Source: Felixounavirus LF82P2. From it: a stretch of 64,000 nt of DNA. Of the stretch, positions 1 through 64,000 are shown piece by piece. A program made the translations under genes and the position numbers. Numbering within the stretch: position 1 is the first letter of the stretch; every line of letters begins with the position of its first letter. The stretch lies in the sequence record OZ035741.1. One strand, given 5' to 3'. The notes under the pieces were generated by a model. That model was not told where the DNA came from. It saw only the letters and a list, made by a program, of their open reading frames with translations, and did not search any database.

Positions 1-1343
1 ACATTGACTCTAGGTACATCCCAGCAGCTACTTTGAGTAATCTTGCCAAGCTGAGTGATGCAAACACTTTCAGGTCTGCACAGGTTATCAATCTGAATGG
101 CTCATTGTTACAGCTAAAGAACACTACACAAGACAGAGAGCTTTACTTTGCTGGTCATAATGCTGATGGTGTTAGAAGGTGGTACATCGGTAATGGGGAA
201 CCATCCAACCCAACAAGATTTACTATCCGCAACGACAGAACTGCAACTACGCTTTATATGCAAGACGATTTCTTGTTGGATAAAACTGTCAGAATTACTG
301 GTCAAGTTCAACCTTCAGATTTCTCTAACTTAGATGCTAGATATTTCTTAAAAACAAAACTGTTAAACCAATCTTTAATGACAAGGACAGCTAATAGACT
401 GGATGACCCATCATCATTCAACAAAGATTGTTCAGGGTTTGTAAGAAACAACGCTATTGAGCAGGGTCTGAAAGATTTAGCCATCCATGTAGCACATTCT
501 GCTGGTATTGCTCATGCCAGAGGTATTGCTTTTACATATGGGTCTAAAGGTCTTGATGTCTTCACATACGCTTATGGGTCAGATGGAGCATATGTTGGAG
601 AGGCACAGTTGTATTCAACGGCATTTAAACCAGCCCCTTCAGATATTGGTGCATACACTAAAGCTGAAACTGACCAGAAGATTGCACAGGCAGTAAGTGA
701 CTCTACAGACCTTAACAAAATCTATCCAGTAGGTATTGTAACATGGTTTAACAGTAATGTTGACCCTAATACGGCACTTCCTGGTCTAACTTGGACGTAC
801 CTGAACAATGGTGTTGGTAGAACTATCAGAATTGCAGCAGCAAATGGTTCAGATGTTGCTACAACTGGCGGTTCAGATTCTGTAACGTTAGCTGTTGGTA
901 ACTTACCATCACACACCCACAGCTTCTCTGCTACCACTTCATCTTTTGATTATGGTACGAAGAGCACTAATAGCACTGGTGGTCATACTCACTCTGTAAG
1001 TGGTACAACAAGTGCTGCTGGTAACCACGCTCACCACTTAGGTCTGCTATTGGTTAATGGTGGTGATGCTCAGTACGGTTATACAACTGTTAGCAATAAC
1101 AAGACGAGAACTCTTGACTGGCTTGACAGAACTGATAACAAGTTCCCTAACACTAACACAACTGGTAACCATACACACACATGGTCTGGTACTACAAGTA
1201 ACACTGGTGCTCACACCCACTCTGTAGGTATTGGTGCTCACACCCATACAGTTAGTGGTAACACTGGTGGTACAGGTTCTGGTTCAGCATTTAGTGTCAC
1301 TAACCAGTTCTACAAGTTAATGGCTTGGGTGAGAACTGCTTAA
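1..1343 (+). CDS. tail fibre protein, distal/receptor-binding part (5' end truncated by window edge)
   Basis: Frame is open to window start; Gly/Ser/Thr-rich C-terminal region with repeated HTHS/HAHH/HTHT (HxH) motifs typical of phage fibre tips. Confidence 0.55.
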
Positions 1344-1349
1344 TCCCTT

Positions 1350-1378
1350 GTTGACTGATTGTTAAGATGGTGTTAATA
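1350..1378 (+). promoter_or_regulatory. sigma70-like promoter (TTGACT-17-TAATAT)
   Basis: Consensus-like -35/-10 hexamers with 17 nt spacer upstream of small ORFs at 1423. Confidence 0.35.
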
Positions 1379-1422
1379 TTCTTTATGGGTATTCTCACCA
1401 TCTTGGCTGATGAGGTGATTAA

Positions 1423-1617
1423 ATGCCTACAATCCTAGCAATTCTTCTAAAAAATCTAGGTAGCTTCTTCTGGAAACTCATTTTATCCCTTCTAAGTGAA
1501 TACATGATTGAGAAAGTGTTCTTTAAGCTTGCAAGATACCTTGCGAGTAAAACAGACACACCTATTGATGATGAGTTCGTAGATAACTTAGAAAAAGCTT
1601 TTAAGGGGGAGAAATAA
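1423..1617 (+). CDS. hypothetical small protein
   Basis: ORF with hydrophobic N-terminus; no recognisable motif. Confidence 0.3.
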   Translation: MPTILAILLKNLGSFFWKLILSLLSEYMIEKVFFKLARYLASKTDTPIDDEFVDNLEKAFKGEK

Positions 1618-1989
1618 ATGAAGTGGCTAGAGGAAGCTTTTAAAAATAATATTGGTGCAATTGTAGTTGGTATTTTTAGTGTTATTGGGATGTATACCAC
1701 TATGCAAGTTTCAAGTGGTAAGCAAGAAGTGTCTGTCACAACAAAGTTACAGCAGCTAGATAATTATTCCAAAAGTAACTATTCAGCTATTCGTGATTTA
1801 CAGTCTGACATGAGACTGATTCAGCTAGGGATGGAGAACCAGAAAGTTCAGTTAGAGAATGTTAAGGGTGAAAACGCAAAACTTACCAAAACTCTTGATA
1901 AATTCTCTGACAGTGTGAATAATCTGGCTCAATCAGTATCAGCCCTCCAAGCTATTACTGAAAAGAACACAAAGAATACTGAAAAATAA
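1618..1989 (+). CDS. hypothetical membrane-anchored coiled-coil protein
   Basis: N-terminal hydrophobic helix followed by heptad-like Q/L/E-rich sequence; GGGG-AGAAATAA-ATG RBS. Confidence 0.4.
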   Translation: MKWLEEAFKNNIGAIVVGIFSVIGMYTTMQVSSGKQEVSVTTKLQQLDNYSKSNYSAIRDLQSDMRLIQLGMENQKVQLENVKGENAKLTKTLDKFSDSVNNLAQSVSALQAITEKNTKNTEK

Positions 1990-1995
1990 AGTTTA

Positions 1996-2024
1996 AGGCT
2001 CCTTTTTACGGGAGCCTTTTTTGT
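1996..2024. terminator. rho-independent terminator (bidirectional hairpin)
   Basis: AGGCTCC-loop-GGAGCCT hairpin followed by T-run, between convergent genes. Confidence 0.5.
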
Positions 2025-2025
2025 T

Positions 2026-2925
2026 TTACTTACCTACTGACAGAGGTGCTTCAATCTTCCCTGCATGTTGGTAGTTGTTAATGCCACCAATAAAATCACT
2101 TGCAGTAAGATGTTTTAAGTCACTTAAAGTGTTAAGTGGTACACCAATCTCAAAAGTAGGTGCATGGAACTCTTCGTTGTTCATCAGTTCATAAACCTGC
2201 TTCATATGATTCTGATAAATCTGAGTATCCCCAAAGACACCTATCAAGTATCGTGGAGTGTACCCAGTCATCTTACAAAGAACTTCCAGAATAAAACCAT
2301 AAGACGCAATATTAAACGGAAGTCCTAAAAAGGTGTCTACAGAACGTTGATACCATTGTAAGTCAACTTCACCTTCGTTAGTGATATAAATCTGAAACAG
2401 AACATGACAAGGTGCTAAAGCCATCGAGTTGGCTGCAATATCTGCTGCATTCCAAGCATTAACAAGCATGTAACGGTCTGTGATATCACCTTTCATCTTC
2501 GTTACTAAGGTCTCTAACTGGTCTACAACACAACCATTATGACCTTCAAAGTTTCTCCACTGAACCCCGTAGATTCTCCCACCTGCATCCTCTAACCAGT
2601 CTTGCTCAGAAGAATAGTTAGAGCTTAACCAGCGTTTAAAGTCATCTGACCAGATAGTCCAGCGTTCTCCATCATTTTCACCCCAAGTACGGTAACGGAG
2701 TTCGCCAAGTTTATTCTCACCATTCAGGAACCATAAAGCTTCCCCAATAACTTGCCGTGTAAACACCTGTTTAGATGTTAAGAGTGGAAAACCAGTACGC
2801 ATATCAAAGCGAAACTGTGGTGGAGCAAATGCAGAGATAACATCTCCAGTTCTTGTAGTACGCAGTTCACCAACGGATAAAACATGGTTCAGTATATTTT
2901 TGTAACTTGAATCTGCTTGTGACAT
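2026..2925 (-). CDS. thyA: thymidylate synthase
   Basis: 299 aa; ThyA motifs including active-site PCH (ALAPCHVLFQ) and conserved N-terminal FPLLTSK region; ORF appears uninterrupted. Confidence 0.85.
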   Translation of the reverse strand: MSQADSSYKNILNHVLSVGELRTTRTGDVISAFAPPQFRFDMRTGFPLLTSKQVFTRQVIGEALWFLNGENKLGELRYRTWGENDGERWTIWSDDFKRWLSSNYSSEQDWLEDAGGRIYGVQWRNFEGHNGCVVDQLETLVTKMKGDITDRYMLVNAWNAADIAANSMALAPCHVLFQIYITNEGEVDLQWYQRSVDTFLGLPFNIASYGFILEVLCKMTGYTPRYLIGVFGDTQIYQNHMKQVYELMNNEEFHAPTFEIGVPLNTLSDLKHLTASDFIGGINNYQHAGKIEAPLSVGK

Positions 2926-2926
2926 A

Positions 2927-3472
2927 TCAAAAGTGTCCTTTTACTTGTGGAACATAGATTTCAAAGGTTGCTTTACCATCTACTGATGGTTTTGACTGAA
3001 TCTTAGCGAAAATTTGACGGTCATGCAACTTATCAAAGAAATTCTCAAAAGGTAGATGCACAGTTGCCTCTTCAGTAACTTCATGGAAAACTGTATGGAA
3101 CACTACATCAGCATACGGTAAAGCACTGACAAGAATACCTACACCACCAATTACGAAGACGTCTTCTTCAATATTACTATCAAGATACTTTAAAAATGCT
3201 CCAAAAGAATCTTGATGAGCCTTAGCAAACATAACATCATCTTTGGTGAAGTCCATACCATAATAAGGCACAGAATTTGTTAAGATGAGGTTTGTACGTT
3301 CTGGTAAAGGTTTATTGCCCAGAGTCTTAAAAGTCTCGTTACCCATAACTACTAAGTTGTCTTTAGTAAGTCTCTTAAACTCTTGCATATCCTGTTTATG
3401 TCTAGGCCACGGCATACCAGTCGGTGTACCAAATTCACCGTTTTCACCACTTGCAAATATTAGCTTAATCAT
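2927..3472 (-). CDS. frd: dihydrofolate reductase
   Basis: 181 aa; DHFR-like N-terminus (IKLIFA..GxxGxxxxMPW) and VVMGxxTF motif; adjacent to thyA. Confidence 0.8.
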   Translation of the reverse strand: MIKLIFASGENGEFGTPTGMPWPRHKQDMQEFKRLTKDNLVVMGNETFKTLGNKPLPERTNLILTNSVPYYGMDFTKDDVMFAKAHQDSFGAFLKYLDSNIEEDVFVIGGVGILVSALPYADVVFHTVFHEVTEEATVHLPFENFFDKLHDRQIFAKIQSKPSVDGKATFEIYVPQVKGHF

Positions 3473-3729
3473 TTTGTAAACCCTTTCTTAATGAACCAGT
3501 TGATGACACTCTTCACAGCTTTATTGCTATGGTAGATTAAGTGTGGTGTAGGTTGGTATGAACCATAAGCCCAGAAAGCAATGATTTCATTACACCCTGT
3601 ACACCTTGTACTCTCTTCAGCGATATGACCATTGACTATTTCACTTACCTCACCTTGCAAGTCTGTACATCCACAATGTGGACATCGGATAGGTGTTCCA
3701 TCAGACTCATAGCAGTGTTCAATTTTCAT
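3469..3729 (-). CDS. hypothetical zinc-ribbon protein
   Basis: CPHCGC ... CTGCN cysteine pairs. Confidence 0.35.
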   Translation of the reverse strand: MKIEHCYESDGTPIRCPHCGCTDLQGEVSEIVNGHIAEESTRCTGCNEIIAFWAYGSYQPTPHLIYHSNKAVKSVINWFIKKGFTK

Positions 3730-4245
3730 CTATTTAACCTCAAAAACTGGCTCAAGAACCAATATAAAGTCTACACAGTCATCTTCTTCATCCAGAATAC
3801 CATCAAAGTTCTTAGGAACGAAGTCGAAGAGGCTCATAACAAAACAGTCAGAAGTGACCCTGATAGTTCCTCCAATGTTCTCTACAGTTAACACTGTACG
3901 ACTTTCTTTTACCTCCCTCAGAAGATTACCCACAAAGTCATCTAAGAAGTACTTCATCAGTGACTTAAACCCTTTAGGATAATCTGTACCAGAGTATGTT
4001 TCAATCTGAGGCACAAGCTTAACATTTATACTAGTCTTTGTTAAGAACGTGTTAGAGAACATACTATCAGGTAACTTACAAACAGTCTTCCCAGTACCTT
4101 CATGTTCAATCTCAACAAAACCAGCTTCGTCGCCACATGTAACTATTTTAAAAGATGCTTCATTCTCATACTGTGAAGCCATAAACTTTTTAAGCATCTC
4201 TTTAAGGAAATCTGCATGAGCATCTTGTAAGTAGATATCAATCAT
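3730..4245 (-). CDS. hypothetical protein
   Basis: 171 aa ORF in minus-strand operon. Confidence 0.4.
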   Translation of the reverse strand: MIDIYLQDAHADFLKEMLKKFMASQYENEASFKIVTCGDEAGFVEIEHEGTGKTVCKLPDSMFSNTFLTKTSINVKLVPQIETYSGTDYPKGFKSLMKYFLDDFVGNLLREVKESRTVLTVENIGGTIRVTSDCFVMSLFDFVPKNFDGILDEEDDCVDFILVLEPVFEVK

Positions 4246-4258
4246 AGTTAATCACCTA

Positions 4259-4618
4259 TTATGGGAACAAACACTTAATGTCATCGTTTTTGAAAACGAA
4301 ACTTGTGTAGTTATGACCATCAACATCCAACCAAACAGCCTGAACATCTACACCATCAAGATTCTGGTAAAGCTCTTTGATGAAGTGGTCTTTCACAAGC
4401 TGACTGCTAGTTGTTTCCAGCTTAATGTTCGAGATTGCTGAACCTACAGCCATATAGCCCATGACACGTTTCTTCTCAGTATGCTTAATCTTACCATCTT
4501 TGTAAGCCATAATGAGATTGGAGAGAATCTTCACACCATAATACTTTTCAAGGTGAGTGGGTACGCCATAAAAGCCTAATGCGAAGTTTTCAGAGTGGAT
4601 AATGTTTTCACGTTTCAT
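4259..4618 (-). CDS. hypothetical protein
   Basis: 119 aa ORF in minus-strand operon. Confidence 0.4.
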   Translation of the reverse strand: MKRENIIHSENFALGFYGVPTHLEKYYGVKILSNLIMAYKDGKIKHTEKKRVMGYMAVGSAISNIKLETTSSQLVKDHFIKELYQNLDGVDVQAVWLDVDGHNYTSFVFKNDDIKCLFP

Positions 4619-4619
4619 A

Positions 4620-4949
4620 TTAATCTGCCAACCTTAAATTAAAATTAACACCAAATTTTTCACATACTTCCAACATATACTCAAGGGAGACGTTACCAGT
4701 GAGATGGATTATGTTGGATACACGAGCCTGAGAGATACCACAAATTTTAGCAACTTGCTCTTGAGAAAGACCTCTGGATTTAATCTCTCTCTTAAAACGA
4801 TGTGCAACGAAATCTCTCATTTCATCTACATCCATTGGACAAATATAACTCTCCATTTCAGCCTCTCTATCAGCCTCCCAATCATCTTGTGGAGCATAAG
4901 GGTCAAAAATCTCATTCATCTTTCTTCTTCCGTTTGCGTGAAGTGTCAA
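4620..4949 (-). CDS. helix-turn-helix DNA-binding protein (XRE-like)
   Basis: LSQEQVAKICGISQARVSNI helix-turn-helix-like segment. Confidence 0.45.
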   Translation of the reverse strand: MTLHANGRRKMNEIFDPYAPQDDWEADREAEMESYICPMDVDEMRDFVAHRFKREIKSRGLSQEQVAKICGISQARVSNIIHLTGNVSLEYMLEVCEKFGVNFNLRLAD

Positions 4950-5124
4950 TCAATGAATCTATGTTTGTAGCCCTAACCTTTTCACGTTCATCGTTAAGAT
5001 AATCGTCAAGAGCCTTTTCAATCTGTGAATCATCTTGACAGATGACTGTAAAGACTGTAAATCCGTCTGTATCGTCAATTATCTTACCATAACCGCTTCT
5101 GGGATGTAACTTTTTAAGAGCCAT
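4912..5124 (-). CDS. hypothetical protein
   Basis: 70 aa ORF; basic C-terminus. Confidence 0.3.
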   Translation of the reverse strand: MALKKLHPRSGYGKIIDDTDGFTVFTVICQDDSQIEKALDDYLNDEREKVRATNIDSLIDTSRKRKKKDE

Positions 5125-5125
5125 A

Positions 5126-5509
5126 TCAAATACCTGTGCAGCTTCTGTTTTCTAAGAAATACTCAACACCATACATAGCTTTTTGCATCAAATCTTCTTT
5201 AAACTGGATACGGTGGTTGAGCATAGTTTGTACATCAATATCGTCATGGTGTTTATCTTTAATATTTGCAGATTGCAGGAAATACTCTGCAAGAACACGA
5301 TATTGATAGTCAGTTACCTTATCAGTCATCTCTGTCAAAGACTCTTCAGAGATTGGTTTAAGTAGCTCACCTTTAGATAGAGCAACACCTTTAACAATCT
5401 GGCAAGTGTCTTCTGGGACACCTGATAAGTCCACATTGGGAAGTTCTGTTGCATTGACTGGTAAATTCATTGCCATAACCATTGCAGCAGCTAATAAAAT
5501 CTTTTTCAT
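5126..5509 (-). CDS. hypothetical secreted protein
   Basis: N-terminal signal-peptide-like MKKILLAAAMVMAMNLPVNA. Confidence 0.45.
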   Translation of the reverse strand: MKKILLAAAMVMAMNLPVNATELPNVDLSGVPEDTCQIVKGVALSKGELLKPISEESLTEMTDKVTDYQYRVLAEYFLQSANIKDKHHDDIDVQTMLNHRIQFKEDLMQKAMYGVEYFLENRSCTGI

Positions 5510-5599
5510 AATGACCTCAAAGTTATATTAAATTTTGTATTACGTTGAGTATAAAAATAAGCTATAACACCTGACTTGTCAACAGATTTTATAGCTTAT

Positions 5600-5900
5600 T
5601 TGGCAGATTTTTTATAAGGCTACTGCCATCCTTCCATACCTTACCTTACCACACCTAACCATACCTAACCAAACTACACCATACAATACCTTGTTAAAAG
5701 ACCCTTTTAAAGACATTTTAAAAAGGTAAGTCTCATTTTAATGTAGCTGAGACTAACTACCCTTACCTAACCTTACATCACCTTACAAAGCCAAACCTCA
5801 CAATACCGAACCATACCTAGCATCACTTAAAAACCCTCTTAAAAGACTCTTAAATGATGCTGGTGAGTACCCGTTGGTTTATGCTGCTCAGTATACTCAC
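5600..5900. repeat. two tandem ~140 bp units: C/A-rich ACCTAACC-type short repeats, then TTAAAAG-rich AT segment, then a hairpin
   Basis: Unit 1 about 5600-5760 (hairpin AGTCTCA..TGAGACT); unit 2 about 5760-5900 (hairpin GGTGAGTA..TACTCACC); no ORF. Confidence 0.5.
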
Positions 5901-5913
5901 CAAATTTTCTATG

Positions 5914-6102
5914 TCAACAACTTTCTAATAAAGTTTTATGAAGATTTTGCTTAACGACCCGCCTCACATGCCTGTGTTCTTTCTTAATAAAGAGTGACCT
6001 CTTCTTGTCAGAGCGCCTATTCTTGTAAGTATTACTAGGATACTTATCATGAACCGGACAACAGCTACCCGGATTTGTAAACTTGATAATCTCTCTTTTC
6101 AC
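5914..6102 (-). CDS. hypothetical small basic protein
   Basis: 62 aa ORF, Arg/Lys-rich; weak. Confidence 0.25.
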   Translation of the reverse strand: MKREIIKFTNPGSCCPVHDKYPSNTYKNRRSDKKRSLFIKKEHRHVRRVVKQNLHKTLLESC

Positions 6103-7202
6103 TATTCATAATCCCTAATAACTAGCCCAACAGGGAACTGTAAAGAACCCTTACGAGTCATCTTCTGGAACTGAACCGTTAAAGGCTTCCCGATAAACTC
6201 TTCAGGATGCTCAGCAAGATACTGTTTCTTCTCGTGTGTAGTTTTCCATGAAACATCTACAAAGACGTTAGGAAGAGTCTCTACAACGAACTTACCATGA
6301 CCACGCTTATCGGTCTTTACACCAGTCACTTTAAACTCTTCAGTGTGCATCTTCTTGTGCTTAATCAAGAAGTATGAACGGTGACAACACTCATAGAAGG
6401 AGTCTTCAGAGATTGAACGGTACATTGCACCTTCAAACTTAGCTTCAACCCACTTATCATGAGCTTCATCAAACTCTTCCCAAGAATTTACACGGATAGT
6501 CTGTACAGGAACAACTCTACAGGTATCCCCAAGCTCAACAATAGGTGAGTTATCAATAACTTCACGACGCTCAGGCCAAGATTTTGAATTGTCACAGATA
6601 TCATACCAGTAGAATTTAAGAAGGTGACGGTCTGGATTGTCAGCATTCTTAATCATAGATACAATATCTTCTAAGTCCCAACCATGAGCATAAATCTCTC
6701 CGTCAAAGTCTTCAACTTGCGGATGTAATTTAAGCAACAAAAGCAAATCTGGGATTAGTTCTGTTGGAACGTTGTAAACAGTATTCTCACGAGAATAAGC
6801 TGTGAAACTGACTGCATCAGCATCTCTTGAAATTCTACAACGGACACCATCAAGTTTTGGTTGAGCATCAGCAGGGAACTTCAGATACTTTGCATGACTA
6901 ACCTTTGCAGCATCATGAGCAAGCTGTACACCTACCTTCTCAGTATTCTGTGCAGACTCTTTTGTGTAAGCATAACCTTTGCGGTCAACTTGCTTTTTAT
7001 ACTTAGCAGCAACTTCAAAGAGGGCTTGCTGTTCAGCGTTACGCTCATTCTTTTTACCGATGTTTTTAGGCTCTGCTGTATACTCTTCAAACATCATCTT
7101 GCCATTTTCTTTACCGTAGGTTGTAATAACTTTGTCACCTACAGCAACGCATGACCAGACGTTGAAGGAACCGTCTTTATTTTGTTTGTACAGAATTGTC
7201 AT
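6102..7202 (-). CDS. ATP-dependent DNA ligase
   Basis: 366 aa; KxDG adenylation motif (PKLDGVRC) and nucleotidyltransferase-like layout. Confidence 0.7.
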   Translation of the reverse strand: MTILYKQNKDGSFNVWSCVAVGDKVITTYGKENGKMMFEEYTAEPKNIGKKNERNAEQQALFEVAAKYKKQVDRKGYAYTKESAQNTEKVGVQLAHDAAKVSHAKYLKFPADAQPKLDGVRCRISRDADAVSFTAYSRENTVYNVPTELIPDLLLLLKLHPQVEDFDGEIYAHGWDLEDIVSMIKNADNPDRHLLKFYWYDICDNSKSWPERREVIDNSPIVELGDTCRVVPVQTIRVNSWEEFDEAHDKWVEAKFEGAMYRSISEDSFYECCHRSYFLIKHKKMHTEEFKVTGVKTDKRGHGKFVVETLPNVFVDVSWKTTHEKKQYLAEHPEEFIGKPLTVQFQKMTRKGSLQFPVGLVIRDYE

Positions 7203-7504
7203 TTTCTCTTACCACCAATCTCTACGTCGATAACTTGAACATCGCCAGCAACATCAAACTTATGTATGATGCTTTCCACAGTATAAGTCCAACCATCAAT
7301 GCGAACCATCTCACCTTCTCGTGGAACTATTGGATTACGTTGAGCTACAGTTGTAGTGGAGTGAACAACATCATAACGATAGATATAGTTTACTAGGACT
7401 TCCATCGTGAAAACCTCACTCAATAACCGTAGTATGTGATTGTCCATTTTTGCCATAGCTGTAAGATGTTGTTGTTTGAGAGTTTGGACATCTGACAACA
7501 ACAA
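7199..7504 (-). CDS. hypothetical protein
   Basis: 101 aa ORF abutting ligase gene. Confidence 0.35.
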   Translation of the reverse strand: MLLSDVQTLKQQHLTAMAKMDNHILRLLSEVFTMEVLVNYIYRYDVVHSTTTVAQRNPIVPREGEMVRIDGWTYTVESIIHKFDVAGDVQVIDVEIGGKRK

Positions 7505-7676
7505 TATCTCTGCTTATAGCATCACCATGTAACTTGTATACTCTGCAATCTTGCATCTCTGGTGGGAGGCTATAAGAAGCATTTTTATCTTCATAAGAAG
7601 GGTTGCAGCCAGATAGAAAAATAACACCAAGCGCAATTACCACTTTCCACATAACACTACTCCTATTACTGTTCAC
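7416..7676 (-). CDS. hypothetical lipoprotein
   Basis: Signal peptide ending in lipobox-like LSGC. Confidence 0.4.
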   Translation of the reverse strand: MNSNRSSVMWKVVIALGVIFLSGCNPSYEDKNASYSLPPEMQDCRVYKLHGDAISRDIVVVRCPNSQTTTSYSYGKNGQSHTTVIE

Positions 7677-7908
7677 GATGTTCTACTTCTCTGTACGTTC
7701 GTCGATAGTATATAATAAGCTGTGCTAACTCGTTGCTTTTAACATCTGAACGTAGCAGTTGCCAATCAAAACCTTTACCGACTCTTCCATATAAACTAAA
7801 CAGTTTTACTTTGCGTTTCATTTTGGTATACCAATACTCAGAAGTCAATATTAATACGTTCGCCCTTAAGGACTCCAGTACGGTCTCTTGCAATCTTGCC
7901 GTCAACAA
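7666..7908 (-). CDS. hypothetical protein
   Basis: 80 aa ORF. Confidence 0.3.
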   Translation of the reverse strand: MLTARLQETVLESLRANVLILTSEYWYTKMKRKVKLFSLYGRVGKGFDWQLLRSDVKSNELAQLIIYYRRTYREVEHREQ

Positions 7909-8065
7909 TAAGGATATGTGCAGCCCTTAAAGAGTCACTATTAAAAGCTTTTACGAACTTACTAGGCATCACTACAATGGGCATCTCCTGAATCAACTCT
8001 GGAGTATAGCAATTGTCGTGAAGTTGCTGAATAACGTCTGCAAGTGTCATTTTTGATGTCTCCAA
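7838..8065 (-). CDS. hypothetical protein
   Basis: 75 aa ORF. Confidence 0.3.
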   Translation of the reverse strand: METSKMTLADVIQQLHDNCYTPELIQEMPIVVMPSKFVKAFNSDSLRAAHILIVDGKIARDRTGVLKGERINIDF

Positions 8066-8256
8066 TACTCAATGTCAATAAGTTCTTGTGCAATGCTTTT
8101 AAGGTTACCTTTCAAGAAAACCTTCTCAGAACCTGAAAGAGATGAATTGTCAATTAACCTGTTCATTCTCTCAAACAACTTCTGCTTACGATTTTTGATA
8201 GTCTCCTTTGAAGCACCTTTCATCATTGCTGCATGGGTTCTTCCACGATGGCTCAT
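8047..8256 (-). CDS. hypothetical protein
   Basis: 69 aa ORF. Confidence 0.3.
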   Translation of the reverse strand: MSHRGRTHAAMMKGASKETIKNRKQKLFERMNRLIDNSSLSGSEKVFLKGNLKSIAQELIDIEYWRHQK

Positions 8257-8307
8257 AAGCCCTCCTATATAAGATACAGTATAAGGTACTCTTCCATGAG
8301 CACCTTG

Positions 8308-8871
8308 TCAACTTAGTTTTGCAAACTCTCCGTGGAGTTTAATAGCAGCTTCACAGTAAGCTTTATGGGCTTCTTCTGGTGTGTCAAACATACCAAGATG
8401 ATAGTTTTTACCTTGTAAACGTATCATTGCTCGAAACCTTTTACTTATCTTCTGTACACCTTTTGGCAACCCAGATGGGGACTTTCTTGACCGATTGCAA
8501 GAGTTTTGTGAAGCTGTACAAACCCTTAAATTCAAGTACCTATTGTCCCAACCGTCCCCATTCTTATGGTCAACCTGTAAGTTTTTATCAGGCAGGTATC
8601 CATCCACATATAGTATTGCTAGACGGTTAGCTTGGTAGCCTTTACCATCAAGCAATAACTGAACAGACTTGTGACCATCTGTGTTTATCCTATAATTTCC
8701 TGCCTTTTTACCTCCAAAACGAGAGTTGAAGTTCTTATTGCCTCGTGATACCGGCTCTCTAAACTTCCAAGTAAAGACCCCTGTTTCGGGGTCGTAGTCC
8801 AATAGCTCCTTAAGACGAATTTCTGTAATCATTTCAACACCATCAATGTACTTCCAACCAGCTCTTACCAA
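8308..8871 (-). CDS. HNH homing endonuclease (AP2-like DNA-binding domain)
   Basis: GVFTW motif, HKNGDGWDNRYLNLRVCTASQN HNH core; paralogous to ORF 18423-18947. Confidence 0.65.
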   Translation of the reverse strand: MVRAGWKYIDGVEMITEIRLKELLDYDPETGVFTWKFREPVSRGNKNFNSRFGGKKAGNYRINTDGHKSVQLLLDGKGYQANRLAILYVDGYLPDKNLQVDHKNGDGWDNRYLNLRVCTASQNSCNRSRKSPSGLPKGVQKISKRFRAMIRLQGKNYHLGMFDTPEEAHKAYCEAAIKLHGEFAKLS

Positions 8872-11572
8872 CCTTACCTGTGCCAGTTACAAGCGTCTCA
8901 CTCTTCAAACCTAAATTCTTAGATGCCTGACCATACATCCAGTCAGTTATGGCTTTCACTTCTTGAGTCATACTTTCTGGACATTCCCAACTGTTTTCAT
9001 CGTGGTATGCCAGCAAAAGCCTAGCACCAATTGCTGGTTTTCGTCCATTTAATTTTGTCAACCCTTCTTCACATGCTCTTCTACAAGCAAGGTTAATTGC
9101 CTCATTTTGAATCTGAGCCTCCGAACCCATGAGCAAATAATTCAATAACTTATGTGGAGATTTACACCACAACCAAGCTCCAGCAACCTTTACGAAGCCA
9201 CCTTTAGAGATTGCAGCAGTCTTACCAAACACCTCTTCAAGTGCCTTTTTAGTTGCTTTGTAGTCAGCTTCCAAGTCATCTAGCAGCTTCTTAATTTTAG
9301 GCAAACGAATAAAGTAAGTCTGTTTAGTCAGTGCACCTTCCTGAGTAGTTGCAGCTTTAATCGTCTTAGCAAACTTCTCATCACCTGCACCGAACAGCAG
9401 TGCATAGATACCATTCTTAGCTTTCTTACGGCCTTTGCTAATCTCATGGAGGAGGTTCTCATCCTGAGTAGCTCGACAAGTCAAGATGTCCTGCTCATCA
9501 TTCAAGCTAAAGTAAATACTGTTCAGTGTATGTGCATCAGTCCCTGAATAGACAACGTACAGGTCATTTTCAGAGTCATAGCGAAGGTACTTATCAATCT
9601 CTGGGTTGAGGTACTCATCAAAATGTTTGCAGTAATAGCGTCCATCTTCTTGACGAATGAACTCAATTTCTTCTTTACCTTGCGTTACCGCTTTGGTGAA
9701 GTCCTTATCACCCATAAAGTTACAAAGCAGAACTAGCTGGGCTGAGTTCATGTCTACAGAGACAACGTTAGTACCTTCCTCACAAATCCACACTGCCCTC
9801 ATTGGTTCCCCATAGACAGCAGCACCAGACGGTACGTTTACAATACCATATTGTGTCATACGTCCAGTTGAAGTACCGAACACCATTGCACCAGCACTAA
9901 GGCGACCATCAGGACGAATCTGGTTCAACCAACCTTTTTCATCATCCTTTGAGTTCTCAATAGTTCTGCGTCGGTGCATCAAAGTATAGTACTTAGCAAT
10001 CTTCTGTCCAAGTTCACCTTCAATCGTATCATAAGATGATTCAGTAAGTTTTGGTGAAGTACGGATTAAGCAAGGCTCAAGCAAATCTGTGTATTTCTTC
10101 ACAGACCAGTTATGCTCGATGTACTGGACGCCTTCATGCTCGACATAACTCAATCCACACCGTTCTACCATCTCCTGCCACTTAGGATGTTTTGTAATCA
10201 TCTTTTTATTGTCTTTGAAACGACAAACTTTGACAGGGCGACCGTCTGAGTCTTTCTTGTAGTTCCAGTCATCTGGAATCCAACCAACTGATTTCAAGTA
10301 GTCTTTTACAACTGCTACCTGAGTCATACGAGAAACTTCAAACTCAATTGGTGTATATGGTGCATCAATCAATCCTGTGTAGCGACTTGACTCAAGTTCA
10401 AAGTGGTTAACAACGTGGCTGTTATAGTACTTCACAGTTTTGACTGTTTTTACTGGCTTCCAGTCTTTGCATTTCTTACCAATCTTTGCGTTCAACTCAT
10501 TGCAAATTGCACGAGCATCCTTCATTGCTACAAAGCCTTCCTTGTACTCTTCACCAGTTACAGAGTTGGTTGGTGTATAGCAATTTCTCTTTTCAATGTT
10601 AAAAATCTTTGTAGTTGGCTTACCAAATGGTTTGATTTCGTATGTCTGCATCTCACCGTTACGCACCTGTTGACGGTACTTCGTCTTAGGATACTTGGTG
10701 ATTCTCTTCAACCCATCTGCATGACCAAATGTTTCAACATACTCATTCCAAGCCTTTGCAAACTCTTCACCAGTTACTTTACCTTTGGTCTTAATAGTTG
10801 GAGGTAGATGTGGTTCAACCTCTGAAGCAAGCTCATTAGTCAACTTGTCAAGTTCCTTTACATGGAACTCCATAAGCTCTTTATCAGCTTTCCAACCATT
10901 GATAGCTTGCTGGCTCATCCAGAAAGATGTTTCTTTAGCTCGCATGTAGGTTTCATAAGTATCTATGCCACACTTCTTAAGCTTGAGATACTCATTATCA
11001 AGTGCCCGTTTAGTTTTGGCGTTAATACGGATATCTTCTACAACACGAGTGAAGATTTCTGCATTCCACACACCCCAATGTTCAATCTCTGGTTTACGAA
11101 CACCAACACGAGCACCCCATGCAGCCAAACCATGAGCACCTTTATAACCCTTTGGAGTTGGTCTATCCATCCACTGAACACGAGACTGGATAAGAGAATC
11201 CTGAAAGAAATTACTCCACGGTTTACACTTTGGGTTATCAAAGTTCCATAAATCAGGTGCAATGTGATTGAAAACCCACCAGTCATAACCGAGACCGTTA
11301 TGGATGCAAAGACGTTTTGCCTTTAACGCAAACTCAATACCTTCACGTAAGCCACCCTTGATGTACTTGGTGTACTTGTGACCGAGAATAGGTTCATCTG
11401 TAAAGACCCATACAGGTGGCTCTTCATCGTCAGATTTATAGTCTGCGAAAGCCATTACGTGCACTTTAGTGAACTCAAGGAGTAAACCATCAGTTTCTGT
11501 ATCACCAACTAAATGTAAGTTTTTAAAATCTACGTTTTCCATTTTTACTCCCTCTAAAATCATTAACCTCAT
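8843..11572 (-). CDS. DNA polymerase, family A, with 3'-5' exonuclease domain
   Basis: 909 aa; Exo I DTETDGL; Pol A motif B-like RKKAKNGIYALLFG and motif C YHDE. Confidence 0.8.
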   Translation of the reverse strand: MRLMILEGVKMENVDFKNLHLVGDTETDGLLLEFTKVHVMAFADYKSDDEEPPVWVFTDEPILGHKYTKYIKGGLREGIEFALKAKRLCIHNGLGYDWWVFNHIAPDLWNFDNPKCKPWSNFFQDSLIQSRVQWMDRPTPKGYKGAHGLAAWGARVGVRKPEIEHWGVWNAEIFTRVVEDIRINAKTKRALDNEYLKLKKCGIDTYETYMRAKETSFWMSQQAINGWKADKELMEFHVKELDKLTNELASEVEPHLPPTIKTKGKVTGEEFAKAWNEYVETFGHADGLKRITKYPKTKYRQQVRNGEMQTYEIKPFGKPTTKIFNIEKRNCYTPTNSVTGEEYKEGFVAMKDARAICNELNAKIGKKCKDWKPVKTVKTVKYYNSHVVNHFELESSRYTGLIDAPYTPIEFEVSRMTQVAVVKDYLKSVGWIPDDWNYKKDSDGRPVKVCRFKDNKKMITKHPKWQEMVERCGLSYVEHEGVQYIEHNWSVKKYTDLLEPCLIRTSPKLTESSYDTIEGELGQKIAKYYTLMHRRRTIENSKDDEKGWLNQIRPDGRLSAGAMVFGTSTGRMTQYGIVNVPSGAAVYGEPMRAVWICEEGTNVVSVDMNSAQLVLLCNFMGDKDFTKAVTQGKEEIEFIRQEDGRYYCKHFDEYLNPEIDKYLRYDSENDLYVVYSGTDAHTLNSIYFSLNDEQDILTCRATQDENLLHEISKGRKKAKNGIYALLFGAGDEKFAKTIKAATTQEGALTKQTYFIRLPKIKKLLDDLEADYKATKKALEEVFGKTAAISKGGFVKVAGAWLWCKSPHKLLNYLLMGSEAQIQNEAINLACRRACEEGLTKLNGRKPAIGARLLLAYHDENSWECPESMTQEVKAITDWMYGQASKNLGLKSETLVTGTGKVGKSWLEVH

Positions 11573-11612
11573 ACATTACTGCAAAAAATTATAAAAAGCA
11601 AGTTGACAATGC

Positions 11613-11642
11613 ACTTGACAAGGTGTTAATCTTTGCGAAGTG
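11613..11642 (+). promoter_or_regulatory. candidate promoter with conserved ACTTGACAAGGTG box
   Basis: 13-mer ACTTGACAAGGTG (contains TTGACA) in divergent intergenic region; same 13-mer at 27958 and 56007. Confidence 0.4.
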
Positions 11643-11799
11643 GGTTTTTACTTAAAAGGTTACTTAACAGTTTAACTATACAGATACTTTAAAACTCTTA
11701 AAAGATTATTTAATAGCTTTTAAAAAGCTTTAAAGTATAACGTATAGAATACGTTAAGATAAAAGATTAAAACTTAATAGTTACTTAAAAGAGGCTTAC

Positions 11800-12222
11800 A
11801 TGCAGAAAATGTTTGTTCACCCAGACATAGCTGACTTTGTTAGAGCTTTGCAGAAGTTGGAAGAACTTGACATTGCTGCTCAGCGGGAATATGCTCACCA
11901 TCACAGGAGAATGGTTGATATACAACATGAAATAGAGTTGTCTGAAAACTATGAAGACGACTTAAAATGCTCTGTATTTGAGCATATGAAAGATGTTGCT
12001 ACAGCGAGACGTAAAGCTAAAGACACAGTTGCTTTACTAGATTCTCTTAAAAAGAGGTTGCAAAGTGGTACAGACCTGTGTAATCTAGCGTCACTGATTA
12101 ACGATGTTGAAACTTCTTGGGATAGGCACTATTATCCACGTTCTGAAAAGACACTTGACTTTTCTTCATCCGAAAACTTAAAATGTTCTAGAAAGAAACT
12201 TAACCAACTGAGAGAGAAATAA
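11800..12222 (+). CDS. hypothetical protein
   Basis: 140 aa ORF; first gene of plus-strand block. Confidence 0.4.
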   Translation: MQKMFVHPDIADFVRALQKLEELDIAAQREYAHHHRRMVDIQHEIELSENYEDDLKCSVFEHMKDVATARRKAKDTVALLDSLKKRLQSGTDLCNLASLINDVETSWDRHYYPRSEKTLDFSSSENLKCSRKKLNQLREK

Positions 12223-12223
12223 T

Positions 12224-13036
12224 ATGAATATCGATGTAGAAAAGATGCTTGAAGAGAAAGGTGTTGATGAAGCATTCTTAATCAATGCCGTAGAAATCAT
12301 GGCTATGATTCTTCGTGGTAATAACTACACAGAACAGTTTATGCCTGCAAGCTATAACTTGCCTGAAGACAAGTCTGATAACGGTGCTTTTGCAGAACAG
12401 GTCAACATGATGTTAACAGACACTACACTTGCTCTGGCATCTATTGCGGTTGGTGTTGATGCACTTGCTGAGTTCATTTTTTATGAAATGCAAAAGAATG
12501 ACTATATCAGGATGTCAGACGAAGATAAGGAACTGTTGCTGACTAAGGACACTGATTTCATTATTGATACGCTTATCTCATCAACGAGTGCTGTTATGGC
12601 TGTTCTTGAGAAGCGTATGGAAGAGAAACTTTCACGATATGAAAAACTTGATTGGGGCGTAGAAGAATTAAACCCACGAATCAAAGAGATTATCCAGCAA
12701 ACTAAAGAGTCTTTGGAAGAAGCTGTTGAAAATGACTCTGTAGCTGACATTGAACCACTTCAGGTGAAAGTTGCACTGATGATTCCAGCTATCTCTACGA
12801 TGATGAATATCGTTGCACTAATCCAACTGTCACAGATGATGGGTGTGAGTATTGAGTTCATTGAGGAAATGACTGGTGGCGTTAGTATGCAAGCAATCAA
12901 TGATGTTCTGGTGAGCATTGGTGCTTCAATCATTGAAGAGAAGCTGCGCATTAACTTTGGTGATGATTTTGTGAAGCAAATCTCAGCTATGGCTGAAAAA
13001 GAGTATTCACAGGCTAATACTGACCAACTGCACTAA
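12224..13036 (+). CDS. hypothetical protein
   Basis: 270 aa ORF. Confidence 0.45.
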   Translation: MNIDVEKMLEEKGVDEAFLINAVEIMAMILRGNNYTEQFMPASYNLPEDKSDNGAFAEQVNMMLTDTTLALASIAVGVDALAEFIFYEMQKNDYIRMSDEDKELLLTKDTDFIIDTLISSTSAVMAVLEKRMEEKLSRYEKLDWGVEELNPRIKEIIQQTKESLEEAVENDSVADIEPLQVKVALMIPAISTMMNIVALIQLSQMMGVSIEFIEEMTGGVSMQAINDVLVSIGASIIEEKLRINFGDDFVKQISAMAEKEYSQANTDQLH

Positions 13037-13054
13037 GTCTTTATAAATCTTACA

Positions 13055-13078
13055 AGCCTCCTTAGTTGGGGGCTTTTT
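13055..13078 (+). terminator. rho-independent terminator
   Basis: AGCCTCC..GGGGGCT hairpin followed by TTTTT. Confidence 0.4.
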
Positions 13079-13097
13079 AGTAATTAATGGAGATAAG

Positions 13098-13841
13098 ATG
13101 AGTAATATTATAGCATTTACTGGAAAGGCGCGTTCTGGAAAAGACACCTCATGTTCTATTGTGAAGAACATCTTAGAGGATGAGCACGGCTACAATGTTG
13201 CAGTAATGGCCTTTGCAGACAACCTTAAACTATCTGCATCAAAGATATTTGACTTGACTTGGAATGACCTGTACGGTGAAACTAAAGAGACTCCGCAGGT
13301 ATTTGACTTATCATATCATGAACTGATGTTTAAAGTTACGGAAGCTATGGAGTTCACCTTCAGGGATGAACGTTACCATATGGACTTCAAGCTTATGTCA
13401 GAGTTAACCGGACGATTAATCATGGAGCTTAAGAAGGTTGCTAAACCGACTCTATTGACACGTCTGGGGTTTAGTAAAAAGTATAAATTCTCATCAAGAC
13501 AAATTCAACAGATTTGGGGTACTGAAGTTGTCCGTAAAGTAATGGGCGACAAGTTCTGGTCTAAAGACCTTGAAAAAAGAATGGTTAGATTCCATGAAAT
13601 GTGCTCACTTAGAAATCAATATGGTTTTGTCTTAATCAGTGATTTAAGATTTGACTCTGAAGCTGAATGGCTGAGTAGATTTGCACACCAAACTATTGAA
13701 GTAAAAAGAGACAATGTGGACAAAGTTTCATCACATGTTTCAGAAAATGGGATTTCTACAAAATATGAGCGTGACATTATTCATAATAATGGTACTCTTG
13801 CAGACCTTGAGAACAAGCTAAGAGCCATCATTAAAGTTTGA
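13098..13841 (+). CDS. deoxynucleoside monophosphate kinase-like P-loop protein
   Basis: N-terminal IAFTGKARSGKDT Walker A resembling phage dNMP kinases. Confidence 0.5.
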   Translation: MSNIIAFTGKARSGKDTSCSIVKNILEDEHGYNVAVMAFADNLKLSASKIFDLTWNDLYGETKETPQVFDLSYHELMFKVTEAMEFTFRDERYHMDFKLMSELTGRLIMELKKVAKPTLLTRLGFSKKYKFSSRQIQQIWGTEVVRKVMGDKFWSKDLEKRMVRFHEMCSLRNQYGFVLISDLRFDSEAEWLSRFAHQTIEVKRDNVDKVSSHVSENGISTKYERDIIHNNGTLADLENKLRAIIKV

Positions 13842-14050
13842 AAGAGATAATGAAGATGAGAGTAAAAGACAATTTTAAAGTTATTGACCACCGTTTAGTG
13901 GAACTCTCATCTCTTTCCAATGAGGTAATGATTGAACGTCTTAAGAGAGTTGAATCACGAAGGAAAGAGATTGCAGATGAAATTCATGAACTGGACAAGA
14001 TTGAAAATGGATTGAAGGCAGAACTACAACGAAGAGGTGCTAATGTCTAA
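13838..14050 (+). CDS. hypothetical coiled-coil protein
   Basis: 70 aa ORF, charged helical sequence. Confidence 0.35.
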   Translation: MKEIMKMRVKDNFKVIDHRLVELSSLSNEVMIERLKRVESRRKEIADEIHELDKIENGLKAELQRRGANV

Positions 14051-16028
14051 AGGTCGTAAATTGAAAGAGGCTGGTCAGTTTGTTGGTCATTGCGCATGTC
14101 CACGTTGTGGTTCATCAGATGCTGGTTCAATCTATCACCATGACGATGATTCTTATTCAATGACTTGCTTTAGTTGTAACAAAGGTTTCCCAGAGTGGGA
14201 TTTTGATAAAGGACAAATCGTGAGCACTTATTCTACTGGTTCAGACAATAAAAACCGTACTTTCCGTGGAATGGATTTAGACGATGTGAGAGAAAACCTT
14301 GAAGCAATGGACTTAAAGGACAGGAAGATTCCTGCAAAAGTTCTTGAGCGTTTGGGTATCAAGGTTGACATTGACAGTGACGGTGAAATTGATGCGCATT
14401 TCTATCCAACTTACAAACGTAATGAAGATGGTAAGCTAGAGCACGTCGGTTACCGTGTACGTCATCGTTATCCAGAAGACCATCCAAAAGAACACCTACG
14501 AGGTAAGCTAAAAGACTTCTCAGGTGGTGTTGGAGACATTAAAGGTGAACTGGCAATGTTCGGTTCATGGATTGCTCCAGAAGGTGGTAACCGTCTATTC
14601 ATCTGGGAAGGTGAGATGGAATGTGCGACAGCAATCTATATGACTTCTCTTGCGATTAAGGACAAGTCTCGTCGTAAGAATTACTGTCACGTATCTGTTC
14701 CATCAGGTGCAAACATCAAGTCTATCAAAGATAACTATCAGTACATTACATCCTTTGATGAAATTTACTTGTGCTTTGATAACGATGAAGCAGGTGCTAA
14801 AGCTACTAAAGAGGCTGCTGGTATCCTACCTATTGAGAAGGTTCGTTTATTCCAGTACCCAGAGGGTGTAAAAGACCTTAACGAATGGTGGACAAAGTTC
14901 TATAAAGAAAAAGATACAGTTCTGGAAGGATTTAAGCAGCGTATCTACAATGCACCTCGTTACTGCCCTGCTGGTATCAAGAACTTCGCAGATGGTTTTG
15001 AGGCAATGAAGAATCGTGGTCAGATTCCATTGATTCCTTTCCCAGAATCATTCGGAGATTTGAACAGACTGACTTATGGTGGTTATGGTTTAGGTGAGAT
15101 TACAACTCTGGCAGCACCCTCTTCAGTGGGTAAATCTGCATACACTCGTGAAATGATTTATACTGCTTGGAAAGATACCGATTACAATATTGGTGTAATT
15201 CCTGTAGAAGATACCTATGAAGAGTTGATGGAGATGCTCTGTGCAATCCACCTGAGCAAGCAGATTTCTGAGATTCCTTATGACGAACGTGATTGGGATG
15301 AATTGAAGAAGGCACACGCAGAACTGTCTAAAGGTCGTCGTATCCACATCGTTGACCATCAAGGGGCAATTGACCAAGATAACTTGCTGGAGTTTGTTGA
15401 CTATCTTGTTAACAGCTTAGACTGTAAGATTATTATTCTTGACCCTATTACGTTGGCTCTGTCACGTTCAGATACGGACGAAGAGGAAGTTTTATCTGAG
15501 CTATTGCGTCGTTGCAAACGCTACCAGTATGCACAGGTGAACGTCTGTCACGTTCGTAAGAGTGCAGGTGGTCAGAAGGCTAACTCCGAAGGTGGAGATA
15601 TCTCTGAAGAGGATATTAAAGGTTCTGGTGCGTATTTCCAGATTTCTATGAACAACATTCTGTTAATGCGTAACAAGGTTGACCCAGACCCTGTTAAGAA
15701 AAACTTGACAAAAATCAAGTTAACTAAATGCCGTCGTCACGGTAAGTCAACAGGTATTGCTGGTCATACTTGGTACAATCCAGATACAGGACGTCTCATT
15801 AAAGCCTCTGGTTGTGGAGTTGACATTGATGGTGCAGCAGAAAATATTCGCCAACAGTTTGGTATTGGTGAAGCTGAAGACCATTACGATGACTCTTTGC
15901 CACATTATGAGGATGAAGTGTTTGACCGTGAGACTGGTGAAGTCTATACTGAAGAGCAGCGTCAAAGCTCAACGATTCCACCTGTATTAAGTGAGGATGC
16001 AGATGACTGCCCGTTCGAAACTGAGTGA
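14037..16028 (+). CDS. bifunctional DNA primase/helicase (T7 gp4-like)
   Basis: N-terminal Cys4 zinc ribbon (CPRCG..CFSCN), central primase-like region, C-terminal Walker A (APSSVGKSAYT) helicase. Confidence 0.7.
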   Translation: MLMSKGRKLKEAGQFVGHCACPRCGSSDAGSIYHHDDDSYSMTCFSCNKGFPEWDFDKGQIVSTYSTGSDNKNRTFRGMDLDDVRENLEAMDLKDRKIPAKVLERLGIKVDIDSDGEIDAHFYPTYKRNEDGKLEHVGYRVRHRYPEDHPKEHLRGKLKDFSGGVGDIKGELAMFGSWIAPEGGNRLFIWEGEMECATAIYMTSLAIKDKSRRKNYCHVSVPSGANIKSIKDNYQYITSFDEIYLCFDNDEAGAKATKEAAGILPIEKVRLFQYPEGVKDLNEWWTKFYKEKDTVLEGFKQRIYNAPRYCPAGIKNFADGFEAMKNRGQIPLIPFPESFGDLNRLTYGGYGLGEITTLAAPSSVGKSAYTREMIYTAWKDTDYNIGVIPVEDTYEELMEMLCAIHLSKQISEIPYDERDWDELKKAHAELSKGRRIHIVDHQGAIDQDNLLEFVDYLVNSLDCKIIILDPITLALSRSDTDEEEVLSELLRRCKRYQYAQVNVCHVRKSAGGQKANSEGGDISEEDIKGSGAYFQISMNNILLMRNKVDPDPVKKNLTKIKLTKCRRHGKSTGIAGHTWYNPDTGRLIKASGCGVDIDGAAENIRQQFGIGEAEDHYDDSLPHYEDEVFDRETGEVYTEEQRQSSTIPPVLSEDADDCPFETE

Positions 16029-16280
16029 TAGCTATAAAAGAGAGGGGTTCACACCCTTATTTGAAGAAAAAAGCTTAAATAAATTTCATGAAGAGTGTTT
16101 GACAAAGATTGATAGGTTCTATAGAATGCTCCACATGAAATGCGATGGAGAAGTTGAAATAGAACAGCAGTTCCATCAAAGTATGATTACAGTCATCATT
16201 ACACTGCCTCAGCATAATATTGGTTGGCTGTTTATAATGAAAGAAAATGTGTTTGAATATCAAGTATATCGGAGAATATC

Positions 16281-16430
16281 ATGAAACACTCTAAAGCATT
16301 TGAAAAAGTTTTTGGGGATTCCTTAAAAGCCACTGCTGGAAAACCAGCAAAATACTATGAAGAAAAACGTGTAAGAACTGGAAAAACTGCACGTAAAGCA
16401 GCTTCTAAAGATAAGCACAACTTCCAGTAA
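16281..16430 (+). CDS. hypothetical small basic protein (49 aa, not in ORF track)
   Basis: GGAGAA RBS 5 nt before ATG; Lys-rich ORF. Confidence 0.3.
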   Translation: MKHSKAFEKVFGDSLKATAGKPAKYYEEKRVRTGKTARKAASKDKHNFQ

Positions 16431-16460
16431 TTAGTATTTGACAATAGAGTATCAACAAAT
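16431..16460 (+). promoter_or_regulatory. sigma70-like promoter (TTGACA-17-TAGAAT)
   Basis: Good -35/-10 match upstream of 16503 gene. Confidence 0.4.
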
Positions 16461-16502
16461 TAGAATTGATACTCTTCATAAATTGAGATAGAGGTTTAAA
16501 TA

Positions 16503-17360
16503 ATGTCTAAAGTTGTTAAAATGAAAGCTCCGGTAGAGAAGTACAACGGTACTGAACGTCAAACTCTGCGTTACCTGCTGAAAGATGTCTGGTTTTATTA
16601 CCTGAACACTTCACCACGTCCGGGTAAAGGTAAATCTATTGACAAGAAATTCCCAGGAAAAGATTGTAACTACAGCGTATCAATTCTGGCAGAAGACGGT
16701 AACAAACTCTTTAAAGAGTTTACTAAGTCTAAGAAGAACCCAGAGGGTTGGGATAAAGTTACTACTGAAGCAGTTGATGCAGATGACTTCGAAGAGAAGT
16801 TTGGCTGCAAACCACCATTTGAAGCAGACACTTACTACATCTTGAAAGTAAGTCGTGCAGCAGCTTATAAAGATGGTGCTGTATGGACAGCTAAACAGTC
16901 ATTCCCTGTAATGCTGATTGAAGAAGTGAATGGTAAGCGTGTAGCTGTTAAGCAGCCGATGAAGAAAATCAAAGCTCAAGCATCTGATAAACATGAAGAT
17001 GACAAGAACTATGATGTAATTCATCCAGATATCGCAGTTGGTAACGGTTCTTTTGGTAGTGTGATTCTTTCTACTCACTTCTACACTTTTGAGAACAATG
17101 TTCTGACAAAACCTATTCAGGAACAGTTTATCATCGATACCCTTGTACCTTACACTGGTGGTAACGGTGCTAATGGTGAACCTGAACTGGATGAAGATGA
17201 ACTGGCTATGCTTGGTCTTGATGGTGTCGAAGATAACGGTGAAATCACTGAAGAAGACGCAACAGACCATAAATCTTCGAATGATTCTGATGATGGTGAT
17301 GATGAAGATTTGCCAGACCCAGATGACGAAGAAGATGAAGACTTCGATACAGAAGACTAA
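16503..17360 (+). CDS. single-stranded DNA-binding protein (putative)
   Basis: Strongly acidic C-terminal tail (DDGDDEDLPDPDDEEDEDFDTED); sits between helicase and 5'-3' exonuclease. Confidence 0.4.
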   Translation: MSKVVKMKAPVEKYNGTERQTLRYLLKDVWFYYLNTSPRPGKGKSIDKKFPGKDCNYSVSILAEDGNKLFKEFTKSKKNPEGWDKVTTEAVDADDFEEKFGCKPPFEADTYYILKVSRAAAYKDGAVWTAKQSFPVMLIEEVNGKRVAVKQPMKKIKAQASDKHEDDKNYDVIHPDIAVGNGSFGSVILSTHFYTFENNVLTKPIQEQFIIDTLVPYTGGNGANGEPELDEDELAMLGLDGVEDNGEITEEDATDHKSSNDSDDGDDEDLPDPDDEEDEDFDTED

Positions 17361-17378
17361 TCTCTAAAAGTTACTTTA

Positions 17379-17407
17379 AAGCCCTGTACTTAGTATGGGG
17401 CTTTTTC
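17379..17407 (+). terminator. rho-independent terminator
   Basis: AGCCC..GGGGCT hairpin followed by TTTTT. Confidence 0.45.
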
Positions 17408-17422
17408 ATATGGAGAGCCATA

Positions 17423-18469
17423 ATGGAGAAGTACACATTAACAAAACTTCCCGATTCAGTTACACATGTTTTTATTGACTCTGACAGCATTGCCTATAAA
17501 GGTGCTTGTGTAGTTGAGAAAGCAAAATATAAATACGTCAATAAACTCACAGCAGAAGAATCTGAACCATTTGACAATGCGAAAGATGCTGCAAGATGGT
17601 TAGCAGACCAGAGAATCCTTGTGGAAGAACTTGGCCTGACATTTGATGAAGATGAATGGGAAAGACAGACTTGGAAAGAAGCTAAGAGTGAAAAAGAAGC
17701 TATCATGGCTACTCAACAGGTGCTTCAGGAATGGCTTAAGATTGTTGGTAAAGAAAGAACTTGGGTAGGCTATTTAACAGAGAAAGGTGTGCATAAACAT
17801 AAAGACATTAAAGGTCTTGAGCACCAATATCAAGGGAACCGTAAAGATGCTGTCACACCAACACACTTAGTCGCTTGTCGTGAATACCTTCTGTCAAGAC
17901 CAGAGTTCAAACTCTTAAAGGGAGGATTCGAAGCCGATTCAATCGTAATTGCTAAAGCTGAAAAGATGGGTAAGAAAGCTGCTCTTATGAGTATTGACAA
18001 AGACCTTCGACAAGCTGAAGGAACTTATTGTATTGATATGACTTATGAAAAGTCACCACTAATTTTTATCGCTGATAATAATGTTGGTGATATCTGGGAT
18101 TGTCCTATCAAATCAAAACCAAAAGCTGCAAAAACAGTTGGTGTAGGTTTTAAATTCTTGTGTTATCAGGCTGTTGCTGGAGATAATGCAGACAACTACT
18201 TCGGCCTAAAAGGTGCTGGTAAAGTAGCTGTGATGAATGCTTTAGATGGTAAAGAGACCTACAAAGAGTGTCTTGACGCTATCTATGAACTCTATGCTAA
18301 AAAAGACTCTTATACCTATGTGTCATGGGATGGACAGACTGTTACAAAGACACCGTTAGAGTTAATGGAACAGCATTTCTTCCTAGCTTATCAAGAGCGA
18401 AATAAATCAGATATTTTTTCATTTGAAAAGTATGGTTGGACTCCAAATGTTGACTCAGCAGATACTTAA
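17423..18469 (+). CDS. 5'-3' exonuclease / flap endonuclease
   Basis: H3TH-like GDNADNYFGLKGAGKVA motif and acidic residues near N-terminus. Confidence 0.55.
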   Translation: MEKYTLTKLPDSVTHVFIDSDSIAYKGACVVEKAKYKYVNKLTAEESEPFDNAKDAARWLADQRILVEELGLTFDEDEWERQTWKEAKSEKEAIMATQQVLQEWLKIVGKERTWVGYLTEKGVHKHKDIKGLEHQYQGNRKDAVTPTHLVACREYLLSRPEFKLLKGGFEADSIVIAKAEKMGKKAALMSIDKDLRQAEGTYCIDMTYEKSPLIFIADNNVGDIWDCPIKSKPKAAKTVGVGFKFLCYQAVAGDNADNYFGLKGAGKVAVMNALDGKETYKECLDAIYELYAKKDSYTYVSWDGQTVTKTPLELMEQHFFLAYQERNKSDIFSFEKYGWTPNVDSADT

Positions 18470-18947
18470 AGAATATCTACACTATGACCCCGAAACAGGG
18501 GTCTTTACGTGGATAAAGAAATCAGCTAACAGAACAGTTATAGGTTCCATTGCAGGTACACCACATAAGCGAGGTTATATTAGGATAAAAATTAAAAGAA
18601 AACCCTATATGGCTCATGATTTAGCAATCCTGTACACAGACGGTTTCCTACCTAACAGAGTAGACCATCGCAACGGTATTACTAATGATAATCGGAGATT
18701 AAATCTAAGGGTTTGCACACAAGCTGAAAACTCTTGGAATAGAAGAACACACTCCAACAACACATCTGGAGTTAAGGGTGTATCTTTCTATAAGGCTAAC
18801 CAAAAATGGAAGGCCAGAGTTATGACACACGGAGTATCTCACTTTCTGGGGTATTTTGACAGTATTGAAGATGCCAAAGATGCAGTCACAAAGAAAAGAG
18901 AAGAACTACATAAAGAGTTTTCAAATCACGGAGAAGCTTATGAATGA
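18423..18947 (+). CDS. HNH homing endonuclease (AP2-like)
   Basis: GVFTW motif; DHRNGITNDNRRLNLRVCTQAEN core; paralog of 8308-8871. Confidence 0.6.
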   Translation: MKSMVGLQMLTQQILKEYLHYDPETGVFTWIKKSANRTVIGSIAGTPHKRGYIRIKIKRKPYMAHDLAILYTDGFLPNRVDHRNGITNDNRRLNLRVCTQAENSWNRRTHSNNTSGVKGVSFYKANQKWKARVMTHGVSHFLGYFDSIEDAKDAVTKKREELHKEFSNHGEAYE

Positions 18948-19441
18948 AGATTAAAGGATTTGGCAATTGCCCCACCTATGGTCATTGGGTATCTTTATGT
19001 GGGGAAGTTGACCCCACTAAACATTTTGGCTTTGTCTATTTAGTACACTGTAAGAAGACTGGACAATATTATATCGGAAAGAAACAGCTTAATAGTGTGA
19101 CTAAAAGAAAAGTTGCTGGCAAGACTCGGAAGAAGGTAGTCACTAAGGAGAGTGATTGGATGACTTATGAGACTTCTTCTGAGTATATCAAAAAAGATAT
19201 TGAAAGCTTTGGAAAAGAATCTTTTGACTTTTATATTATTCAAACCTACTACACGAAAGGTGGTCTAGTTTATGGTGAAGCAAACCTCCAACATAAATTC
19301 GATGTAATGACAAAAAGGATTGACTCTAAGCTCAGACTCTTCTACAATGCCAATATTGCAGCAATTAAGTTTATTACTAAAGAAACTTATGAAGATGCTG
19401 AAAAAAGAATCCATAAGGTAATGAAAGCAAATTGTGCTTGA
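18944..19441 (+). CDS. hypothetical protein
   Basis: 165 aa ORF. Confidence 0.4.
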   Translation: MKIKGFGNCPTYGHWVSLCGEVDPTKHFGFVYLVHCKKTGQYYIGKKQLNSVTKRKVAGKTRKKVVTKESDWMTYETSSEYIKKDIESFGKESFDFYIIQTYYTKGGLVYGEANLQHKFDVMTKRIDSKLRLFYNANIAAIKFITKETYEDAEKRIHKVMKANCA

Positions 19442-19447
19442 TAACTA

Positions 19448-19711
19448 TTGAGAGAGAATAAAATGTTTAACAAAAGTAAAGCTGTGAGTCATGTAGCAAA
19501 GGTTGACAGCAAGATTGAAGAACTTGAGCGCATTCTTGCAAATGCCAGAGAGTCAATAATTAAAGAAGTTGAAGCTGTTGAATCCCAAATGCAGCACCTA
19601 ATGCTTAAACGTCAAGAGTTACGTGAGCATCTGGAATATATTGAAACACGAGAGCTAAAAGTTAACAGATATTTTAAGGAGTCCGAATGTTTAACTCAAG
19701 AGAATCAGTAA
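19448..19711 (+). CDS. hypothetical coiled-coil protein
   Basis: 87 aa ORF. Confidence 0.35.
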   Translation: MRENKMFNKSKAVSHVAKVDSKIEELERILANARESIIKEVEAVESQMQHLMLKRQELREHLEYIETRELKVNRYFKESECLTQENQ

Positions 19712-20442
19712 AAAACTGGAACCTTCGTTGTGGAAACACTCAAAAGCAACCTTACAGTAATGAGTATTGGGAATCTTTAAAATCTCAATCTCTGTGTATG
19801 CTTGAAGAAGCAAAAGAGCTTGTAAAAGCAATTGAAGAGAAAGACCCCATTGAGACACTGGATGCTCAGGCGGATTTACAATATGTTCTTGACGGTTTGA
19901 TTTACCTGTCACAACATGACCACAATGGTGCTATGAAAGCTGTTTGCCATAATAATGACCTGAAGTACACAGATGACTATGAAGAAGCTTTAAAACGTCT
20001 TGCAGACATTGAAAAGCGTACTGGTCAAGAGTGTATTATCAGAATGTCAGTAGTTGATGGTAAAGAGTGGTATGCGATTGTTCGTGCAGCCGATGGGAAG
20101 ATTATGAAGCAATCAAATCTCCCTAAAGTACAGCTTGGTGAATACATTGTAGAACTTGAAAGCCAAGAACTTTTTGTGGTAGTATCTGAGACATGCGTTA
20201 TCTGCAAAGGTATTGTAGGTAGCTTAAAGGATTTGGGTGTAGATGGTTTTGTAGAAGTTAATCCAATTACCTCTAAAGCAGATAAAGACTTCTGTAAAGA
20301 GAATGGACTATGGATTGCAGATATTGTCTACTATGATGGTGAGCAGTTCCATGTAACCTCATACCCGAAACTGAATTATGATGCTAATAACCTGAAGTGC
20401 TGGTTAAAAGGGGTTGGTTATAATGGATTCACAGAACATTAA
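19687..20442 (+). CDS. hypothetical protein
   Basis: AAGGAG RBS before ATG; 251 aa. Confidence 0.4.
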   Translation: MFNSRESVKNWNLRCGNTQKQPYSNEYWESLKSQSLCMLEEAKELVKAIEEKDPIETLDAQADLQYVLDGLIYLSQHDHNGAMKAVCHNNDLKYTDDYEEALKRLADIEKRTGQECIIRMSVVDGKEWYAIVRAADGKIMKQSNLPKVQLGEYIVELESQELFVVVSETCVICKGIVGSLKDLGVDGFVEVNPITSKADKDFCKENGLWIADIVYYDGEQFHVTSYPKLNYDANNLKCWLKGVGYNGFTEH

Positions 20443-20746
20443 TAAAGAGGGTGTGGCTCAGAAGAGCCACTTCTCAAACTACAACATTTCTATGACGGTG
20501 TTTATGAATGACCCGTTACTAGAAAAGTATGGTGAGACTCCAGATACACTTCTGGACAATGAACAAGTTTTAAAAGCAGTCCTGTACAAATACGGGATTG
20601 ACATTGAGAAAGAGTATTCTTTTGAAATCTGCCAACACAGGAATACTTTTGGGAAAGTTGTGATGGCCCCGCTCTTTATGGGTGTAGAAAGGACTGACTA
20701 TGGTTGGTTATATCTAAAAAGAAACTTGGAGAAATACCGTGTCTAA
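20423..20746 (+). CDS. hypothetical protein
   Basis: ORF; start moved to first ATG after purine-rich RBS. Confidence 0.35.
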   Translation: MDSQNINKEGVAQKSHFSNYNISMTVFMNDPLLEKYGETPDTLLDNEQVLKAVLYKYGIDIEKEYSFEICQHRNTFGKVVMAPLFMGVERTDYGWLYLKRNLEKYRV

Positions 20747-21077
20747 AGCAAAAAAGCTATCTTATGATGATATTGTCTCAGGTGCTAAGTTAGGCGTTGA
20801 CAGCCTCGGACAAGATGTTAAGCACGGGGACACAGTTATGTACTGTGATGACCGAAGAGGCAGAAGTGCAATCTTGTTTGGAAGAATTGTTTGCAAGATG
20901 CGAGGCAATTACGTTGTTGCAGACATGGATGTGAACGTTACACAAAAACTTGAAACACTTATGAATGATAATACACCATCATGGTTCTCCCTGAATTGTA
21001 TGCACACTTCTTCAGTCACAAAAGTAAGTGATAAGTTTTACGATATGTGGCAGAATGAGCAAATTTTCAAGATTTAA
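20739..21077 (+). CDS. hypothetical protein
   Basis: 112 aa ORF. Confidence 0.35.
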   Translation: MSKAKKLSYDDIVSGAKLGVDSLGQDVKHGDTVMYCDDRRGRSAILFGRIVCKMRGNYVVADMDVNVTQKLETLMNDNTPSWFSLNCMHTSSVTKVSDKFYDMWQNEQIFKI

Positions 21078-21081
21078 ACTA

Positions 21082-21105
21082 GGGAGCCTCTTCGGAGGCT
21101 CTTTT
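21082..21105 (+). terminator. rho-independent terminator
   Basis: GGGAGCCTC-TTCG-GAGGCTC hairpin followed by TTTT. Confidence 0.45.
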
Positions 21106-21123
21106 CATCTGTAGGATTCGAAA

Positions 21124-23358
21124 ATGATTAAGACAATTAAAAAATCAAATGGTACAGTAGTAAGCTTTGACCCAGAAAGACTGAATAAGTGGGCATCATG
21201 GGCAGATAAACGTGGAATTATCTGGTCAGAAGTCACTATGGAAGCTATGAAACGTGTCTATGAGGGTTGCACTACAAAAGAGATGCACCAAGCCATGATT
21301 GATGTTTGTGTTGATAAACAAACTCAAGAGTACTCAGATATGGCTGGGCGGCTACTTCTAGGGATTATCTACAAAGAAGCCTTTGGAGGCTTTACTAAGG
21401 TTCCTACGCTGATTACCTTCGTTAAAAATATGGAGAGAGCAGGACTTTGGGAGAAGATGGACTATTCACAGGAAGAGCTTGAATACCTGCAAGGTTACAT
21501 CGTACACTCAAAAGATATCTCTTACGGCTATGCGGTCTTGAAACAGTTCAGAGACAAGTACGGTATCCGTGATATTAAAACGGGAAGACTGTTTGAGTCA
21601 CCACAATTTATGTTTATGGGTATGGCTATGAAAGCCTTTGAGAAGCAACCAAAGCACCGTAGACTGCAAGATGTTATCAAGCTGTACACTTACCTATCTG
21701 ACCTGAAGATTAACGCTCCTACACCTTATTTAAACGGTTTAAGAGCAACTAAATCAGGCTATGCGTCATGCTGTTTGATTAAGGCAAATGATACTGCTGA
21801 GTCACTTGGTATTGCTGCAAAGGTTGCTTATGATATGACCACAAAGCAAGCTGGTATTGGTATGCTGATGGAGACTCGAACTATTGGTGATGGTATCCGT
21901 CAAAATACTATTGAGCACATGGGTAAGCTACCTTATTACAAGCTTGTACGTTCATCTGTAGAGGCAAACAAACAGAAGAGTCGTGGTGGTTCAGCTAATA
22001 ACTTCTACACTGCTCTAGACCCGCAGATTGAAGATTTACTGCGTTTGAAGCACCCTACAACGGTTCCTTCTAAACGTATTAATGAGATGGACTACTCATT
22101 CGGCACAAACGATTATTTCTGGCAGTGTGTCCAGTATGATACAGATTGGTTGCTATTCTCTTACAAAGATGCACCAAAACTCTATGACATGTTCTACACA
22201 GCATCTGCTGATGAGTTTGCTATGGCAGTTGGTCACGCAGTACATTCAGGTGTTAAACACAGACGGGTAAAGGCTCGTGAAATTGCTAAACTGTTTATTC
22301 AGCAGCGTTATGCTACAGGTCGTGTGTATCCATTCTTCACTAACAATGCAAACACACATACACCATTCAAAGAACCATTGAAGATGTCAAATCTTTGTAT
22401 GGAAATTGTATTGCCAGTGTATGGTTTTGAGAAAGAGACAGACCTTTACAGAGACGATGCTGTGAAAGAGGATGGTGAGGTGGCTCTTTGCTTCCTAGCT
22501 AGTTTGGTTGCAGGGAGAATTTCAGAAGATGAATACGCTGACGTTGCTTATTATGCTCTTGCAATGGTTGACTCCGTTATTGACCTTATGGATTATCCGT
22601 ATCCGTCGATGCGTAACCATGTTCAGAAGCGTCGTTCTGTTGGGATTGGCCTTACAAATGTGGCTCATTACCTTGCGAAGAACTACGTGAACTACTCTTC
22701 ACGAGCAGGTAAAACGAAGCTTCATGAACTTGCAGAGATGCACTCTTACTATCTACATGAAGCCTCTCTGAGACTTGCTAAAGAGCGTGGAGTTCCAGAG
22801 TACATGAAGTTCACTAAGTATCCTGAAGGCTGGGTTCCTCCAAAGACAGCCAACAAGAAGATTGATGAGAAGCATGATGCAAAACTAAGATATGATTGGG
22901 ATGACTTAGCACAACGTATCAAAGAAAATGGTGGAATCCGAAACTCTGTATTAGAAGCTTACATGCCTAATGAGAGTTCTTCACTAGCAACTAATACGAC
23001 AAACGGCTTGTACCCAATTCGTGACTTTATTTTAACTAAAAAGTCTGCAACTGGTAACGTACTGTTTATTGTTCCAGATTATGAAGAGTTGAAGTATGTA
23101 TATGAAATTGCTTGGGGTATTGACACCTTTGACCTGATTGATTGTTATGCAATTGTTCAAAAGTTCACTGGTCAAGCTATCTCTTCAGACTTCTATGTTG
23201 ACTATGCAAAGTCTAAGAAGGTATCATTGGCTCAAGCTTTGAAGTACATGATTTATGCCAACTCTGTAGGTATGAAAACCATGTACTACCTTAACAGTCG
23301 CATTGGTGTAGGTAAATCTGCACTGCAAGATGCTTATTGCGAGGGATGTGGTGTTTAG
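21124..23358 (+). CDS. nrdA: ribonucleotide reductase class I large subunit
   Basis: 744 aa; ATP-cone-like N-terminus, C-terminal CxxC tail (YCEGCGV). Confidence 0.8.
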   Translation: MIKTIKKSNGTVVSFDPERLNKWASWADKRGIIWSEVTMEAMKRVYEGCTTKEMHQAMIDVCVDKQTQEYSDMAGRLLLGIIYKEAFGGFTKVPTLITFVKNMERAGLWEKMDYSQEELEYLQGYIVHSKDISYGYAVLKQFRDKYGIRDIKTGRLFESPQFMFMGMAMKAFEKQPKHRRLQDVIKLYTYLSDLKINAPTPYLNGLRATKSGYASCCLIKANDTAESLGIAAKVAYDMTTKQAGIGMLMETRTIGDGIRQNTIEHMGKLPYYKLVRSSVEANKQKSRGGSANNFYTALDPQIEDLLRLKHPTTVPSKRINEMDYSFGTNDYFWQCVQYDTDWLLFSYKDAPKLYDMFYTASADEFAMAVGHAVHSGVKHRRVKAREIAKLFIQQRYATGRVYPFFTNNANTHTPFKEPLKMSNLCMEIVLPVYGFEKETDLYRDDAVKEDGEVALCFLASLVAGRISEDEYADVAYYALAMVDSVIDLMDYPYPSMRNHVQKRRSVGIGLTNVAHYLAKNYVNYSSRAGKTKLHELAEMHSYYLHEASLRLAKERGVPEYMKFTKYPEGWVPPKTANKKIDEKHDAKLRYDWDDLAQRIKENGGIRNSVLEAYMPNESSSLATNTTNGLYPIRDFILTKKSATGNVLFIVPDYEELKYVYEIAWGIDTFDLIDCYAIVQKFTGQAISSDFYVDYAKSKKVSLAQALKYMIYANSVGMKTMYYLNSRIGVGKSALQDAYCEGCGV

Positions 23359-23413
23359 TTTTAACAACTATGAGGGTCGTAAAAGACCCTCTAAAAATAA
23401 CTTTGGAGAGACC

Positions 23414-23671
23414 ATGAAAGATTTAATAGAAAAACATGAGCGACCAATATACTTGCTCTACAAACCCCGCAAAGCATTGTACTATGTGAGCAGCACAGGT
23501 ATCATGATAAAGCAGAATAATGACTTATGGGTCACTGGAGCCTCTTACATCTCTACAGCAGATGGTAAAATCTATGCAAGACCTTATGAGATGTTTAACA
23601 AAGAAAATTGGGAAGTTTTAGACAGAAAACAAGCCTTAGAAATGATAAAGAAAGGAGAAATCACGCTATGA
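23414..23671 (+). CDS. hypothetical protein
   Basis: GGAGAG RBS before internal ATG; lies between nrdA and nrdB. Confidence 0.3.
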   Translation: MKDLIEKHERPIYLLYKPRKALYYVSSTGIMIKQNNDLWVTGASYISTADGKIYARPYEMFNKENWEVLDRKQALEMIKKGEITL

Positions 23672-24741
23672 TTAACCAGCACCCAATCTTTTTAGGTGGT
23701 GAGAGAAAAACTTTTGACTCACTTAATAAGCACTACCCAAAAATCTTTGAGCTTTATAAACAACAAAAAGCACAAGATTGGTCAGAAGATGAGTTCCCTT
23801 TTGAACAATCACGTCTTGATTTTGAGAGTGTTCCAGCATCTATGTCAGGTGTAATGCTTGAGATTCTTAAGTGGCAGTGGGAAGCAGATACTCAAGTTGC
23901 TAAGAGCTTGGCATTTGCCTTTGCACCATTTATCTCTGATGACATCTATGCAACTGCAATTATGAAGCAGTCTGAGATTGAGAACCTTCATGCTTTGACT
24001 TACTCAGAGATTGTGAGGCAATGTATTAAAAACCCTGAAACAATCTTAGATGAGATTAACCAGAATGTTGCTGTGCAAGACCGATTAAAAACTGTGAATC
24101 GTGTTCTTGAAGAATTACTGGATGAAGGGATAAACTACCGACTGAGTTATGTCCGTGATTCACTTCTGGACAAAGACCCTTTACACTTCCATAAAGTGAT
24201 TCTGAAAGGTCTATTTGCAGTGACTGCACTGGAAGGTATATCTTTTATGGCATCCTTTGCATGTACTTTTGCACTTGATGCTCAAGATAAATTTCAGGGT
24301 ATTGCTCAAGCGGTACAGAAAATTATGCTTGACGAAATCCTTCACACTAAAATTGATATTGAAGTTTTAAAAGAAACTTTAAGAGATGATGAGTGGCAGA
24401 AAGCTTTTCAACAAGTTCTTCCAGAGATTAAAGTAATCTTAGATGAAGTAGTTGAAAGTGAAGAGAAATGGTCGTATTATATCTTCTCCGAAGGACGTGC
24501 TGTAGTTGGCTTAAATACAAAGCTTCTTCATGAGTGGGTTTACTATAATGCTGCACCACTGTATGATATGTTTGGCATTCCCAGAGATTTTGTAGCTCCT
24601 AAAGAACCACCTTTGAAGTACATGATTAAGAAGATGGAAATTGATAAAGAGCAGAATGCTAATCAGGAGCAACAGAACGGTGCGTACCTATTGAATACTG
24701 TTGTAGATGATTTGAATAGTGGATTTTTAGAGGTTCCTTAA
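23668..24741 (+). CDS. nrdB: ribonucleotide reductase class I small subunit
   Basis: AAAGGAG RBS before ATG at 23668; ferritin-like helices with conserved E/H spacing typical of R2. Confidence 0.65.
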   Translation: MINQHPIFLGGERKTFDSLNKHYPKIFELYKQQKAQDWSEDEFPFEQSRLDFESVPASMSGVMLEILKWQWEADTQVAKSLAFAFAPFISDDIYATAIMKQSEIENLHALTYSEIVRQCIKNPETILDEINQNVAVQDRLKTVNRVLEELLDEGINYRLSYVRDSLLDKDPLHFHKVILKGLFAVTALEGISFMASFACTFALDAQDKFQGIAQAVQKIMLDEILHTKIDIEVLKETLRDDEWQKAFQQVLPEIKVILDEVVESEEKWSYYIFSEGRAVVGLNTKLLHEWVYYNAAPLYDMFGIPRDFVAPKEPPLKYMIKKMEIDKEQNANQEQQNGAYLLNTVVDDLNSGFLEVP

Positions 24742-24983
24742 TGACTTATGTAATTTACTCCAAAACTGGATGCCCTCAGTGTGAGACTGCAAAGAATTTT
24801 GCAAAAGCTCGTGGTATTGACCATGTTGTGAGAATGTTAGGGCAGGATTATGAACTGTCAGACCTGATGGATATTGCACAGATGCCAGTTCGTCAGATGC
24901 CATTCATCATGAAGACTGATGGTCAAAATCTAAAACCTGTTGGGACGCTACAGAATTTTATGGCAGAGGTGAATAATGCTTAA
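24741..24983 (+). CDS. glutaredoxin/NrdH-like redoxin
   Basis: 80 aa with N-terminal CPQC active site; directly follows nrdB. Confidence 0.5.
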   Translation: MTYVIYSKTGCPQCETAKNFAKARGIDHVVRMLGQDYELSDLMDIAQMPVRQMPFIMKTDGQNLKPVGTLQNFMAEVNNA

Positions 24984-25182
24984 ACGCCTTTGGGAAGGTT
25001 TGGTTGTTGATGCACCAGCCATTGTGATTGGTATGCTTGTTGTTAACCTATTTACTGATTTTGAACAAGGTTCATTGTTTGGAGCCATGCTATTATGGGT
25101 TATCTTTGAAATATTAGAGATACAGCTAGGCATCACTGAAAAACTAAGAGAAATCTTTGCGAAGTTTTCTAAAAAGATTTAA
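24976..25182 (+). CDS. hypothetical small membrane protein
   Basis: Hydrophobic 68 aa ORF. Confidence 0.3.
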   Translation: MLKRLWEGLVVDAPAIVIGMLVVNLFTDFEQGSLFGAMLLWVIFEILEIQLGITEKLREIFAKFSKKI

Positions 25183-25188
25183 AATGAA

Positions 25189-25213
25189 AGGGTCTCTTCG
25201 GAGACCTTTTTAG
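25189..25213 (+). terminator. rho-independent terminator
   Basis: GGGTCTC-TTCG-GAGACC hairpin followed by TTTTT. Confidence 0.45.
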
Positions 25214-25230
25214 CATGTAAAGGGGCAATA

Positions 25231-27375
25231 ATGAACAAAGTACAGATTATTAAAAAGAATGGCTCACTTGAAGAACCTGATATCAAAAAAGTTTTAGCAG
25301 CAGTCACAAAGTCAGCTAACAGAGTTGGTTATAAAGAGCTTCCACCAGATGTTACTCAAGCTCTTGAGTCAGCATTTATGAGGATTCTGGTAAAGTCCAC
25401 TAAACAGAATAATTTGCTAATTTCGGTAAATGATATTCACAGTATTGTTGAGGGTGCTTTGGCAGAAGTCAATCACGAGATTTATGAGTCTTACTCAACA
25501 TATAGAAATTACCGTAAAGAGGTTGCTCAAAATTGGGATGAACTCTACCAGAAGACCAAAGATACACTCTTCTTAGGCGACCGAGAAAACGCTAATTTTG
25601 ACAGCAGTTTAATTTCTACAAAAGGCTCAATTATTCGTGGTTACCTGACTAAAGAAATCTTTAAACAGTACCATTTAACACCAGAGGAACTTGAAGCCAT
25701 TGAAAAAGGATTTATCTATATCCATGATTTAAGAGACCTAATTTTTGGTGGTATCAACTGTTGCCTGTTTGACATTGGTAAAGTCCTGAAAGGTGGCTTT
25801 GAAATGTCTGGCATCGAATATTGTGAACCGAAGTCTGTGCTGTCAGCCTTACAGGTTATTGGTGATGTAGTTCTTTCAGCAACTGCACAGCAATTTGGTG
25901 GCTTTACTTTAGCAGAGATTGATAAGGTACTTGTACCGTATGCTAAGAAGTCTCTACGCTATCATGCTGAGAAAGCAGCATCTTATGGTATTCCTAAAGA
26001 ACATTACCATAATTATGTCATGGAGCAGCTACAGATTGAATTAACTCAAGGTTTTCAGTCACTTGAAATGAAACTGAACACTGTACCTTGCAGCCGTGGT
26101 GATTTCGCATTCACAACTTTAACATTTGGGTTGCTCGACTCAGATATGTCTAATGAAGACAACCGACTACAATACATGATTGCAAGTACTCTCCTAGATG
26201 TTCGTATGAATGGACAAGGTAAGAGCAAGAAGCCTGTTGTATTTCCTAAACTGGTTTATATTTATGACCAGAAGAGACATGATGAAAATATCTGTCAAGG
26301 TCACCTGTACAGTAAAGCTATTGAGTGTTGCTCTAAAGCAATGTATCCAGATTTCTTAAGTGTATCTGGTCATGGTGCTGTAGCAGAGGCTTTTGAGCGT
26401 TCTGGCAAGGTTATTTCGCCGATGGGTTGCCGAGCGTTCTTATCTCCGTATCTTAACGAGAATGGGGAAGAGTTCTACGTTGGTCGTGCTAACATTGGTG
26501 CTGTATCTTTGAACTTACCAATGATTTACCAGTATTCTAAAGAGAATGGTTTAGATTTCTGGAAAGAGCTTGATAAGTACCTAGAAATGATTCGCAGCTT
26601 CCACAAGAAACGCTACGAAATGATTGCTAATATGCCAGCAAGTTCTAACCCTCTTGCATTCACGCAAGGTGGTCTGTACAAAGGGACTAAGAAGCCTACT
26701 GATAAGGTTGGTTGGGATATCGTGAAATCTTTCACAGCCTCTTTTGGGGTTACTGCTCTTGATGAGTTGTCTGTTCTTGCTGAGGGTAAACGACTCCATG
26801 AAGTTGGAAGCTGTAGTTTTGCATATGATGTTCTGGCATACATTAACATGAAAACTGAAGAGTTTAAGAACGAAGATGGCTTCTTGTATGCGGTATATGG
26901 CACTCCAGCAGAGTCATTGTGTGGAACTCAGCTAAAACAGTTCAGAGATATGTTTGGTGTTATTAAAGGCGTTTCTGACAAGGAATACTTTACAAACAGT
27001 TTCCATATGAATGTTGCAGCAAACATCTCACCATTTGAGAAGCAGGACTTAGAAGAGCCATTCTTCCATATCTGTAGAGGTGGCAGAATCCAGTATGTAA
27101 GGGTAGCTAACCCAGAAAACTTACCAGCACTTAAAAGTTGTATTACCAGAGGGATGTTGAAGGGTTTTTATCAGGGACTTAACTTTGACTTAGCAATCTG
27201 TGAACATTGTGGTAACAGACCAAAGGCTGATGTTGAAGAATGTGAGGTTTGTCATTCACACGATATCTCTGTGATTAACAGGGTGTGCGGGTACTTGTCA
27301 TTCACAAAAATTAAAGGTCAGTCTCGAATGAATGACGCTAAGATGGCAGAAATTAAGGATAGGGTTTCTATGTAG
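25231..27375 (+). CDS. nrdD: anaerobic ribonucleoside-triphosphate reductase
   Basis: 714 aa; C-terminal glycyl-radical motif RVCGYL and Cys-rich zinc site (CEHCG..CEVCH). Confidence 0.8.
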   Translation: MNKVQIIKKNGSLEEPDIKKVLAAVTKSANRVGYKELPPDVTQALESAFMRILVKSTKQNNLLISVNDIHSIVEGALAEVNHEIYESYSTYRNYRKEVAQNWDELYQKTKDTLFLGDRENANFDSSLISTKGSIIRGYLTKEIFKQYHLTPEELEAIEKGFIYIHDLRDLIFGGINCCLFDIGKVLKGGFEMSGIEYCEPKSVLSALQVIGDVVLSATAQQFGGFTLAEIDKVLVPYAKKSLRYHAEKAASYGIPKEHYHNYVMEQLQIELTQGFQSLEMKLNTVPCSRGDFAFTTLTFGLLDSDMSNEDNRLQYMIASTLLDVRMNGQGKSKKPVVFPKLVYIYDQKRHDENICQGHLYSKAIECCSKAMYPDFLSVSGHGAVAEAFERSGKVISPMGCRAFLSPYLNENGEEFYVGRANIGAVSLNLPMIYQYSKENGLDFWKELDKYLEMIRSFHKKRYEMIANMPASSNPLAFTQGGLYKGTKKPTDKVGWDIVKSFTASFGVTALDELSVLAEGKRLHEVGSCSFAYDVLAYINMKTEEFKNEDGFLYAVYGTPAESLCGTQLKQFRDMFGVIKGVSDKEYFTNSFHMNVAANISPFEKQDLEEPFFHICRGGRIQYVRVANPENLPALKSCITRGMLKGFYQGLNFDLAICEHCGNRPKADVEECEVCHSHDISVINRVCGYLSFTKIKGQSRMNDAKMAEIKDRVSM

Positions 27376-27382
27376 AATACAA

Positions 27383-27946
27383 ATGAATTACGAACTAATA
27401 TATAATGCAATTATTAAAAAGGCACATTCTGAAAGGGGTGTGCCTCTCACATACTACAAATGTCAAGGTAAGGGTTATGAAAGACACCATATCATACCAG
27501 TATGTCTAGGTGGCGATAAAATTAGTGGAGATAACATTGCTTTACTTACACCTAGAGAGCATTATATAGCTCATAAATTACTGGTTAAGATGTATCCAAA
27601 CAATCATAAGTTATGGTTTGCATGGAGCAGGTTAGCTCATGATGGCCTAGATAGGAAAATATCATCCAGAGACTATGAAAAGGTAAGGGCTTTAAACTCG
27701 AAAGCTCTATCGATTGTGAATAAAGGTAGGGTTTTCACTGAAGAGCATCGAAGACGATTAGGAGAAGTTCAAATAGGTAATACAAAGTCAAAAGGTTGTA
27801 AAAGGTCTATGGAAACAAGGAAGAAGATGTCAGAAGCCGGAAAAAAGCCAAAGAAAAAGAAAACTTGCCCGCATTGTGGCATGACTGGTGGTGCTGGTAA
27901 CATGACTCGATATCATTTTGACAATTGTAAGAAAAAAAAAAAATAA
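27383..27946 (+). CDS. HNH endonuclease
   Basis: ERHHIIPVCLGGDKISGDNIALLTPREHYIAH HNH core; start placed at ATG 27383 just after nrdD stop. Confidence 0.6.
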   Translation: MNYELIYNAIIKKAHSERGVPLTYYKCQGKGYERHHIIPVCLGGDKISGDNIALLTPREHYIAHKLLVKMYPNNHKLWFAWSRLAHDGLDRKISSRDYEKVRALNSKALSIVNKGRVFTEEHRRRLGEVQIGNTKSKGCKRSMETRKKMSEAGKKPKKKKTCPHCGMTGGAGNMTRYHFDNCKKKKK

Positions 27947-27957
27947 CCTTATGTAAA

Positions 27958-27990
27958 ACTTGACAAGGTGGTGTGGGTCTTGATAGGCTT
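27958..27990 (+). promoter_or_regulatory. candidate promoter with conserved ACTTGACAAGGTG box
   Basis: Same 13-mer as at 11613 and 56007. Confidence 0.4.
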
Positions 27991-28018
27991 ACATCACCTT
28001 TTTATTTGGAGTTACATT

Positions 28019-28354
28019 ATGGACTTGTGGCTTTATGTAGCAGTTTGTGGGATTGTATGTCTGATAATCTTATTTATTCTTGGAATAATGCGATTTAGAG
28101 ACATCATACAGTCAGATTTTTTACCTGAGTTTGCCATGATGGTTGGAGTTATTGCACTTTGTGTCTTGGCGGTGTTCTATTCATACAAAACTGTGATATG
28201 GATGAAGTCAAACAATTGTGTAAAAACTCATCAACATCGTGAGGTTACTTATTTTGTGAGTGTACTTAGTGGGAACACCACTGTACTTGTCCCACAAACT
28301 TCTGTAGAGTATCTTTACACATGTGATAATGGTAAAACTATATGGTGGAATTAA
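28019..28354 (+). CDS. hypothetical membrane protein
   Basis: Two predicted hydrophobic helices; start moved to ATG after GGAG RBS. Confidence 0.35.
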   Translation: MDLWLYVAVCGIVCLIILFILGIMRFRDIIQSDFLPEFAMMVGVIALCVLAVFYSYKTVIWMKSNNCVKTHQHREVTYFVSVLSGNTTVLVPQTSVEYLYTCDNGKTIWWN

Positions 28355-28557
28355 CAATGGCAACACTCTTAAAGGTATTGACACCCACACTACACATAGT
28401 AATCTTCTTCTTTGGTGTTAGTGTTATGGTATGGGGTTTTTCAGACCCACAATGGAATTTCTCATATCATGGTCAGATGGATTTATGGTCATGCTTCAAA
28501 CCATTTTTAGGGTTAGCTATAGCATTCAGTGCATTACCAACTAAGGTGAGATTATGA
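28342..28557 (+). CDS. hypothetical membrane protein
   Basis: 71 aa hydrophobic ORF. Confidence 0.3.
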   Translation: MVELTMATLLKVLTPTLHIVIFFFGVSVMVWGFSDPQWNFSYHGQMDLWSCFKPFLGLAIAFSALPTKVRL

Positions 28558-28949
28558 TTAAGTTGAACCAAAAACAATTAGAGTGGATTAAAGATTACGC
28601 CTCAGAGTGTGGCTCTTGCGAAAAGAATCATGTAAGATACTCAACATTCCACACAGTATTCACATTGTATATCGGCGACAATGTTCTAAGTGATTCTGTA
28701 GAAGATGGCGTAGCATTGCCTAACGAATTGCTTGACAAATTAGCTGTAGTCACTGGAACTTGGTCTGAAGAAGACGGTCATGAACTATCTAATGATATTG
28801 TCTTCTACAGTCTTGAAAACATTATGAATCCAGAGTACATTATGCTAATGACTTGTGCACAAGACTGTGTGCCATTACAAAGCTTCATTAAAGAGCACTG
28901 CGAAGAGTTTATTACTAAACAGGTTCCCTGTCAGGTGGTGTTTGAATGA
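28554..28949 (+). CDS. hypothetical protein
   Basis: 131 aa ORF. Confidence 0.35.
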   Translation: MIKLNQKQLEWIKDYASECGSCEKNHVRYSTFHTVFTLYIGDNVLSDSVEDGVALPNELLDKLAVVTGTWSEEDGHELSNDIVFYSLENIMNPEYIMLMTCAQDCVPLQSFIKEHCEEFITKQVPCQVVFE

Positions 28950-29245
28950 GTAAAACAATTCGAAGAAAAGGTTTAAAGAACGTTCATGGACTCTATGAGT
29001 GGAGAAATGAGGTACGTAACAGAGAAAATGCTTCAGATGTCTACTTCCATTCTGATATGATGTCCAGAAAAGGTGGCTCTTATGACTTTACAAGTCAGCC
29101 TTGTAGAGAGATTAAGCAGGCTACTAAACGTCTTACAAGAACACAAATCAGGCAGCTTTCTAAGACATCCTTCTTAGATGAAGACTTTGACATTGATAGC
29201 AAGTCTCCAAAGAAAGCCGCTAAGAACACTTATATGTATTGGTGA
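28946..29245 (+). CDS. hypothetical protein
   Basis: 99 aa ORF. Confidence 0.35.
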   Translation: MSKTIRRKGLKNVHGLYEWRNEVRNRENASDVYFHSDMMSRKGGSYDFTSQPCREIKQATKRLTRTQIRQLSKTSFLDEDFDIDSKSPKKAAKNTYMYW

Positions 29246-29254
29246 GGTAACTAG

Positions 29255-29740
29255 ATGAATTACATGGAGATTCGACCATTTGACACAGCTAATGGTGAAG
29301 GGGTTCGTGTAAGCCTCTTCGTAGCTGGTTGTAAGCATCACTGTGAAGGCTGCTTTAACAGGGAGTCTTGGAAGTTTAATGCTGGTAAAGTATTTACTTA
29401 TGCAAACCTCTACGTCATCATTAAGCTAATGGATGATGAGGCCATCAGTGGGTTGTCAATACTTGGTGGGGAGCCTCTGGATGATAGAAACATTCAAGAG
29501 GTCACCAACATATGCAAGCGTATTAAAACTGTTTATCCAGAAAAGTCTATATGGCTTTGGACAGGTTTTCAACTGCACGAAAAAATCCACTTAGATGTGA
29601 TGAAATATGTTGACGTGGTGATTGATGGTAAGTATGATTCATCTAAACCAACAGTTAAACCATATCGTGGTTCTGATAACCAAAACCTCTGGAGAAAAGA
29701 GTATGGGTGGCAAGGTGATTGCCAATGGCGAGCAGAATGA
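29255..29740 (+). CDS. nrdG: anaerobic ribonucleotide reductase activating protein (radical SAM)
   Basis: N-terminal CKHHCEGC (CxxxCxxC) radical-SAM cluster motif. Confidence 0.65.
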   Translation: MNYMEIRPFDTANGEGVRVSLFVAGCKHHCEGCFNRESWKFNAGKVFTYANLYVIIKLMDDEAISGLSILGGEPLDDRNIQEVTNICKRIKTVYPEKSIWLWTGFQLHEKIHLDVMKYVDVVIDGKYDSSKPTVKPYRGSDNQNLWRKEYGWQGDCQWRAE

Positions 29741-29978
29741 TTATTCTGGTAAGTGGACTTATGACATCAACAAGTTAGATGCCTGGATGATTTATACGAG
29801 AGAAAAATTTGGTGCACGTTCATTATGTGCTCTTGCAACGATGGTGAAGAACGTTACCTTTGAAATTCATGAATCAGATAAGTTTGGAGACTTCTACAGG
29901 ATTCAAAACATCAGAGAAGGTATAACTCCAATCGGTATCACTGAAGAAGAACTTCATAAGTTCTGTATTAAACTTTAA
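29703..29978 (+). CDS. hypothetical protein
   Basis: GGAG RBS before internal ATG; overlaps nrdG 3' end. Confidence 0.3.
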   Translation: MGGKVIANGEQNDYSGKWTYDINKLDAWMIYTREKFGARSLCALATMVKNVTFEIHESDKFGDFYRIQNIREGITPIGITEEELHKFCIKL

Positions 29979-30259
29979 TGAGAGAGACTAAAATGGGAAT
30001 TTTAGGCAATATTAAAGCTGGCTTTTTGAAGGTACTGGCAAAAGCAGCAGCAATCATTTCTATGACTGGGAAGCAGGTTGGTGTAGATGCTTCAGCAATT
30101 GCACAGGTTCTTGCAAGCCAAATTGAACAGCAGCCTTACATCCACGTTGGACGTGGTAAAGGTGGTAAAAAACAAGCACATCGACCAACTGGTGCAGCAG
30201 CAATTAAACGTGCAGCTAAGAAAGCTCGTAACCGTAAACGTAATAAGAAGGCTAAATAA
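29978..30259 (+). CDS. hypothetical basic protein
   Basis: Lys/Arg-rich C-terminus (KRAAKKARNRKRNKKAK). Confidence 0.35.
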   Translation: MRETKMGILGNIKAGFLKVLAKAAAIISMTGKQVGVDASAIAQVLASQIEQQPYIHVGRGKGGKKQAHRPTGAAAIKRAAKKARNRKRNKKAK

Positions 30260-30261
30260 TC

Positions 30262-30573
30262 ATGAGCAAAGTTTATAACACTCGTAAGATTCAGATTGCA
30301 GTTCTGTGTCAGTTTATGGTTGAGCAACATAACGCACATTATTGTGGTACGGGATTTCTAACCTTTGGTGGCGAACACATCCCATTTAAGAAAGCTGTGA
30401 AGATGTACAACGAATCTCTTGATGGTAGTAAAGAGCTAGAACAGCTTAAACTAACTTACAATAAGAAAGACAAGAAGATTGTATGTCTAAACCACTCTAT
30501 TAAACCTACAAATTACATTATAAGCAACATTGGCGAAGAAGGCTTCCTCAAAGTGTTGAAAATCTCACAGTAA
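30262..30573 (+). CDS. hypothetical protein
   Basis: 103 aa ORF. Confidence 0.35.
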   Translation: MSKVYNTRKIQIAVLCQFMVEQHNAHYCGTGFLTFGGEHIPFKKAVKMYNESLDGSKELEQLKLTYNKKDKKIVCLNHSIKPTNYIISNIGEEGFLKVLKISQ

Positions 30574-30586
30574 TATTATATGATTA

Positions 30587-30615
30587 GGGAACTGTAAAGG
30601 TTCCCTTTTTATTTT
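30587..30615 (+). terminator. rho-independent terminator
   Basis: GGGAAC..GTTCCC hairpin followed by TTTTTATTTT. Confidence 0.5.
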
Positions 30616-30624
30616 GGAGATAAC

Positions 30625-31140
30625 ATGTATCTGTCAAACCTGAAACGTTCGGCTGCAATGTCAGTTCTAAGACTCAGCTTTGAGGAACGTCAAGAATTTA
30701 TAGACTCCCACAAATATGACCCTTCAAATTCTAATCACATGGTTCTTTGGAATCGTGATAACTTCCGTGAAAGAGCACTTGTCCGTTATTACCCACACTA
30801 CACAATAGATAACCTGTATGAATGGTGTGTTGTGAAGAACACCATTGCAACACTGAACAATCTTTGCAGGTATACGGGTAAGCAAACATTTACACTAGGC
30901 CACCACAAACCTGTTACAAAAGGTGGTGAACATCACTGTGCGAACTGGTTTATCCAAACTAAAGCTGATAACCAGAAGCAAGGAGATAGCCTCCTAAGTA
31001 TCCCTAAGATGACCTATGAAGAGCAAGAGAAATATATCAAAAATAATATGCCAGATGTGCTTGACAACAACTATACAGATTTGGCAATATCTCTCCTGTT
31101 GAAGTTCGAGACAGTTTATAGGGCAACTTATAATGGCTAA
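30625..31140 (+). CDS. HNH endonuclease-like protein
   Basis: GHHKPVTKGGEHHCANWFIQTKADN resembles HNH core. Confidence 0.45.
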   Translation: MYLSNLKRSAAMSVLRLSFEERQEFIDSHKYDPSNSNHMVLWNRDNFRERALVRYYPHYTIDNLYEWCVVKNTIATLNNLCRYTGKQTFTLGHHKPVTKGGEHHCANWFIQTKADNQKQGDSLLSIPKMTYEEQEKYIKNNMPDVLDNNYTDLAISLLLKFETVYRATYNG

Positions 31141-31411
31141 AGAAAAGTGGGAGATTTTACCATTAGTCAGTGAAGGAGGTAATGGTTGTGAAATGTACAT
31201 GATACGTGGTCATGTTCCAGAGCCAATTGCACTTGAGATGGTAAACAACTTTACAGATGGTTCTTACAAAGACTTAGGCGAACCAACTGTCAAGCAACAA
31301 TGGGTTAAACCTGTACCAGACAGCACAGGTAACTGTAGTGTACTTTATCACGTTGTAGACCCTGCAAAATGCAAATCTGCAATGGCAGTAACAAACGTAA
31401 CTTTTGATTGA
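31133..31411 (+). CDS. hypothetical protein
   Basis: 92 aa ORF. Confidence 0.35.
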   Translation: MAKEKWEILPLVSEGGNGCEMYMIRGHVPEPIALEMVNNFTDGSYKDLGEPTVKQQWVKPVPDSTGNCSVLYHVVDPAKCKSAMAVTNVTFD

Positions 31412-31422
31412 GAGAGAAAACT

Positions 31423-32304
31423 ATGAAAACATCTATCCGTGTTACAGTTCATTCACCAACTAAAGGGACTCATGAAGAAGAGTTTAACATCGTCCAATTC
31501 CCTTCTGGTGAGATTGGTGGACACTTTTCGCCAGAGTTTGTTGATTTTACTGCTTATGCAGCATCATCCATCAACAATGTGATTATGATTGTAAAAGGTT
31601 ATGACAAGGACACATTGTTTGCTGTGGCACTTGCTAAAGAAGCAATTGATGATTTAATTCCTCATGATTATGCTTTAAAGACTGTCATCTTTTACTACTT
31701 ACCAAATGCACGATATGACCGTCACATGTTTAAAGGTGACGCAGCAGCTTTAAAGGTTTTTGCTAAACAGATTAATGCAATGGGATTTGGCGCAGTCTGT
31801 GCAGTTGACCCTCACAGTTATGTACCAGATAACCTGTTTAACTGCTTCCAAAGTATTCCTCAAAAGGAGATTGCAGTCCACTATGCAAATGACCCTCTAA
31901 TTGATTACTTAGTAGCCCCAGATGCAGGTGCTGCTAAGAAGATTGCAGAGACTGCTAAAGAGGTGGATAAACCATACATCACAATGTCTAAAGTGCGTAA
32001 CCTTAAGACTGGTGAAATTACTGGTATGCGAATCCTTGATGATGTTGATTTGACAGATAAAACCGTCATGATTCTGGATGATATCTGTGATGGTGGTCGA
32101 ACCTTCATAGAAGCAGCGAAGCATCTTCGTGAAGCAGGTGCAAAACGTGTGGAACTTTATGTAACACATGGTATCTTCTCTAAAGATGTTGAAAACCTTC
32201 TTGACAATGGTATCGACCATATTTACACTACAAACTCTTTAGGCGAAGCTAAAGACCGTGGCTTAACACATTACAGTCAAGTTACTGTAGCAAACCTTGA
32301 TTGA
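31423..32304 (+). CDS. phosphoribosyltransferase-fold protein, probable ribose-phosphate pyrophosphokinase
   Basis: PRPP-binding loop VMILDDICDGGRTF; adjacent to nadV. Confidence 0.5.
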   Translation: MKTSIRVTVHSPTKGTHEEEFNIVQFPSGEIGGHFSPEFVDFTAYAASSINNVIMIVKGYDKDTLFAVALAKEAIDDLIPHDYALKTVIFYYLPNARYDRHMFKGDAAALKVFAKQINAMGFGAVCAVDPHSYVPDNLFNCFQSIPQKEIAVHYANDPLIDYLVAPDAGAAKKIAETAKEVDKPYITMSKVRNLKTGEITGMRILDDVDLTDKTVMILDDICDGGRTFIEAAKHLREAGAKRVELYVTHGIFSKDVENLLDNGIDHIYTTNSLGEAKDRGLTHYSQVTVANLD

Positions 32305-32312
32305 AAGTTTAT

Positions 32313-32333
32313 AGGGGCTTAAAAGCCCCATTT
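32313..32333 (+). terminator. rho-independent terminator
   Basis: GGGGCTTAAAAGCCCC followed by ATTTT. Confidence 0.4.
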
Positions 32334-32349
32334 TGAGAGAGATTAAAAG

Positions 32350-34131
32350 ATGACTAAATCACTTTATGCAGTACCAGCAGGTTTAAACGCAGATGCTTAC
32401 AAATCTGGTCATGTTTACCAGTACCCTAGTGCAACAGAGTACTTGATGTTCAACCTGACACCACGTAGTGACAAATGGTTTAACAGCCCCTTAGCAATTG
32501 ATGGTGTAGTAGCTTTTGGTATTCAACGTTTCGTTAAAGATTACTTGATAGACCACTGGAACGCCACTTTCTTTGAACGTGATAAAAAAGAAGCCATTGA
32601 TGAAATCTTAGAAGTCATGAATGGTGTTCTGGGTAAAGATGCTATCAGTCGAGAGCATTGGGAAGCACTTCACGACTTAGGTTATCTACCAGTTGAAGTA
32701 TACGCTGTAGAAGAAGGTACAGTTGTCCCTATGCGTGTCCCAATGATTGTTTTCCAGAACACTGTTTCAGGTTTCCATTGGGTAGCAGGTTATCTGGAAG
32801 ATGCTTTCTCTGCTGAGATTTGGAAGGCTTGTACCATTGCAACTATTGCATTGCACTACAAACGTATCTGTAAGAAGTGGGCTGACCTTACTTGTGACAA
32901 CGACTTACATTTGCCTTATCAGTGCCATGACTTTGCTATGCGTGGTATGTCCGGCTTTACTGATGACGCATTTAACGCTGTAGGCCACTTAACCAGCTTT
33001 AAAGGAACTGATAGCTTCCCTGCTGTGTATACGGCTAAACGAATCTATGGACAGTCCTACCCAATCTCTGATATTGGTAGCTCTGTACCAGCCACTGAGC
33101 ACTCTGTAATGTGTGCAAACATTGCTTGGGAAGGTGGTAATGAGTTGATTGAAGAAGAAAGACGCTTTAAAGGTGAGTTACAAACCTTCCGTCGTTTCTT
33201 AACAGAAACTTACCCAACTGGTATTGCAAGTATTGTTTCAGATACTTATAACTTCTGGAGAACTGTGTCAGAAATCTTACCAGCACTCCGTAAAGAAATT
33301 ATGGAACGTGATGGTAAACTGGTAATTCGCCCTGACTCTGGAGACCCTGTACATATTGTCACAGGTTATAAAGCAATCCACTTAGAGTGTGCTAAAAAGG
33401 CTTATTACGAGCACCTAAGCAAGCTTGAAGCCAGCGACACAATGTTGAATGCTGTTCTGAACATGAAGCTTGAAAACATCAATTATGGTATTGCTGGATG
33501 GCTACTGTCAGAAGGCTACGAAATGGTTGTTGACAGAGAAGACTTTGAAGTTGCTGATACAGTGCTGTTGAAAAATGCTTATATGGTTGGTTCTGCAAAC
33601 GTTGTAACACGTCCTGTAGCGGAGATTGATGGAGCTATCAAGACACTGTATAACATCTTTGGAGGAACTATCAACTCTAAAGGTTTTAAAGTACTGGATG
33701 AGCATATCGGGCTTATTTATGGCGACTCTATCACGCTGGAACGTGCAAACGAAATACTGAAGCGTTTGTATGAAATGGGTTTTGCAAGCTCTAACGTAGT
33801 GTTTGGTGTAGGTTCTTACACTTACCAGTACATGACTCGTGACACCTTTGCATTTGCTGTCAAAGCAACTCTTGCAAGCATTGGTGGTAAAGAGATTATG
33901 CTTGCAAAAGACCCTAAAACAGATAGTGGTGTTAAGAAATCTGCCTTTGGTGGTGTAGCACCTATGTGGGATGGTGATAAGCTGAAAGCTGTAGATGGCT
34001 ATGGATTCCAGAGTTTTGCAGATGTACTTGACCACCCAGCTTGTGCTTTACGTTTAGTCTTTAGCGACTCTGAGCAGTTTGGTTACACAACTCTTGGGGA
34101 TATTCGAAATAATATTGACAAGCAGCTTTAA
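32350..34131 (+). CDS. nadV: nicotinamide phosphoribosyltransferase
   Basis: 593 aa; N-terminal DAYKSGH..YP signature of NAMPT family. Confidence 0.7.
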   Translation: MTKSLYAVPAGLNADAYKSGHVYQYPSATEYLMFNLTPRSDKWFNSPLAIDGVVAFGIQRFVKDYLIDHWNATFFERDKKEAIDEILEVMNGVLGKDAISREHWEALHDLGYLPVEVYAVEEGTVVPMRVPMIVFQNTVSGFHWVAGYLEDAFSAEIWKACTIATIALHYKRICKKWADLTCDNDLHLPYQCHDFAMRGMSGFTDDAFNAVGHLTSFKGTDSFPAVYTAKRIYGQSYPISDIGSSVPATEHSVMCANIAWEGGNELIEEERRFKGELQTFRRFLTETYPTGIASIVSDTYNFWRTVSEILPALRKEIMERDGKLVIRPDSGDPVHIVTGYKAIHLECAKKAYYEHLSKLEASDTMLNAVLNMKLENINYGIAGWLLSEGYEMVVDREDFEVADTVLLKNAYMVGSANVVTRPVAEIDGAIKTLYNIFGGTINSKGFKVLDEHIGLIYGDSITLERANEILKRLYEMGFASSNVVFGVGSYTYQYMTRDTFAFAVKATLASIGGKEIMLAKDPKTDSGVKKSAFGGVAPMWDGDKLKAVDGYGFQSFADVLDHPACALRLVFSDSEQFGYTTLGDIRNNIDKQL

Positions 34132-34145
34132 AAGTATATGATAAG

Positions 34146-34170
34146 AGGCTCCTACGGGAGCCTTTTTAAT
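34146..34170 (+). terminator. rho-independent terminator
   Basis: GAGGCTCC-TACG-GGAGCCT followed by TTTTT. Confidence 0.45.
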
Positions 34171-34181
34171 TTCTGGAGAAG

Positions 34182-34529
34182 ATGATGGATAGCCTTTCTA
34201 TATGGTTTAACAAGAAACCTGTGCAACCAAAATACTTACAAGTTGCCTATACAGACATCCTTGAAGTTCTCGGTAAAGAAAAGTTTGAAAAGTTTTGTGA
34301 AGGTATCTACAATCACCACTGCCAATTTGCTACAAAAGAAGGTATGTTTGTCATAGAACAATTCTTTGGCAGAGACCCAGATGACTATGAAGAGATTAGC
34401 TTTGTAATGAAATACATGATAGATTATATTGAAAATCGTGGATTCGAAGTTAATCCTGAGTTTTATGAACATGAGGGTGTACCTTTAGCAAAAGGTTTTG
34501 ATGGTATACTCGTTAACTGGACTTGGTGA
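34182..34529 (+). CDS. hypothetical protein
   Basis: 115 aa ORF. Confidence 0.35.
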   Translation: MMDSLSIWFNKKPVQPKYLQVAYTDILEVLGKEKFEKFCEGIYNHHCQFATKEGMFVIEQFFGRDPDDYEEISFVMKYMIDYIENRGFEVNPEFYEHEGVPLAKGFDGILVNWTW

Positions 34530-34870
34530 AAACTATGAAAATCAAAGAGATGAATATCAACATTGTCTTAGAAGAACGTTGGGAGAATATTAAGAAACCT
34601 GAAAATGGTCATAAGTTCCTTAACAAAATTTTAGTAGCAGCTAAAGAAGAACTGACTGGTAAGATTGCAGCAGCAATCACAATAAAGGTCTGCGTAAAAG
34701 GTCTTCCAGACAATCACCAATTTGCACTTGACGAGTTTAAAGGAAGCTTCTACAATCCAAACAAACAGATGCTTGAAAGTAACTTTGCAGTGTCTACAAG
34801 TATCGTTCATGACAGAAGCTTTATCCTTTACAAGAATATGAGAGGTGAGTCATGCAAGCATATTGGATAG
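34523..34870 (+). CDS. hypothetical protein
   Basis: 115 aa ORF. Confidence 0.35.
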   Translation: MVKTMKIKEMNINIVLEERWENIKKPENGHKFLNKILVAAKEELTGKIAAAITIKVCVKGLPDNHQFALDEFKGSFYNPNKQMLESNFAVSTSIVHDRSFILYKNMRGESCKHIG

Positions 34871-35028
34871 AAATTTTGCTGTCACTTGGTAGTGTAGCAG
34901 TATTTGTTTACCTCCTTTGTAAGTACTTTGCAGAGCACAAAAAATGTGACTACTGTAATGGAGAGGGGTACATAAGGGCAGGATGTTGCCCTATGTGTGG
35001 TGGTTCTGGTAAAATGTTTAATAAGTAA
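34852..35028 (+). CDS. small membrane-anchored protein with DnaJ-type zinc finger (58 aa, not in ORF track)
   Basis: GAGGTG RBS; N-terminal hydrophobic helix then CDYCNGEG and CPMCGGSG (CxxCxGxG x2). Confidence 0.35.
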   Translation: MQAYWIEILLSLGSVAVFVYLLCKYFAEHKKCDYCNGEGYIRAGCCPMCGGSGKMFNK

Positions 35029-35056
35029 TTTAACAGTAAACTGAGAGGAAAGTATT

Positions 35057-37423
35057 ATGCGCATGGTAAATGACCACGCAGAAGTGATTAAGAGTTCAAC
35101 TTCTTTAGAGACGTCTCAAGCACAGATTACAATGACACCTGAGATGTTCAGCCTTTTGAGTTCTGGTGTATATACCTTTAAAGAAAGGGCAGTGATTCGT
35201 GAACTGTCATGTAACGCAGTAGATGCTCAGAAAGAAGCTGGAAAAGAGAACATCCCATTCCATGTGCATTTACCTACTCGTTTTGAGCCTTACTTCGAAG
35301 TTCGTGATTTTGGAACTGGATTGACTCATGATAAAGTTATGAGTTTGTACCTAAACTATGGAGCTTCTACGAAGAATGACTCTAATGACTACATTGGTGC
35401 AATGGGTATCGGCTCAAAGTCACCATTTGCAATTGCTCAGTCATTCACAGTATCTAGTTATGTTGACGGTGTTGTTAATAAGTACTCTGTTTATCTTGAG
35501 AATGGTATCCCTCAAGTAACTAAGCTGACAACTAACCAAACAAAAGAACCTAATGGTTTAGCTGTACGTGTGGCAGTTGCTGACCACCGTATCTCAAAGT
35601 TCTTTGAAGAAGCTGGGAATGTGTACTCATACTTCACTGTAAAACCAGAAAGTAATATTGAGTACGACGATGTATTAGCAGATATGAACGTAATTGCCCG
35701 TGAAGAAGGTGTTTATGATGCCATGATTCATAAGCACAGCTGGCGTTCTAGTGATAACAGGACAGAGTTTAATGTGGTGATGGGTAACATTGCCTATCCA
35801 GTGAACATGGAAGCGTTACTTGGTGATGATTTCTTCAAAGTCTTGCCAGAGTTTTTCCGTAGGAGCGTAGACCTTGTAAACATCTACATGCCTATTGGTT
35901 CAGTTGCTATTGCAGCTTCTCGTGAAGCATTGCAGATGAATGACACGACAAAAAATGTTATCATTGAGGCTACTAAAAAGATAACTGAAGCAATTACAAA
36001 GGATGTTATCAAAAAGATTAACAATCAGCCCACACTCATGGATGCTGCACAGGCTTATGCTGAGTTGCGTTTGAACTCACGAGAAATGTTTAATGCTGTG
36101 TGTCCAAAGCTAGAGTGGGGAGGCGTTAAGCTTGATTCTCTGGAAGAAGAGTTGCTAAACATTCGTCGCGGGATTATCTACGCAGAAGACGGCTCAGTCA
36201 TTTATGAACGTGACGGTAAAGGTAACATTAAGGTTGATAGGAACGGAAACAACATCCCTAAAGTAGATTACCTTTATGACCCAGTTGCTTATGTCAAGTT
36301 CAACTCTTTAGAGAGTAAGATTCGTGCAACAGCACTTTCCTACACTCAAGAGGCAAGTATGTTCAATATCTTTGGTGCAATGCGTAAAAGCCAAATTGAA
36401 CAGTTTTTGTTTGTTATAAATGACCGTCGCAATAAAAATGGTACTGAGAAGACTGTAGGACGCAATCAAATCTTGCGTGGTGCATGTCGAGACTATGCCA
36501 GTGAGTCTAGTCTGTTTCACAGATACAATGGTATTGTCTTTGTATTCTCAACTGAAAAAGAGTTAGATGACCTAATCAATCTACACAAACTTGATAAAAG
36601 CTTGTTAAAGATTGTGAAGATGTCTGATAAGGAACACCATTATCAGCGTAAAGAAGCTGTAAGAGGTGTTGTAAAACTCTGGAAAGCTGTTCCAGCAGAA
36701 GGTGTAGCTTCCTATAAAGAGGTTTCAGAGGACTTTGATACAATTGAAGAACCCCAGCTTTACATTAAGGCAATTGGTGACACAGTTGATGGTGAATGTT
36801 TTTGCTCATCCCCAGAAGATGTAGCTAAGTCAGTTGCTAATGTTATTGGAAAGACAGTCTATGTTTTCCGAAAAGCAAATTGGAAAAAGATACCAGAAGA
36901 CTGGATTGAAGTAGATGAGAAACTCTTGAACGATAGCTTAACTGATGTTCATTGGATTAATCATAACAGGTATATGACACGTATCTATATGAATGGTGTC
37001 CTTGACCTTACAAGCAGTTGGATTATTGCCAGAAACTTTACGTTCAATAACAGGAAGATTTCTCGTGGCTATTGCTATTCACGGGATACAAACAAAACTA
37101 TCTTCCTAGAAGGTAATGAAGAGGCTGTAGAGGCAATGTTTGGTAAAATCCAGTATGTTGCTGCACCATTTGCATACACTTACACTATTAGTGTGTTGAA
37201 AACTTTGAAAGATTGTCTTGACAACGATACAAAGCTTTACAAGAAAATTAAGAAAGCTGGTGACCGTATGGTTATTAAGGTGACAAACTACCTTTCAAAA
37301 AGAAAACAAGAAAACTTCTTGCTTTCCCATTTAGATTGGAATAAAGTGTCACCCATCGAAGTGAGTAAGTTCTTAGGTTTTGATGTGAAGTGTGTTCCAG
37401 AAGGAACTACAGTTTACGATTAA
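35057..37423 (+). CDS. rIIA-like protein (GHKL-type ATPase fold at N-terminus)
   Basis: 788 aa; N-box-like RELSCNAVDA and G1-like VRDFGTGL; followed by rIIB-like gene. Confidence 0.5.
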   Translation: MRMVNDHAEVIKSSTSLETSQAQITMTPEMFSLLSSGVYTFKERAVIRELSCNAVDAQKEAGKENIPFHVHLPTRFEPYFEVRDFGTGLTHDKVMSLYLNYGASTKNDSNDYIGAMGIGSKSPFAIAQSFTVSSYVDGVVNKYSVYLENGIPQVTKLTTNQTKEPNGLAVRVAVADHRISKFFEEAGNVYSYFTVKPESNIEYDDVLADMNVIAREEGVYDAMIHKHSWRSSDNRTEFNVVMGNIAYPVNMEALLGDDFFKVLPEFFRRSVDLVNIYMPIGSVAIAASREALQMNDTTKNVIIEATKKITEAITKDVIKKINNQPTLMDAAQAYAELRLNSREMFNAVCPKLEWGGVKLDSLEEELLNIRRGIIYAEDGSVIYERDGKGNIKVDRNGNNIPKVDYLYDPVAYVKFNSLESKIRATALSYTQEASMFNIFGAMRKSQIEQFLFVINDRRNKNGTEKTVGRNQILRGACRDYASESSLFHRYNGIVFVFSTEKELDDLINLHKLDKSLLKIVKMSDKEHHYQRKEAVRGVVKLWKAVPAEGVASYKEVSEDFDTIEEPQLYIKAIGDTVDGECFCSSPEDVAKSVANVIGKTVYVFRKANWKKIPEDWIEVDEKLLNDSLTDVHWINHNRYMTRIYMNGVLDLTSSWIIARNFTFNNRKISRGYCYSRDTNKTIFLEGNEEAVEAMFGKIQYVAAPFAYTYTISVLKTLKDCLDNDTKLYKKIKKAGDRMVIKVTNYLSKRKQENFLLSHLDWNKVSPIEVSKFLGFDVKCVPEGTTVYD

Positions 37424-37502
37424 AGTGTTTGACAAGGGGCTTCAAAGCCCCTTAGAATAACCTCACAAAATGATTTATTAACTAACAAGAGAGAGTAATA
37501 AG

Positions 37503-38612
37503 ATGACTACTAAAACTAAAGCACAGATTGACGCAGAAATTTACAAACTGGTTAAAGAAGGTAAGCTGACTAAAACAGCTATTGCACAGAGATTTAATAC
37601 TTCAACCCGTTCAGTTGGTCGTGCTGTAGAGCGTCATGAAGCAACTTTAAAAGGGGATAAGAAGGCAACTTCTACACCAGCTACGAAGACTTTGAAGCAA
37701 GTTGCTAAGACATTTAAAAAGAAAGCTGACAAACCAGTTGAAAAGGTCGTTAAAGATGCTGTACAGAAAGCTCCAGTAAATAAACTGCATGAAGCTATGC
37801 AGAAAGATGACAAAATTGAGTACATGATTACTGGCGACTCTGTAATTATGACTTATGGTTCAGAATCTGAAATTGTTGAGTCTACTCATCCGAACTATCA
37901 AGAGATTGTAGTTCATGTTGTGAAAGGTGAGTTCAAGAAAGCCTTTGAACTGATGAATATTCGTAAGTCTATCGAAAACTTCACTCAGGGTGCTATCACA
38001 ATCAAAGGTGACAAGCTATTCTACGGTGCTGTTGAGATGCGTTCTACTCTGGTTGACCGTATTCTTCACATGATGAAGACTGGAGATAAAGGCTTTGAAC
38101 GCCTTGTGATGTTCTTCGAAAAACTGATGGAAAACCCATCTAAAGACTCTGTAGAACAACTTTGGGGCTTTGTATCTCACCTTGATGTTGAAATTGATGA
38201 AGAAGGCTACATCATTGGTTGGAAGAAAGTATCTACTCGTGAAGGTAAGCTGGTTGACTCCCACACCTACAAAGTTCCTAACGATTTGGGTAACATTGTA
38301 GAGATGCCACGTTGGATGGTTGATAATAACCGTAACGTGACTTGCTCTCAAGGTCTTCATGTTGGTGCTTGGGATTATGTTCGTAGCTTCTCAGGTGATA
38401 CAATCCTGAAAGTTCGTGTCCACCCACGAGATGTTGTATCTGTTCCAACTGATTACAATGATATGAAAATGCGTTCATCACGTTATGAAGTTGCAGCTAT
38501 CGTTGATAGCCAGCGTAATGTTCTGAAAGCATGGGATGGCAAGACTGAAGCTCTACATGTTATCGTTGGTACTGCTGGCGAACTTATTTCTCAGCGTAAA
38601 CGTGAAATCTAA
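37503..38612 (+). CDS. rIIB-like protein (putative)
   Basis: 369 aa immediately downstream of rIIA-like gene; assignment by synteny only. Confidence 0.3.
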   Translation: MTTKTKAQIDAEIYKLVKEGKLTKTAIAQRFNTSTRSVGRAVERHEATLKGDKKATSTPATKTLKQVAKTFKKKADKPVEKVVKDAVQKAPVNKLHEAMQKDDKIEYMITGDSVIMTYGSESEIVESTHPNYQEIVVHVVKGEFKKAFELMNIRKSIENFTQGAITIKGDKLFYGAVEMRSTLVDRILHMMKTGDKGFERLVMFFEKLMENPSKDSVEQLWGFVSHLDVEIDEEGYIIGWKKVSTREGKLVDSHTYKVPNDLGNIVEMPRWMVDNNRNVTCSQGLHVGAWDYVRSFSGDTILKVRVHPRDVVSVPTDYNDMKMRSSRYEVAAIVDSQRNVLKAWDGKTEALHVIVGTAGELISQRKREI

Positions 38613-38628
38613 TAAGTAATTCTCTTAA

Positions 38629-38657
38629 AAGGCTGCTTCGGCGGCCTTTTTTATTTG
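38629..38657 (+). terminator. rho-independent terminator
   Basis: AAGGCTGC-TTCG-GCGGCCTT followed by TTTTTATTT. Confidence 0.5.
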
Positions 38658-38713
38658 TATTTTGTGCAGAGTGCTGTATAATTGTTGTCACGATAAACTA
38701 AACAGGAGAACCA

Positions 38714-39262
38714 ATGAAGAAATTGATTCTAGGTTTGTGCTTAATGTTTACAGCACACTTATCTTATGCAGTTGACTGCCCAGAGCTATCAATTAGCCAA
38801 AAAGTGAACATGTTAAAAGCTTACCAGTATGGCGAGAATAACATGGGTAAAGGTTGGGGTATCACTCTAGCAGCTATAGCCTTACAAGAGTCAGAGTTAG
38901 GTCTGAAGGTAGAAAATAAAAAGACACATGATTATGGTATTTTCCAGAATCACTTGAAGACTGTTGTAAAGCGTAACAAAATTAGCCCTAATGTGGCTAA
39001 AAAGAAACTCTTAAGAGACTTTGATTATGCTGCGAAGGAAACTCACAAAGAGCTTGAGTTTTGGACAAAGGTGCATGGTCAGCCAAAGTCAAAGAAGACT
39101 TTACAAAAAGTTTTAGCATCATATAATGCTGGGTATTCGTACAGAATCCCTAAAGCTAAGAAGTATTCTCAAGATGTCTATAACAACATGAAAGTAATTG
39201 CTCAATGTGAATTTGCAACAAACATTTCTAAGGTAAATCATGAAAAAATTAAGAAAGTCTGA
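38714..39262 (+). CDS. hypothetical secreted protein (possible lytic transglycosylase-like)
   Basis: Signal peptide; ALQESELGL..GIFQ weakly resembles SLT catalytic region. Confidence 0.35.
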   Translation: MKKLILGLCLMFTAHLSYAVDCPELSISQKVNMLKAYQYGENNMGKGWGITLAAIALQESELGLKVENKKTHDYGIFQNHLKTVVKRNKISPNVAKKKLLRDFDYAAKETHKELEFWTKVHGQPKSKKTLQKVLASYNAGYSYRIPKAKKYSQDVYNNMKVIAQCEFATNISKVNHEKIKKV

Positions 39263-39935
39263 TGAAGTACTGTGTCATGCTTATGACTTACATCCTCATG
39301 AGTTAGGTCTTGATTCCTGTGTATGGTCTCCAGAACAGTGTAGGGATTTTGAAGACACTGCAAGAGAAGTTGTATGTTCACTTGAAGAGTTCCACACATC
39401 AGAACCAATTGTGAACGTTGTGGACAAAGAGACTGGACAATCTATAGGAGTAAGTCGTGATAGCTTAGTCATAGTCAATAAAGACCTTGTAGAAAAAGGG
39501 AATCTCATCTTAGCAGATATTGATGGTGTTCTTACAAATTTTAATCACGAAGATTGTTCAACGGAATTGACTGATGGGTCATTCTCACAGTACACTAATC
39601 TTCTTGATTCTGTAAGAGCAAAACCAACGTATGTTTTTAGTATTATTGATGCAATTGCTAATCATGCTGCCATTGGACTCTTGACAGCGAGAGGTGAATC
39701 TCAGAGAATACCTACTGAGATGTTTTTAAGGCATAACATAGAGCATGACTACATGCTTTTTATGCGTGGTTTTGGAACTAACTCTATAAGTGCAGAAAGT
39801 TTGAAAGTGAGGATGATTCAGTCTTGCATCCTGCCTTACTTTAATATAGTATGTTTTATAGAAGACACAGAGAAGAATGTGCAGAAGGTGAACAGAATCC
39901 TTCCACACATTAAAACCATGTTAGTTAAACATTGA
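39240..39935 (+). CDS. hypothetical protein
   Basis: 231 aa ORF. Confidence 0.4.
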   Translation: MKKLRKSDEVLCHAYDLHPHELGLDSCVWSPEQCRDFEDTAREVVCSLEEFHTSEPIVNVVDKETGQSIGVSRDSLVIVNKDLVEKGNLILADIDGVLTNFNHEDCSTELTDGSFSQYTNLLDSVRAKPTYVFSIIDAIANHAAIGLLTARGESQRIPTEMFLRHNIEHDYMLFMRGFGTNSISAESLKVRMIQSCILPYFNIVCFIEDTEKNVQKVNRILPHIKTMLVKH

Positions 39936-39945
39936 GAGAAAACTT

Positions 39946-40410
39946 ATGAACAATATCATTACGGTAGCACTGGACGATACGGTAAACAAATCTGCAATAG
40001 TTCGTAAAATGATTCAAGGTAACTTTGAAGGTAAAATTTTTCGTGCTGTTAATGTAAAAGCTGATGGCAGCATTCGTGAATATCGTGCATTATTGAATGT
40101 TAAAAAACACGTAAAAGGTGCTGGTTCAACTACTGCACACAAAGAAAACCTGATGACTATCTATGATATGGGCAAGGCTTCAGAGTTAGGTGCTGAAGGT
40201 ATCGTTAAAGAAGGTGCTCCGTATCGCTCTTTCAATCTGGAAACTACTCTTATGCTTTCCTTTACAAGTGGTTCTAAAACAATCACTTATCTCTTTACTG
40301 ATGCTGCAACGGTATCTGCTATTAAGGATAGCACTGTCAAAGCTGGCGTAGTTGCTGCTGCAAAAGCTTCTTCGATGGCTGCGAATATCCTTGCTAAAGT
40401 CCTCGGTTAA
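39946..40410 (+). CDS. hypothetical protein
   Basis: 154 aa ORF, Ala/Gly-rich C-terminus. Confidence 0.4.
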   Translation: MNNIITVALDDTVNKSAIVRKMIQGNFEGKIFRAVNVKADGSIREYRALLNVKKHVKGAGSTTAHKENLMTIYDMGKASELGAEGIVKEGAPYRSFNLETTLMLSFTSGSKTITYLFTDAATVSAIKDSTVKAGVVAAAKASSMAANILAKVLG

Positions 40411-40420
40411 GGTTAAGATA

Positions 40421-40450
40421 CAGGCTCCTTCGGGAGCCTTTTTCATTTTA
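40421..40450 (+). terminator. rho-independent terminator
   Basis: CAGGCTCC-TTCG-GGAGCCT followed by TTTTCATTTT. Confidence 0.45.
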
Positions 40451-40462
40451 GGAGATTGTTAA

Positions 40463-40810
40463 ATGACATTTAAAGAGTTCTGTCAAGCTACTTTCATAAT
40501 TGTTTTCTTAGTTGGTGCAGGTGTCTGGGGAGGATACTCTTACAGAGACTATCAAGTTGCTGAAACTGAGCTAAATAATGAGAAACTAATAAGTGTTGCT
40601 AAAGATGCTTATCAGGAAGGTTTAGCCACACTCAGCACCAATTACAAAAATGATTTGAAAGATGTGCTTGCTAAGAATAAGCATACAAAAGAGGTACTAA
40701 CATATGAAAAAACTAAGCCAGAGTTTTATAATGTTTGTGTTACTGATAACTATGTCAGGGTGTTCAACGAACAAAGTGAGCAGTACATTCAAAAACTCCC
40801 AAGTAAGTGA
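40463..40810 (+). CDS. i-spanin-like protein (putative)
   Basis: N-terminal TM helix then helical periplasmic-type domain; 3' end overlaps lipoprotein ORF in another frame. Confidence 0.35.
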   Translation: MTFKEFCQATFIIVFLVGAGVWGGYSYRDYQVAETELNNEKLISVAKDAYQEGLATLSTNYKNDLKDVLAKNKHTKEVLTYEKTKPEFYNVCVTDNYVRVFNEQSEQYIQKLPSK

Positions 40811-40973
40811 GGGTGATAAGTACACCCAAGAAGAATCACGGTATATCATCAAAGGCAACACAGGCAGCGATGTAGCAGCAGCCCTTGAGTTCTATCGTGA
40901 CGGCTTTTACCAGTGCACAATCAAAGCTAACAACCTTATTGACATGATTTTATTAGGGAATAAGCAGCAATGA
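40704..40973 (+). CDS. o-spanin-like lipoprotein (putative)
   Basis: Signal peptide with lipobox LITMSGC; embedded/overlapping with preceding TM protein gene. Confidence 0.35.
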   Translation: MKKLSQSFIMFVLLITMSGCSTNKVSSTFKNSQVSEGDKYTQEESRYIIKGNTGSDVAAALEFYRDGFYQCTIKANNLIDMILLGNKQQ

Positions 40974-41239
40974 CAGAGAATCAAGATACTTTTTACGTAG
41001 AAGGGTACTTACTGTTACCACGACCAAAAGAGACTTATATGCGAATTGATTTCTCACCAACCATTATGGATAATGTGATGTGCCATATCTTTATGCAAGG
41101 TGTCACAGCACAGCTTAAACATGTTGGTAAAGAGTGCAAAATAAAGGTTGACACTCATCCAGAAATCAAAGAGAATCACTACACATGGTTCTTACCAGAT
41201 TCTAAAGAAATCTTAGCAGTTCTTAAAACGAGGAAGTAA
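40970..41239 (+). CDS. hypothetical protein
   Basis: 89 aa ORF. Confidence 0.35.
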   Translation: MTENQDTFYVEGYLLLPRPKETYMRIDFSPTIMDNVMCHIFMQGVTAQLKHVGKECKIKVDTHPEIKENHYTWFLPDSKEILAVLKTRK

Positions 41240-41241
41240 CT

Positions 41242-41568
41242 ATGCAGATTAATGGAAGAGACTTTGTAGCCGTTTACTATGAGAAAGGTAAAGAAGTTGG
41301 CGTAGCACAAGTATCTTATGGCAATGGTAAGTGGCTATATGGAACAATCGCAGTAGTAGGAACAAGAAGTGATACAAAAACCTTTAAAGATTGTGTTGAC
41401 CTTCTTGAAGAATCCATCCAGAATCATTGGTGTCTGATATGGATGACTGATAACGAAGTGATGGAGCGTTTCAAAAAGATTGATATCAACATTGACAGTA
41501 TTGAGCATGTTGATTTATATGAACTAACTGAGAAGGTAAACTATGAAAGTAATACTAGCCAGAGATAA
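41242..41568 (+). CDS. hypothetical protein
   Basis: 108 aa ORF. Confidence 0.35.
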   Translation: MQINGRDFVAVYYEKGKEVGVAQVSYGNGKWLYGTIAVVGTRSDTKTFKDCVDLLEESIQNHWCLIWMTDNEVMERFKKIDINIDSIEHVDLYELTEKVNYESNTSQR

Positions 41569-41770
41569 AAAGACACGAAAACTTATAAGGTCAGCAGTAT
41601 TCATTGGACGAAATGAGGTCATCCCATTTACAGCAAATGATGTGATAGCTTACAGGAAGAACTTAGTATTCACTGACTGCTTACGTGGCTTCATCTCTGA
41701 ACCATTGGAAGACTTTAAAAGTCGTTGTGGTAAAGGTATCATCATTCAAGAGGCAATTATTCATGGCTGA
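41543..41770 (+). CDS. hypothetical protein
   Basis: 75 aa ORF. Confidence 0.3.
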   Translation: MKVILARDKKTRKLIRSAVFIGRNEVIPFTANDVIAYRKNLVFTDCLRGFISEPLEDFKSRCGKGIIIQEAIIHG

Positions 41771-41963
41771 CTTCTGTAAAGACTGTTCTATCGAAATGTT
41801 CGGACGTGATACAGGTGACTTAAAAGGTCTTATCACTGAAGATGATTTTAAAGCTGGTTATGCAATGCCAGTAATCTGTGAAGGTTGTGGGTGCATCTGG
41901 GTAGACCATGAGGGGCAACGTGTAAAACCTTCAGAAGATAAAGAATCTTGGGAGAGATGCTAA
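41763..41963 (+). CDS. hypothetical Cys-rich small protein
   Basis: CKDCS ... CEGCGC cysteine pairs; start moved to internal ATG. Confidence 0.3.
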   Translation: MADFCKDCSIEMFGRDTGDLKGLITEDDFKAGYAMPVICEGCGCIWVDHEGQRVKPSEDKESWERC

Positions 41964-42749
41964 ATGGGTATTGTAAAAATCATCAATGGTGATATCTTTG
42001 CTGCATTTGATAAAGGTAAGTTTGACATCATTGGTCATGGTTGTAACTGCATGAACCTAATGGGCGCAGGTATCGCTGACAAGATTTCTAAACTTTACCC
42101 AAAAGCATATGAGACCGATACAGAAGTTTATCTCTATGCAGGTGGTATAGGTCACAAACCCTGTGAGAATTTACTAGGTAATTTCTCTGTAGCACGCTTA
42201 AAACAAGGTCGTATAGCTAACCTTTACACTCAGCTTAAGACTGGTAAAGATGCCCGATACAGTGCTTTAGAGTCATCTTTGAAACAGCTTAACAGATACT
42301 GTGAAGTTAATCAGTTGAAGAAAGTTGGTTTACCTATGATTGGTGCAGGTATCGGTGGACTTGACCCTCAAGCCATCACAGTTATCATCAATCAGGTGAT
42401 GAAGAGTGTAGATGTTTATCTGTATGTCTATGAAGGCGAGATGTACCACAAGTTACGCTCAGGTTGGAAGAACTACTGTGAACCAGAATACTTTGCAGGT
42501 GTAGCAGTGTTCACAGATAACGCAGTTACCCTCTTCAGACGAAGAAAAGGTAAGATACATCAAAGTAACCCTCCGGTTGAAAAGATGTCTCTAAGTAACG
42601 CTCTAGTTACCCACCTGTCAAAGAGCAATCACAGAATTGCTGTAACATTTGGTAGTGATGCAGAAGCTTATATCTATGCAAGAACTGATGAGGATATCGA
42701 GGCAATCTTCTCTTCACCAGAAGTTACCTTCTTAGACGCAAAGAACTAA
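41964..42749 (+). CDS. macro-domain protein (ADP-ribose binding/processing)
   Basis: N-terminal IINGDIF..GHGCNCMNLMGAGIA resembles macro-domain core. Confidence 0.45.
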   Translation: MGIVKIINGDIFAAFDKGKFDIIGHGCNCMNLMGAGIADKISKLYPKAYETDTEVYLYAGGIGHKPCENLLGNFSVARLKQGRIANLYTQLKTGKDARYSALESSLKQLNRYCEVNQLKKVGLPMIGAGIGGLDPQAITVIINQVMKSVDVYLYVYEGEMYHKLRSGWKNYCEPEYFAGVAVFTDNAVTLFRRRKGKIHQSNPPVEKMSLSNALVTHLSKSNHRIAVTFGSDAEAYIYARTDEDIEAIFSSPEVTFLDAKN

Positions 42750-42817
42750 GAAACTCTGTAGGATATTCACAATAGCCTAAGCCTTTCTTATCTGGTAAAT
42801 TTTTCAGGTAAGGAGGG

Positions 42818-43000
42818 CTTTTTCATTTTAGAATTGTGCAGGTAGAGTTCTGTAGAGAAATCTGTAGAGAGAATTTTGAACTCCAAAGAGAAAATTCATT
42901 TTCAAACTGTGCAGGTAATCTCCAAAGAGCTTTTTCATTTTCAAAACGTGCAGACCCCGCTCAGGTCGGGCAAGAAAAATCATTTTAGAATTGTGCAGGT
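42818..43000. repeat. four direct repeats of ~25 bp (TTTTCATTTTAGAATTGTGCAGGTA consensus)
   Basis: Copies at about 42818, 42893, 42931, 42975, irregular spacing; followed by C-rich tract 43021-43056. Confidence 0.6.
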
Positions 43001-43179
43001 AGGTTTTTATAGACAGCCAGCCCAACCCCTCTCCCCCTCTTACTCCCCCTCTCCCCAAAAGTCAAGAGAAAAATTTGTAGCGGATTGAAAAATAATTCTT
43101 GATTTGCGTTCTGTTTTGTGGTAGTCGTGCGCACCCGTTTCATTACAGTTTTGCCAAAAATATTTTTAAAATTTTTATT

Positions 43180-43208
43180 GACTCTTTGAACGTGGTTATC
43201 TAATATTT
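43180..43208 (+). promoter_or_regulatory. sigma70-like promoter (TTGACT-17-TAATAT)
   Basis: Immediately upstream of conserved leader hairpin. Confidence 0.45.
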
Positions 43209-43210
43209 AC

Positions 43211-43269
43211 ATCAACGGGGAGGGAATGACCTTCCCCACTAAATAAAATCCTAAACTGGAGATTCAAAA
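43211..43269 (+). promoter_or_regulatory. conserved leader module type A (hairpin + RBS)
   Basis: CATCAACGGGGAGGGAATGACCTTCCCCACTAAATAAA..CCTAAACTGGAGATTCAAAAATG; near-identical copies end at 44259, 45525, 45855. Confidence 0.6.
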
Positions 43270-43458
43270 ATGGCATCAAGAAAAATTAAAGTTGGCGATG
43301 AGGTTAACATTAAGCACGAATACTCTTACAAAATGCTAACTATACGCTCTTATAAGGTTTATCAGGTGGAAGCTATCCACAAAGATAATACTTTTTCCTT
43401 AAAAGGGTATAGCGAACGTTTCCCTGCTGAACTCTTTGAGAAATGGAGCGCGAAATAA
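43270..43458 (+). CDS. hypothetical small protein (cassette ORF)
   Basis: Starts right after type A leader. Confidence 0.45.
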   Translation: MASRKIKVGDEVNIKHEYSYKMLTIRSYKVYQVEAIHKDNTFSLKGYSERFPAELFEKWSAK

Positions 43459-43664
43459 TGCTTTACAGTCGCGAATTGATGGTTACAACTAACGTTAACA
43501 CAAAGGCAAAACGTTTTTACATGCAAATCTGTGGCGTATGGTCCAGAATATCAGAAGCTGACTATTGCAACTATGTAGAAACAGCTATAAACTCTAATTG
43601 CTACCTTACAAGAAATACTAAAAAATTTACGAGACAGACAGCAATTTACTACTACGATAAATAA
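43443..43664 (+). CDS. hypothetical small protein
   Basis: 73 aa ORF overlapping previous stop. Confidence 0.35.
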   Translation: MEREIMLYSRELMVTTNVNTKAKRFYMQICGVWSRISEADYCNYVETAINSNCYLTRNTKKFTRQTAIYYYDK

Positions 43665-43666
43665 AA

Positions 43667-43753
43667 AGTACTTTACAAGGGGCTTATAGTTCGATAAAGT
43701 AAGCCCCAGATAAAGAGCTTTACCACTCAATCCTAAATTGGAGAACTTAAAAA
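43667..43753 (+). promoter_or_regulatory. conserved leader module type B (terminator-like hairpin + RBS)
   Basis: AGTACTTTACAAGGGGCTT..AAGCCCCAGATAAAGAGCTTTACCACTCAATCCTAAATTGGAGA..ATG; second copy 44508-44593. Confidence 0.55.
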
Positions 43754-44158
43754 ATGGCTATTAATAACCGTGAATTATCAACCTTAAAAGCACGTTTGAC
43801 CGTTAATCGAATCAACATTATGACATCATCAGCGCCTGATGAGACATTGCACAACATTATCGGAAAGATTCAAAGCGTTATTTTAGACGTTGAAAACGTA
43901 AAAAATTCATTGGCTGACGTTGCAGCAGGTATCACGCTAGACGGTGCGCAATATGAAATGTCCGACATGTTAGGCAAATCTAAGGTAATGAATAAAGAGT
44001 TAGATTTGAAAATGTTCCGATTTGCTGTTAAAGTGTGGCTATCTGTCGAGTATGATGCTAACTTTGCAATCGCTGACTTTTTCGCCACTTGGTTGCAGCG
44101 TAATTTGACTAATCATGACTTCCGTAATATCTGTGATGCAATTTATGCAGAACTTTAA
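43754..44158 (+). CDS. hypothetical protein (cassette ORF)
   Basis: Preceded by type B leader. Confidence 0.45.
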   Translation: MAINNRELSTLKARLTVNRINIMTSSAPDETLHNIIGKIQSVILDVENVKNSLADVAAGITLDGAQYEMSDMLGKSKVMNKELDLKMFRFAVKVWLSVEYDANFAIADFFATWLQRNLTNHDFRNICDAIYAEL

Positions 44159-44166
44159 AAAATTTT

Positions 44167-44259
44167 GTTGACACTGATTTTTAGATAGGTTAAATTACAC
44201 ATCAACGGGGAGGGAATGACCTTCCCCACTAAATAAAGTCCTAAACTGGAGATTCTAAA
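44167..44259 (+). promoter_or_regulatory. promoter (TTGACA-17-TAAATT) plus leader module type A
   Basis: Hairpin GGGGAGGGAATGACCTTCCCC at 44207-44227; GGAG RBS. Confidence 0.55.
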
Positions 44260-44508
44260 ATGATGAATTTTTTAAATATCCCTGATACTTGCCGACTGTT
44301 GACGCAACCAGAAAATTTAGGCAAACCTTTCCTGTACCATATGCCAGACAATACACCAAAAACATATAGCTACACGGTTAACCGCTTTACGGGTTACGCT
44401 GCAAAAAACGGTTACAAGGTTACTACTCAAAAAGTAACACTATTTACAAATATCGAAGAGCTTCCAACAATCGCTGTAAAACTAATATTTACGAAGAAGA
44501 CGCAATAA
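44260..44508 (+). CDS. hypothetical small protein (cassette ORF)
   Basis: Preceded by type A leader. Confidence 0.45.
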   Translation: MMNFLNIPDTCRLLTQPENLGKPFLYHMPDNTPKTYSYTVNRFTGYAAKNGYKVTTQKVTLFTNIEELPTIAVKLIFTKKTQ

Positions 44509-44593
44509 AGTACTTTACAGGGGGCTTGGAAGTTGATATCTTAAGCCCCAGATAAAGAGCTTTACCACTAAATCCTAAACTGGAGATTCAAAA
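44508..44593 (+). promoter_or_regulatory. conserved leader module type B
   Basis: Hairpin GGGGCTTGGAAGTTGATATCTTAAGCCCC then AGATAAAGAGCTTTACCACTAAATCCTAAACTGGAGATTCAAAAATG. Confidence 0.55.
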
Positions 44594-45136
44594 ATGAAAT
44601 GTTTTCACGGTACTACTCAAGAAAATTTCCTCAACCTGATTAATAACGGTGATAAACCATCAGGCGCATGGAATTGTTCGGATATGGACGGCAATTTTTA
44701 CGTGTATCCAGAAAATAAAATCTATGGCGACGATGAGGAAGAAATAATCTCTGAAGGTATCCAGCAAGCTCTTGGCAATGCCACTATAACGGCAGCTTTT
44801 CAGATGAAAACTCAAAATATTGTTATCTTGGAACTTGATATTCCAGAGGATGAGTTGAATGATGATTATTCTTGTGATAATATGTCGAGCGTGGCAAGTT
44901 TTACAGAGTATTTTGATATAAGCTGGATTAAAAAGGTTTACATCACTGAATTTAATGCCATGTTTTCACCTTTTTGTCTTCCTTCATTGGATAACCCAAA
45001 TTTAAATTATCTTGATGAGTCTCTGGAGCTTCTTGCTAAAAGTGTTCAACAGTCGGACAGTATTCAGGTTTTTTGTGACATCATGGATACACTAACAGGA
45101 AACATCACAGAAGAAGATTTAAAGAGCTTTTTCTAA
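44594..45136 (+). CDS. hypothetical protein (cassette ORF)
   Basis: Preceded by type B leader; 180 aa. Confidence 0.45.
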   Translation: MKCFHGTTQENFLNLINNGDKPSGAWNCSDMDGNFYVYPENKIYGDDEEEIISEGIQQALGNATITAAFQMKTQNIVILELDIPEDELNDDYSCDNMSSVASFTEYFDISWIKKVYITEFNAMFSPFCLPSLDNPNLNYLDESLELLAKSVQQSDSIQVFCDIMDTLTGNITEEDLKSFF

Positions 45137-45167
45137 AAACCTATGCAATCACCTTATAAACACTAAT

Positions 45168-45189
45168 CAGCCCCTCACAGGGGCTTTTA
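45168..45189 (+). terminator. rho-independent terminator
   Basis: AGCCCCTCACAGGGGCT followed by TTT; identical hairpin recurs at 46144. Confidence 0.45.
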
Positions 45190-45202
45190 GGGGGCTTAAA
45201 TC

Positions 45203-45436
45203 ATGCTAACAACCATTTATCTCATCCTCTCAATTTGTAATGGCCATTCATGTGATTTTAAAGGGCTTGAGGAGTTCACAGGAAGTAAAGAAAATGCTAT
45301 TCAAGTTTGCCAGATAGCAAGGCAAGACTACCCCGCAAGTGATGATATTCAGTGTTACTTTAAGACAGAAGATGACGACGGAATCTATTTCGATAGTGTT
45401 GATGGTCAGTATGAAATTATCATTGAAAAAGACTAG
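45203..45436 (+). CDS. hypothetical small protein
   Basis: 77 aa ORF. Confidence 0.4.
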   Translation: MLTTIYLILSICNGHSCDFKGLEEFTGSKENAIQVCQIARQDYPASDDIQCYFKTEDDDGIYFDSVDGQYEIIIEKD

Positions 45437-45460
45437 ACAAGCCTGATAAAAGTCTGTAAA

Positions 45461-45525
45461 TTGTCAATCAACGGGGAGGGAATGACCTTCCCCACTAAAT
45501 AAAGTCCTAAACTGGAGTTATCAAG
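45461..45525 (+). promoter_or_regulatory. leader module type A
   Basis: Hairpin GGGGAGGGAATGACCTTCCCC 45473-45493; GGAG RBS. Confidence 0.55.
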
Positions 45526-45789
45526 ATGGAAAACGTAGAATTAACCACACTTTTACAAATTGCAACCGACAAAGAAAACGTAGCTTTATTTCACCGCATC
45601 GAAAGTGATTTGTTCAATGGTGAAATCATCAAAGAGTCTTACGAGGTTGTTGGATTCAAAGATGGTAAAACATTTGGATTCTTTGACCTCGAAAAAGGCA
45701 ACGCTGTTACAAAATATGATGTTTTATCTTGTGAGATTCTTACAAAATACAACGAAAAAAGGCTTGCAACATACGCCAATATGCAGTAA
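45526..45789 (+). CDS. hypothetical small protein (cassette ORF)
   Basis: Preceded by type A leader. Confidence 0.45.
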   Translation: MENVELTTLLQIATDKENVALFHRIESDLFNGEIIKESYEVVGFKDGKTFGFFDLEKGNAVTKYDVLSCEILTKYNEKRLATYANMQ

Positions 45790-45796
45790 ATTACTA

Positions 45797-45855
45797 ATCA
45801 ACGGGAGGCGATAACCTCCCCACTAAATAAAACCCTTAAACTAGGAGATTCAAAA
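45797..45855 (+). promoter_or_regulatory. leader module type A (variant hairpin)
   Basis: Hairpin GGGAGGCGATAACCTCCC with compensatory changes; same downstream ACTAAATAAA..GGAGATTCAAAAATG. Confidence 0.5.
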
Positions 45856-46104
45856 ATGGCAACTATCCGCGCTACTGTTAACGAGTTCGGTTTTTCCTCT
45901 CTGGATGTTAAATTTGACATTGCAGGCACTGATAACGCCTTTGAAATGGTGAAAGGTCTTATCAGTCAGACCATCAAAGACTATAATCCTTCTGATGAGT
46001 TCTGGAAAGAAACAAAACAGGAAGTTCTCAAAGAGGGTTATTCTTATCACTATTGGGGTGAAAAAATTGTCTCTCTGTACTACGACAAAGAAGGCACTAA
46101 CTAA
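45856..46104 (+). CDS. hypothetical small protein (cassette ORF)
   Basis: Preceded by type A leader variant. Confidence 0.45.
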   Translation: MATIRATVNEFGFSSLDVKFDIAGTDNAFEMVKGLISQTIKDYNPSDEFWKETKQEVLKEGYSYHYWGEKIVSLYYDKEGTN

Positions 46105-46143
46105 ACGCCGCAGCGGGGCTAAATAGCCCCAGATACCTTTATA

Positions 46144-46167
46144 CAGCCCCTCACAGGGGCTTTTTTA
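46144..46167 (+). terminator. rho-independent terminator
   Basis: AGCCCCTCACAGGGGCT followed by TTTTTT. Confidence 0.5.
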
Positions 46168-47713
46168 CGTCTATCCAATCCTTATACAATCCCTTTCCTC
46201 ACCTTTTCAGAATCTTATCAGACCTTAAAAGCAATAACTCTATAGTCTACTCTATAGCCTTTTATCAAATCAACTTAAATATAAGCCAATAACCCCAGAA
46301 AGGGGATGGCCCACTTAAACGCTCTATAAAGCGCTATAACAACCTTATCAATCTAACTTAAGGGATTGCATTAACTCACCCTTAAAAGCTCTTTACAGGG
46401 CTTTATAGAGGCTTAAAAGAATCTTATAAGGTTATGAGCTTTATTGTCTCGTTAGTATCTTGTGAATAGTTAAACAATCCCCTTGATAGTCACTAAAAAG
46501 TATGTTATAGGGGCTATAAAGTTACTTCAAAGTTACGTAAAAGGGGCTATAAAGTTACGTAAATGCTAGCCCCCTTAACATTTTCTTAACAATTTCTTAA
46601 CAATCCCTACATAGTTATGCTTTTAAGGCACTTGTTAGCAACTTGTTAGTCCCTTGTTAAATCTCTGTTAAGACCACGTAAAAGCCTTGTAAGAGTCTTT
46701 GACATAGCCTTAAAAGCTCCTGTAAAGCCCTATAAAGAGCTATCTGTACAGTTGGGGGGATAGATACTAGGAAGAGGCTTAAAAGGGCTTATAAAGAGCT
46801 ATAGAGAGCTTTTAAGAGGTATGTTTAAGGAATCACTAAGAAAGGGAAGGGAACGATAAGAAAAGAGATAGTGACCGTGTTAATAGCTTGTTAAAAAGAT
46901 TAGACACTTGTTAGAAACTTGTTAATTATCTTAACAAAATAACTCTTAAAAATTAACTTGTTAGCTCTTGTTAGTCATCTGTTAAGAGACTATAAAGACC
47001 ATGTATCGACTGTTAAGAACTTGTTACAGCTTTGTTAGTTCTGTTAAGAGTCTGTTAAGACCTCTGAAGAGATGTTAAGAGGATGTAATAGTTGTTAAGA
47101 GATTGTTAATGATATTTTAAAATTCTGAAAAGGGGGGTGTTACAGGGATGTTAAGGGCTACCAAGCAGATATACATCTTCTACAGATATTTTTCAGTTCC
47201 TTCAGAGACCCTAAAAAATGACTTGATAGTCCTATTTTATAAAAATTTTAAGATTCTGAATAATTACCTATACAGCCTTTTAAAAATACAGGTAATAACA
47301 GGCTTATAAGATACCTTGTTAGTACCGTGTTAGACCTTGTGAGATAAGGTCTGTAAAGATATTCCTGTTAAGTTTGTTAAAACAGTCTATATAGAGGCTT
47401 AGTAGCACCTAGTGAACACCTATAGAGAGTATCATAGCTTACCTAGAGATTAAGAGGTGTATAGGAGCTTCTAAGAGGGTATAGAGAGAGGGTTAAGGTG
47501 ATTGTATAGGTTGTTAAGAAGGCTTGTTAGAGGGCTAGTTAGAAGGGTTATACAGAGGTCTATTAAGACCACTAGATAGATACTAAGATACTATATAGTA
47601 CTATATAACTATATAGAGAGTAAGATTAAGAAGGTTGTTAAGAAGGGTAGATATTTTGTTCACATATGATGGTGACCCAGAGGTTGGGACAACCGATAAA
47701 ATTTTATAAAAGT

Positions 47714-47738
47714 AAAAAGCCCCCAATTAAGGAGGCTC
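47714..47738 (-). terminator. rho-independent terminator (minus strand)
   Basis: Reverse complement GAGCCTCC..GGGGGCTTTTT downstream of minus-strand gene ending at 47749. Confidence 0.4.
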
Positions 47739-47748
47739 TTAAGATATT

Positions 47749-48372
47749 TTAAATCAGTGTTTCCAGAACTGTTTTTAGGGATGACTTAGTTGTCTGATAA
47801 AAATGAGTGAATCCGTTGTTATTATCGAATATCTGCATCATGATATCATCTCCCTTGATTGGATACACTCGGATATCATAGTGAAACCCATTAAAGACAG
47901 CAGAACCATTACAGAACACACTAAAATCATCCACTGAGATGTACTCTTCATGACCTGTGATTTTTATACAAACGCCTTTACTCGGTCTCTTAGGGTTGAT
48001 ATCTTCCATCACAGAAATACTCTGTCCACCAAGAGATACCATAGTGACCACTTTACGGTTCTTCTGTTTAAAGTACATCTTAACTTTCTGCAAAGTGTCT
48101 TCATAGAATGGATAAGACCTTTCTACAAAGATTCCTTCAAGTGGCTCTTTACCATTTTCAACTTCTCGGTTATGCCGTACTGCAAAGATAATTTGTTCGA
48201 ACCAGTCAAGATTTTCTTCGGAGAGTGCTTCTCGAACATCACTCCAGTCAAGTACTAGGTAGTTACCTTCAACTTCTTTTAAGTTATCTTTTTCCATAGA
48301 TATCACACCATTATCGTAAAACTTGATATTCTGGTACTGCGAATTTATTACTATTGTTCTTGATGAGGTCAT
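47749..48372 (-). CDS. hypothetical protein
   Basis: 207 aa ORF. Confidence 0.45.
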   Translation of the reverse strand: MTSSRTIVINSQYQNIKFYDNGVISMEKDNLKEVEGNYLVLDWSDVREALSEENLDWFEQIIFAVRHNREVENGKEPLEGIFVERSYPFYEDTLQKVKMYFKQKNRKVVTMVSLGGQSISVMEDINPKRPSKGVCIKITGHEEYISVDDFSVFCNGSAVFNGFHYDIRVYPIKGDDIMMQIFDNNNGFTHFYQTTKSSLKTVLETLI

Positions 48373-48775
48373 CCTCTGAAACTAAAAATGTAATACCACA
48401 TAAGTGTCTGTAACGACTATCATACTCGAATATCTTAAACAGATATTTACCATCATGATAAACCTGTTGCACTTCACCTTCTGCAACAATCTCGCCTGTA
48501 ATAAAATTTTTTAGTTTATACACATTACCAACCTTAGGTACTGTTTTCATCTCAGGCTCTTTTAGTGCTACGCCTATTTTTACATCACCGAGTAAATGAG
48601 AACTCTCAAAAGCTACGTGTTTCATATAGGCTTCTGAGCATTCCCAAATAAAACAATGTACAAGAACCTTAGCAGCATGTCTTGAGCAGTTCAACTTATC
48701 ACAAATTTCTGTGTACATCTCATCTTTAGTAGAATTGTCAAGCATTGCTCTTTGCACTACTTCTTTAATTTTCAT
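48311..48775 (-). CDS. hypothetical protein
   Basis: 154 aa ORF. Confidence 0.4.
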   Translation of the reverse strand: MKIKEVVQRAMLDNSTKDEMYTEICDKLNCSRHAAKVLVHCFIWECSEAYMKHVAFESSHLLGDVKIGVALKEPEMKTVPKVGNVYKLKNFITGEIVAEGEVQQVYHDGKYLFKIFEYDSRYRHLCGITFLVSEDDLIKNNSNKFAVPEYQVLR

Positions 48776-49193
48776 AAGCTCTCCGAATAACCCTATTAAG
48801 CATCTCTAAAGTCAGCTTTCCAGATTCTAAATGTGGCATGATGAGTTTTAAAGCTTTTTCAACATCATTCACAACATCTATTATACCTTCTGCATAGGCT
48901 TCTACAAGGATATCTTTTACGTTTTGTTGGTTACCTTTTTGTGGTATCACTAGACGCATATCAAAATCATTTGCTTGAGGATGGTCACTGCCACGCCAAT
49001 AACCCTCTTTGTTAAAGCTGATGTAGTTACCGTGGTAAAAGTGTATACCATTAACTTTAAACTTTTCCAGTACAAGGCATTGAATGGGGTATTCAGTATA
49101 CCAATCCCTGACTCCTAGAGCCTTCACTGTTGCGATATACTTCTGTGTTTTTGCATCTATGATGTCAAGTTCTCGACCAGCAATGATTTGCAT
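48765..49193 (-). CDS. hypothetical protein
   Basis: 142 aa ORF. Confidence 0.4.
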   Translation of the reverse strand: MQIIAGRELDIIDAKTQKYIATVKALGVRDWYTEYPIQCLVLEKFKVNGIHFYHGNYISFNKEGYWRGSDHPQANDFDMRLVIPQKGNQQNVKDILVEAYAEGIIDVVNDVEKALKLIMPHLESGKLTLEMLNRVIRRAYEN

Positions 49194-49247
49194 ATTCGCT
49201 ACCTTCTAAGTTCTATAAAGGGGCTATCAAGTAACCCCCTCAAGTTA

Positions 49248-49472
49248 CTACTCAGACTTTTCAGTCTTCTTATCGGATTTCTTGCTAGTCTTCTTCTCAG
49301 CTTTCTGCTCAGGTTCCTTCTCAGAAGTTGCCTTGATAACCATATCAAGAAGTTCTGATAAGTCACTCTTCAGAAGCGTTACAGGCTGCTCATTATAGAA
49401 GTTTTTGTCAAGATAAACTTTAAACTCTTCTATAGAAGGAAATCCAAAAATTGGTACAGGTGTCTTAATCAT
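49248..49472 (-). CDS. hypothetical protein
   Basis: 74 aa, Lys/Glu-rich C-terminus. Confidence 0.35.
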   Translation of the reverse strand: MIKTPVPIFGFPSIEEFKVYLDKNFYNEQPVTLLKSDLSELLDMVIKATSEKEPEQKAEKKTSKKSDKKTEKSE

Positions 49473-49548
49473 TACTTAGTCTCTCCATAGGCATCTTTTA
49501 AGATTGCCTTGTTAATCATTTCAGCGATTGCAAAACGAATACATACAG

Positions 49549-50082
49549 CTATAATTGTAGGTTGCATTCTTTACTTACCTCTTCAAGTTTAACCTCAGAG
49601 TCCTTAAGTCGTTTCTTATGAACTCTGAATCTCATTAGTGAGATGATGATACCAACTAAAGGAGCAGTATACAAGTACCAGATATCATGTAGCTTTGCAG
49701 TAATCTGTGTAATGGTCAAGTCTTGAGCTATGTAGCTGATTGCTGATACGGCTAGTAATGTTGCTAAGAAGAAAACCAGTATCATAACAATATTCAGACA
49801 ACCTCTGGCGTGGTATTCATGCTTAATGCACTTATTCTTCTCTTCAACAACCCTGTTGTAGTCATTTGTAAAGTCTCTGTAGAAAGCTTTCAAGTATTCT
49901 TGAGTGTAGCCTTCAAAGCAACCTGTACCGTACCAATAATCACCACCAAAATGTGCTATGATACCAGTATCCCCATTTGGTTTGGTTACTCTTAAAGAAG
50001 TATGGTGGCGAGTATCCTGATAGTCTATCTTATATCTTTCTTCGTAAATCATTTCCCAACCCCTCTCAATCGTTTGTTCCAT
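49549..50082 (-). CDS. hypothetical membrane protein
   Basis: Two hydrophobic helices in C-terminal half. Confidence 0.4.
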   Translation of the reverse strand: MEQTIERGWEMIYEERYKIDYQDTRHHTSLRVTKPNGDTGIIAHFGGDYWYGTGCFEGYTQEYLKAFYRDFTNDYNRVVEEKNKCIKHEYHARGCLNIVMILVFFLATLLAVSAISYIAQDLTITQITAKLHDIWYLYTAPLVGIIISLMRFRVHKKRLKDSEVKLEEVSKECNLQL

Positions 50083-50267
50083 TCAAGGTCAACAAATCTT
50101 TGCAGAACTTTTCCTCTAGGTGTTACACCTTTTAAATCTGCATCGTAACAATGGTAAAAGTCACCTTCAGCGTGCTTACCATAGCATTTTCTTATATTCT
50201 GGCTTCTGCGATACTGTTCTAACAAGGACAGTTTGTAGTAATCTTCAACTGTAGTTAGTTTTTTCAT
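50049..50267 (-). CDS. hypothetical protein
   Basis: 72 aa ORF. Confidence 0.3.
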   Translation of the reverse strand: MKKLTTVEDYYKLSLLEQYRRSQNIRKCYGKHAEGDFYHCYDADLKGVTPRGKVLQRFVDLEWNKRLRGVGK

Positions 50268-50809
50268 TCTTTCACCATAGCATTTCTGAACTGGCGTTGT
50301 GTTTCTCTTGTAATTTCGTTTGGGGTAAACCCTGCTTTTAGCATATCTCTGAAAAGAACTTCTAAGTGGTCCCTCTCAATGATGTAAATAGCATTCTGAA
50401 TAGCTGTTTTACGCTCCTTCAGGTCACTACTAATTTCTTCGCACTTACTGGTAAGTTCTGTATCAACTTTCTTATAGACTGGCATAACATGTGCGTAGCA
50501 ACCTTTATTAGTCTCCATGAAAAATTTAAAAGATTCTTCAGAATCCTTTAGAGCAATCCCTATAAAGTTTTTGTAAGCACCTGTGAAAGATAAGGAATCA
50601 ATCTCAGCAGTTGAGTATACAGTCCCTGCACACAGTCTTGCAGAAGTACTGAATGTGTGGTTTGGTGTTGTGTCAAAGTCTAAGTTCTTCAGTGGTCGGA
50701 AATAAACTGTACCATTGTGTGAGATGTGTGTTACAACAGCCTCAACACTCTTTGAAGGATTCTGTTTAACATACAAAATAATTTTATCGTGTTCTTTCAC
50801 TTTAGCCAT
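50264..50809 (-). CDS. hypothetical protein
   Basis: 181 aa ORF. Confidence 0.4.
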   Translation of the reverse strand: MAKVKEHDKIILYVKQNPSKSVEAVVTHISHNGTVYFRPLKNLDFDTTPNHTFSTSARLCAGTVYSTAEIDSLSFTGAYKNFIGIALKDSEESFKFFMETNKGCYAHVMPVYKKVDTELTSKCEEISSDLKERKTAIQNAIYIIERDHLEVLFRDMLKAGFTPNEITRETQRQFRNAMVKE

Positions 50810-50881
50810 ATCTACTCTCCAGAAACTAAAAAGGGAACTACCTCTCGATAGCTCCCATCATAGTCAATATTGTATACTCGG

Positions 50882-51463
50882 TCAAGAGTATTTTTTAGGC
50901 AGCAATGCACTGCGCTTGTTACTCTCTTCACTCAATAGTGCAATGAAATCATCACTTTTACCTTTCCACGGGCTGAATGAAGGGATATGTTCGCGGATAG
51001 CCTCAATCACTGTTTTAAGTGCTGTGTTCTTCATCCACCAATCAGAATCTGCTGATGCTACCACGTAGTATCCACCGTCATCAGTTAAAATTGGCTCTGA
51101 AATACATGGCGAAATCAAAGTGGTGATGATTGAACCATTGTTCATGTAGTATGTACGCTTAATAACCTTTTCAAGAAGCTTGTGTAGGTCACCAAACAGT
51201 GTGACAAGCTCTTTATGGTCAATGTCTTTTTCGAGGCTTGCTCGATACTTCAATAGTGCAGCATCAACTTCTCTGTCATTGAATTTGAAGTATTGTACTT
51301 CATCAACAAGGCAAACACTGATATTGTTGACATTCATAGTCAACTTACAGACTTTTGCAGGAGAATTGATACTTGGTTGAAAAAGTGCAACACAACCTTC
51401 AATGTTCCCAAAATGTTGGACTAGTGTTACTTGTGGGGTAATATTCTGTTGCTCTTCGGACAT
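50882..51463 (-). CDS. hypothetical protein
   Basis: 193 aa ORF. Confidence 0.4.
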   Translation of the reverse strand: MSEEQQNITPQVTLVQHFGNIEGCVALFQPSINSPAKVCKLTMNVNNISVCLVDEVQYFKFNDREVDAALLKYRASLEKDIDHKELVTLFGDLHKLLEKVIKRTYYMNNGSIITTLISPCISEPILTDDGGYYVVASADSDWWMKNTALKTVIEAIREHIPSFSPWKGKSDDFIALLSEESNKRSALLPKKYS

Positions 51464-51807
51464 TACAGTTTCCTCATTAAATACTTTTTAAGTTGTGTGT
51501 TAGGTTTCTCAAAAACTTCTATAGAAGATATCTTGACAGATTCACCACGCATACCTGTATGTTTGAATATATAGTACTCTAGCATTCCTATATACTTTGC
51601 TGGTAAGTCATGTTTGACATACACCGTTACAGAATCTTCAAATTCAACAACCTTTGTACCATCTTTGTAGTTAAACTCTTTAGGATGATTGTAGTTATCT
51701 ATGTCATACATTAAAAAGAGTCTTTTACGTTGTAAGTCAAGCTTATTTGTTAAAGACTCTTTGATATCTGAGAAGTTTTTGTACACTGTGACATGGAGCT
51801 TACTCAT
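51463..51807 (-). CDS. hypothetical protein
   Basis: 114 aa ORF. Confidence 0.4.
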   Translation of the reverse strand: MSKLHVTVYKNFSDIKESLTNKLDLQRKRLFLMYDIDNYNHPKEFNYKDGTKVVEFEDSVTVYVKHDLPAKYIGMLEYYIFKHTGMRGESVKISSIEVFEKPNTQLKKYLMRKL

Positions 51808-52093
51808 CGTTAAACTCTCTGACGAAGAAATAGTTGACTTTGTTATTACCTACCATAAGGTCAAAGCAGGTATTCTCAAAAGGTTTGTTGTAGGCATCAT
51901 AGGTAGTGTATGTATCAGCTACTTGTTTAGTATTGAGCTTTTTACTTGATGGGTTTAAGAGGCCACCATACAGTTTCTTGATAGCCTCTTCTACAACAGA
52001 CCAGATAATTTCGTCAGTAATTTCTTCGTACAGGTCAAGTTCACGCTCTAGTGAGAAGTCACAAATAGGGAAAACAACCTGTACTTTACTCAT
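51800..52093 (-). CDS. hypothetical protein
   Basis: 97 aa ORF. Confidence 0.35.
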   Translation of the reverse strand: MSKVQVVFPICDFSLERELDLYEEITDEIIWSVVEEAIKKLYGGLLNPSSKKLNTKQVADTYTTYDAYNKPFENTCFDLMVGNNKVNYFFVREFNDE

Positions 52094-52482
52094 TAACGAA
52101 TAACCTGTGAGACTTGAATTGCTTCGGTTACTGACAAGTCACCTACTTTCTCTTCTTTGATAAAAGTGAAGGTAAGTTCAACGGGTTCTTGCTCTTCTTG
52201 CTCAACTGGAATACCGTTAAGCTCATCGCGGATTGATTGAGTTGTCCAGTCTTCTCCACCATCTGGATAATGGATGGCATAAAGAGGAAACTCCATATCA
52301 TACCAGCCAAATACAGGGCAACCATCTTCATCATCTCGCACTCTGCGAAGGGTGCTACCTGAGTCTGTAAAACGAAGACTAATATTACCGTTACACTCAA
52401 AAATTATTGCATCAGCGAGACCAATATCTTCTCGACCATCATGAGCAAAAGTGTCAACTTTTACTTGAATCTCTTTATTCAT
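52093..52482 (-). CDS. hypothetical protein
   Basis: 129 aa ORF. Confidence 0.4.
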   Translation of the reverse strand: MNKEIQVKVDTFAHDGREDIGLADAIIFECNGNISLRFTDSGSTLRRVRDDEDGCPVFGWYDMEFPLYAIHYPDGGEDWTTQSIRDELNGIPVEQEEQEPVELTFTFIKEEKVGDLSVTEAIQVSQVIR

Positions 52483-52873
52483 AAAAACCTCTCTCTGCTT
52501 GTTCGATTTTTGCTCTTAAAGTTTCGCAATGCTGTAAATGGTAGTTAGCTTCTTGTTCATGTGTTGCTAACTGCCTTTCCAGAACAGATTTATAGTAACC
52601 TGCAAGTTGCTCTTTTGTCAATGGGTGCTCTGAAATAATATCAAGTCCACTTTCACCAAGAGGGTTGAATTGTCCATGTTCGTTGACATTGTAAGTCTCA
52701 AACTTGAACAGGCCATTGTTCACAGACTCAATAGGCGACAGTTCAACAAGTTCTACAGTAAACCGTGTATACACCTTGTCGCCTCTTGAAACAACATTGT
52801 TTCCTACAATGCGTACAAGAGAACCATTACGAGTGTATTTAAAAGTTCCAAAGTCACTAGCCCAAAGTTTCAT
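52475..52873 (-). CDS. hypothetical protein
   Basis: 132 aa ORF. Confidence 0.4.
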   Translation of the reverse strand: MKLWASDFGTFKYTRNGSLVRIVGNNVVSRGDKVYTRFTVELVELSPIESVNNGLFKFETYNVNEHGQFNPLGESGLDIISEHPLTKEQLAGYYKSVLERQLATHEQEANYHLQHCETLRAKIEQAERGFYE

Positions 52874-52888
52874 AGTTTTCTCCTTAGA

Positions 52889-52916
52889 AAATAAAAAAGG
52901 CTCCCGAAGGAGCCTA
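52889..52916 (-). terminator. rho-independent terminator (minus strand)
   Basis: Reverse complement AGGCTCC-TTCG-GGAGCCTTTTTTATTTT downstream of lysozyme gene. Confidence 0.5.
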
Positions 52917-52924
52917 TGAAGATA

Positions 52925-53389
52925 TTACTTTGGATATACACTGTCAAGATAAATGTCAGCTTCCATTCTACGTCTGTTTTTCAGGCCGTTTGAAGTGACT
53001 TTCTGACCTTTGACTGTAACCTTGTTCCACCACTGCATAGCCTCTGCACAACCTACCTTATTACCAGCGTTGTGGCGCTTGATAAATGTGGAATCCTGCA
53101 TAGCTGTGATACCAATGTTGTATGTTTCACTTACAAGTGCGTCAAACTCATTCTGAGAAGTTGGAACCTTGATGGCTTTGTTCACTGCTGCAACGAACTT
53201 TTCAACATCTGCGAGAAGATACTGTTCAGCTTGTTCAGCGGTAATCTTCATACCCATCTTAACAGGTTTACCAGCAATACGGATAGTCCCGTACCCAATT
53301 GTTGGGATTCCAGCAGAATCTTCGTAAGCCTCTAGCTTAAGACCTTCAAAGAACTTAATAGCTTCTAAACCTTTTCTTGAGAGTTGCAT
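52925..53389 (-). CDS. lysozyme (T4 e-like, GH24 endolysin)
   Basis: N-terminal LEAIKFFEGLKLEAYEDSAGIPTIGYGT matches catalytic Glu/Asp/Thr region of T4-type lysozymes. Confidence 0.75.
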   Translation of the reverse strand: MQLSRKGLEAIKFFEGLKLEAYEDSAGIPTIGYGTIRIAGKPVKMGMKITAEQAEQYLLADVEKFVAAVNKAIKVPTSQNEFDALVSETYNIGITAMQDSTFIKRHNAGNKVGCAEAMQWWNKVTVKGQKVTSNGLKNRRRMEADIYLDSVYPK

Positions 53390-54522
53390 TATGCCTCCCC
53401 TGCTGGGTTAACAGTAACTGTTGCTGCATTAGATGTTACAGAACCACCTGCACCAGTAACTACACAGGTGTAGCTTCCTGCATCAGCAGCGGTTGCACCT
53501 TCTTTGGTGTAAGTTGCAGTAGTTGCATCGAGGATGTCTTCCTCACCTTTCTTCCACTGGTAACCTGTCGCACCTGTTGCCACAACATTCAGCGTTAAGG
53601 TATCACCTTCAGTGATTTCTTGATTGGTTGGCTGTTGAGTGATTACTGGAAGTGCATTCACAGTTACTACAGCAGCATTAGATTCCACTACACCACCTGC
53701 ACCTGTTACAACGCAAGTGTATGAACCAGCATCTGCTGGCAGCGCACCAGACTTGCTATAGGTAGCATCTGTAGCCGAAGGAATGTCAGAGCCATCTTTC
53801 TTCCACTGGTAGCCTGTTGCACCTGTTGCAGTCACTTCCAAGTTAATGCTTTCACCCTCATTGATGGTCTGGCTAGAAGGTTGCTGTGTAATCACAGGCA
53901 GTGCGTTGACAGTAACTGTTGCCGCATCTGAGGTAACACTTGTCCCAGCCTCTCCAGACACAACACAAGTATAGGAACCAGCATCAGAAGGTGCTACAGA
54001 CTGTTTTGTGTAGGTTGCAGATGTGGCGCTAGTGATATCCTCACCATTCTTTTTCCATTGATATCCAGTGGCATTAGTTGCAATAACGCTTAGGGTAAGT
54101 GTGCCACCTTCATTTACTGTTTGGTTGGTTGGTTGCTGAGTGATTGATGGTGGCTTGATAGCATCCTTCAGCTTAGCATTCAACATTGAGAATGGCTTAA
54201 CTCTTGCCAACCATTCACAATAAACTGTATCAACGTCTTTACCATTGATAATTGCATATTGTAAGTCCATGAAGAAGTCAGAAGTTCTCATTTGAGCGCC
54301 GATGCTGTAAAGCAACTCATCACTAAATGGGACTTTATAGTCGGGTTTGTAGTCAAACTTCTCAACTTCTGCAATATCAGCTTCAGGCCAATATGAACTA
54401 TAGGTAAGTGGTAAAATAGCCTCTTGATATGTTCTAAAATCATATCTCTTACCAGCCTTTACATTTGCAATGAAACCCTTCACAAACTCTTTGAAGTCTG
54501 GGTAAGTCTTTGCTTTAATCAT
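53389..54522 (-). CDS. virion-associated protein with three Ig-like repeats (putative)
   Basis: Three tandem ~90 aa repeats each containing GATGYQWKK..DAGSYTCVV (Ig-like); N-terminal domain paralogous to 54519-54890. Confidence 0.5.
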   Translation of the reverse strand: MIKAKTYPDFKEFVKGFIANVKAGKRYDFRTYQEAILPLTYSSYWPEADIAEVEKFDYKPDYKVPFSDELLYSIGAQMRTSDFFMDLQYAIINGKDVDTVYCEWLARVKPFSMLNAKLKDAIKPPSITQQPTNQTVNEGGTLTLSVIATNATGYQWKKNGEDITSATSATYTKQSVAPSDAGSYTCVVSGEAGTSVTSDAATVTVNALPVITQQPSSQTINEGESINLEVTATGATGYQWKKDGSDIPSATDATYSKSGALPADAGSYTCVVTGAGGVVESNAAVVTVNALPVITQQPTNQEITEGDTLTLNVVATGATGYQWKKGEEDILDATTATYTKEGATAADAGSYTCVVTGAGGSVTSNAATVTVNPAGEA

Positions 54523-54890
54523 TTCTTTTTAGCCTCTAAATGTGCGTTTAGTCTAAAATAACCTTTGTGATGCGGAGATACATCACCAACAACAATACCT
54601 TTAACCTTATAGCCTTTACCAATTACATACTGGATATCCATAAGGAATCTTCCAAGACCAACAATATGGAACATTGGATATAATAGATTCTCAGAATCTG
54701 GAATATTGATTTCAGGTTTGTAGGTGCGTTGTTCGCTTGTTGGTGTAATATCTTCTTCAGGCCATTTACTGAGTCTCCATGTCAAAGGTGTTGGGATAAC
54801 ATCATTAAGGTTGTACCTTTCACCATTTTGCACGGAATTGATATAGGATTGTAGGAAGCAATAAAAGTCTTTTGCACTCTTAGCTTTCAT
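54519..54890 (-). CDS. hypothetical protein, paralog of N-terminal domain of Ig-repeat protein
   Basis: Shares FxxFxxxYIxxVxxGxRY and MDxQYxI motifs with 53389-54522 N-terminus. Confidence 0.4.
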   Translation of the reverse strand: MKAKSAKDFYCFLQSYINSVQNGERYNLNDVIPTPLTWRLSKWPEEDITPTSEQRTYKPEINIPDSENLLYPMFHIVGLGRFLMDIQYVIGKGYKVKGIVVGDVSPHHKGYFRLNAHLEAKKK

Positions 54891-54937
54891 TAAATATCCT
54901 TATAAATAGTTAAAGGGGCATCAGCCCCTATTCACAC

Positions 54938-55528
54938 TTAAGCTTTGGTCTTAAGTAGGTTCTTAAGTTTTTTAAGATTCATACTCTCATCAAACTTAAA
55001 ACCAAATCCATTGACATAATCAATGAACTCGGATTTCTTACTGAGTGACAATGCGTAACTCATATCAAAGTTCTTACTTGTTTCTGCGTCTGGACTAGAG
55101 TTCACATCAAATGAAATTTCTGTAGGCTCTTGCTTACTTTTCCTCATATTATCAACCAACAAACATGTATAGTTTGCTGGATAGAAGTTTACACTACCAT
55201 CAACGTAGCTGTACTTATTATTATGGATAAGGTTGGAAAATACCTTAAGGAATGTTTCTGAGTCGTGGCAAACAAGTTTGAATTGGCTGCTCTCTCCAAG
55301 CGCAACTAATGAGTACGGACTTTCACTATCAAAGTCATAATTTGGATTCGATGCCGTCACTGTTACACGCATCAAGTTATTAGCAATAGTCTTCTGTTTA
55401 AAAGAATTTTGAACATAGTGAAGACCTCTATCACACTGATTGACTAGCTCTTTAAGTAGGTCATTTGCATATGGTGAATTAATTGATACAGAGCCATCAC
55501 TATTGTAATTAAAACTTACTGTTAACAT
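54938..55528 (-). CDS. hypothetical protein
   Basis: 196 aa ORF. Confidence 0.4.
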   Translation of the reverse strand: MLTVSFNYNSDGSVSINSPYANDLLKELVNQCDRGLHYVQNSFKQKTIANNLMRVTVTASNPNYDFDSESPYSLVALGESSQFKLVCHDSETFLKVFSNLIHNNKYSYVDGSVNFYPANYTCLLVDNMRKSKQEPTEISFDVNSSPDAETSKNFDMSYALSLSKKSEFIDYVNGFGFKFDESMNLKKLKNLLKTKA

Positions 55529-55755
55529 TTTTCAGTTCTCCTGCGATTTATGATTTTGCTGCAATAGAGAAACGAAGTAAACTCACTGGAAGAAACCATT
55601 AAGTGTTGTTCACTAGATTGAGCCATTGCCCTGAAATACATTCCAGTCAAAGCATCATAGTGACTATTCTTTCCAATTGAGGTTATATAGCCATGACTCT
55701 TTGCAGTTTGATATAAATCTATAATATCTGCGATTTCTAATTGGGAACTACACAT
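55522..55755 (-). CDS. hypothetical protein
   Basis: 77 aa ORF. Confidence 0.3.
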   Translation of the reverse strand: MCSSQLEIADIIDLYQTAKSHGYITSIGKNSHYDALTGMYFRAMAQSSEQHLMVSSSEFTSFLYCSKIINRRRTEKC

Positions 55756-55919
55756 AGATAATCCTCTTGTCTTCTGTAATTTTGAAAGAACAGGTACAGA
55801 CCAATTTCAGAGGATGAATAGTAGATTGACTCTACCCTTTTTGATTCCTTACAGTGATTGGTATTCTTACCTTTCTTCGGTTTATTTGATTTTCTCATTA
55901 AGTCTCCTTTGTAGAACAA
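55737..55919 (-). CDS. hypothetical protein
   Basis: 60 aa basic ORF. Confidence 0.3.
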   Translation of the reverse strand: MFYKGDLMRKSNKPKKGKNTNHCKESKRVESIYYSSSEIGLYLFFQNYRRQEDYLCVVPN

Positions 55920-56006
55920 GGCAGACCTACAGCTTTAAGTAAGATGGTACAGTAATCCATACAACAAGTCAAGAACTATTGCAAGTTAAAAAAGTTGTTG
56001 ACAAAG

Positions 56007-56040
56007 TACTTGACAAGGTGTAGGCTTATAAATACTTAGA
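56007..56040 (+). promoter_or_regulatory. candidate promoter with conserved ACTTGACAAGGTG box
   Basis: Third copy of 13-mer; in divergent intergenic region before 56148 gene. Confidence 0.4.
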
Positions 56041-56147
56041 AGATTACTTAAAAGGTTCCTCTAAAAAGGCTATTTAAACAGATATCTTTCTGGATATCTA
56101 TCTTTTATCTTAAAAGCCTTTTAAGAGGTCTTATAAGAGGCATACCA

Positions 56148-56519
56148 ATGAAAAACAGAACAAACAAAGGCCAGTTTAAAAAAGGCCAATCTGGAAACCC
56201 ATCTGGAAGACCAAAAGGCTCTCGCAACAAAAGCTCACTTGTAAAAGCTCAACTGACCATTGACAATTCTGCTGAGTTTGCTGCAAAGTTATTTGAAGCG
56301 ATTGTTACAAGGGATGCTGCTAAGCTTGCAGAGTTCGGGTTAAACACAGATGACGTAACCATCAAGAGTATGATTGAGGTCGGTAAAACTATCTTTACTC
56401 ACTCAGCAGGTGAGATGAAAGCACTTGCAGCAGACACTAAGAAGACTCCTGATAATGGTGGTCAACAACAGACAGATAACAAACCAACGTTCTCTGCTGT
56501 AGCGACTCTTAAAAAATAA
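56148..56519 (+). CDS. hypothetical protein with N-terminal GNPSGRPKG motif
   Basis: 123 aa ORF; basic Gly/Pro-rich N-terminus. Confidence 0.4.
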   Translation: MKNRTNKGQFKKGQSGNPSGRPKGSRNKSSLVKAQLTIDNSAEFAAKLFEAIVTRDAAKLAEFGLNTDDVTIKSMIEVGKTIFTHSAGEMKALAADTKKTPDNGGQQQTDNKPTFSAVATLKK

Positions 56520-56600
56520 TTTTAAAAGGTGTTGACAGACTCTATAAAGTTGCTCTAAAGTCTGTCACATCAAACAACAAATGAGAGAAGAGAGTAAAAT

Positions 56601-58016
56601 ATGAGCGAATTATTTAAACATGCGCACCTTCATGCAGGTCGAACTGAAAATGGTGCTGTAAACCATACTTCATCAATGTCTGCTCTTGTAGACTTTTACA
56701 AAGCTGCTGGTTCAAGCCGTAGCAATGTAGAAATCTTACCAGACCTGTTCTACAAAGCTTTGCGTGAGGATGTTGATGTTGCAGTTCGTATTTTACTGCA
56801 TATGCGAGATGTACGAGAAGGTATGGGTGAGCGTAAAGCCTTCAGAACTGTTTTGCTTCAAGCAATTGAAGATAAAGTTTTAGAGCCTACACAGGTTCTT
56901 CGCATTATGGATAAGATTGCAGAACTTGGTCGTTTTGATGACTTCAAAATCTTCGTAGGTACTCGTTTCGAGACAGATGCCTTCAAACATTTAGAAGCAG
57001 CATTACTAGACCCTGCAACAGCAGGTTTGGCAGCTAAGTGGTTACCACGAGTAAAACCACGTCACAAACAGTTTGTAAAACGTTTCTGCAAGTTTGCAAA
57101 CTTGAGTGAGAAGGAGTATCGCACACTGTTATCTGCACTGTCTGATACGGTTGAGCAAAAAATCTCTGCTAATGAGTTTGGTAAGATTGACTACAGTAAG
57201 ATTCCTTCACTTGCTGCTGCACGTTACCAAAAACTCTTTAACCGTAAAGATGGAGAACGCTACAAAGCTTACATTGAGTCCTTATCAAAGGGCGAGACTA
57301 AGATTAATGCTGGTGCTGTTTATCCATACGATGTGATTAAATCTGTTAAGTATGGTAATGCAGATGTTGCTAATGAGCAGTGGAAAGCACTACCAAACTG
57401 GATGGCAGAGGGTGAAAACATTCTATGTATGTCTGATGTTTCAAGTTCAATGTCTTGGGTGAATTTTGGTTCAATTACTGCTCTTGATATTGGTGTTTCA
57501 CTTGCATTGTATGTAGCAGAACGTAATACAGGTTGCTTTAAGAATGAGTTGATGGTTTATTCAACAAACCCTCACTTCATTGAACTGAGTGGTGATTTAC
57601 GAAACCGTCATCGTCAGGTGATGCGACACGTTGAATATGGCTCAACTAACTTACAAGCAGCTTTTGACCGTATTCTTGAGACAGGTAAAAGAAACAACTT
57701 GACTCAGAAAGATATGCCAAGTAAGCTTATCATCTTCTCCGATATGGAGTTCAATCAGGTTGATGGAGCTAACGGTCGTACAAACTTTGAAGCAATTCAG
57801 AGTAAGTACAAAAAAGCTGGATATGAGATGCCACAACTGGTATTCTGGTACTTAGCAAACCGTAATGGTACTTGCGAAGTATCTGTTAAGGATAACGGTG
57901 TAGCAATGGTATCAGGGTTCTCTCCAGCCACTTTAAAAGCTCTGCTTGGTGGTGAGAAGTTTGACCCAATCAGTGTAATGCTCAAAGCAGTAATGATTGA
58001 CCGTTATATCTGGTAA
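56601..58016 (+). CDS. von Willebrand factor A (vWA) domain protein
   Basis: 471 aa; MIDAS-like DVSSSMS (DxSxS) near residue 280 followed by Rossmann-like pattern; helical N-terminal domain. Confidence 0.4.
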   Translation: MSELFKHAHLHAGRTENGAVNHTSSMSALVDFYKAAGSSRSNVEILPDLFYKALREDVDVAVRILLHMRDVREGMGERKAFRTVLLQAIEDKVLEPTQVLRIMDKIAELGRFDDFKIFVGTRFETDAFKHLEAALLDPATAGLAAKWLPRVKPRHKQFVKRFCKFANLSEKEYRTLLSALSDTVEQKISANEFGKIDYSKIPSLAAARYQKLFNRKDGERYKAYIESLSKGETKINAGAVYPYDVIKSVKYGNADVANEQWKALPNWMAEGENILCMSDVSSSMSWVNFGSITALDIGVSLALYVAERNTGCFKNELMVYSTNPHFIELSGDLRNRHRQVMRHVEYGSTNLQAAFDRILETGKRNNLTQKDMPSKLIIFSDMEFNQVDGANGRTNFEAIQSKYKKAGYEMPQLVFWYLANRNGTCEVSVKDNGVAMVSGFSPATLKALLGGEKFDPISVMLKAVMIDRYIW

Positions 58017-58035
58017 AAAGTTTTAAAAAGGGTAT

Positions 58036-58064
58036 TGACAATGTGTTTAATACCCTTTAATATG
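58036..58064 (+). promoter_or_regulatory. sigma70-like promoter (TTGACA-17-TAATAT) upstream of tRNA cluster
   Basis: Consensus -35 and near-consensus -10. Confidence 0.45.
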
Positions 58065-58171
58065 TTCTACATAGAAGCGAAATGAGAGCTTTTCTAAGAT
58101 ACTGAAAAATATTTTAAAAAAGCTCTTGACAACCACTAAAAAATAATGTTAAAGTGGTTACATAGAGTTTG

Positions 58172-58248
58172 AAAAGTTTATCTCTGTTTAGCTCAGCTTG
58201 GTAGAGCGTTCCGTTTGGGGCGGTAAGGCCGGAGGTTCAAGTCCTCCA
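58172..58248 (+). tRNA. tRNA-Pro (anticodon TGG)
   Basis: 7 bp acceptor stem, T-loop GGTTCAAGTCC, anticodon loop TTTGGGG, encoded CCA. Confidence 0.7.
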
Positions 58249-58265
58249 ACAGAGACCAAATTAAT

Positions 58266-58343
58266 GTTCCAGTAGACAAAATGGTATAGTCACCACTCTT
58301 TCAAAGTGGACATCTGAGGGTTCAAATCCCTTCTGGAACGCCA
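58266..58343 (+). tRNA. tRNA-Glu (anticodon TTC)
   Basis: Acceptor GTTCCAG/CTGGAAC, anticodon stem CCACT/AGTGG, loop CTTTCAA. Confidence 0.65.
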
Positions 58344-58434
58344 GTTTTGACAGAAGACCAAATACAGCAAACTTAATCTTATTCATCTGAAGGTAAATCG
58401 GACAAAGAAGAGATTTGGTCTGGTCATTAAGAAT

Positions 58435-58511
58435 TGCGGGTATAGAGAAAGGGCGTCTCACATGTCTCATTAGCATGGTATCGGCAGGTTCGACTCCTGC
58501 ACCCGCCTCCA
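58435..58511 (+). tRNA. tRNA-Met (anticodon CAT), atypical (T at position 37, mismatch at pair 1-72)
   Basis: Anticodon stem CATGT/GCATG, loop CTCATTA, T-loop GGTTCGACTCC. Confidence 0.5.
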
Positions 58512-58594
58512 AATTTACAGAAGACCGTTTACAGCAACATTTATTAAATTTTTAGCGGAAAAATTGAAAGATACGGTCTGGTAATACTAAACAT

Positions 58595-58671
58595 GGTTAG
58601 GAAGCACATAAGGTATGTGCGGTCGCCTGTTAAGCGAATGGCACAGGGTTCGAATCCCTGACTAACCGCCA
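58595..58671 (+). tRNA. tRNA-Asn (anticodon GTT)
   Basis: Anticodon loop CTGTTAA; T-loop GGGTTCGAATCCC; CCA encoded. Confidence 0.65.
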
Positions 58672-58740
58672 AATTTAGGAGAGAAGCGATTGCTCACCGA
58701 TTTGTAAGGTGCAAGTCCTTAGCCTGAATAGAAATTAAAT

Positions 58741-58828
58741 GTGTCGTTATCCCGTAGATGGTAGCGGTGGGGACTGTAAATCCCTTGTCATTGAGACTCG
58801 GTAGGTTCGACTCCTACACGGCACACCA
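58741..58828 (+). tRNA. tRNA-Tyr (anticodon GTA), long variable arm
   Basis: Acceptor GTGTCGT/ACGGCAC, anticodon stem GGGGA/TCCCT loop CTGTAAA, 88 nt. Confidence 0.7.
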
Positions 58829-58833
58829 ATAAA

Positions 58834-58911
58834 GGTTATGTAGTTTAATTTGGTTAAAATACTCCCCTGTCACGGGAGATGATGAGGGTTCAAATCCCTT
58901 CGTAACCGCCA
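58834..58911 (+). tRNA. tRNA-Asp (anticodon GTC)
   Basis: Acceptor GGTTATG/CGTAACC, anticodon stem CTCCC/GGGAG loop CTGTCAC. Confidence 0.7.
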
Positions 58912-59081
58912 ATTTTGAGAGGGCTATTTAGCCCCTCCCTTAAAGGGTTCTTACGAGTATCCTTTAAAGGAGCAGAAGACCAAATACAGCAAGTTACTTA
59001 AAATTTCAAGCCAATTTAATTTTGAAAAATTTAAAACTTGGTCTGGCTCAACAAATTTACAGAAGACCGTTTACAGCAAAA

Positions 59082-59178
59082 CTTAAACAATCTATTTCTC
59101 GGTAAAGAAAAGGCGAAGGTTCGATTCCTTCACTCGGCAGATGTCGAGTTGGTGTAATGGTAGCACTTAAGATGATAA
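59082..59178 (+). pseudogene. tRNA halves in permuted order (3' half upstream of 5' half); possible circularly permuted tRNA or rearranged pseudogene
   Basis: 3' part 59082-59139 (CTTAA, variable-arm hairpin, T-arm GAAGG-TTCGATT-CCTTC, acceptor ACTCGGC) then 5' part 59143-59178 (acceptor GTCGAGT, D-arm, TTAAG, loop ATGATAA). Confidence 0.35.
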
Positions 59179-59339
59179 ACAACGGTCTGGTAATTATCTT
59201 TGTAGATAAGTTATTAAGCTTACCTGTGAGTATGCGACCACAAAGGGTGAAAGGGTAAATTCTAGATTTAAACCCAAAAAGGCACATCGCTACAGACCTT
59301 AAGCAAGTCTGGGTAGCTTATCTACAAAGATAATTTAAT

Positions 59340-59415
59340 GGAAGTGTAGCAGAATGGTGATGCGGCAGACTTTTAATCTGACAGGCGATGGGTTCGAATC
59401 CCTCCACTTCTACCA
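59340..59415 (+). tRNA. tRNA-Lys (anticodon TTT)
   Basis: Acceptor GGAAGTG/CACTTCT, anticodon loop CTTTTAA, T-loop GGGTTCGAATCCC. Confidence 0.65.
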
Positions 59416-59419
59416 ATAT

Positions 59420-59496
59420 GGTTCAGTCGCAGATAAGGTAATGCAAGGGTCTCATAAGCCCTATGAATGTGGGTTCGAATCCCATCTGAACCTCCA
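59420..59496 (+). tRNA. tRNA-Met (anticodon CAT), GGG/CCC anticodon stem (initiator-like feature)
   Basis: Anticodon arm AGGGT-CTCATAA-GCCCT; acceptor GGTTCAG/CTGAACC fully paired. Confidence 0.65.
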
Positions 59497-59498
59497 AT

Positions 59499-59573
59499 TG
59501 TGGGTTAGCATAAATGGTAATGCAAACGGCTGATAACCGTTAGAAGAGGGTTCGATACCCTCACCTACAACCA
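59499..59573 (+). tRNA. tRNA-Ile (anticodon GAT)
   Basis: Anticodon arm AACGG-CTGATAA-CCGTT; T-loop GGGTTCGATACCC. Confidence 0.7.
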
Positions 59574-59591
59574 AGTTCAATAAAGTTGTTG

Positions 59592-59620
59592 ACATTGAGA
59601 TGTGACTACTTTATAGTAAC
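59592..59620 (+). promoter_or_regulatory. sigma70-like promoter inside tRNA cluster (TTGACA-17-TATAGT)
   Basis: Consensus -35 and good -10 in spacer after tRNA-Ile. Confidence 0.45.
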
Positions 59621-59821
59621 CTTAGTTTTCGTTGCGTAGCGTCTATTTTGCAAATTTAAAATAAATGCAAACGACAATGTTTTTCTGGCAGTAGCTTGAT
59701 AGGCTAAACACCAGTGAGGTCTTCCAATCCCTCATCAAAGAATTTGGCGTACTCGCCCACGGTATGATTAATAAGGTGGGCATCTTTAAGGGCTTTCTAA
59801 GAGAGTCTTTAAAGATAATTA

Positions 59822-59903
59822 CGGGGCGTATCTCAGCGGTCTTCTAAACCGCCGTTAACCGAGTAAGTGGAGTATGCGGGTTCGAGTCCTGCCGCCTCGA
59901 CCA
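59822..59903 (+). tRNA. atypical tRNA-like gene (possible Arg, anticodon TCT), non-canonical arm arrangement
   Basis: Acceptor CGGGGCG/CGCCTCG plus T-arm GCGGG-TTCGAGT-CCTGC and CCA; perfect hairpin GCGGT-CTTCTAA-ACCGC sits where the D-arm should be. Confidence 0.4.
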
Positions 59904-60046
59904 ATTTAGTTAGCAGATTACTTAGACGACCTAAGCGGGTCTTCCTGTAGGGAGGTGGTCTGTATCTCATGTTTTCCAGAACATGTAAATAATCTGAGAA
60001 GGGGCTTTACAGTGTTGAGATAATACGGTAAGCTTCGAATTATAGT

Positions 60047-60129
60047 ATGGGACGATGTTAAGACTCTAAGGCATGAGCAACGGCCTCCAAAACCGTTTCA
60101 AAGGGGTTCAACTCCTCCGTCCCATGCCA
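60047..60129 (+). tRNA. tRNA-Trp (anticodon CCA), enlarged D region (83 nt)
   Basis: Perfect acceptor ATGGGAC/GTCCCAT, anticodon arm ACGGC-CTCCAAA-ACCGT, T-loop GGGGTTCAACTCC. Confidence 0.5.
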
Positions 60130-60142
60130 AAGTCTTATTAGG

Positions 60143-60230
60143 GGTAGGTAGCGGCTAATGGCAGCCAAACAGTCTTGAAAACTGTTGCCACTGTAGAGAT
60201 ACGGTGAGGGTTCGACTCCTTTACTTACCG
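60143..60230 (+). tRNA. tRNA-Ser (anticodon TGA), long variable arm, CCA not encoded
   Basis: Anticodon arm ACAGT-CTTGAAA-ACTGT; long variable arm; T-loop GGGTTCGACTCC. Confidence 0.65.
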
Positions 60231-60488
60231 CCTAATAAGATTTTTAAAGCCAAGCTTCATTCGGATGTTGCTTTGGTATCCCTCGTGTATTGTCGTACAC
60301 ACTGATAAAACACCTAGTAGGTGTCACGGAGAAGAGATAATATCAAGCTCTCCAAAGGTTCTAGTCACCGGATTAAACAAGACTATGCAAAGACCTTTTA
60401 GGTCTTTTTAGAGGGCTTCTAAGGTTATTACAGCTTGTTGTGGAACCTTGTTGCTTAGGTTCTTAGAAGTTCTCTAAAAAGATTTAAT

Positions 60489-60566
60489 GGGAGATTGACG
60501 GTAATTGGTAAACCTATCTCGCTTAGAACGAGATGTTTGAGGGTTCGAATCCCTTGTCTCCTACCA
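60489..60566 (+). tRNA. tRNA-Leu (anticodon TAG) with short variable loop
   Basis: Anticodon arm TCTCG-CTTAGAA-CGAGA perfect; discriminator A; T-loop GGGTTCGAATCCC. Confidence 0.55.
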
Positions 60567-60573
60567 AATTAAT

Positions 60574-60649
60574 GCAGGTGTAGCAAAATGGTTATGCGGC
60601 TGACTCTTAATCAGTAAGACGATGGGTTCAATTCCCTCCACCTGTACCA
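60574..60649 (+). tRNA. tRNA-Lys (anticodon CTT)
   Basis: Scaffold similar to tRNA-Lys(TTT); anticodon arm GCTGA-CTCTTAA-TCAGT. Confidence 0.55.
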
Positions 60650-60655
60650 AACAAT

Positions 60656-60731
60656 GGGGTCATAGTTTATATGGTTAAAATTCGAGTTTTGCAAACTTGG
60701 GAACTGAGTTCAATTCTCAGTGACTCCACCA
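60656..60731 (+). tRNA. tRNA-Ala (anticodon TGC)
   Basis: Acceptor GGGGTCA/TGACTCC with G3-T70 wobble; anticodon loop TTTGCAA. Confidence 0.65.
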
Positions 60732-60737
60732 ATTAGT

Positions 60738-60812
60738 GCATCCATAGTTTAAACGGGAAAATTACAGTCTTCCAAACTGAGGTTGAGGGTTCGATTCCCT
60801 CTGGATGCTCCA
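60738..60812 (+). tRNA. tRNA-Gly (anticodon TCC)
   Basis: Acceptor GCATCCA/TGGATGC; anticodon arm ACAGT-CTTCCAA-ACTGA. Confidence 0.65.
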
Positions 60813-60826
60813 AATTAAGGTGTGAT

Positions 60827-61240
60827 ATGAAAATATGCAGTACTTGCAGAATACCAAAAGATGAAAGCTTATTCCATAAGAATAAGAACAAGAAAGACGG
60901 TCTTCAAAGTCAATGCAAAGATTGTGCAAGACTCCGTGATGCAAAGAGTTATCAAGCAAATGATAAAAGGAAAGAGGCTATTAAAAGCACTCGTAACTTC
61001 AAGAGAGAGCATAACAAGACTCTAGCTAGAAGGTACAAAGCTTTATGCAAATGTCATATATGTGGTGAGAAAGAACCAGTTGCACTGGATTTACACCATA
61101 CAGACCCTTCCCAGAAAGATTTGAATCCTGCATCACTTTATTCATACTCCACAAAAAGATTAAAAGATGAAATCAGAAAGTGCATTGTCTTGTGCGCTAA
61201 CTGTCACAGAAAAGTACATGCTGGTATCATAAAAGTTTAA
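60827..61240 (+). CDS. HNH endonuclease embedded in tRNA cluster
   Basis: Cys-rich N-terminus and C-terminal DLHHTD..CANCHRKVH HNH motif. Confidence 0.6.
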   Translation: MKICSTCRIPKDESLFHKNKNKKDGLQSQCKDCARLRDAKSYQANDKRKEAIKSTRNFKREHNKTLARRYKALCKCHICGEKEPVALDLHHTDPSQKDLNPASLYSYSTKRLKDEIRKCIVLCANCHRKVHAGIIKV

Positions 61241-61241
61241 T

Positions 61242-61318
61242 GCTGCTTTCGTATAATTGGCTATTACACATCCCTTGTAAGGATGGAAATGCAGGTTCGA
61301 GTCCTGTGAGCAGCACCA
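61242..61318 (+). tRNA. tRNA-Thr (anticodon TGT)
   Basis: Anticodon arm CATCC-CTTGTAA-GGATG; T-loop GGTTCGAGTCC. Confidence 0.7.
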
Positions 61319-61413
61319 ATTCAGAGGTCAAGTGAAAGACCGCTGGTGTCAACTGAAGACCGTAACAAATTCCACGGAGTTGAGTTAGCGGCACAACTTC
61401 AGACCTCTTTCAT

Positions 61414-61488
61414 ACTCGCTTAGTTTATATGGTAAAACATCACCCTTACAAGATGAAGAAAAAGGTTCAAGTCCTTTAGTGAGTACCA
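61414..61488 (+). tRNA. tRNA-Val (anticodon TAC), one mismatch in anticodon stem
   Basis: Acceptor ACTCGCT/AGTGAGT; anticodon arm TCACC-CTTACAA-GATGA (C-A mismatch). Confidence 0.5.
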
Positions 61489-61489
61489 T

Positions 61490-61567
61490 GTTCCAGTATC
61501 CCAATTGGCAGAGGATGCAAGCTCAAACCTTGTACTAGTGACGGTTCGAATCCGTCTTGGAACACCA
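61490..61567 (+). tRNA. tRNA-Leu (anticodon CAA) with short variable loop
   Basis: Anticodon arm GCAAG-CTCAAAC-CTTGT; discriminator A; T-loop GGTTCGAATCC. Confidence 0.55.
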
Positions 61568-61572
61568 ATTTT

Positions 61573-61648
61573 GCAGGATTAGTTCAAATGGATAGAGCAA
61601 CAGTCTACGAAGCTGTTAATAGGGGTTCGAATCCCTTATCCTGCGCCA
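61573..61648 (+). tRNA. tRNA-Arg (anticodon ACG)
   Basis: Acceptor GCAGGAT/ATCCTGC; anticodon arm ACAGT-CTACGAA-GCTGT. Confidence 0.7.
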
Positions 61649-61667
61649 ATTTAAAGAGGCTATTTAG

Positions 61668-62225
61668 ATGAGATATTTGAAGTATGCTTCATGGATTTTC
61701 TTAGCTTTGTTAGAACCATTTGCAGCAATCTTAGCAGTTATCTTAGCACCTTTTGTAGTTCCATTTTACAGTGAGAAGAAAGGACACTTACCTTTCGGAT
61801 TTAGATGGATGGAAACTTATGACAACCCAATTGATGGTGATGAAGGTCACGTTAAAAGATGGGCTAATATTAGATGGATTGGTAAGCTTGGTGTCTATAT
61901 GCAGAGAGTCGGTTGGCTCTGGAGAAACAAAGCTTATAACTTCTCTTACCATGTGTTAGGAAGAGATGTAAAAGATGTTACTAAGTGGAAAGGTAATATC
62001 AACGTAAGTTCTAACCCTGAAGATAATCAGACAGGTTATCTCCTAATGTGGAACAGCAATGCTTGGGGATTATTCGCTTTTATACCATCAATTAAAATCT
62101 TTGGTAAACAGTTCTACTGGAGAATTTATATTGGGTGGAAGCTAAAAAGTGTTGTCCCAGAAGAAAGAGCATTCTCAAGGGAAAGAGTTATGTTGGCATT
62201 CTTTATTCATCCACTAAGAAATTAA
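61668..62225 (+). CDS. hypothetical membrane protein embedded in tRNA cluster
   Basis: 185 aa; hydrophobic N-terminal segment, Trp-rich. Confidence 0.4.
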   Translation: MRYLKYASWIFLALLEPFAAILAVILAPFVVPFYSEKKGHLPFGFRWMETYDNPIDGDEGHVKRWANIRWIGKLGVYMQRVGWLWRNKAYNFSYHVLGRDVKDVTKWKGNINVSSNPEDNQTGYLLMWNSNAWGLFAFIPSIKIFGKQFYWRIYIGWKLKSVVPEERAFSRERVMLAFFIHPLRN

Positions 62226-62233
62226 AGATTTAA

Positions 62234-62309
62234 AGGGGATTAGTTTACAAGGTTAAAACCTCGGTCTTTGAAATCGAAGAAGTTGGTTCAATTCCAACAT
62301 CCCCCGCCA
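62234..62309 (+). tRNA. tRNA-Gln (anticodon TTG)
   Basis: Anticodon arm TCGGT-CTTTGAA-ATCGA; T-loop GGTTCAATTCC; pair 1-72 mismatched. Confidence 0.6.
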
Positions 62310-62311
62310 AT

Positions 62312-62390
62312 GCTCCATTACTCCAATTGGCAGAGAGGCCAGACTTAAAATCTGTGTTATGTATCGGTTCGAATCCGATATGGAGTACCA
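62312..62390 (+). tRNA. tRNA-Leu (anticodon TAA) with intermediate-length variable region
   Basis: Anticodon loop CTTAAAA; discriminator A; D region similar to tRNA at 61490. Confidence 0.5.
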
Positions 62391-62395
62391 AATTT

Positions 62396-62471
62396 AGCGG
62401 TATAGCATAACTGGCAATGCAACAGTCTCTGAAGCTGTCTTATTAAGGTTCAAATCCTTATGCCGCTGCCA
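62396..62471 (+). tRNA. tRNA-Gln (anticodon CTG)
   Basis: Anticodon arm ACAGT-CTCTGAA-GCTGT; T-loop GGTTCAAATCC. Confidence 0.55.
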
Positions 62472-62502
62472 CTTCTAAGGGTTCTTACGAGAGTCCTTAA
62501 AT

Positions 62503-62578
62503 GTGGCCTTATCATAAATGGTAATGACCCATGCTGTGAACATGGTCTATACGGGTTCAAATCCCGTAGGTCACCCCA
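62503..62578 (+). tRNA. tRNA-His (anticodon GTG)
   Basis: Anticodon arm CCATG-CTGTGAA-CATGG; discriminator C. Confidence 0.7.
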
Positions 62579-62583
62579 ATTTA

Positions 62584-62660
62584 TAGTCCAAGTAGCTTAT
62601 ATGGTTAAAGCGCGTGTCTGAAAAACATGAGAAGAGGGTTCAAATCCCACTGGACTACCA
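62584..62660 (+). tRNA. tRNA-Phe (anticodon GAA)
   Basis: Acceptor TAGTCCA/TGGACTA; anticodon loop CTGAAAA. Confidence 0.6.
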
Positions 62661-62676
62661 ATTTCAAAGGTGCTTA

Positions 62677-63411
62677 ATGAAAGAGATGACAGAACAAGGT
62701 AAGGAGATTTTTAATCTCTTAAAAACCGGTAAAGGGTTTTCTAACCCACTTATTACTGGTGCAGCAGTTCTCGGTGGAACCGTAGCTGCTTCTACATCAC
62801 TTGTAAGCTCTATTAGTTCTGTAACAGACCCTACAATGCAGGAGAAACTTGTTGCTGCTGGACTTACAACAGTCCTTCTAAACAGCTTTACAACAAGCCT
62901 TACAAGCACTACAGCAACTACTAAGACCCTGACAGACTACGGTCAAAAATCTATTGATGAGTTTTCATCACGTATGCAGGTAGCAAAGGGATATTCCAAT
63001 GTTATGGGTGCAGCAGGAGAACAAGTTGGTTGTACACCGTTCAGTGGTATTATGGGTGTTGCTACAGAATATGGTCAAAAAGCTATTGATACGATTAACA
63101 GTACACTAGAGAGTGTTAACAATGTATTAAGTGACTTACAAGACGCTATTGACAAGGGTCTTGATACTGTTTCTGATTTAGCTAACCAAGCTGTCAGTAA
63201 GATTAATGAAGGTATCTCAAAGATTACAGCTTATGCAGATGAAGTTGTGCAGATGATTGAAGAAGAATCTGCCCTTATTGCAGAGTACCTTAAAACGAAT
63301 ATCAATGGGTTCTTAGCAGGTATCTTACCAGACTGGTTTGATGATGCCTGTAAAACTGGTGTAATTGACACTATTGCAACACCAGAAATGAAGAACGCAT
63401 TACAGAAATAA
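62677..63411 (+). CDS. hypothetical protein embedded in tRNA cluster
   Basis: Track ORF 62614-63411 overlaps tRNA-Phe; start moved to ATG 62677 after AAAGG RBS; Thr/Ser-rich then helical. Confidence 0.45.
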   Translation: MKEMTEQGKEIFNLLKTGKGFSNPLITGAAVLGGTVAASTSLVSSISSVTDPTMQEKLVAAGLTTVLLNSFTTSLTSTTATTKTLTDYGQKSIDEFSSRMQVAKGYSNVMGAAGEQVGCTPFSGIMGVATEYGQKAIDTINSTLESVNNVLSDLQDAIDKGLDTVSDLANQAVSKINEGISKITAYADEVVQMIEEESALIAEYLKTNINGFLAGILPDWFDDACKTGVIDTIATPEMKNALQK

Positions 63412-63412
63412 T

Positions 63413-63505
63413 GGAAGATTAACCCTAAAAGGTAAGGGAGCAGTTTGCTAAACTGACAGTAGCTGAGAAATCGGTGTACCAGTTCAAGTCTGGTATCTTC
63501 CTCCA
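63413..63505 (+). tRNA. tRNA-Ser (anticodon GCT), long variable arm
   Basis: Perfect acceptor GGAAGAT/ATCTTCC; anticodon loop TTGCTAA; 93 nt. Confidence 0.65.
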
Positions 63506-63509
63506 ATTT

Positions 63510-63585
63510 GAATCCGTGACAGAAATGGCTATGTGCCTGTCTGCAAAACAGGTTTATAAGGGTTCGAGTCCCTTCGGATTCTCCA
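63510..63585 (+). tRNA. tRNA-Cys (anticodon GCA)
   Basis: Acceptor GAATCCG/CGGATTC; anticodon arm CCTGT-CTGCAAA-ACAGG. Confidence 0.7.
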
Positions 63586-63622
63586 AGTTATTTTACTCTC
63601 TCTCAATTAAAATAATAATAAT

Positions 63623-63682
63623 GCCCTGCTATAAGTATTCTTCCTTTCGCTACCGAAGAGTATTTTTAGACAGGGCTTTTTT
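63623..63682 (+). terminator. rho-independent terminator closing tRNA cluster
   Basis: Long hairpin GCCCTG..CAGGGC followed by TTTTTT. Confidence 0.5.
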
Positions 63683-63807
63683 ACAGAGTTATACTTTATA
63701 GGAAGACTTATACAGTATGTCTCTGACGTACATTGTGGTTTCTCCTTGACGGTCTCTGTGCCGTCTTTTTTAAGGGGAAACATGGTTAATTATTTGGAGA
63801 AAACATA

Positions 63808-64000
63808 ATGAGTGAGACCGTTTACAAAGAACTTTATGAAGCTAATAAAAAGCTAGAATTTATGCAGAACACTATCATGGCAATTGCAGATAGATTATCT
63901 GTAGCAACAGGTATTGATATTAAAGAAGCATCTATGGATGCACTTCTTGATGCTGTTGATGAAAAGTTCGAAGTTAAAAAAGAAGAGACTGCTACAGACT
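63808..64000 (+). CDS. hypothetical protein (3' end truncated by window edge)
   Basis: GGAGAAAACATA-ATG RBS; ORF runs to window end. Confidence 0.4.
   Translation, partial: MSETVYKELYEANKKLEFMQNTIMAIADRLSVATGIDIKEASMDALLDAVDEKFEVKKEETATD

Follow-up and report, generated by a model that had tools for sequence, protein, structure and literature searches.

VIPR is a phage system that silences rival genetic elements, and its mechanism is known from two preprints that are not peer reviewed (bioRxiv 10.64898/2026.04.26.720920; bioRxiv 10.64898/2026.04.26.720927). According to both, its guides, the vrRNAs, measure about 100 nt and combine 9-16 GGY/NN repeats with a 3' tail that does not vary and in the SUSP1 clade is a pseudoknot, and the NN bases pair with double-stranded DNA in such a way that every third target base is skipped; the targets in the SUSP1 clade are mostly an E. 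coli satellite phage. One Vipr protomer (RAMP fold, about 20 kDa) grips each GGY, as seen in the structures of bioRxiv 10.64898/2026.04.26.720927. The VIPR preprints place vipr next to the vrRNAs, usually together with a vap gene, and it is also reported there that internal repeat degeneracy is frequent in vrRNAs and that some satellites have vrRNAs of their own. VIPR is a newly reported RNA-guided DNA-recognition system and has been proposed as an ancestor of CRISPR effector proteins. The locus described here illustrates that the sequence by itself suffices to recognise VIPR guide genes.

The phage analysed here is Felix O1-like (Felixounavirus, Ounavirinae) and belongs to the same subfamily as the model phage SUSP1; its closest relative is NRG857CP1, with 96% identity over 20 kb. 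The window, that is the whole stretch of 64,000 nucleotides that was analysed, contains a repeat element in a 404-bp gap that separates two minus-strand features. We read this element as a pair of orphan vrRNA genes, the remnant of a type II VIPR locus after deletion of vipr and vap1, with a probability of roughly 0.87, and the identification of the units as vrRNA genes of type II (SUSP1-clade) VIPR is well supported. Both units have tandem GGYNN repeats, within the range of 9-16 described for vrRNAs and with a conserved GGY, the NN positions are hypervariable between conserved flanks, and each unit ends in the invariant 3' pseudoknot tail of the SUSP1 clade. Gapped NN complementarity to a competing mobile element was found for unit A and is suggestive only for unit D. 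A vipr gene does not adjoin the vrRNAs in the window, though in SUSP2 and wV8 the VIPR locus lies at the syntenic position. The features of the locus are as follows.

5914-6102, minus strand: small ORF adjoining the ATP-dependent DNA ligase gene; one border of the 404-bp gap
5890-5917, minus strand: P1, sigma-70-like promoter TTGACA-16-TATACT (11/12 consensus matches), upstream of the first guide unit
5861-5902, minus strand: inverted repeat TGGTGAGTA/TACTCACCA, 9-bp perfect, over the P1 -10 box and outside the vrRNAs
5819-5861, minus strand: leader D, 20-bp hairpin, -18.6 kcal/mol, z-score -6.4, 0/200 shuffles folding as well
5763-5822, minus strand: vrRNA-D repeat tract, 8/11 pentamers with canonical GGY and the other 3 with TGT
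5729-5762, minus strand: vrRNA-D 3' tail, H-type pseudoknot with covariation, stem 1 GUAG/CUAC and stem 2 AGUCUCA/UGAGACU
5720-5728, minus strand: UACCUUUUU, terminator-like, directly after tail D
5710-5767, no strand assigned: 58-bp 'DR_4' repeat, single copy, comprising tail D and the start of leader A; putative deletion junction
5687-5728, minus strand: leader A, inverted repeat UACCUUUUUAAAA / UUUUAACAAGGUA, weak fold, z-score -1.8
5636-5690, minus strand: vrRNA-A repeat tract, 9/11 pentamers with canonical GGY and the rest with TGT or AGT
5602-5635, minus strand: vrRNA-A 3' tail, pseudoknot with the geometry of tail D, stem 1 AAGG/CCUU and stem 2 GGCAG/CUGCC
5554-5582, minus strand: P2, promoter-like TTGACA-17-TATTTT, -35 box in the hairpin loop; the inverted repeat ends in a T-run
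5548-5601, minus strand: hairpin around P2, arms of 19 nt, 3' side U-rich, just upstream of gene 5126-5509
5126-5509, minus strand: gene, FelixO1p155 homologue; the other border of the gap

The original prediction had described two tandem non-coding units of about 140 bp at 5540-5900, with C/A-rich pentamer runs, AT-rich segments and a hairpin in each. All of these elements are present, the region is non-coding and the tandem arrangement is real; the element extends over 5548-5917 instead, and the measured spacing of the units is 127-133 bp. The minus strand, to which the transcript had been assigned, is the relevant one, and on it each unit reads as a leader hairpin, followed by 11-12 pentamers of GGY plus NN and by a 34-nt 3' pseudoknot tail. 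Since the functional unit is read in this direction, the AGTCTCA/TGAGACT hairpin does not belong to the first unit as had been proposed, but forms stem 2 in the tail of unit D, the upstream one, where it is also predicted by folding. The hairpin given for the second unit, GGTGAGTA/TACTCACC, exists as well, but it overlaps the P1 -10 box and is part of neither RNA. The arrays are confined to this place: six consecutive CCNNN (at most one mismatch) occur 7 times, all within 5629-5817 (expected 0.04), a period-5 scan of both strands gave no other pentamer array in the 64 kb, and there is no further copy of the units there. Tandem Repeats Finder reports periods of 5, 10, 15, 20 and 25 at the locus.

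Tract D begins with TGCTA and continues with GGTAT GGTTC GGTAT TGTGA GGTTT GGCTT TGTAA GGTGA TGTAA GGTTA GGTAA, that is 11 repeats and one degenerate repeat. Tract A reads GGTAT TGTAT GGTGT AGTTT GGTTA GGTAT GGTTA GGTGT GGTAA GGTAA GGTAT, which gives the guide dinucleotides AT AT GT TT TA AT TA GT AA AA AT. Each RNA would be about 95-100 nt long, with ends deduced from sequence and comparison, and the support for expression of an RNA of about 100 nt consists of predicted geometry, namely promoter, hairpin and U-run. P1 lies upstream of the locus in 29 of the 29 related loci that were parsed, vipr-carrying and vipr-less alike, and the palindrome over its -10 box, likewise conserved in loci with and without vipr, may be an operator. 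Leader D may be a processing site or a promoter/operator. The element formed by tail D and the terminator-like sequence carries a terminator annotation in phage ASO1B. The hairpin at 5548-5601 is conserved in every relative examined, and because the P2 -35 box lies in its loop and a T-run closes the inverted repeat, this stretch could serve both as terminator of the guide transcript and as promoter or operator of gene 5126-5509.

Conservation in related phages, whose absence the original prediction had named as part of what would speak against it, was found. Flanks, leaders and tails hardly differ between the window and humlepung, UAB_Phi87 and wV8, and the pentamer tracts keep their phase and their ACC, which is GGT in the RNA, with the two intervening bases almost randomised. 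The NN positions are thus hypervariable and the flanks conserved between phages at 90-95% identity, and 69 unique guides were recovered from the 29 parsed loci; the vrRNA-D guide occurs only in the window among the loci sampled. The pentamer position frequencies are 0.75-0.78 for G at position 1, 0.98-0.99 for G at position 2 and 1.0 for Y at position 3, with positions 4 and 5 near even, the values for positions 2 and 3 being partly circular since the array parser accepted only pentamers with G as second and a pyrimidine as third base.

The tails fall into three classes (T1, T2 and T2b), which align without gaps over 34 nt and share one H-type pseudoknot, ..((((..[[[[[[[.)))).......]]]]]]]. 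Paired cells amount to 91.6%, compared with 72% in shuffles and at most 42% with the partners slid, and changes on both sides are seen in 9 of the 11 pairs, with the structure derived from the same sequences as were scored and with few independent classes. In the fold and covariation analysis, which had been proposed as a check, the tail pseudoknot covaries, leader D folds better than its 200 shuffles and leader A folds weakly. Rfam has no family at E <=1 in 5400-6050, and at gathering thresholds tRNAs alone match in the window. The genome papers of Felix O1, wV8 and UAB_Phi87 contain no description of these repeats, and the GenBank labels in this region are only 'DR_4', 'repeat_region', promoter and terminator. 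Elsewhere in the window, 24 tRNA genes lie on the plus strand at 58182-63582, which is typical of Felix O1-like phages, and an HNH/AP2-like ORF of the homing-endonuclease type, identified by eye, is found at 8308-8871 immediately downstream of the gene for a 909-aa DNA polymerase, the 3' end of which it overlaps.

The link to VIPR comes from relatives. SUSP2 and wV8 have, at exactly this locus, genes for proteins of 195 aa and 146 aa, flanked on either side by guide units, 3-5 in all. The 195-aa protein shares 97.9% identity with its phiSUSP1 counterpart and has nine of the ten published contact residues (H17, K33, E71, M72, R138, C173, D177, W178 and R179), the RNA/DNA-contact residue at position 175 being V where T is reported. 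This identifies the 195-aa protein as Vipr and the 146-aa protein as Vap1; Pfam has nothing for either. Furthermore, among 120 IMG/VR loci fetched by (ACCNN)x6 alone, loci of a few kb each, a Vipr-HMM match is present in 29 of the 47 with diverse NN and in 1 of the 73 with low NN diversity, the scan itself being noisy in that these 73 include many plain microsatellites. The split confirms the association of arrays with Vipr independently of the preprint.

Two further observations were made in IMG/VR. Very large and diverse GGYNN arrays lie beside distant Vipr homologues (E-values 1e-11 to 1e-20) in six unrelated phage contigs (L028, L040, L036, L049, L055 and L026), with up to 52 overlapping pattern matches and AT-rich spacers between units in L040, and these loci are probably VIPR systems with many guides. 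A near-invariant tract, CCTTACCTAACCTAACCTTACCTAACCTAACCTG, is common to more than 12 viral contigs (L008, L009, L014, L025, L029, L031, L051-L053, L068, L088, L091 and L095) and is often followed by short direct repeats like TGTATCCATTTTGGATACAT; at these loci there is no Vipr-HMM match, and NN is constant between contigs, unlike in vrRNAs.

The guides were compared with the E. coli satellite, which was located through the phage gene that follows the tape-measure gene. The satellite is about 11.5 kb long, carries tape-measure, baseplate and large serine recombinase genes and often a Dam-like methylase gene and an HNH gene, and was found in 474-477 of 5426 complete E. coli genomes. At least four insertion sites are in use (yciI-tonB, a DUF72 gene near yecN, the interior of mdtG, and the vicinity of ymdF; satellites L151-L165), and IS elements often interrupt the satellite. 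When one target base is skipped between dinucleotides, an NN match of at least 80% to satellites is obtained for 30 of the 49 guides of vipr-carrying phages and for 8 of the 15 orphan guides, among them a UAB_Phi87 guide that matches at 22/22. With skips of 0, 2 or 3 the same threshold is reached by 1 guide in 66 and by none in the vipr-carrying-only or orphan-only class; the sole exception is unit A of the window (18/22 at skip 3), one of two guides common to both classes. All matches of at least 82% (61/61) fall inside the satellite and none in the roughly 13 kb of flanking chromosome per locus. The 1-nt-skip targeting rule and the array-Vipr link are therefore both reproduced independently of the preprint.

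For the predicted vrRNA-A, the computation shows complementarity to a satellite promoter. Its best match, 20/22, is at 3911-3943 of L161 and at 4559-4591 of L164, where the site has the form TTGACA-17-TAGTAT, a sigma-70-like promoter about 30 nt upstream of a satellite operon. A score of 20 is reached by none of 1000 shuffles, in which dinucleotide content is preserved but the phylogenetic structure of the satellites is not, and with other skip lengths the score does not exceed 18. Since homology to the unit D site was the basis on which the second batch of satellites was picked, the unit A result was not selected for. For the predicted vrRNA-D the probable target is intergenic and lies in the same satellite, with 20/24 at 8480-8515 of L152 and at equivalent sites in L154 and L163; this match is suggestive only, as 13 of 1000 shuffles reach the same score. 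The homologous site is the top match of unit D in 9 of the 15 satellites, in a stretch also targeted by other guides, and in eight extra satellites the match was not improved, 20/24 still being the best. Neither unit has a self-target in the window, the best scores being 17/24 and 16/22.

The protein genes are missing from the window. With Vipr and Vap1 of wV8 as tblastn queries, no match with E <0.2 was found in the window, and none was found for the two proteins in positions 1-30000 of NRG857CP1, which cover the genome part outside the window; the window represents 64 kb of the roughly 85 kb that the genome comprises, and absence beyond it is judged from this 96%-identical relative. With a Vipr HMM built from 120 homologues (37-99% identity), which picks up Viprs at 29 loci of unrelated phages, the ORFs of the window and of L149 all gave E-values of 1 or worse, the wV8 control giving 3.9e-85, although a very different type of Vipr could escape this HMM. 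The 29 parsed Felix-like loci represent three genotypes, which differ in how far P1 lies from the end of tail A.

One unit, no vipr: about 165-174 nt, 3/29 loci
Two units, no vipr: about 302-323 nt, 9/29 loci, the window among them
Three to five units with vipr and vap1: about 1566-1875 nt, 17/29 loci

Vipr is thus missing from 12 of the 29 parsed loci, and in GenBank 118 Ounavirinae records carry Vipr; matches to the 406-nt region are found in 230 records and to the wider locus in 295. The order in wV8 is P1, unit D, DR_4, unit C, vipr, vap1, unit B, DR_4, unit A, P2, so that two copies of DR_4 flank vap1, vipr and the two inner guide units, and in the window P1 and unit D are followed by one DR_4 only and then by unit A and P2. 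The absence of the cassette would be explained if the two 58-bp copies of DR_4 had recombined. The simplest history is loss, not gain, of vipr-vap1 and two inner guides, the direction of the change being one that we infer. The protein cassette is accordingly a presence/absence polymorphism bounded by the guide units themselves. As a separate observation, the GenBank record GU169904.1, 'Staphylococcus phage SA1' (147 kb), has a Vipr gene 99.5% identical to that of wV8 and also matches the vrRNA region of the window, which suggests that Felix O1-like sequence has entered this record, either because the assembly was mixed or because the label is wrong.

From the published mechanism and the structure of the locus, a course of events can be proposed in which one Vipr protomer would bind each GGY to build a helical filament, the exposed NN dinucleotides would pair with double-stranded DNA with every third target base skipped, and this pairing would repress transcription of the target (all three steps from the preprints). 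Recombination at DR_4 would remove vap1, vipr and the two inner guides and leave the outer two guides, P1 and P2 in place. Alone, the remaining RNAs would be inert, and they would act only if a co-infecting vipr-carrying relative supplied Vipr. The small RNAs suspected in the original prediction would be the most likely product, as a pair. The idea that the GGT-rich repeats are protein motifs holds as far as protein binding goes, with one Vipr protomer per GGY in the published structures, and finds no support with respect to titration. Translational control of gene 5126-5509 finds no support either: the NN dinucleotides form a gapped guide that matches promoter DNA of the E. coli satellite, and with this match the RNAs belong to RNA-guided DNA silencing of another element and not to the neighbouring gene.

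A protein-titrating or translational-control leader for gene 5126-5509 would account for the position of the units, directly upstream of the gene and on the same strand, and for the resemblance of the GGU/AGG-rich RNA to Shine-Dalgarno sequences. However, the promoter-like P2 and a terminator-like hairpin stand between the units and the gene, the units of wV8 and SUSP2 flank vipr and vap1 at both ends of the cassette, and a leader leaves unexplained why NN is hypervariable in a fixed GGY phase and matches the satellite in a gapped manner; we regard such a leader as very improbable. A function at the DNA level, as replication origin, primase-site cluster, Rho-loading (rut) site for antisense transcripts or recombination hotspot, is just as improbable. 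The strong G/C strand asymmetry, the AT-rich segments and the promoters are in line with it, an origin in particular could draw on the promoter, the AT-rich region and an R-loop formed by the G-rich RNA, and the units do flank a presence/absence cassette whose deletion junction is in the repeat. Yet a DNA element does not predict a conserved GGY with free NN, a covarying RNA pseudoknot, the association with Vipr in unrelated phages or the 1-nt-skip specificity, and a role in recombination is a by-product of the repeats and not their function. The VIPR literature, the vipr synteny and the specificity of the target rule also led us to drop a TRAP-like protein-binding leader, a Rho rut site for antisense RNA, an R-loop/T7-like replication origin or primase-site cluster, a G-quadruplex, telomere-like (CCTAA)n repeats, T7 SRL/SRR-type packaging repeats and a decayed microsatellite.

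A different question is whether the orphan vrRNAs persist because of a function that they retain. They might be loaded onto the Vipr of a co-infecting phage, which would give anti-satellite targeting and spare the phage the cost of the protein genes, or they might serve as decoys and tie up a rival's Vipr. Both guides in the window look intact, and orphan guides are as well formed as those of vipr-carrying phages (position-1 G 0.75 versus 0.78). Their rate of satellite matches is similar too, 8/15 against 30/49 and including the perfect UAB_Phi87 guide, and their tails, leaders and promoters are intact. Vipr-less loci are also common (12 of 29 parsed, and about 118 vipr-carrying among 230-295 Felix-like records), and satellites with vrRNAs of their own have been reported in the VIPR preprint. 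On the other hand, recent or recurrent deletions together with recombination with vipr-carrying relatives predict the same pattern: if guides are exchanged through the conserved flanks and the losses are recent or recurrent, intact orphan guides are to be expected. The unit A guide is in fact identical in the vipr-carrying AYO145A (L138) and L146, and the seven satellites checked for them (L151-L157) carry neither vipr nor arrays. About half of the Felix-like phages are without vipr and nonetheless have well-formed guides. The good form of the orphan guides would fit recent or recurrent loss with recombination and retained function equally well, and we consider retention for such work unlikely. 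The more general proposal that about half of the Felix O1-like phages keep intact anti-satellite vrRNA genes without vipr for use in trans, by borrowing the Vipr of a co-infecting relative or by reprogramming or saturating that of a rival, appears to us doubtful to a slightly greater degree; if true, orphan vrRNAs would be a 'guide-only' strategy in the conflict of phage, phage and satellite. Orphan guides offer a simple experimental handle on whether they are relics or exploit the protein of other phages.

Some features of the locus have parallels outside VIPR. PeSL (promoter-early stem-loop) cassettes of T4-type phages are intergenic repeats of a promoter and a stem-loop that flank variable genes and mediate gain and loss of these genes by recombination; unlike the units in the window, they have no pentamer tract, pseudoknot tail or guide function. 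The TRAP-binding leader of the Bacillus trp operon has 11 (G/U)AG triplets spaced 2-3 nt apart, each held by one subunit of a protein oligomer, with spacers devoid of information, and this RNA acts on the operon to which it belongs. The likeness lies in a conserved triplet about every 5 nt with free spacers between; in the window the spacers are the guide, and no TRAP homologue is involved. Orphan CRISPR arrays and the solitary CRISPR repeats or mini-arrays of phages are likewise guide genes without a cognate effector, usable in trans or relics. They differ in that the guide in the window is interleaved with a protein-binding motif every 5 nt instead of following a repeat-spacer order, in that the VIPR effector is a different one, and in that there is no acquisition machinery. 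Closest of all are the type II VIPR vrRNAs of SUSP1. In the text of the VIPR preprint, as far as it was available to us, no mention was found of phage vrRNAs without vipr (bioRxiv 10.64898/2026.04.26.720920), and the window differs from SUSP1 in lacking vipr and vap1 and in having two units, compared with four in SUSP1. In other respects the two agree: both come from Ounavirinae and occupy the same locus, with 11-12 GGY/NN pentamers, a 3' pseudoknot tail, a predicted length of about 100 nt and 1-nt-skip complementarity to the same E. coli satellite family.

Follow-up and report, generated by a model that had tools for sequence, protein, structure and literature searches.

The closest studied system is MobE of phage T4, a free-standing HNH endonuclease with its gene in the nrdA-nrdB interval (Wilson and Edgell 2009, PMC2790892). 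The mobE gene is promoterless and is read from upstream, with a weak hairpin terminator 27 nt past its AUG, and the enzyme nicks the neighbouring nrd gene of phages lacking the endonuclease (PMC2790892). The Seg enzymes of T4 are free-standing nucleases of the GIY-YIG type, for which marker exclusion, co-conversion of short flanks and target polymorphisms in the carrier genome have been described (Edgell et al. 2010, PMC2988022). A paper centred on ICP1 and T4 places homing endonuclease genes (HEGs) near essential replication and nucleotide-metabolism genes and describes them as limits within which genetic exchange takes place (Barth, Dunham and Seed 2023, PMC10448857); the likeness to the phage studied here lies in HEGs situated beside essential genes. 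Within the Felix O1 group, Felix O1 itself was reported to be free of introns and to encode six HNH endonucleases (Whichard et al. 2010, PMC3185647), a statement taken up again in a genus comparison of 2021 (PMC8300805).

The DNA analysed here, referred to as the window, is a stretch of 64,000 nucleotides from Felixounavirus LF82P2 (OZ035741.1). Its DNA polymerase (pol) region matches 261 phage records in GenBank, nearly all of them Felixounavirus, with the best match to Felixounavirus LF82P1 (98.7%); records of this genus, the Felix O1-like myoviruses, comprise phages of Escherichia, Salmonella, Shigella and Citrobacter. The gene order is the same as in phage ekra, with genes for thymidylate synthase, ligase, DNA polymerase, primase/helicase, 5'-3' exonuclease, nrdA/B, nrdD, NAD salvage and rIIA/B followed by a tRNA cluster, in which ARAGORN predicts 25 tRNAs (58182-63585). 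One further weak tRNA match (59822-59900, plus strand; Rfam, 31.7 bits) is absent from the ARAGORN list; for comparison, relatives have an annotated tRNA-Arg between tRNA-Ile and tRNA-Ser/Leu.

A preliminary description of this DNA had proposed five HNH-family genes, termed here H1 to H5, as free-standing homing endonucleases located by conserved genes. All five open reading frames are present where it placed them, and for H1, H2, H3 and H5 the HNH assignment is borne out by protein family models and by the catalytic H...N...H/N motif, which is intact in their translations, whereas H4 is weakly HNH-like. A site-by-site test was performed using about 30 related IMG/VR contigs per site, with the flanks and genes compared with the window, and full-length alleles were counted among the approximately 261 related GenBank records. 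At the H1, H2, H3 and H5 sites the relatives were found to be empty, to contain the same allele or to contain another allele, whereas H4 is present in essentially every relative, and the homing interpretation was therefore kept for the four polymorphic sites and withdrawn for H4. Judged from these comparisons, H1, H2, H3 and H5 are very probably free-standing HNH homing endonuclease genes, and H4 belongs to the fixed gene set of the genus. A Pfam scan of 10 further variable or unannotated ORFs of the window for missed endonucleases gave no match.

The four genes form cassettes of 420-560 bp, which lie in, or at the edge of, a short spacer after a conserved gene and destroy no neighbouring gene: pol is followed by H1, the gene for the 5'-3' exonuclease by H2, nrdD by H3 and a tRNA-Gly gene by H5. 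All four are already annotated in GenBank as HNH, MobE-like or homing endonucleases, and finding them is in itself routine; the abundance of HNH homing endonuclease genes in phages of the Felix O1 type is known. Copies of H1, H2 and H3 at 99-100% identity occur in other Felixounavirus genomes, and in Felix O1 the exonuclease site is likewise occupied by an HNH gene. The best matches of the window alleles are found in LF82P1 for H1 and H5, in SeKF_63 for H2 and in NRG857CP1 for H3, so that the window unites alleles seen in different relatives. These sites mark mosaic parts of the genome that are unsuitable for phylogeny; the authors of the BASEL collection steered clear of 'regions infested with homing endonucleases' in their larger phage genomes.

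A gene reminiscent of T4 mobE is H3 (27383-27946, plus strand), which encodes a MobE-like HNH and NUMOD3 homing endonuclease and is named MobE-like in the GenBank annotation of relatives. It follows the nrdD stop codon (27373-27375) and precedes the terminator hairpin of nrdD (27965-28000), which places it within the nrdD transcription unit. Like mobE, it adjoins a ribonucleotide reductase gene within the transcription unit of that gene, and it contains a stem-loop about 37 nt past its AUG, compared with 27 nt in mobE and +39 for the hairpin of H1 and H2 described below. It differs in that the neighbour is nrdD and not nrdA or nrdB, and the likeness is one of annotation and of the PHROG 655 assignment ('homing endonuclease', 1e-55). 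NUMOD3 scores above the Pfam cut-off and no Pfam HNH model does so for H3; the motif is of the HH...N...H form (ERHHIIP..GDNIALLTPREHYIAH). The insertion at the nrdD stop codon is flanked by the imperfect repeat TATGTA(G/A).

Of 29 IMG/VR loci, 6 contain H3, as do 51 of about 261 GenBank records. Carriers and non-carriers have the same nrdD identity to the window except in the last approximately 100 nt of the gene, where carriers are 96-100% and non-carriers 68-76% identical. This H3-linked haplotype (27288-27375, plus strand) starts just past the RVCGY glycyl-radical motif and reads GYLSF..Q..M..K in all six carriers and in two of the 22 non-carriers, while the other 20 non-carriers read GYLGW..E..I..R. 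The tract 27288-27375 is a candidate target and immunity tract for H3. In one contig (L034, 12153-12711) the reading frame of the H3 allele is broken by a 1-nt insertion in a run of G, possibly a sequencing error; this copy is apparently decaying.

A comparable situation is seen at the exonuclease site. H2 (18447-18947, plus strand) is a free-standing HNH_3 and AP2 homing endonuclease gene, the ATG of which overlaps the exonuclease ORF (17423-18469) by 23 nt in another frame. It had been described as lying just downstream of a flap endonuclease gene; the adjacency is correct, with the upstream gene annotated as 5'-3' exonuclease and overlapped by these 23 nt. The H2 5' end rewrites the last approximately 16 exonuclease codons into a different tail, and its stop codon overlaps the ATG of a downstream GIY-YIG gene. 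The H2 product matches Pfam HNH_3 (PF13392) at 31.1 bits (cut-off 24.8) and PHROG 99 at 2e-71, with a sub-threshold match to AP2, and has the catalytic motif VDHRNG..DNRRLNLR..EN. Four of the IMG/VR loci contain the same or an 84% identical allele, eight contain other alleles and 16 are empty with a spacer of 34 nt; the full-length allele occurs in 27 of about 261 GenBank records.

The 3' end of the exonuclease gene varies with the occupancy of this site. All 12 occupied loci, irrespective of the allele, encode ...QHFFLAYQER, as do two of 14 empty loci, while the remaining 12 empty genomes encode ...QHFW(I/V)AYQER. The codons concerned (18380-18385, plus strand), F-L in the window and W-I or W-V in most empty genomes, are a candidate target or immunity position of the H2-site endonucleases. 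Identity to the window in the last 50 nt of the exonuclease flank is 0.99 for loci with the same allele and 0.75 for empty loci. The alternative alleles are accompanied by longer divergent tracts, which in the exonuclease gene extend over about 550 nt and in the next gene over about 150 nt.

In nrdD as in the exonuclease gene, the flank haplotypes linked to occupancy do not extend beyond the last 50-100 nt. They would fit co-conversion together with target-site immunity, being correlations among related genomes that kinship can inflate. Since at least two empty alleles of the 'resistant' type occur at the H2 and at the H3 site, the linkage is not absolute. If these enzymes act in the manner of T4 MobE and the Seg nucleases, each would nick or cut the endonuclease-less allele near the insertion point during co-infection, recombinational repair would then copy the cassette with a short flank from the carrier genome, and the carrier would be shielded by sequence variants in the end of the adjacent gene. 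The cassettes resemble those of the Seg enzymes in being small, free-standing and situated in intergenic spacers of conserved regions, tRNA clusters included; unlike the Seg enzymes, the products of H1, H2, H3 and H5 belong to the HNH family, and the SegE-like GIY-YIG gene of the window is fixed and not polymorphic.

At the third site, H1 (8308-8832, minus strand) is a free-standing HNH_3 and AP2 homing endonuclease gene in the spacer that separates the pol stop codon (8843-8845) from the following gene. In its longest form the ORF begins at TTG 8871, and a 29-nt overlap with the 3' end of pol had been noted on that basis. The most likely start from the alignment is ATG 8832, 10 nt past the pol stop; because this ATG aligns with the start of H2, the overlap is regarded as an artefact of taking the longest ORF. 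The product matches Pfam HNH_3 (PF13392) at 46.9 bits (cut-off 24.8) and PHROG 99 at 1e-59, AP2 again being sub-threshold, and its catalytic motif reads VDHKNG..DNRYLNLR..QN. Comparison of junctions indicates that H1 is inserted directly behind the pol stop codon, leaving the C-terminus of the polymerase unaltered. Among the IMG/VR loci, two contain the same allele, 15 another HNH allele (truncated in three of them) and 12 no HNH gene; four of these 12 (L005, L006, L007 and L016) are precisely empty and about 535 bp shorter. The full-length H1 allele is found in 27 of about 261 GenBank records. No clean occupancy-linked variant was found in the 3' end of pol beyond the last few bases and the stop-codon region. 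The truncated pol-site copies, cut to 92 aa in three contigs (L001, L024 and L025), are apparently decaying.

The pol site and the exonuclease site are both occupied by series of diverged alleles. At least six HNH_3 and AP2 lineages, 44-83% identical, were found at the pol site, and at least four, 55-84% identical, at the exonuclease site, and within each series the termini are near-identical (...TPEEAHKAYCEAAIKLHGEFAKLS at the pol site; MLTQQ.LKEYLHYDPETGVFTW... and ...KKREELHKEFSNHGEAYE at the exonuclease site). The alleles of one site are only 34-44% identical to those of the other. The GVFTW motif common to H1 and H2, from which a recently duplicated family had been deduced, is real; the recent duplication was rejected, the two proteins being 42% identical and falling into site-specific allele clades. 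The site-specific series of diverged alleles point instead to long-standing turnover at each site. It is possible, though doubtful, that the pol and exonuclease sites are arenas of 'allele swap', with lineages of 35-60% mutual identity replacing one another at a site, and not sites of simple presence or absence of an insertion. If this were the case, allele series with private flank variants would represent competition of endonuclease against endonuclease.

H1 and H2, like every allele at the two sites, also have in common a perfect 18-nt GC hairpin, GACCCCGAAACAGGGGTC, located 39 nt into each gene (8776-8793, minus strand, in H1; 18486-18503, plus strand, in H2, where it lies 17 nt past the exonuclease stop and has a fold z-score of -3.65). 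It encodes the peptide DPETGV using rare codons, the stem codons CCC, GGG and GTC having frequencies of 4%, 7% and 10% in the genome. In all 28 hairpin copies of related loci, representing 10 distinct 36-nt variants, the stem is unchanged; the codons beside the hairpin vary synonymously, and inside it only the loop changes, in a protein-altering manner. The same set of codons was found in none of 58 unrelated viral homologues that encode the same YDPETGV peptide. The hairpin does recur in HNH genes of some unrelated enterobacterial phages; the 36-nt segment occurs in 212 phage records, including HNH genes of Klebsiella phages and of small Salmonella phages. It was also seen in one unrelated IMG/VR contig, with only 21 nt common with H1. 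In its 83-nt context the H1 hairpin is not more stable than shuffled sequences (z -0.49), and the argument for the hairpin is therefore drawn from its codons and its conservation, not from folding energy.

H3 has a different structure at a similar place, the 11-bp stem-loop 37 nt into the gene (27420-27445, plus strand), which is kept in the 72% identical allele of contig L045; the differences, one strengthening and one weakening change, are uninformative as to covariation. By analogy with mobE, the simplest reading of the H1 and H2 hairpin would be a weak internal terminator or attenuator. The endonuclease genes would probably be transcribed from the upstream gene, with the internal hairpins holding their level low, as in T4 mobE. 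In the allele-swap reading, the hairpin would act in cis within the cassette, possibly as a mobE-like terminator or attenuator or as a signal for processing or recombination.

Relatives of the window have group I introns, with or without ORFs of the HNH or EndoVII type, in pol (codon 724/725) and in nrdD (about 400-403). It could be proposed on these grounds that H1, H2, H3 and H5 are parts of group I introns or inteins of the adjacent genes. No Rfam group I intron was detected in the window, its pol (909 aa) and nrdD (714 aa) genes are uninterrupted, the ORFs of H1, H3 and H5 start past the neighbour's stop codon and that of H2 in another frame, and the empty sites present no exon rearrangement. 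An association with introns or inteins was rejected on these observations, and we consider it extremely improbable.

A related proposal is 'collaborative homing', in which H1 and H3 would target the intron-insertion sites of pol and nrdD and travel with the introns of the relatives. The intron-bearing genes of the relatives are exactly those followed by HNH genes in the window, and T4 MobE acts in trans to mobilise an intron next to it (PMC2790892). However, H3 accompanies 4 of the 10 nrdD loci that contain an intron and 2 of the 19 that lack one, the states of the pol site are mixed, the window has both endonucleases and no intron, and the occupancy-linked variants map to the 3' ends of pol-type neighbours such as nrdD, a long way from where the introns are inserted. 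As no consistent co-occurrence was found, this proposal was likewise set aside as very unlikely, and the four genes continue to be regarded as free-standing elements. As to the introns themselves, they are located in pol of contigs L003 and L009 (corresponding to about 9400 in the window) and in nrdD of L053 and L057 (about 26430). Forms without an ORF pass the Rfam gathering cut-off (RF00028), which the longer forms do not; the latter would be the same introns containing a 160-aa ORF of the EndoVII/HNH type in pol or a 154-aa ORF of the HNH type in nrdD.

SegB of T4 is encoded in a tRNA cluster, and the F-Tfl nickases of T5 are encoded in a tRNA region. H5 (60827-61240, plus strand) is a zinc-finger HNH endonuclease gene that lies inside the tRNA cluster, as had been stated, between tRNA-Gly (60738-60812) and tRNA-Thr (61242-61318). 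Its cassette is 422 bp long and comprises its own AAGGTG ribosome-binding site and the ORF; in genomes without H5, the gap between tRNA-Gly and tRNA-Thr is 6-7 nt. The product matches PHROG 2255 at 2e-40 and Pfam HNH at 17.4, under the cut-off of 21.4, and its motif CxxC...DLHH...CxxCH, with two CxxC pairs, is intact (DLHH..N..CANCHRKVH). H5 is present in 1 of 26 IMG/VR loci and in 14 of about 261 GenBank records, and phage ekra has neither H5 nor H3. Among the 14 records is Felix O1, the ORF47 of which is 97% identical to H5 at the DNA level and occupies the same position between tRNA-Gly and tRNA-Thr. The tRNA-Thr(tgt) of the genus exists in two forms that differ in the anticodon-stem sequence; type 1, the form found in the window (61242-61318), is present in all seven further H5 carriers, compared with 13 of 25 non-carriers, and one tRNA-Thr variant is possibly the target of H5. 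The predicted targets are the 3' end of nrdD past the glycyl-radical motif, the last exonuclease codons and, possibly, one variant of tRNA-Thr.

H4 (30625-31140, plus strand; probable start ATG 30658) is a conserved core gene with no assigned function and a distant likeness to the HNH motif. All 29 IMG/VR loci contain it at the same place, as do 240-254 of about 261 GenBank records, and no presence/absence polymorphism was detected at the locus in this material. Fixation at one site was the finding that the preliminary description had named as contrary to homing, and H4 is therefore not considered a homing element. It has no Pfam match; its best PHROG is 3500 ('unknown function'), followed by a weak match to the HNH PHROG 2214 (2e-6), and the search of NCBIfam gave a sub-threshold match to the IscB HNH region (E 0.03). 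A sequence search of the PDB returned only spurious low-complexity matches to protein A repeats. The family is limited to Felix-O1-like phages and is characterised by the invariant block GHHxPxxxGGxHHxxNWxIQxxxDNQxQ, at which the AF2 model (pLDDT 77) predicts two strands (78-82, 97-101) followed by a helix (102-110). A Foldseek search of this model against the PDB gave nothing significant, the top matches being HNH domains of Cas9 and Gme (E 0.26-0.6). H4 is a core gene of the genus without sign of mobility, and an HNH-like fold is possible. In one metagenomic protein of 259 aa (P0001), H4 is fused with the product of the ORF upstream of it (30262-30573). In phage ekra the label 'putative HNH homing endonuclease' is attached to this upstream ORF and not to H4.

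A second fixed gene of a nuclease family is situated directly downstream of H2 and was absent from the preliminary description. It encodes a SegE-like GIY-YIG domain protein (18944-19441, plus strand; PF19835, 4.9e-28) and was found in 33 of 33 and 29 of 29 related loci with a median identity of 98%. Judging by this distribution, it is apparently a non-mobile core gene. It is labelled 'GIY-YIG homing endonuclease' in phage ekra and 'NAD synthetase' in some records. The fixed H4 and the fixed GIY-YIG gene are now set apart from the truly mobile genes.

These two fixed genes bear on a further alternative, that the nucleases of the window are domesticated or non-selfish enzymes with a role for the phage, for example in the degradation of host or competitor DNA or in repair, and that their patchy occurrence reflects the turnover of accessory genes. 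H4 is fixed in the genus, and the fixation of the GIY-YIG gene indicates that nuclease-family genes can become core genes here. Homing endonucleases can confer competitive benefits, and such a benefit may also be counted in favour of this alternative (see also PMC13096335, on SegB). However, for H1, H2, H3 and H5 the insertions are precise and coincide with the stop codon of a conserved gene, one site is home to several diverged alleles, a truncated copy exists, and short flank haplotypes are tightly linked to occupancy. Since this combination is a hallmark of homing and not of random gain and loss of accessory genes, domestication of these four genes appears unlikely, and homing is the preferred reading for them.

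One more locus of the window is an empty homing endonuclease site. The genes for ribose-phosphate pyrophosphokinase and nicotinamide phosphoribosyltransferase are 45 nt apart in the window (32305-32349), and in phage ekra a 492-bp HNH gene is located between the same two genes.

Follow-up and report, generated by a model that had tools for sequence, protein, structure and literature searches.

A repeated 13-mer with a −35 hexamer in Felixounavirus LF82P2 as the probable −35 module of a small family of sigma-70 promoters

Genomic setting

The window, i.e. the whole 64,000-nt stretch of Felixounavirus LF82P2 DNA analysed here (record OZ035741.1), has the gene order of phage Felix O1, and the 7.3-kb stretch around the first copy of the motif described below is 96 to 98 % identical to many Felixounavirus genomes (277 records, including LF82P1, XTG1 and Alf5). 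Its genes fall into the following blocks.

2026-11572, − strand: gene block from td to DNA polymerase
11800-46104, + strand: gene block with the gene-97 homolog, primase/helicase, nrdAB, nrdD, nadV, rIIAB and small early genes
46105-47748: ORF-free gap of 1.6 kb between converging + and − strand blocks
47749-55919, − strand: gene block homologous to genes 24-40
From 56148, + strand: gene block beginning with the gene-41 (DUF5681) and gene-42 homologs, with a tRNA cluster

Occurrence of the 13-mer

The 13-mer ACTTGACAAGGTG is present in three exact copies, all on the + strand, at 11613-11625 (site 1), 27958-27970 (site 2) and 56008-56020 (site 3), against a chance expectation of 0.02 copies, and three copies were obtained in 0 of 100 shuffles. 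An earlier note made from the sequence had reported an identical TTGACA-containing 13-mer in three copies, and the window search and shuffles bear this out; its positions 11613 and 27958 are right and its third, 56007, is off by one. All three copies are intergenic, stand where + strand units begin and are co-oriented with downstream + strand genes, as had been claimed, and no likely gene contains any of them. Site 1 is flanked by DNA polymerase (8843-11572, − strand) and the ORF97 homolog (11800, + strand), site 2 follows a homing-endonuclease-like ORF (27332-27946) and is followed by a gene for a small membrane protein, whose ATG is probably at 28019, and site 3 is between 55737-55919 (− strand) and the ORF41 homolog (56148, + strand); the two copies said to lie in divergent intergenic regions are those of sites 1 and 3. 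The motif is not equally frequent in coding sequence, one of the findings that the note had named as refuting it; the number of exact copies there is 0.

Three further copies were found when one mismatch was allowed, at 2402 (+), 10841 (−) and 8301 (−). The first two fall within genes. The third lies directly after the stop codon of an HNH gene and about 45 nt upstream of the ORF94 ATG (− strand), and because of this placement behind a stop codon and upstream of a − strand gene it is counted as a fourth site. The 11-mer TTGACAAGGTG has four copies in the window, each co-oriented with its downstream gene. The Felix O1 counterparts are at 63542 and 79297 (both exact), 21525 (ending in A) and 60280 on the − strand (the fourth copy), and the Felix O1 structural module contains no copy of the motif. 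A scan of IMG/VR for TTGACAANNNNNTTGACAA gave at least 120 single hits in unrelated contigs, and is uninformative since chance predicts such hits for 14 specified bases.

The 204-aa homing-endonuclease-like ORF before site 2 matches NUMOD3, and this genome and some relatives carry it as an insertion that separates nrdD from the site-2 promoter. Where it is absent, as in Felix O1 and most relatives, the nrdD stop codon is directly followed by the 13-mer of site 2, and the junction TATGTAAA is identical with and without the insertion.

Predicted promoter architecture

The promoter elements assigned at the four sites are as follows.

11592..11608, + strand: A-tract and upstream −35 hexamer TAAAAAGCAAGTTGACA, probable functional −35 of site 1
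11613..11625, + strand: 13-mer copy 1, second (downstream) TTGACA of the gene-97 promoter, in the spacer
11624..11632, + strand: extended −10 TGtTAATCT of site 1; predicted start about 11638-11640
27958..27970, + strand: 13-mer copy 2, its TTGACA (27960-27965) itself the −35; internal promoter directly after a stop codon
27981..27989, + strand: extended −10 TGaTAGGCT of site 2, 18 bp from the −35; predicted start about 27996
55987..56003, + strand: A-tract and upstream −35 hexamer TAAAAAAGTTGTTGACA, probable functional −35 of site 3
56008..56020, + strand: 13-mer copy 3, second TTGACA of the gene-41 promoter, abutting the −10
56021..56026, + strand: −10 TAGGCT of site 3, 17 bp from the upstream hexamer; predicted start about 56032-56034
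8283..8313, − strand: fourth copy AGTTGACAAGGTG with one mismatch (8313 to 8301), TTGACA-17-TACCTT

All start sites are predictions, as no transcription start-site mapping or RNA-seq was found in the literature for any Felixounavirus.

Hexamers matching TTGACA at 6/6 positions are located at 11603, 11615, 27960, 55998, 56010 and 8306 (−). At sites 1 and 3 a second TTGACAA, preceded by AAAAAG, stands 12 bp upstream of the hexamer of the 13-mer, and the two sites have in common a 35-nt repeat spanning both hexamers (family D13). When a −10 with A-11 and T-7 was sought at 16 to 19 bp, TAATCT was obtained at 18 bp (site 1, from 11603), TAGGCT at 18 bp (site 2), TAGGCT at 17 bp (site 3) and TACCTT at 17 bp (8288 to 8283 on the − strand, fourth copy), with only the upstream hexamers qualifying at sites 1 and 3. 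Two of these −10s carry a TGn extension (TGtTAATCT and TGaTAGGCT), that of site 1 being formed by the final TG of the 13-mer; at site 3 the TG is directly against the −10 hexamer and not at −15/−14. The −10 hexamers match TATAAT at only 3/6 positions and do not appear in a consensus scan.

The hexamer of the 13-mer itself has no TAnnnT at 15 to 19 bp at site 1, where AAGTGG and AGTGGG are found, and at site 3 only AATACT at a 15-bp spacer, which relatives do not keep as a −10. Two staggered promoters at each of these sites were therefore rejected, and the functional −35 of sites 1 and 3 is more probably the upstream TTGACA than the hexamer of the 13-mer. The motif does hold a consensus −35 hexamer, as the earlier note had it, but the partner of the −10 at sites 1 and 3 is the TTGACA 12 bp upstream; likewise TAGGCT is found where it was placed, downstream of sites 2 and 3, but relatives do not keep the TAAATA-like element of site 3.

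From weak −10s the same note had suggested an activator-dependent or phage-specific class; in such a middle-type class the 13-mer would act, much like a MotA box, as the box for a factor that redirects host polymerase. The hexamers are indeed non-consensus. Nevertheless the geometry does not support the suggestion, since every −10 lies 17 to 18 bp from a perfect TTGACA, which already explains recognition by host polymerase, and the 13-mer takes the −35 position at site 2 but borders on the −10 at the other two sites. Between the end of the 13-mer and the −10 there are 13 bp at site 2 and 11 bp at 8301 (−), but 1 bp at site 1 and none at site 3, and this lack of a fixed distance argues against an activator box. 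A consensus −35, a spacer of 17 to 18 bp, A-11/T-7 and a TGn extension suffice for strong initiation, so the weak −10 requires no activator. T7 A1 and other strong early promoters of phages likewise pair a −35 close to consensus with an imperfect −10.

Expression timing was also considered. The temporal control of Felix O1 was stated as unknown by Whichard et al. 2010 (PMC3185647), which leaves room for a dedicated factor, and the genes downstream of the three sites (41, 42, 97-99, 101 and 120) peak at 25 min in the RT-PCR of that study; the 25-min class comprises 59 genes, most of those tested, and so discriminates poorly and lends weak support. No RNA-polymerase-modifying genes were reported for Felix O1 (PMC3185647), and at the corresponding places distant relatives have ordinary promoters with one hexamer. 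An activator-dependent class is on this evidence highly unlikely.

Several other signals were tried and set aside. A TATAAT at 11593 to 11588 (−) was considered as a leftward −10 and lacks both a −35 and conservation, and the T4 late-promoter motif TATAAATA at 56027 is not conserved in relatives. In a comparison of consensus sequences by eye, none of sigma-32, sigma-E, sigma-54, sigma-S, CRP, FNR, IHF, PhoB/OmpR-type sites and the marbox fits.

The upstream TTGACAA of site 3 is palindromic and reads TTGTCA on the − strand. Two leftward promoters are candidates in this region.

55944..56004, − strand: candidate TTGTCA(56004)-18-TGcAATAGT(55980)
55944..56004, − strand: candidate TTGACT(55972)-17-TACCAT(55949)

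When the hexamers are read as TTGTCA, only the upstream one of site 3 gives a plausible leftward promoter, and site 1 gives none. The TGnAATAnT of the site-3 candidate is mostly kept in relatives. The second −10 is overlapped by a block, ACAGTAATC, common to Yersinia phage P778, and by manual alignment around this block TACCAT corresponds to TATCGT and TTGACT to TTGACA in P778.

Comparison with relatives

The three regions were aligned with their counterparts from IMG/VR relatives, the divergent ones being taken as Suspvirus and Mooglevirus. At 4-fold degenerate sites of the polymerase N-terminus the window is 51 to 63 % (about 58 %) identical to Mooglevirus/Suspvirus, so that unconstrained bases should have changed often. 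Both TTGACA hexamers of sites 1 and 3 are invariant across Felixounavirus, Mooglevirus and Suspvirus, and the 5 nt between them are hypervariable. In the −10, T-12, A-11 and T-7 are kept across genera and the middle positions and the n of TGn vary, as expected if selection acts on recognition positions and not on neighbouring bases.

At site 1, AAAAAGCAAGTTGACAA is invariant in all relatives, the next 3 to 4 bases are hypervariable, and these are followed by a conserved ACTTGACA(A/G)GGTG(T/G)TA(A/G)TCTT, the pattern expected of TGnTAnnnT, with the extended −10 reading TG(T/G)TA(A/G)TCT; the full 13-mer is unchanged in 4/5 Mooglevirus/Suspvirus sequences. The −10 of site 3 is TAGGCT, TAGCCT, TAAGTT or TAGTGT in relatives. 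At site 2, 24 distinct relatives all have an unchanged GTCTTGATAGGCTT, and only one of them departs from the ACATCACC that comes next; GTCTTGATAGGCTTACATCACC is nearly invariant, with three base differences in a single divergent relative, and TTGACA is almost invariant while AAGGTG drifts among close relatives.

More distant phages have a simpler layout. In P778 a single ACTTGACA with a −10 at 17 bp occupies all three orthologous positions (TGgTAATGT at site 1, TGtTAAAGT at site 3 and CAGAAT at site 2), and in two Erwinia phages of the genus Kolesnikvirus the site-1 position, the one compared there, holds TTGACA-17-TACATT. The −10 and start region (GAAGT) of site 1 align with their P778 counterparts, which identifies TAATCT as the orthologous −10. 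Placement of the 13-mer hexamer within the spacer is, in these alignments, confined to the Felixounavirus/Mooglevirus/Suspvirus clade, and there the spacer hexamer is under purifying selection, as it is conserved where 4-fold sites are only about 58 % identical. At the site-3 ortholog of P778 (L286, 9812-9830) divergent −35s stand back to back as a perfect palindrome, TGTCAAG-A-CTTGACA.

Conservation of this kind raises the possibility that TTGACAAGGTG (11- to 13-mer) is, besides or instead of a −35, the operator of a phage DNA-binding regulator, for which the XRE-type HTH protein gp85 (4620-4949, − strand) is a candidate. Bound there, the regulator would block the core promoter of each of the four sites, with coordinated shut-off or timing as the result. 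The motif is conserved beyond what polymerase needs as a full 13-mer at site 1, and more weakly at site 2, where AAGGTG drifts and TTGACA mostly does not, and at site 3. It overlaps the core promoter in varying registers (the −35, or the spacer by the −10), an arrangement that fits steric repression and not activation. The 9-bp stretch CTTGACAAG is a palindrome, but its outer pairs are broken in several relatives that keep TTGACA; moreover whole intergenic regions are conserved, so that conservation of the motif is not specific.

The candidate protein contains an HTH_3 domain, its match phrog_1373 carries the annotation transcriptional regulator, and the promoter of its gp87-86-85 operon carries a related TTGACAAGtcaGGTGTTA. 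By tblastn, gp85 was found in phages of Escherichia, Salmonella, Shigella and Citrobacter (260 records) and in no record from Erwinia or Yersinia phages, and the AAGGTG extension and double-hexamer layout are confined to the clade with gp85. This co-occurrence is a single evolutionary event shared by many genes, and gp85 is no more than a putative partner of the motif. A relationship of gp85 to sigma-70 region 4 was rejected, the sub-threshold Pfam Sigma70_r4 match being generic HTH similarity, and BLASTP of gp85 against E. coli sigma-70 region 4 gave no alignment. Overall, an operator function is rather unlikely.

Promoter signature and modules elsewhere in the window

The arrangement TTGACA-17/18-TAnnnT is the general promoter signature of this genome, being found for 11/20 intergenic and 6/72 coding TTGACA in the window, compared with 4.1 % of random positions. 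It is present at 11603, 27960, 55998 and 8306 (−) and absent for the 13-mer hexamers at 11615 and 56010. The longer form AAAAAG-N3/4-TTGACAA-17/18-TAnnnT also occurs at 16438, 37429, 56532, 58035, 58126, 59589 and 5577 (−).

Shorter modules recur as well. The 12-mer AAGTTGTTGACA is common to site 3 and the − strand promoter at 5917, GGTGTTA to site 1 and the − strand promoter at 5577, TAGGCTTA to sites 2 and 3, and AAAGTACTTKACAAGG to site 3 and the cassettes at 43.7 and 44.5 kb, and TTGACAAGG is among the modules reused by other promoters of the window. Such reuse points to cassette duplication or gene conversion as the source of the exact identity of the 13-mer copies.

A degenerate third member of the 35-nt double-hexamer repeat (77 % identity), TAAAAAGAAAGCTGACAAACCAGTTGAAAAGGTCG, lies inside rIIB at 37715-37749 and is probably chance or a relic. 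Repeated cassettes of promoter, hairpin and RBS precede small early genes (43201-45858 and 43665-44586), comprising a 72-nt unit in 4 copies with the hairpin GGGGAGGGAATGACCTTCCCC and an 80-nt unit in 2 copies, TTTACA-17-TAAAGT/TATCTT, with a GGGGCTTA...TAAGCCCC stem over the −10; orthologs of these repeats are listed in the Felix O1 paper (PMC3185647). The leader of the gp87-86-85 operon lies between the − strand promoters TTGACA-16-TATACT (5917) and TTGACA-17-TATTTT (5577), and contains at 5630-5700 and 5770-5820 (−) runs of GGTNN with a strict 5-nt period, e.g. GGTTA GGTAT GGTTA GGTGT GGTAA GGTAA GGTAT, which might be bound by an oligomeric RNA-binding protein or represent a G-quadruplex motif of two tetrads.

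Sigma-70 promoter model

The 13-mer is probably a conserved −35 module (ACTTGACA followed by AGGTG) of a small family of promoters used by host RNA polymerase with sigma-70 in this Felix O1-like phage. At 27958 and 8301 (−) the TTGACA of the 13-mer would be the −35, with a TAnnnT −10 at 18 or 17 bp, and these would be internal promoters right after the stop codon of the upstream gene. Sites 1 and 3 would head the two long rightward units, which begin with genes 97 and 41, with the upstream TTGACAA after AAAAAG as the working −35, 18 or 17 bp from the −10, and the 13-mer filling the spacer and touching the −10. The 13-mer may be identical between sites because promoter cassettes descend from one another or underwent gene conversion, with purifying selection acting as well. 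Contacts of polymerase in plain sigma-70 recognition do not explain the conserved TTGACAAGGTG in the spacer, 5 to 6 bp from the −10 at two promoters, and any role of that hexamer is an inference from its conservation. One explanation, which we regard as speculative and rather improbable, is that it is a dedicated putative operator that arose with an HTH regulator specific to the clade, be it gp85 or a different early protein, in the ancestor of Felixounavirus, Mooglevirus and Suspvirus, and that switches genes 97, 118, 41 and 94 together; if so, the regulator would recognise the −35 consensus itself, which would provide a mechanism for temporal control of the Felix O1 type.

The sites resemble E. 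coli sigma-70 extended −10 promoters in the perfect TTGACA, the 17- to 18-bp spacer, T-12/A-11/T-7, the A-rich tract upstream and, at two sites, TGn. They differ in that two of the phage promoters have a second conserved TTGACAA in the spacer, 5 to 6 bp from the −10, to which standard sigma-70 promoter anatomy gives no role. The feature is thus a promoter motif of known type, of which one instance (P41) had already been predicted, in an unusual tandem −35 layout.

Three other phage systems invite comparison. Phage T4 has early promoter cassettes, the promoter-early stem-loops (PeSL) of its hyperplastic regions, in which near-identical promoter modules are likewise reused within one phage genome. 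The promoter-plus-hairpin cassettes at 43.2-45.9 kb are PeSL-like, with a −35 context, AAAGTACTTTACAAGG, that matches site 3, whereas the 13-mer sites have no hairpin over the promoter and head large conserved operons instead of variable small genes. The CII sites of phage lambda are TTGC-N6-TTGC direct repeats straddling the −35 and so share with sites 1 and 3 direct repeats of a TTG-containing unit within the promoter, but in the present phage the period is 12 bp and not 10, the units are full −35 hexamers, and a CII-like gene was not identified. The middle promoters of T4, with a MotA box at −30, share with the present sites a sigma-70-type TAnnnT −10 combined with a conserved upstream box, and downstream genes that peak in mid-infection; they differ in that the box of the present sites is a perfect −35 and not TGCTTtA and has no fixed distance to the −10, and no MotA or AsiA equivalents have been reported.

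In Felix O1 itself a promoter P41, TTGACA(N15)TATAGG at 21515-21541, was predicted by Whichard et al. 2010 (PMC3185647). Site 3 is orthologous to this promoter, and in both the upstream hexamer serves as the −35; the −10 of P41, TATAGG, was placed two bases upstream of TAGGCT and is not conserved. The same study did not note the repeated 13-mer and found no sequence similar to P41 in the 96-97 region, a statement that needs correcting since site 1, in that region, carries the double-hexamer module.

Phages of the Felix O1 type are widely used in typing and biocontrol of Salmonella and E. coli, and their transcription programme is essentially unmapped. The analysis places four likely host-polymerase promoters, including the heads of both long rightward units, corrects the −10 of P41 and identifies a module homologous to it in the region of the polymerase and gene 97. 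How this phage group times its genes might be revealed by the additional conserved −35 hexamer of the spacer; if that hexamer is only promoter anatomy, the finding is ordinary.

Leaders and repeat arrays

The promoters at sites 1 and 3 are followed by long leaders.

11640..11799, + strand: leader of gene 97, highly conserved and AT-rich, with 4 CTTWWAAG boxes
56033..56147, + strand: leader of gene 41, highly conserved, with a possible long imperfect hairpin and 4 CTTWWAAG boxes

These leaders (115 to 160 nt) are AT-rich, more conserved than their coding flanks and capable of long hairpins (z-scores −2.3 and −1.8), and they share two 14-mers, TTACTTAAAAGGTT and, in inverted form, TTAAGATAAAAGAT. 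Intergenic DNA, 6.5 kb in all, holds 23 copies of the quasi-palindrome CTTWWAAG (2.0 expected), which forms clusters at 11651-11791 and 56047-56137 (4 each) and at 46224-47310 and is clustered in the same way in Felix O1 (L002, 12615-13487 and 21564-21654; L003, 19580-19720).

The leaders may act as RNA or as DNA; their strong conservation, AT-richness and sharing of 14-mers in both orientations would favour sites at the level of DNA. Sites 1 and 3 might be primarily replication-origin modules, in which a strong promoter and an AT-rich, hairpin-prone region would serve R-loop formation or transcriptional activation and to which the tandem hexamers would belong; this would be compatible with the sigma-70 promoter reading. 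Site 1 lies between the polymerase and primase/helicase gene blocks, and the repeat-rich 46.1-47.7 kb region has clusters of CTTWWAAG boxes as do both leaders. Against this, GC skew in the window simply tracks gene orientation, site 2 and the 8301 copy lack such a leader, and the 1.6-kb repeat array is a better origin candidate. An origin function for sites 1 and 3 is putative, and we consider it very unlikely as their primary role.

A leader element, (T)TACTTAA(A/C)AG, is present at 11648-11670 and 56044-56057, about 10 to 20 nt downstream of the predicted starts, and is conserved from Felixounavirus to P778 and the Erwinia phages (L283, 1060-1075, − strand; L286, 9868-9880). We take it to bear a loose resemblance to boxA. 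Its reverse complement, CTGTTAAG, is one box type of the 46-47.7 kb array.

An Rfam search of the whole window returned tRNAs only. The gene-42 homolog (56601-58016; DUF2828/DUF7788, annotated as 'RNA-binding protein') is just upstream of the tRNA cluster, and in a preprint on the related phage Bas63 the protein gp130 is described as Ro60-like and encoded directly upstream of the tRNA cluster, with the suggestion that some 'tRNAs' may be Y RNAs. From its position, Bas63 gp130 would be the homolog of the gene-42 product of the window.

The ORF-free gap at 46105-47748 contains 29 TGTTA boxes (yTGTTAr) on the + strand and 6 on the − strand, with a main spacing of 11 bp (for example ACTTGTTAGCA, ACTTGTTAGTC, CCTTGTTAAAT and CTCTGTTAAGA in succession), as well as CTATAAAG and CTTAAAAG repeats. 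It looks like an iteron or binding array, i.e. a putative origin or a set of sites for a response-regulator-like protein, and its TGTTA direct repeats at 11 bp recall what we take to be the pattern of ArcA sites.

Follow-up and report, generated by a model that had tools for sequence, protein, structure and literature searches.

A probable NARP1 operon in Felixounavirus LF82P2 and its predicted role in NAD+ restoration

Background

NAD+ reconstitution pathway 1 (NARP1) ranks among the principal means by which phages escape bacterial immunity that destroys NAD+. It was discovered by Osterman et al. in an operon of phage Bas63 (JohannRWettstein), for which the authors started from a route leading from PRPP to NMN and on to an NMNAT, a hypothesis that they then rejected (bioRxiv 10.1101/2024.02.11.579819). 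Without genes 79-80, Bas63 plated about 20-fold less efficiently on SIR2-HerA cells and NAD+ was lower. The phage also overcame SIR2-HerA in a host devoid of pncC and nadR, the NMN-to-NAD routes, and infected cells contained ADPR-PP only if the phage carried genes 79-80. When purified, the Adps homolog of the Bacillus phage SpbetaL1 was able to pyrophosphorylate ADP-ribose and had no activity as a Prs. Namat converted ADPR-PP and nicotinamide directly to NAD+, preferred ADPR-PP over PRPP, and made only NAD+ when given both. Together, the two purified SpbetaL1 enzymes rebuilt NAD+ from ADPR, nicotinamide and ATP (all bioRxiv 10.1101/2024.02.11.579819). Enzyme activities are known for the SpbetaL1, ICP1, DyoEdafos and P. 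foliorum homologs, and the pathway in vivo for Bas63. What is known of Adps biochemically was obtained with SpbetaL1, ICP1 and other homologs of about 30-37% identity, not with the Bas63 protein.

Structural studies have defined signatures for both enzymes. The selectivity-clamp helix (SCH) of Namat follows the pattern GSX-Phi-X-Phi-X-Phi-TRD (Lan et al., PMC12774641). In the selectivity-clamp loop (SCL), the adenine-stacking residue is Arg, or Lys/Tyr followed by a stacking residue, the Bas63 type being Lys plus an aromatic residue (PMC12774641). For Adps, crystal and cryo-EM structures of the protein from the Vibrio phage ICP1 are available (Liu et al., PMC13586617).

Related systems share parts of this scheme. 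NARP2 of the Vibrio phage KVP40, composed of Nampt and the bifunctional Nmnat/Nudix protein NatV, likewise employs a NAMPT-family enzyme to restore NAD+ in the face of NADase defences. However, it starts from PRPP and forms NMN as an intermediate, which makes an Nmnat necessary. E. coli Prs (b1207) and Nampt/NadV enzymes, such as Haemophilus ducreyi NadV (9ke8), have the same folds and belong to the same class of phosphoribosyl-transfer chemistry. NARP3, which combines a NadR-like RNK-NMNAT with the PnuC transporter, was ruled out for the locus described here, as its gene families differ.

Layout and setting of the operon

The window, a stretch of 64,000 nucleotides from Felixounavirus LF82P2 (OZ035741.1), is 92-97% identical at the DNA level to Felixounavirus genomes. 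Both ORFs proposed by an earlier sequence-only reading are present where it had placed them, and the operon-like pairing that it saw holds: adps and namat are adjacent and co-oriented, separated by a 45-bp spacer with no gene between them (Table 1). An alternative upstream start of adps (TTG 31408) is possible; ATG is used in all annotated relatives.

Table 1. Features of the adps-namat locus and of the Macro-domain gene, in window coordinates
Feature	Position	Strand	Basis or remark
Promoter-like site (TTGAAA-17-TATGAT) and terminator-like hairpin	30556..30606	+	Opening of the unit; consensus matches only
Upstream ORF pair, closely spaced (171 aa and 92 aa)	30625..31411	+	Inside the terminator-bounded unit of adps-namat
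adps (PRPP-synthetase-like, 293 aa)	31423..32304	+	ORF; ATG at 31423, stop at 32304
Mosaic (recombinant) 5' part of adps	31423..31900	+	Drop in nucleotide identity to Bas63
Adps K190 codon, catalytic beta-hairpin lysine	31990..31992	+	Invariant alignment column
Adps PP loop D219-F228 'DDICDGGRTF', putative donor and distal-ribose site	32077..32106	+	Alignment to ICP1
Intercistronic hairpin GGGGCTTAAAAGCCCC, then ATTTTG	32314..32329	+	Between adps and namat
namat (NAMPT-like, 593 aa)	32350..34131	+	ORF
Namat SCL, residues 37-52 'TPRSDKWFNSPLAIDG', with K42-W43	32458..32505	+	Aligns with the R40 loop of SpbetaL1
Lineage-variable inserted alpha/beta subdomain, Namat residues ~340-427	33367..33630	+	Homolog alignments and models
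Namat SCH motif, G488-D498 'GSYTYQYMTRD'	33811..33843	+	Published signature
Terminator-like hairpin (10-bp stem, T run)	34143..34166	+	12 nt past the namat stop; closes the unit
Macro-domain gene	41964..42749		Macro domain, 30.5 bits

Judged by sequence comparison, the pair is the ortholog of Bas63 genes 79-80 (bas63_0079/0080) and carries the published Adps and Namat signatures. We therefore consider, with high confidence, that the locus is a NARP1 operon of a Felixounavirus. The two phages belong to the same genus and share the gene order nrdG ... adps-namat ... rIIA, the protein lengths (293 and 593 aa), the intercistronic hairpin and the SCL and SCH motifs. In contrast, the first ~500 nt of adps in the window represent an anciently diverged allele. 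The intercistronic hairpin, with an RNA folding energy of -14.3 kcal/mol (z -2.3), is kept in Bas63 and the close relative TP1 and missing in Wc4 and SunLIRen. The only terminator-like hairpin of the adps-namat pair itself lies after namat.

The two upstream ORFs of the unit matched phrog_3500, with a weak HNH-like match (171 aa), and phrog_4726 (92 aa). Neither is among the known NARP1 parts. Wc4 and SunLIRen likewise have the 171-aa ORF ahead of adps, with 40-44% identity. A linkage of these ORFs to NARP1 was considered and rejected, as only the 171-aa ORF recurs. Its association may be mere subfamily synteny, because the recurrence is confined to Ounavirinae. Of the NARP1 accessory genes, neither Adpp (Macro domain) nor RyDEP (RyR domain) was found next to the operon, the four small flanking ORFs giving no Pfam Macro or RyR match.

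NARP1 has already been described, and the operon is ordinary for Felixounavirus: it was found in essentially all of the matched records of the genus (257 in total). Such presence shows that it is retained constitutively. The operon also lies among nucleotide-metabolism genes, near nrdD/nrdG, nrdAB, thyA and dfrA. Both observations fit a general role of the pair, independent of host defence, in which NAD+ or ADP-ribose (such as that released by ADP-ribosyl turnover) is recycled to support nucleotide and DNA metabolism of the phage. However, the Bas63 deletion mutant plated normally in the absence of a defence system, with burst size and NAD+ levels unaltered in rich medium, and showed a plating defect on SIR2-HerA cells alone. 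In addition, NARP1 requires ADP-ribose and nicotinamide, which build up under an active NADase. This makes a housekeeping role very improbable as the explanation of the operon.

Sequence features of Adps

Profile searches bore out the gene families named by the sequence-only reading, a PRPP-synthetase-like protein followed by a NAMPT, with scores far beyond chance for both ORFs. Adps matched Pribosyltran (1.2e-11) and Pribosyl_synth (4.4e-10) in Pfam, the broad subfamily model TIGR01251 ribP_PPkin in NCBIfam (124.8 bits, cut-off 113) and phrog_619 'ribose-phosphate pyrophosphokinase' in PHROGs (2e-97). Namat matched NAPRTase (5.9e-35) and NAMPT_N in Pfam, NF006629 in NCBIfam (469 bits, cut-off 405) and phrog_448 'nicotinamide phosphoribosyl transferase' in PHROGs (1e-201). 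The sequence-only reading had named an unrelated phosphoribosyltransferase as the assignment of the first gene that would speak against its proposal. The gene instead proved to be a relative of PRPP synthetase, although with a substrate that probably differs.

The pairwise identities place the first gene, as far as they can tell, within the phage Adps clade of PRPS-like genes. Adps is identical to Bas63 gp79 at 228 of 293 residues (78%) and 30-41% identical to other NARP1-linked Adps proteins, including that of ICP1, while the value for E. coli Prs is 24%. Its best sequence match in the PDB was the archaeal Prs 4twb. The ICP1 Adps structure was not retrieved in that search, and the residue comparison was made through an alignment to the ICP1 adps gene.

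The likeness to ICP1 Adps extends to the overall architecture. Both are PRPS-like two-domain proteins of ~280-293 aa, in which the DDICD loop and the hairpin lysine are kept and the alpha11-alpha12 C-terminal module of canonical PRPS is missing. The ligand-binding and catalytic residues of ICP1 Adps (F18, R87, H121, D161, K185 and the DD-I-C-D loop) correspond to F26, R97, H131, D167, K190 and D219-D223 'DDICD' in the window protein, all of which are invariant in the Adps alignments. ICP1 F92 aligns with M102, adjoining F103, and this match is only approximate. Substitution of the lysine equivalent to K190, K185 in ICP1 or K162 in SpbetaL1, abolishes activity (bioRxiv 10.1101/2024.02.11.579819; PMC13586617). 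The two proteins differ in that their identity is only ~30-37% and the tail of the PP loop reads GAAS in ICP1 (D212-F221 'DDICDGAASF') and GGRT in the window.

These features set Adps apart from the canonical synthetases. The protein scored below every NCBIfam Prs equivalog cut-off (e.g. 104.7 vs 296 and 92.4 vs 297 bits). The canonical ribose-5-phosphate loop DD(M/I)xDT(G/A)GT was not found in it; E. coli Prs has 'DDMIDTGGT' at the position where Adps has DDICDGGRT. According to the alignment, Adps also does not have ~17 N-terminal and ~22 C-terminal residues of E. coli Prs, and the missing C-terminal module is consistent with the findings of Liu et al. (PMC13586617). By equivalog score, loop and C-terminal regulatory/filament module, Adps would not qualify as a canonical PRPP synthetase.

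Sequence and structural features of Namat

Namat is nearly the same protein as Bas63 gp80, with 587 of 593 residues identical (99%). Its best PDB sequence matches were the Namat crystals 9w5w/9w5x (E 1.5e-128). The AF2 model (pLDDT 94.3) had 9w5x as its top Foldseek match, with a TM of 0.95 and 37-39% identity in the alignments to the crystal chains. Relative to 9w5x, the catalytic and NMN-site residues D15, Y17, F195, R198, D221, H251, R327, D329, G458 and D459 are conserved. Y17, F195, D221, H251, R327 and D329 are invariant in a 53-sequence alignment, indicating that the Nampt-like catalytic core is present.

The adenine clamp, a feature that distinguishes Namat from canonical Nampt, is found in the window protein as well. 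Its 'GSYTYQYMTRD' motif fits the SCH signature and is common to NARP1-linked homologs. In the KVP40-like Nampt of phage phi-Grn1, which is 30% identical to the window Namat, 'GGGLLQQLDRD' replaces this motif. A KVP40-type NatV was sought near that gene, and the neighbouring ORFs scanned gave no Pfam match. In the SCL, K42-W43 within 'TPRSDKWF' represents the Bas63-type arrangement, whereas SpbetaL1 has R40 at this place.

The SpbetaL1 system has the same two-gene pathway, the same Namat core and the SCH. However, the window Namat is ~100 aa longer and has insertions of ~14 aa (~259-275) and ~75-90 aa (~340-427). The larger insertion is also missing in 496-aa bacterial homologs. Its structure was predicted with confidence whether it was taken by itself or within the whole protein, and Foldseek searches against the PDB and BFVD returned no structural relative (best E 0.26). 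A regulatory or docking function peculiar to Namat of phages of Gram-negative hosts would be conceivable for this subdomain.

Proposed pathway and the question of an NMNAT

From the homology to these systems, we infer how the LF82P2 enzymes act and that they counter host defence, as follows. A host NADase defence (such as SIR2-HerA/Nezha, type I Thoeris, DSR1/2 or SEFIR) would cleave NAD+ to ADP-ribose and nicotinamide. Adps is predicted to pyrophosphorylate ADP-ribose: the 1'' hydroxyl of its distal ribose would receive the beta,gamma-pyrophosphate of ATP, with ADPR-PP and AMP as the products. Namat would then exchange the pyrophosphate of ADPR-PP for nicotinamide to form NAD+ in one step. 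Such a pathway would involve neither PRPP nor NMN; because Namat would yield NAD+ directly, an NMNAT would be unnecessary.

The sequence-only reading had assigned a different chemistry, in which ribose-5-phosphate gives PRPP, nicotinamide gives NMN and an NMNAT is missing. That scheme takes the two gene products for a genuine PRPP synthetase and a genuine NAMPT, and the NMN is turned into NAD+ by a host or unseen phage NMNAT or by PncC/NadR. Generic HMM annotation and the deposited annotations of ~250 related genomes favour it, and SpbetaL1 Namat, if no ADPR-PP is supplied, can use PRPP to form NMN in vitro. For the Bas63 ortholog, however, the scheme has been refuted experimentally, as counter-defence persisted without pncC and nadR and the chemistry was that of ADPR-PP, not PRPP. 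The Adps homolog had no Prs activity, and Namat offered both substrates formed only NAD+. The window proteins themselves bear the Namat clamp motif and an Adps-type PP loop. Taken together, the evidence renders the PRPP/NMN scheme extremely improbable for LF82P2. A minor NMN-making side activity may exist, because Namat homologs retain some PRPP-to-NMN activity in vitro (bioRxiv 10.1101/2024.02.11.579819; PMC12774641).

The sequence-only reading was correct in recognising no NMNAT in the window: a six-frame scan of all stop-to-stop frames of at least 60 aa found no NMNAT (H/T)xGH or SSTxxR motif and no Nudix box. Beyond the window, no NMNAT or Nudix gene is annotated in the whole 88.5-kb genome of the near-identical relative TP1 (NC_041979). 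The locus thus differs from NARP2 of KVP40. A gene named 'NAD synthetase' in TP1 and other relatives (window 18944..19441) was considered as a hidden NMNAT or Nudix partner and rejected, since it is a mis-named SegE-type GIY-YIG homing endonuclease.

The purpose suggested by the sequence-only reading, countering an NAD-depleting defence, is probably right, to judge from the Bas63 ortholog on SIR2-HerA. Naming the operon NARP1 predicts that LF82P2 resists SIR2-HerA, type I Thoeris, DSR and similar systems, which is relevant to the choice and engineering of therapeutic phages. It also carries a warning: the profile-HMM labels Prs and NAMPT, names that stand on the deposited relatives, combine into a coherent but wrong pathway. 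Existing knowledge of NARP1 is left unchanged by the LF82P2 operon.

Mosaic 5' part of adps

The nucleotide identity to Bas63 falls to 61-82% in the first ~500 nt of adps, while the flanks are 92-99% identical. At the protein level, residues 1-175 are 67% identical and the C-terminal half 94%. Both allele classes, the window type and the Bas63 type, are common in the genus. Codons 1-175 gave a dS of 1.6 and a dN/dS of 0.15, implying an old allele that was introduced by recombination. Positive selection was rejected as the cause of the diverged N-terminus, given the saturated dS and the low dN/dS. Because the window and Bas63 carry different allele classes, the in vivo evidence relates to a diverged N-terminal domain.

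An unlinked Macro-domain gene

NARP1-AP, described by Osterman et al. in the Vibrio phage Gary and related Thalassavirus phages, extends the Adps and Namat core with the Macro-domain ADPR-1''-phosphate phosphatase Adpp, in the order Adps-Adpp-Namat (bioRxiv 10.64898/2026.01.28.702374). The window shares this core but differs in that neither the operon itself nor the two genes to either side of it include a Macro gene. A Macro-domain gene occurs 7.8 kb downstream of adps-namat, and its product, which belongs to the same broad family as Adpp, has an extra 100-aa C-terminal region. In the N-domain, it shares 31-37% of its residues with NARP1-linked Macro proteins and 38% with T6 Tk.4/AdfM, an anti-DarTG2 factor. 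Its identity to the operon-embedded phosphatase of the Vibrio phage Achelous amounts to 28-31%, and it resembles T4/T6 Tk.4 (AdfM) to an equal degree. It could be an Adpp-like or an AdfM-like factor.

An extended, split NARP1 in which this protein acts like Adpp seems rather unlikely, as does the further or alternative reading of the Namat insertion as a regulatory or docking module. If NARP1 were split in this way, the Macro protein would convert ADPR-1''-phosphate, generated by defences of the aRES type, to ADP-ribose, feeding Adps and Namat. A split arrangement of this kind would have been missed by the published surveys, because they covered only two genes around the operon.

Gene pair and its relatives

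Two ORFs in the same orientation, adps and namat, encode a PRPP-synthetase (Prs)-like protein and a NAMPT-like protein. The adps product matched Pfam Pribosyltran and Pribosyl_synth, phrog_619 and NCBIfam TIGR01251 (124.8 bits, cut-off 113). The namat product matched Pfam NAPRTase and NAMPT_N, phrog_448 and NCBIfam NF006629 (469 bits, cut-off 405). Given the ORFs at these positions and the profile matches, which bore out both family assignments, the observation made from the sequence was therefore correct, far beyond chance.

The 3.4-kb region was 92-97% identical to 257 phage records, nearly all Felixounavirus, with Escherichia, Salmonella, Shigella and Citrobacter hosts. These include Bas63 (BASEL collection; Escherichia phage JohannRWettstein), in which the pair (bas63_0079 and bas63_0080) is placed as in the window, with nrdG on one side and rIIA on the other. 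Identity to the Bas63 proteins was 228/293 (78%) for Adps and 587/593 (99%) for Namat. A 45-bp spacer separates the two ORFs.

Features in the window
Feature	Position	Strand	Details
HNH endonuclease ORF	18423..18947		directly upstream of the 165-aa ORF
165-aa ORF	18944..19441	+	phrog_447; 'NAD synthetase' per PHROG and relatives' RefSeq annotation
Terminator-like hairpin	30586-30606		ahead of the unit
171-aa and 92-aa ORFs	30625..31411	+	share the terminator-bounded unit of adps-namat
adps	31423..32304	+	293 aa counted from ATG; alternative start TTG 31408
Spacer hairpin	32314-32329		GGGGCTTAAAAGCCCC then ATTTTG; 6-bp, GC-rich, short T tract
namat	32350..34131	+	593 aa
Smaller Namat insertion	33124..33174	+	residues about 259-275; family insertion hot spot, variable length
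Larger Namat insertion	33367..33630	+	residues about 340-427; confidently predicted compact alpha/beta subdomain
Strong terminator-like hairpin	34143-34166		after namat
Macro-domain gene	41964..42749	+	261 aa; PF01661, 30.5 bits; phrog_335 'phosphatase'

Pathway chemistry

In the sequence-only reading, the pair could make NMN from PRPP, and no NMN adenylyltransferase (NMNAT) was recognised. Osterman et al. (bioRxiv 10.1101/2024.02.11.579819) took this hypothesis (Prs yielding PRPP, Nampt yielding NMN) as their starting point and tested it on Bas63. Wild-type Bas63 overcame the defence even when the host had neither pncC nor nadR; therefore, NMN is not the product. ADPR-PP, a new metabolite, was seen only when the operon was present. 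In tests with the homologous proteins of phage SpbetaL1, the Prs-like Adps pyrophosphorylated ADP-ribose using ATP and had no Prs activity, while the Nampt-like Namat converted ADPR-PP and nicotinamide to NAD+ in one step, preferring ADPR-PP when PRPP was also offered. The pathway is NARP1, and of some 20,000 phage genomes, 859 were found to carry it (bioRxiv 10.1101/2024.02.11.579819). The NMN route was thus experimentally rejected for the Bas63 ortholog. Loss of genes 79-80 also raised the sensitivity of Bas63 to SIR2-HerA about 20-fold and led to deeper NAD+ loss (bioRxiv 10.1101/2024.02.11.579819). The families, pairing, NMNAT absence and counter-defence idea were right but the chemistry was not, and the interpretation is therefore partly supported. 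NARP1 in the window is an already known system, standard for Felixounavirus.

The reported lack of an NMNAT held: no NMNAT or Nudix signature was present in any frame of the window, and the suggested search for such a partner beyond it found none listed for TP1, a close relative whose genome is complete. NARP1 chemistry requires no NMNAT. The 165-aa ORF labelled 'NAD synthetase' was rejected as an NAD gene: it matches PF19835 at 98 bits and is a GIY-YIG homing endonuclease of the SegE type. This misannotation could mislead searches for NAD genes.

Signatures of Adps and Namat

The ligand-binding and catalytic residues of ICP1 Adps, whose structure was solved by Liu et al. (PMC13586617), are F18, R87, H121, D161, K185 and D212-D216 'DDICD'. 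Their aligned counterparts in the window protein were F26, R97, H131, D167, K190 and D219-D223 'DDICD'. Identity to E. coli Prs was 24%, and the loop reads DDICDGGRT against DDMIDTGGT in that enzyme. Window Adps also lacks about 17 N-terminal and 22 C-terminal residues of E. coli Prs, the latter segment being a regulatory and filament module. It reached none of the NCBIfam Prs equivalog thresholds.

According to Lan et al. (PMC12774641), two features define Namat: a core like that of Nampt and a 'selectivity clamp' for adenine. The clamp is made up of the SCH motif, GSX-Phi-X-Phi-X-Phi-TRD, together with the SCL, a variable loop that provides a stacking residue. Window Namat has the SCH motif GSYTYQYMTRD (residues 488-498) and the Bas63-type SCL TPRSDKWF with K42-W43, and keeps core residues D15, Y17, F195, R198, D221, H251, R327, D329, G458 and D459. 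The SCH motif was present in all 53 diverse homologs aligned and is common to the NARP1-linked proteins of phiPsa300, Achelous and Megatron, whereas the KVP40-like Nampt of NARP2, the Nampt-Nmnat route, reads GGGLLQQLDRD at this site. The top PDB sequence matches were the Namat crystals 9w5w/9w5x (E 1.5e-128). These were also the best fold match of the AlphaFold2 model (pLDDT 94.3; TM 0.95, E 9e-54), ranking above bacterial NadV and human NAMPT.

Relative to SpbetaL1 Namat and 496-aa enterobacterial homologs, the window protein has two extra insertions, at length-variable positions of the family. The larger was predicted with high confidence both in the full protein and alone (pLDDT 86 alone). 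It had no structural relative in PDB or BFVD (best E-value 0.26) and is not discussed in the Namat structure paper (PMC12774641). The 496-aa homologs (P0069-P0114), with 46-48% identity across the aligned half, are encoded on the chromosomes of Klebsiella, Cronobacter, Phytobacter, Kosakonia and Erwinia and bear the SCH motif GSFTYQYNTRD under the annotation 'nicotinate phosphoribosyltransferase'. Their sequences are consistent with the bacterial NARP1 of Lan et al. (PMC12774641).

Transcription unit and mosaic patch

A terminator-like hairpin is followed by four tightly packed ORFs (171 aa, 92 aa, adps and namat), with GAGAGAG-type ribosome-binding sequences ahead of adps and of namat. The 171-aa ORF (phrog_3500) had a weak HNH-like match, and other Ounavirinae carry a homolog of 40-44% identity upstream of adps; the 92-aa ORF matched phrog_4726. 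In Felixounavirus (the window, Bas63 and TP1) the spacer hairpin is conserved; Wc4 and SunLIRen, which are more distantly related, do not have it. The hairpin may act as a partial terminator or affect RNA stability. Elsewhere, the window carries a cluster of 25 tRNA genes (58182..63585, +), as is usual for Felixounavirus.

The first ~500 nt of adps (31423..31900) formed a sharply bounded mosaic patch, in which nucleotide identity to Bas63 drops to 61-82% from the 92-99% seen on either side. Fast adaptive change was ruled out as its source by a dS of 1.6 and a dN/dS of 0.15; the patch is therefore an old allele exchanged by recombination. Both Adps allele classes are common in Felixounavirus: about 150 records match the window protein at 90% identity or more, and about 94 do so at 60-80%. 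A second mosaic patch (30300..30600) lies within the DUF7390 ORF.

Unlinked Macro-domain gene

A Macro-domain gene lies 7.8 kb downstream of namat; its product carries about 100 additional residues at the C-terminus. The N-domain was 31-37% identical to Macro proteins in or beside NARP1 operons (Achelous, phiPsa300), a group that includes Adpp, the ADPR-1''-phosphate phosphatase of NARP1-AP. It was 38% identical to T4/T6 Tk.4, lately named AdfM, an anti-DarTG2 factor, which we count as equal similarity. The protein may be an Adpp-like or an AdfM-like factor, and its sequence favours neither. In Pseudomonas phage phiPsa300 (Otagovirus; locus L006, 901..5489), the neighbourhood is more elaborate: two ORFs of 134 and 247 aa, with no Pfam match, separate the NARP1 genes, which are followed by a 40-aa ORF and then a Macro-domain gene.
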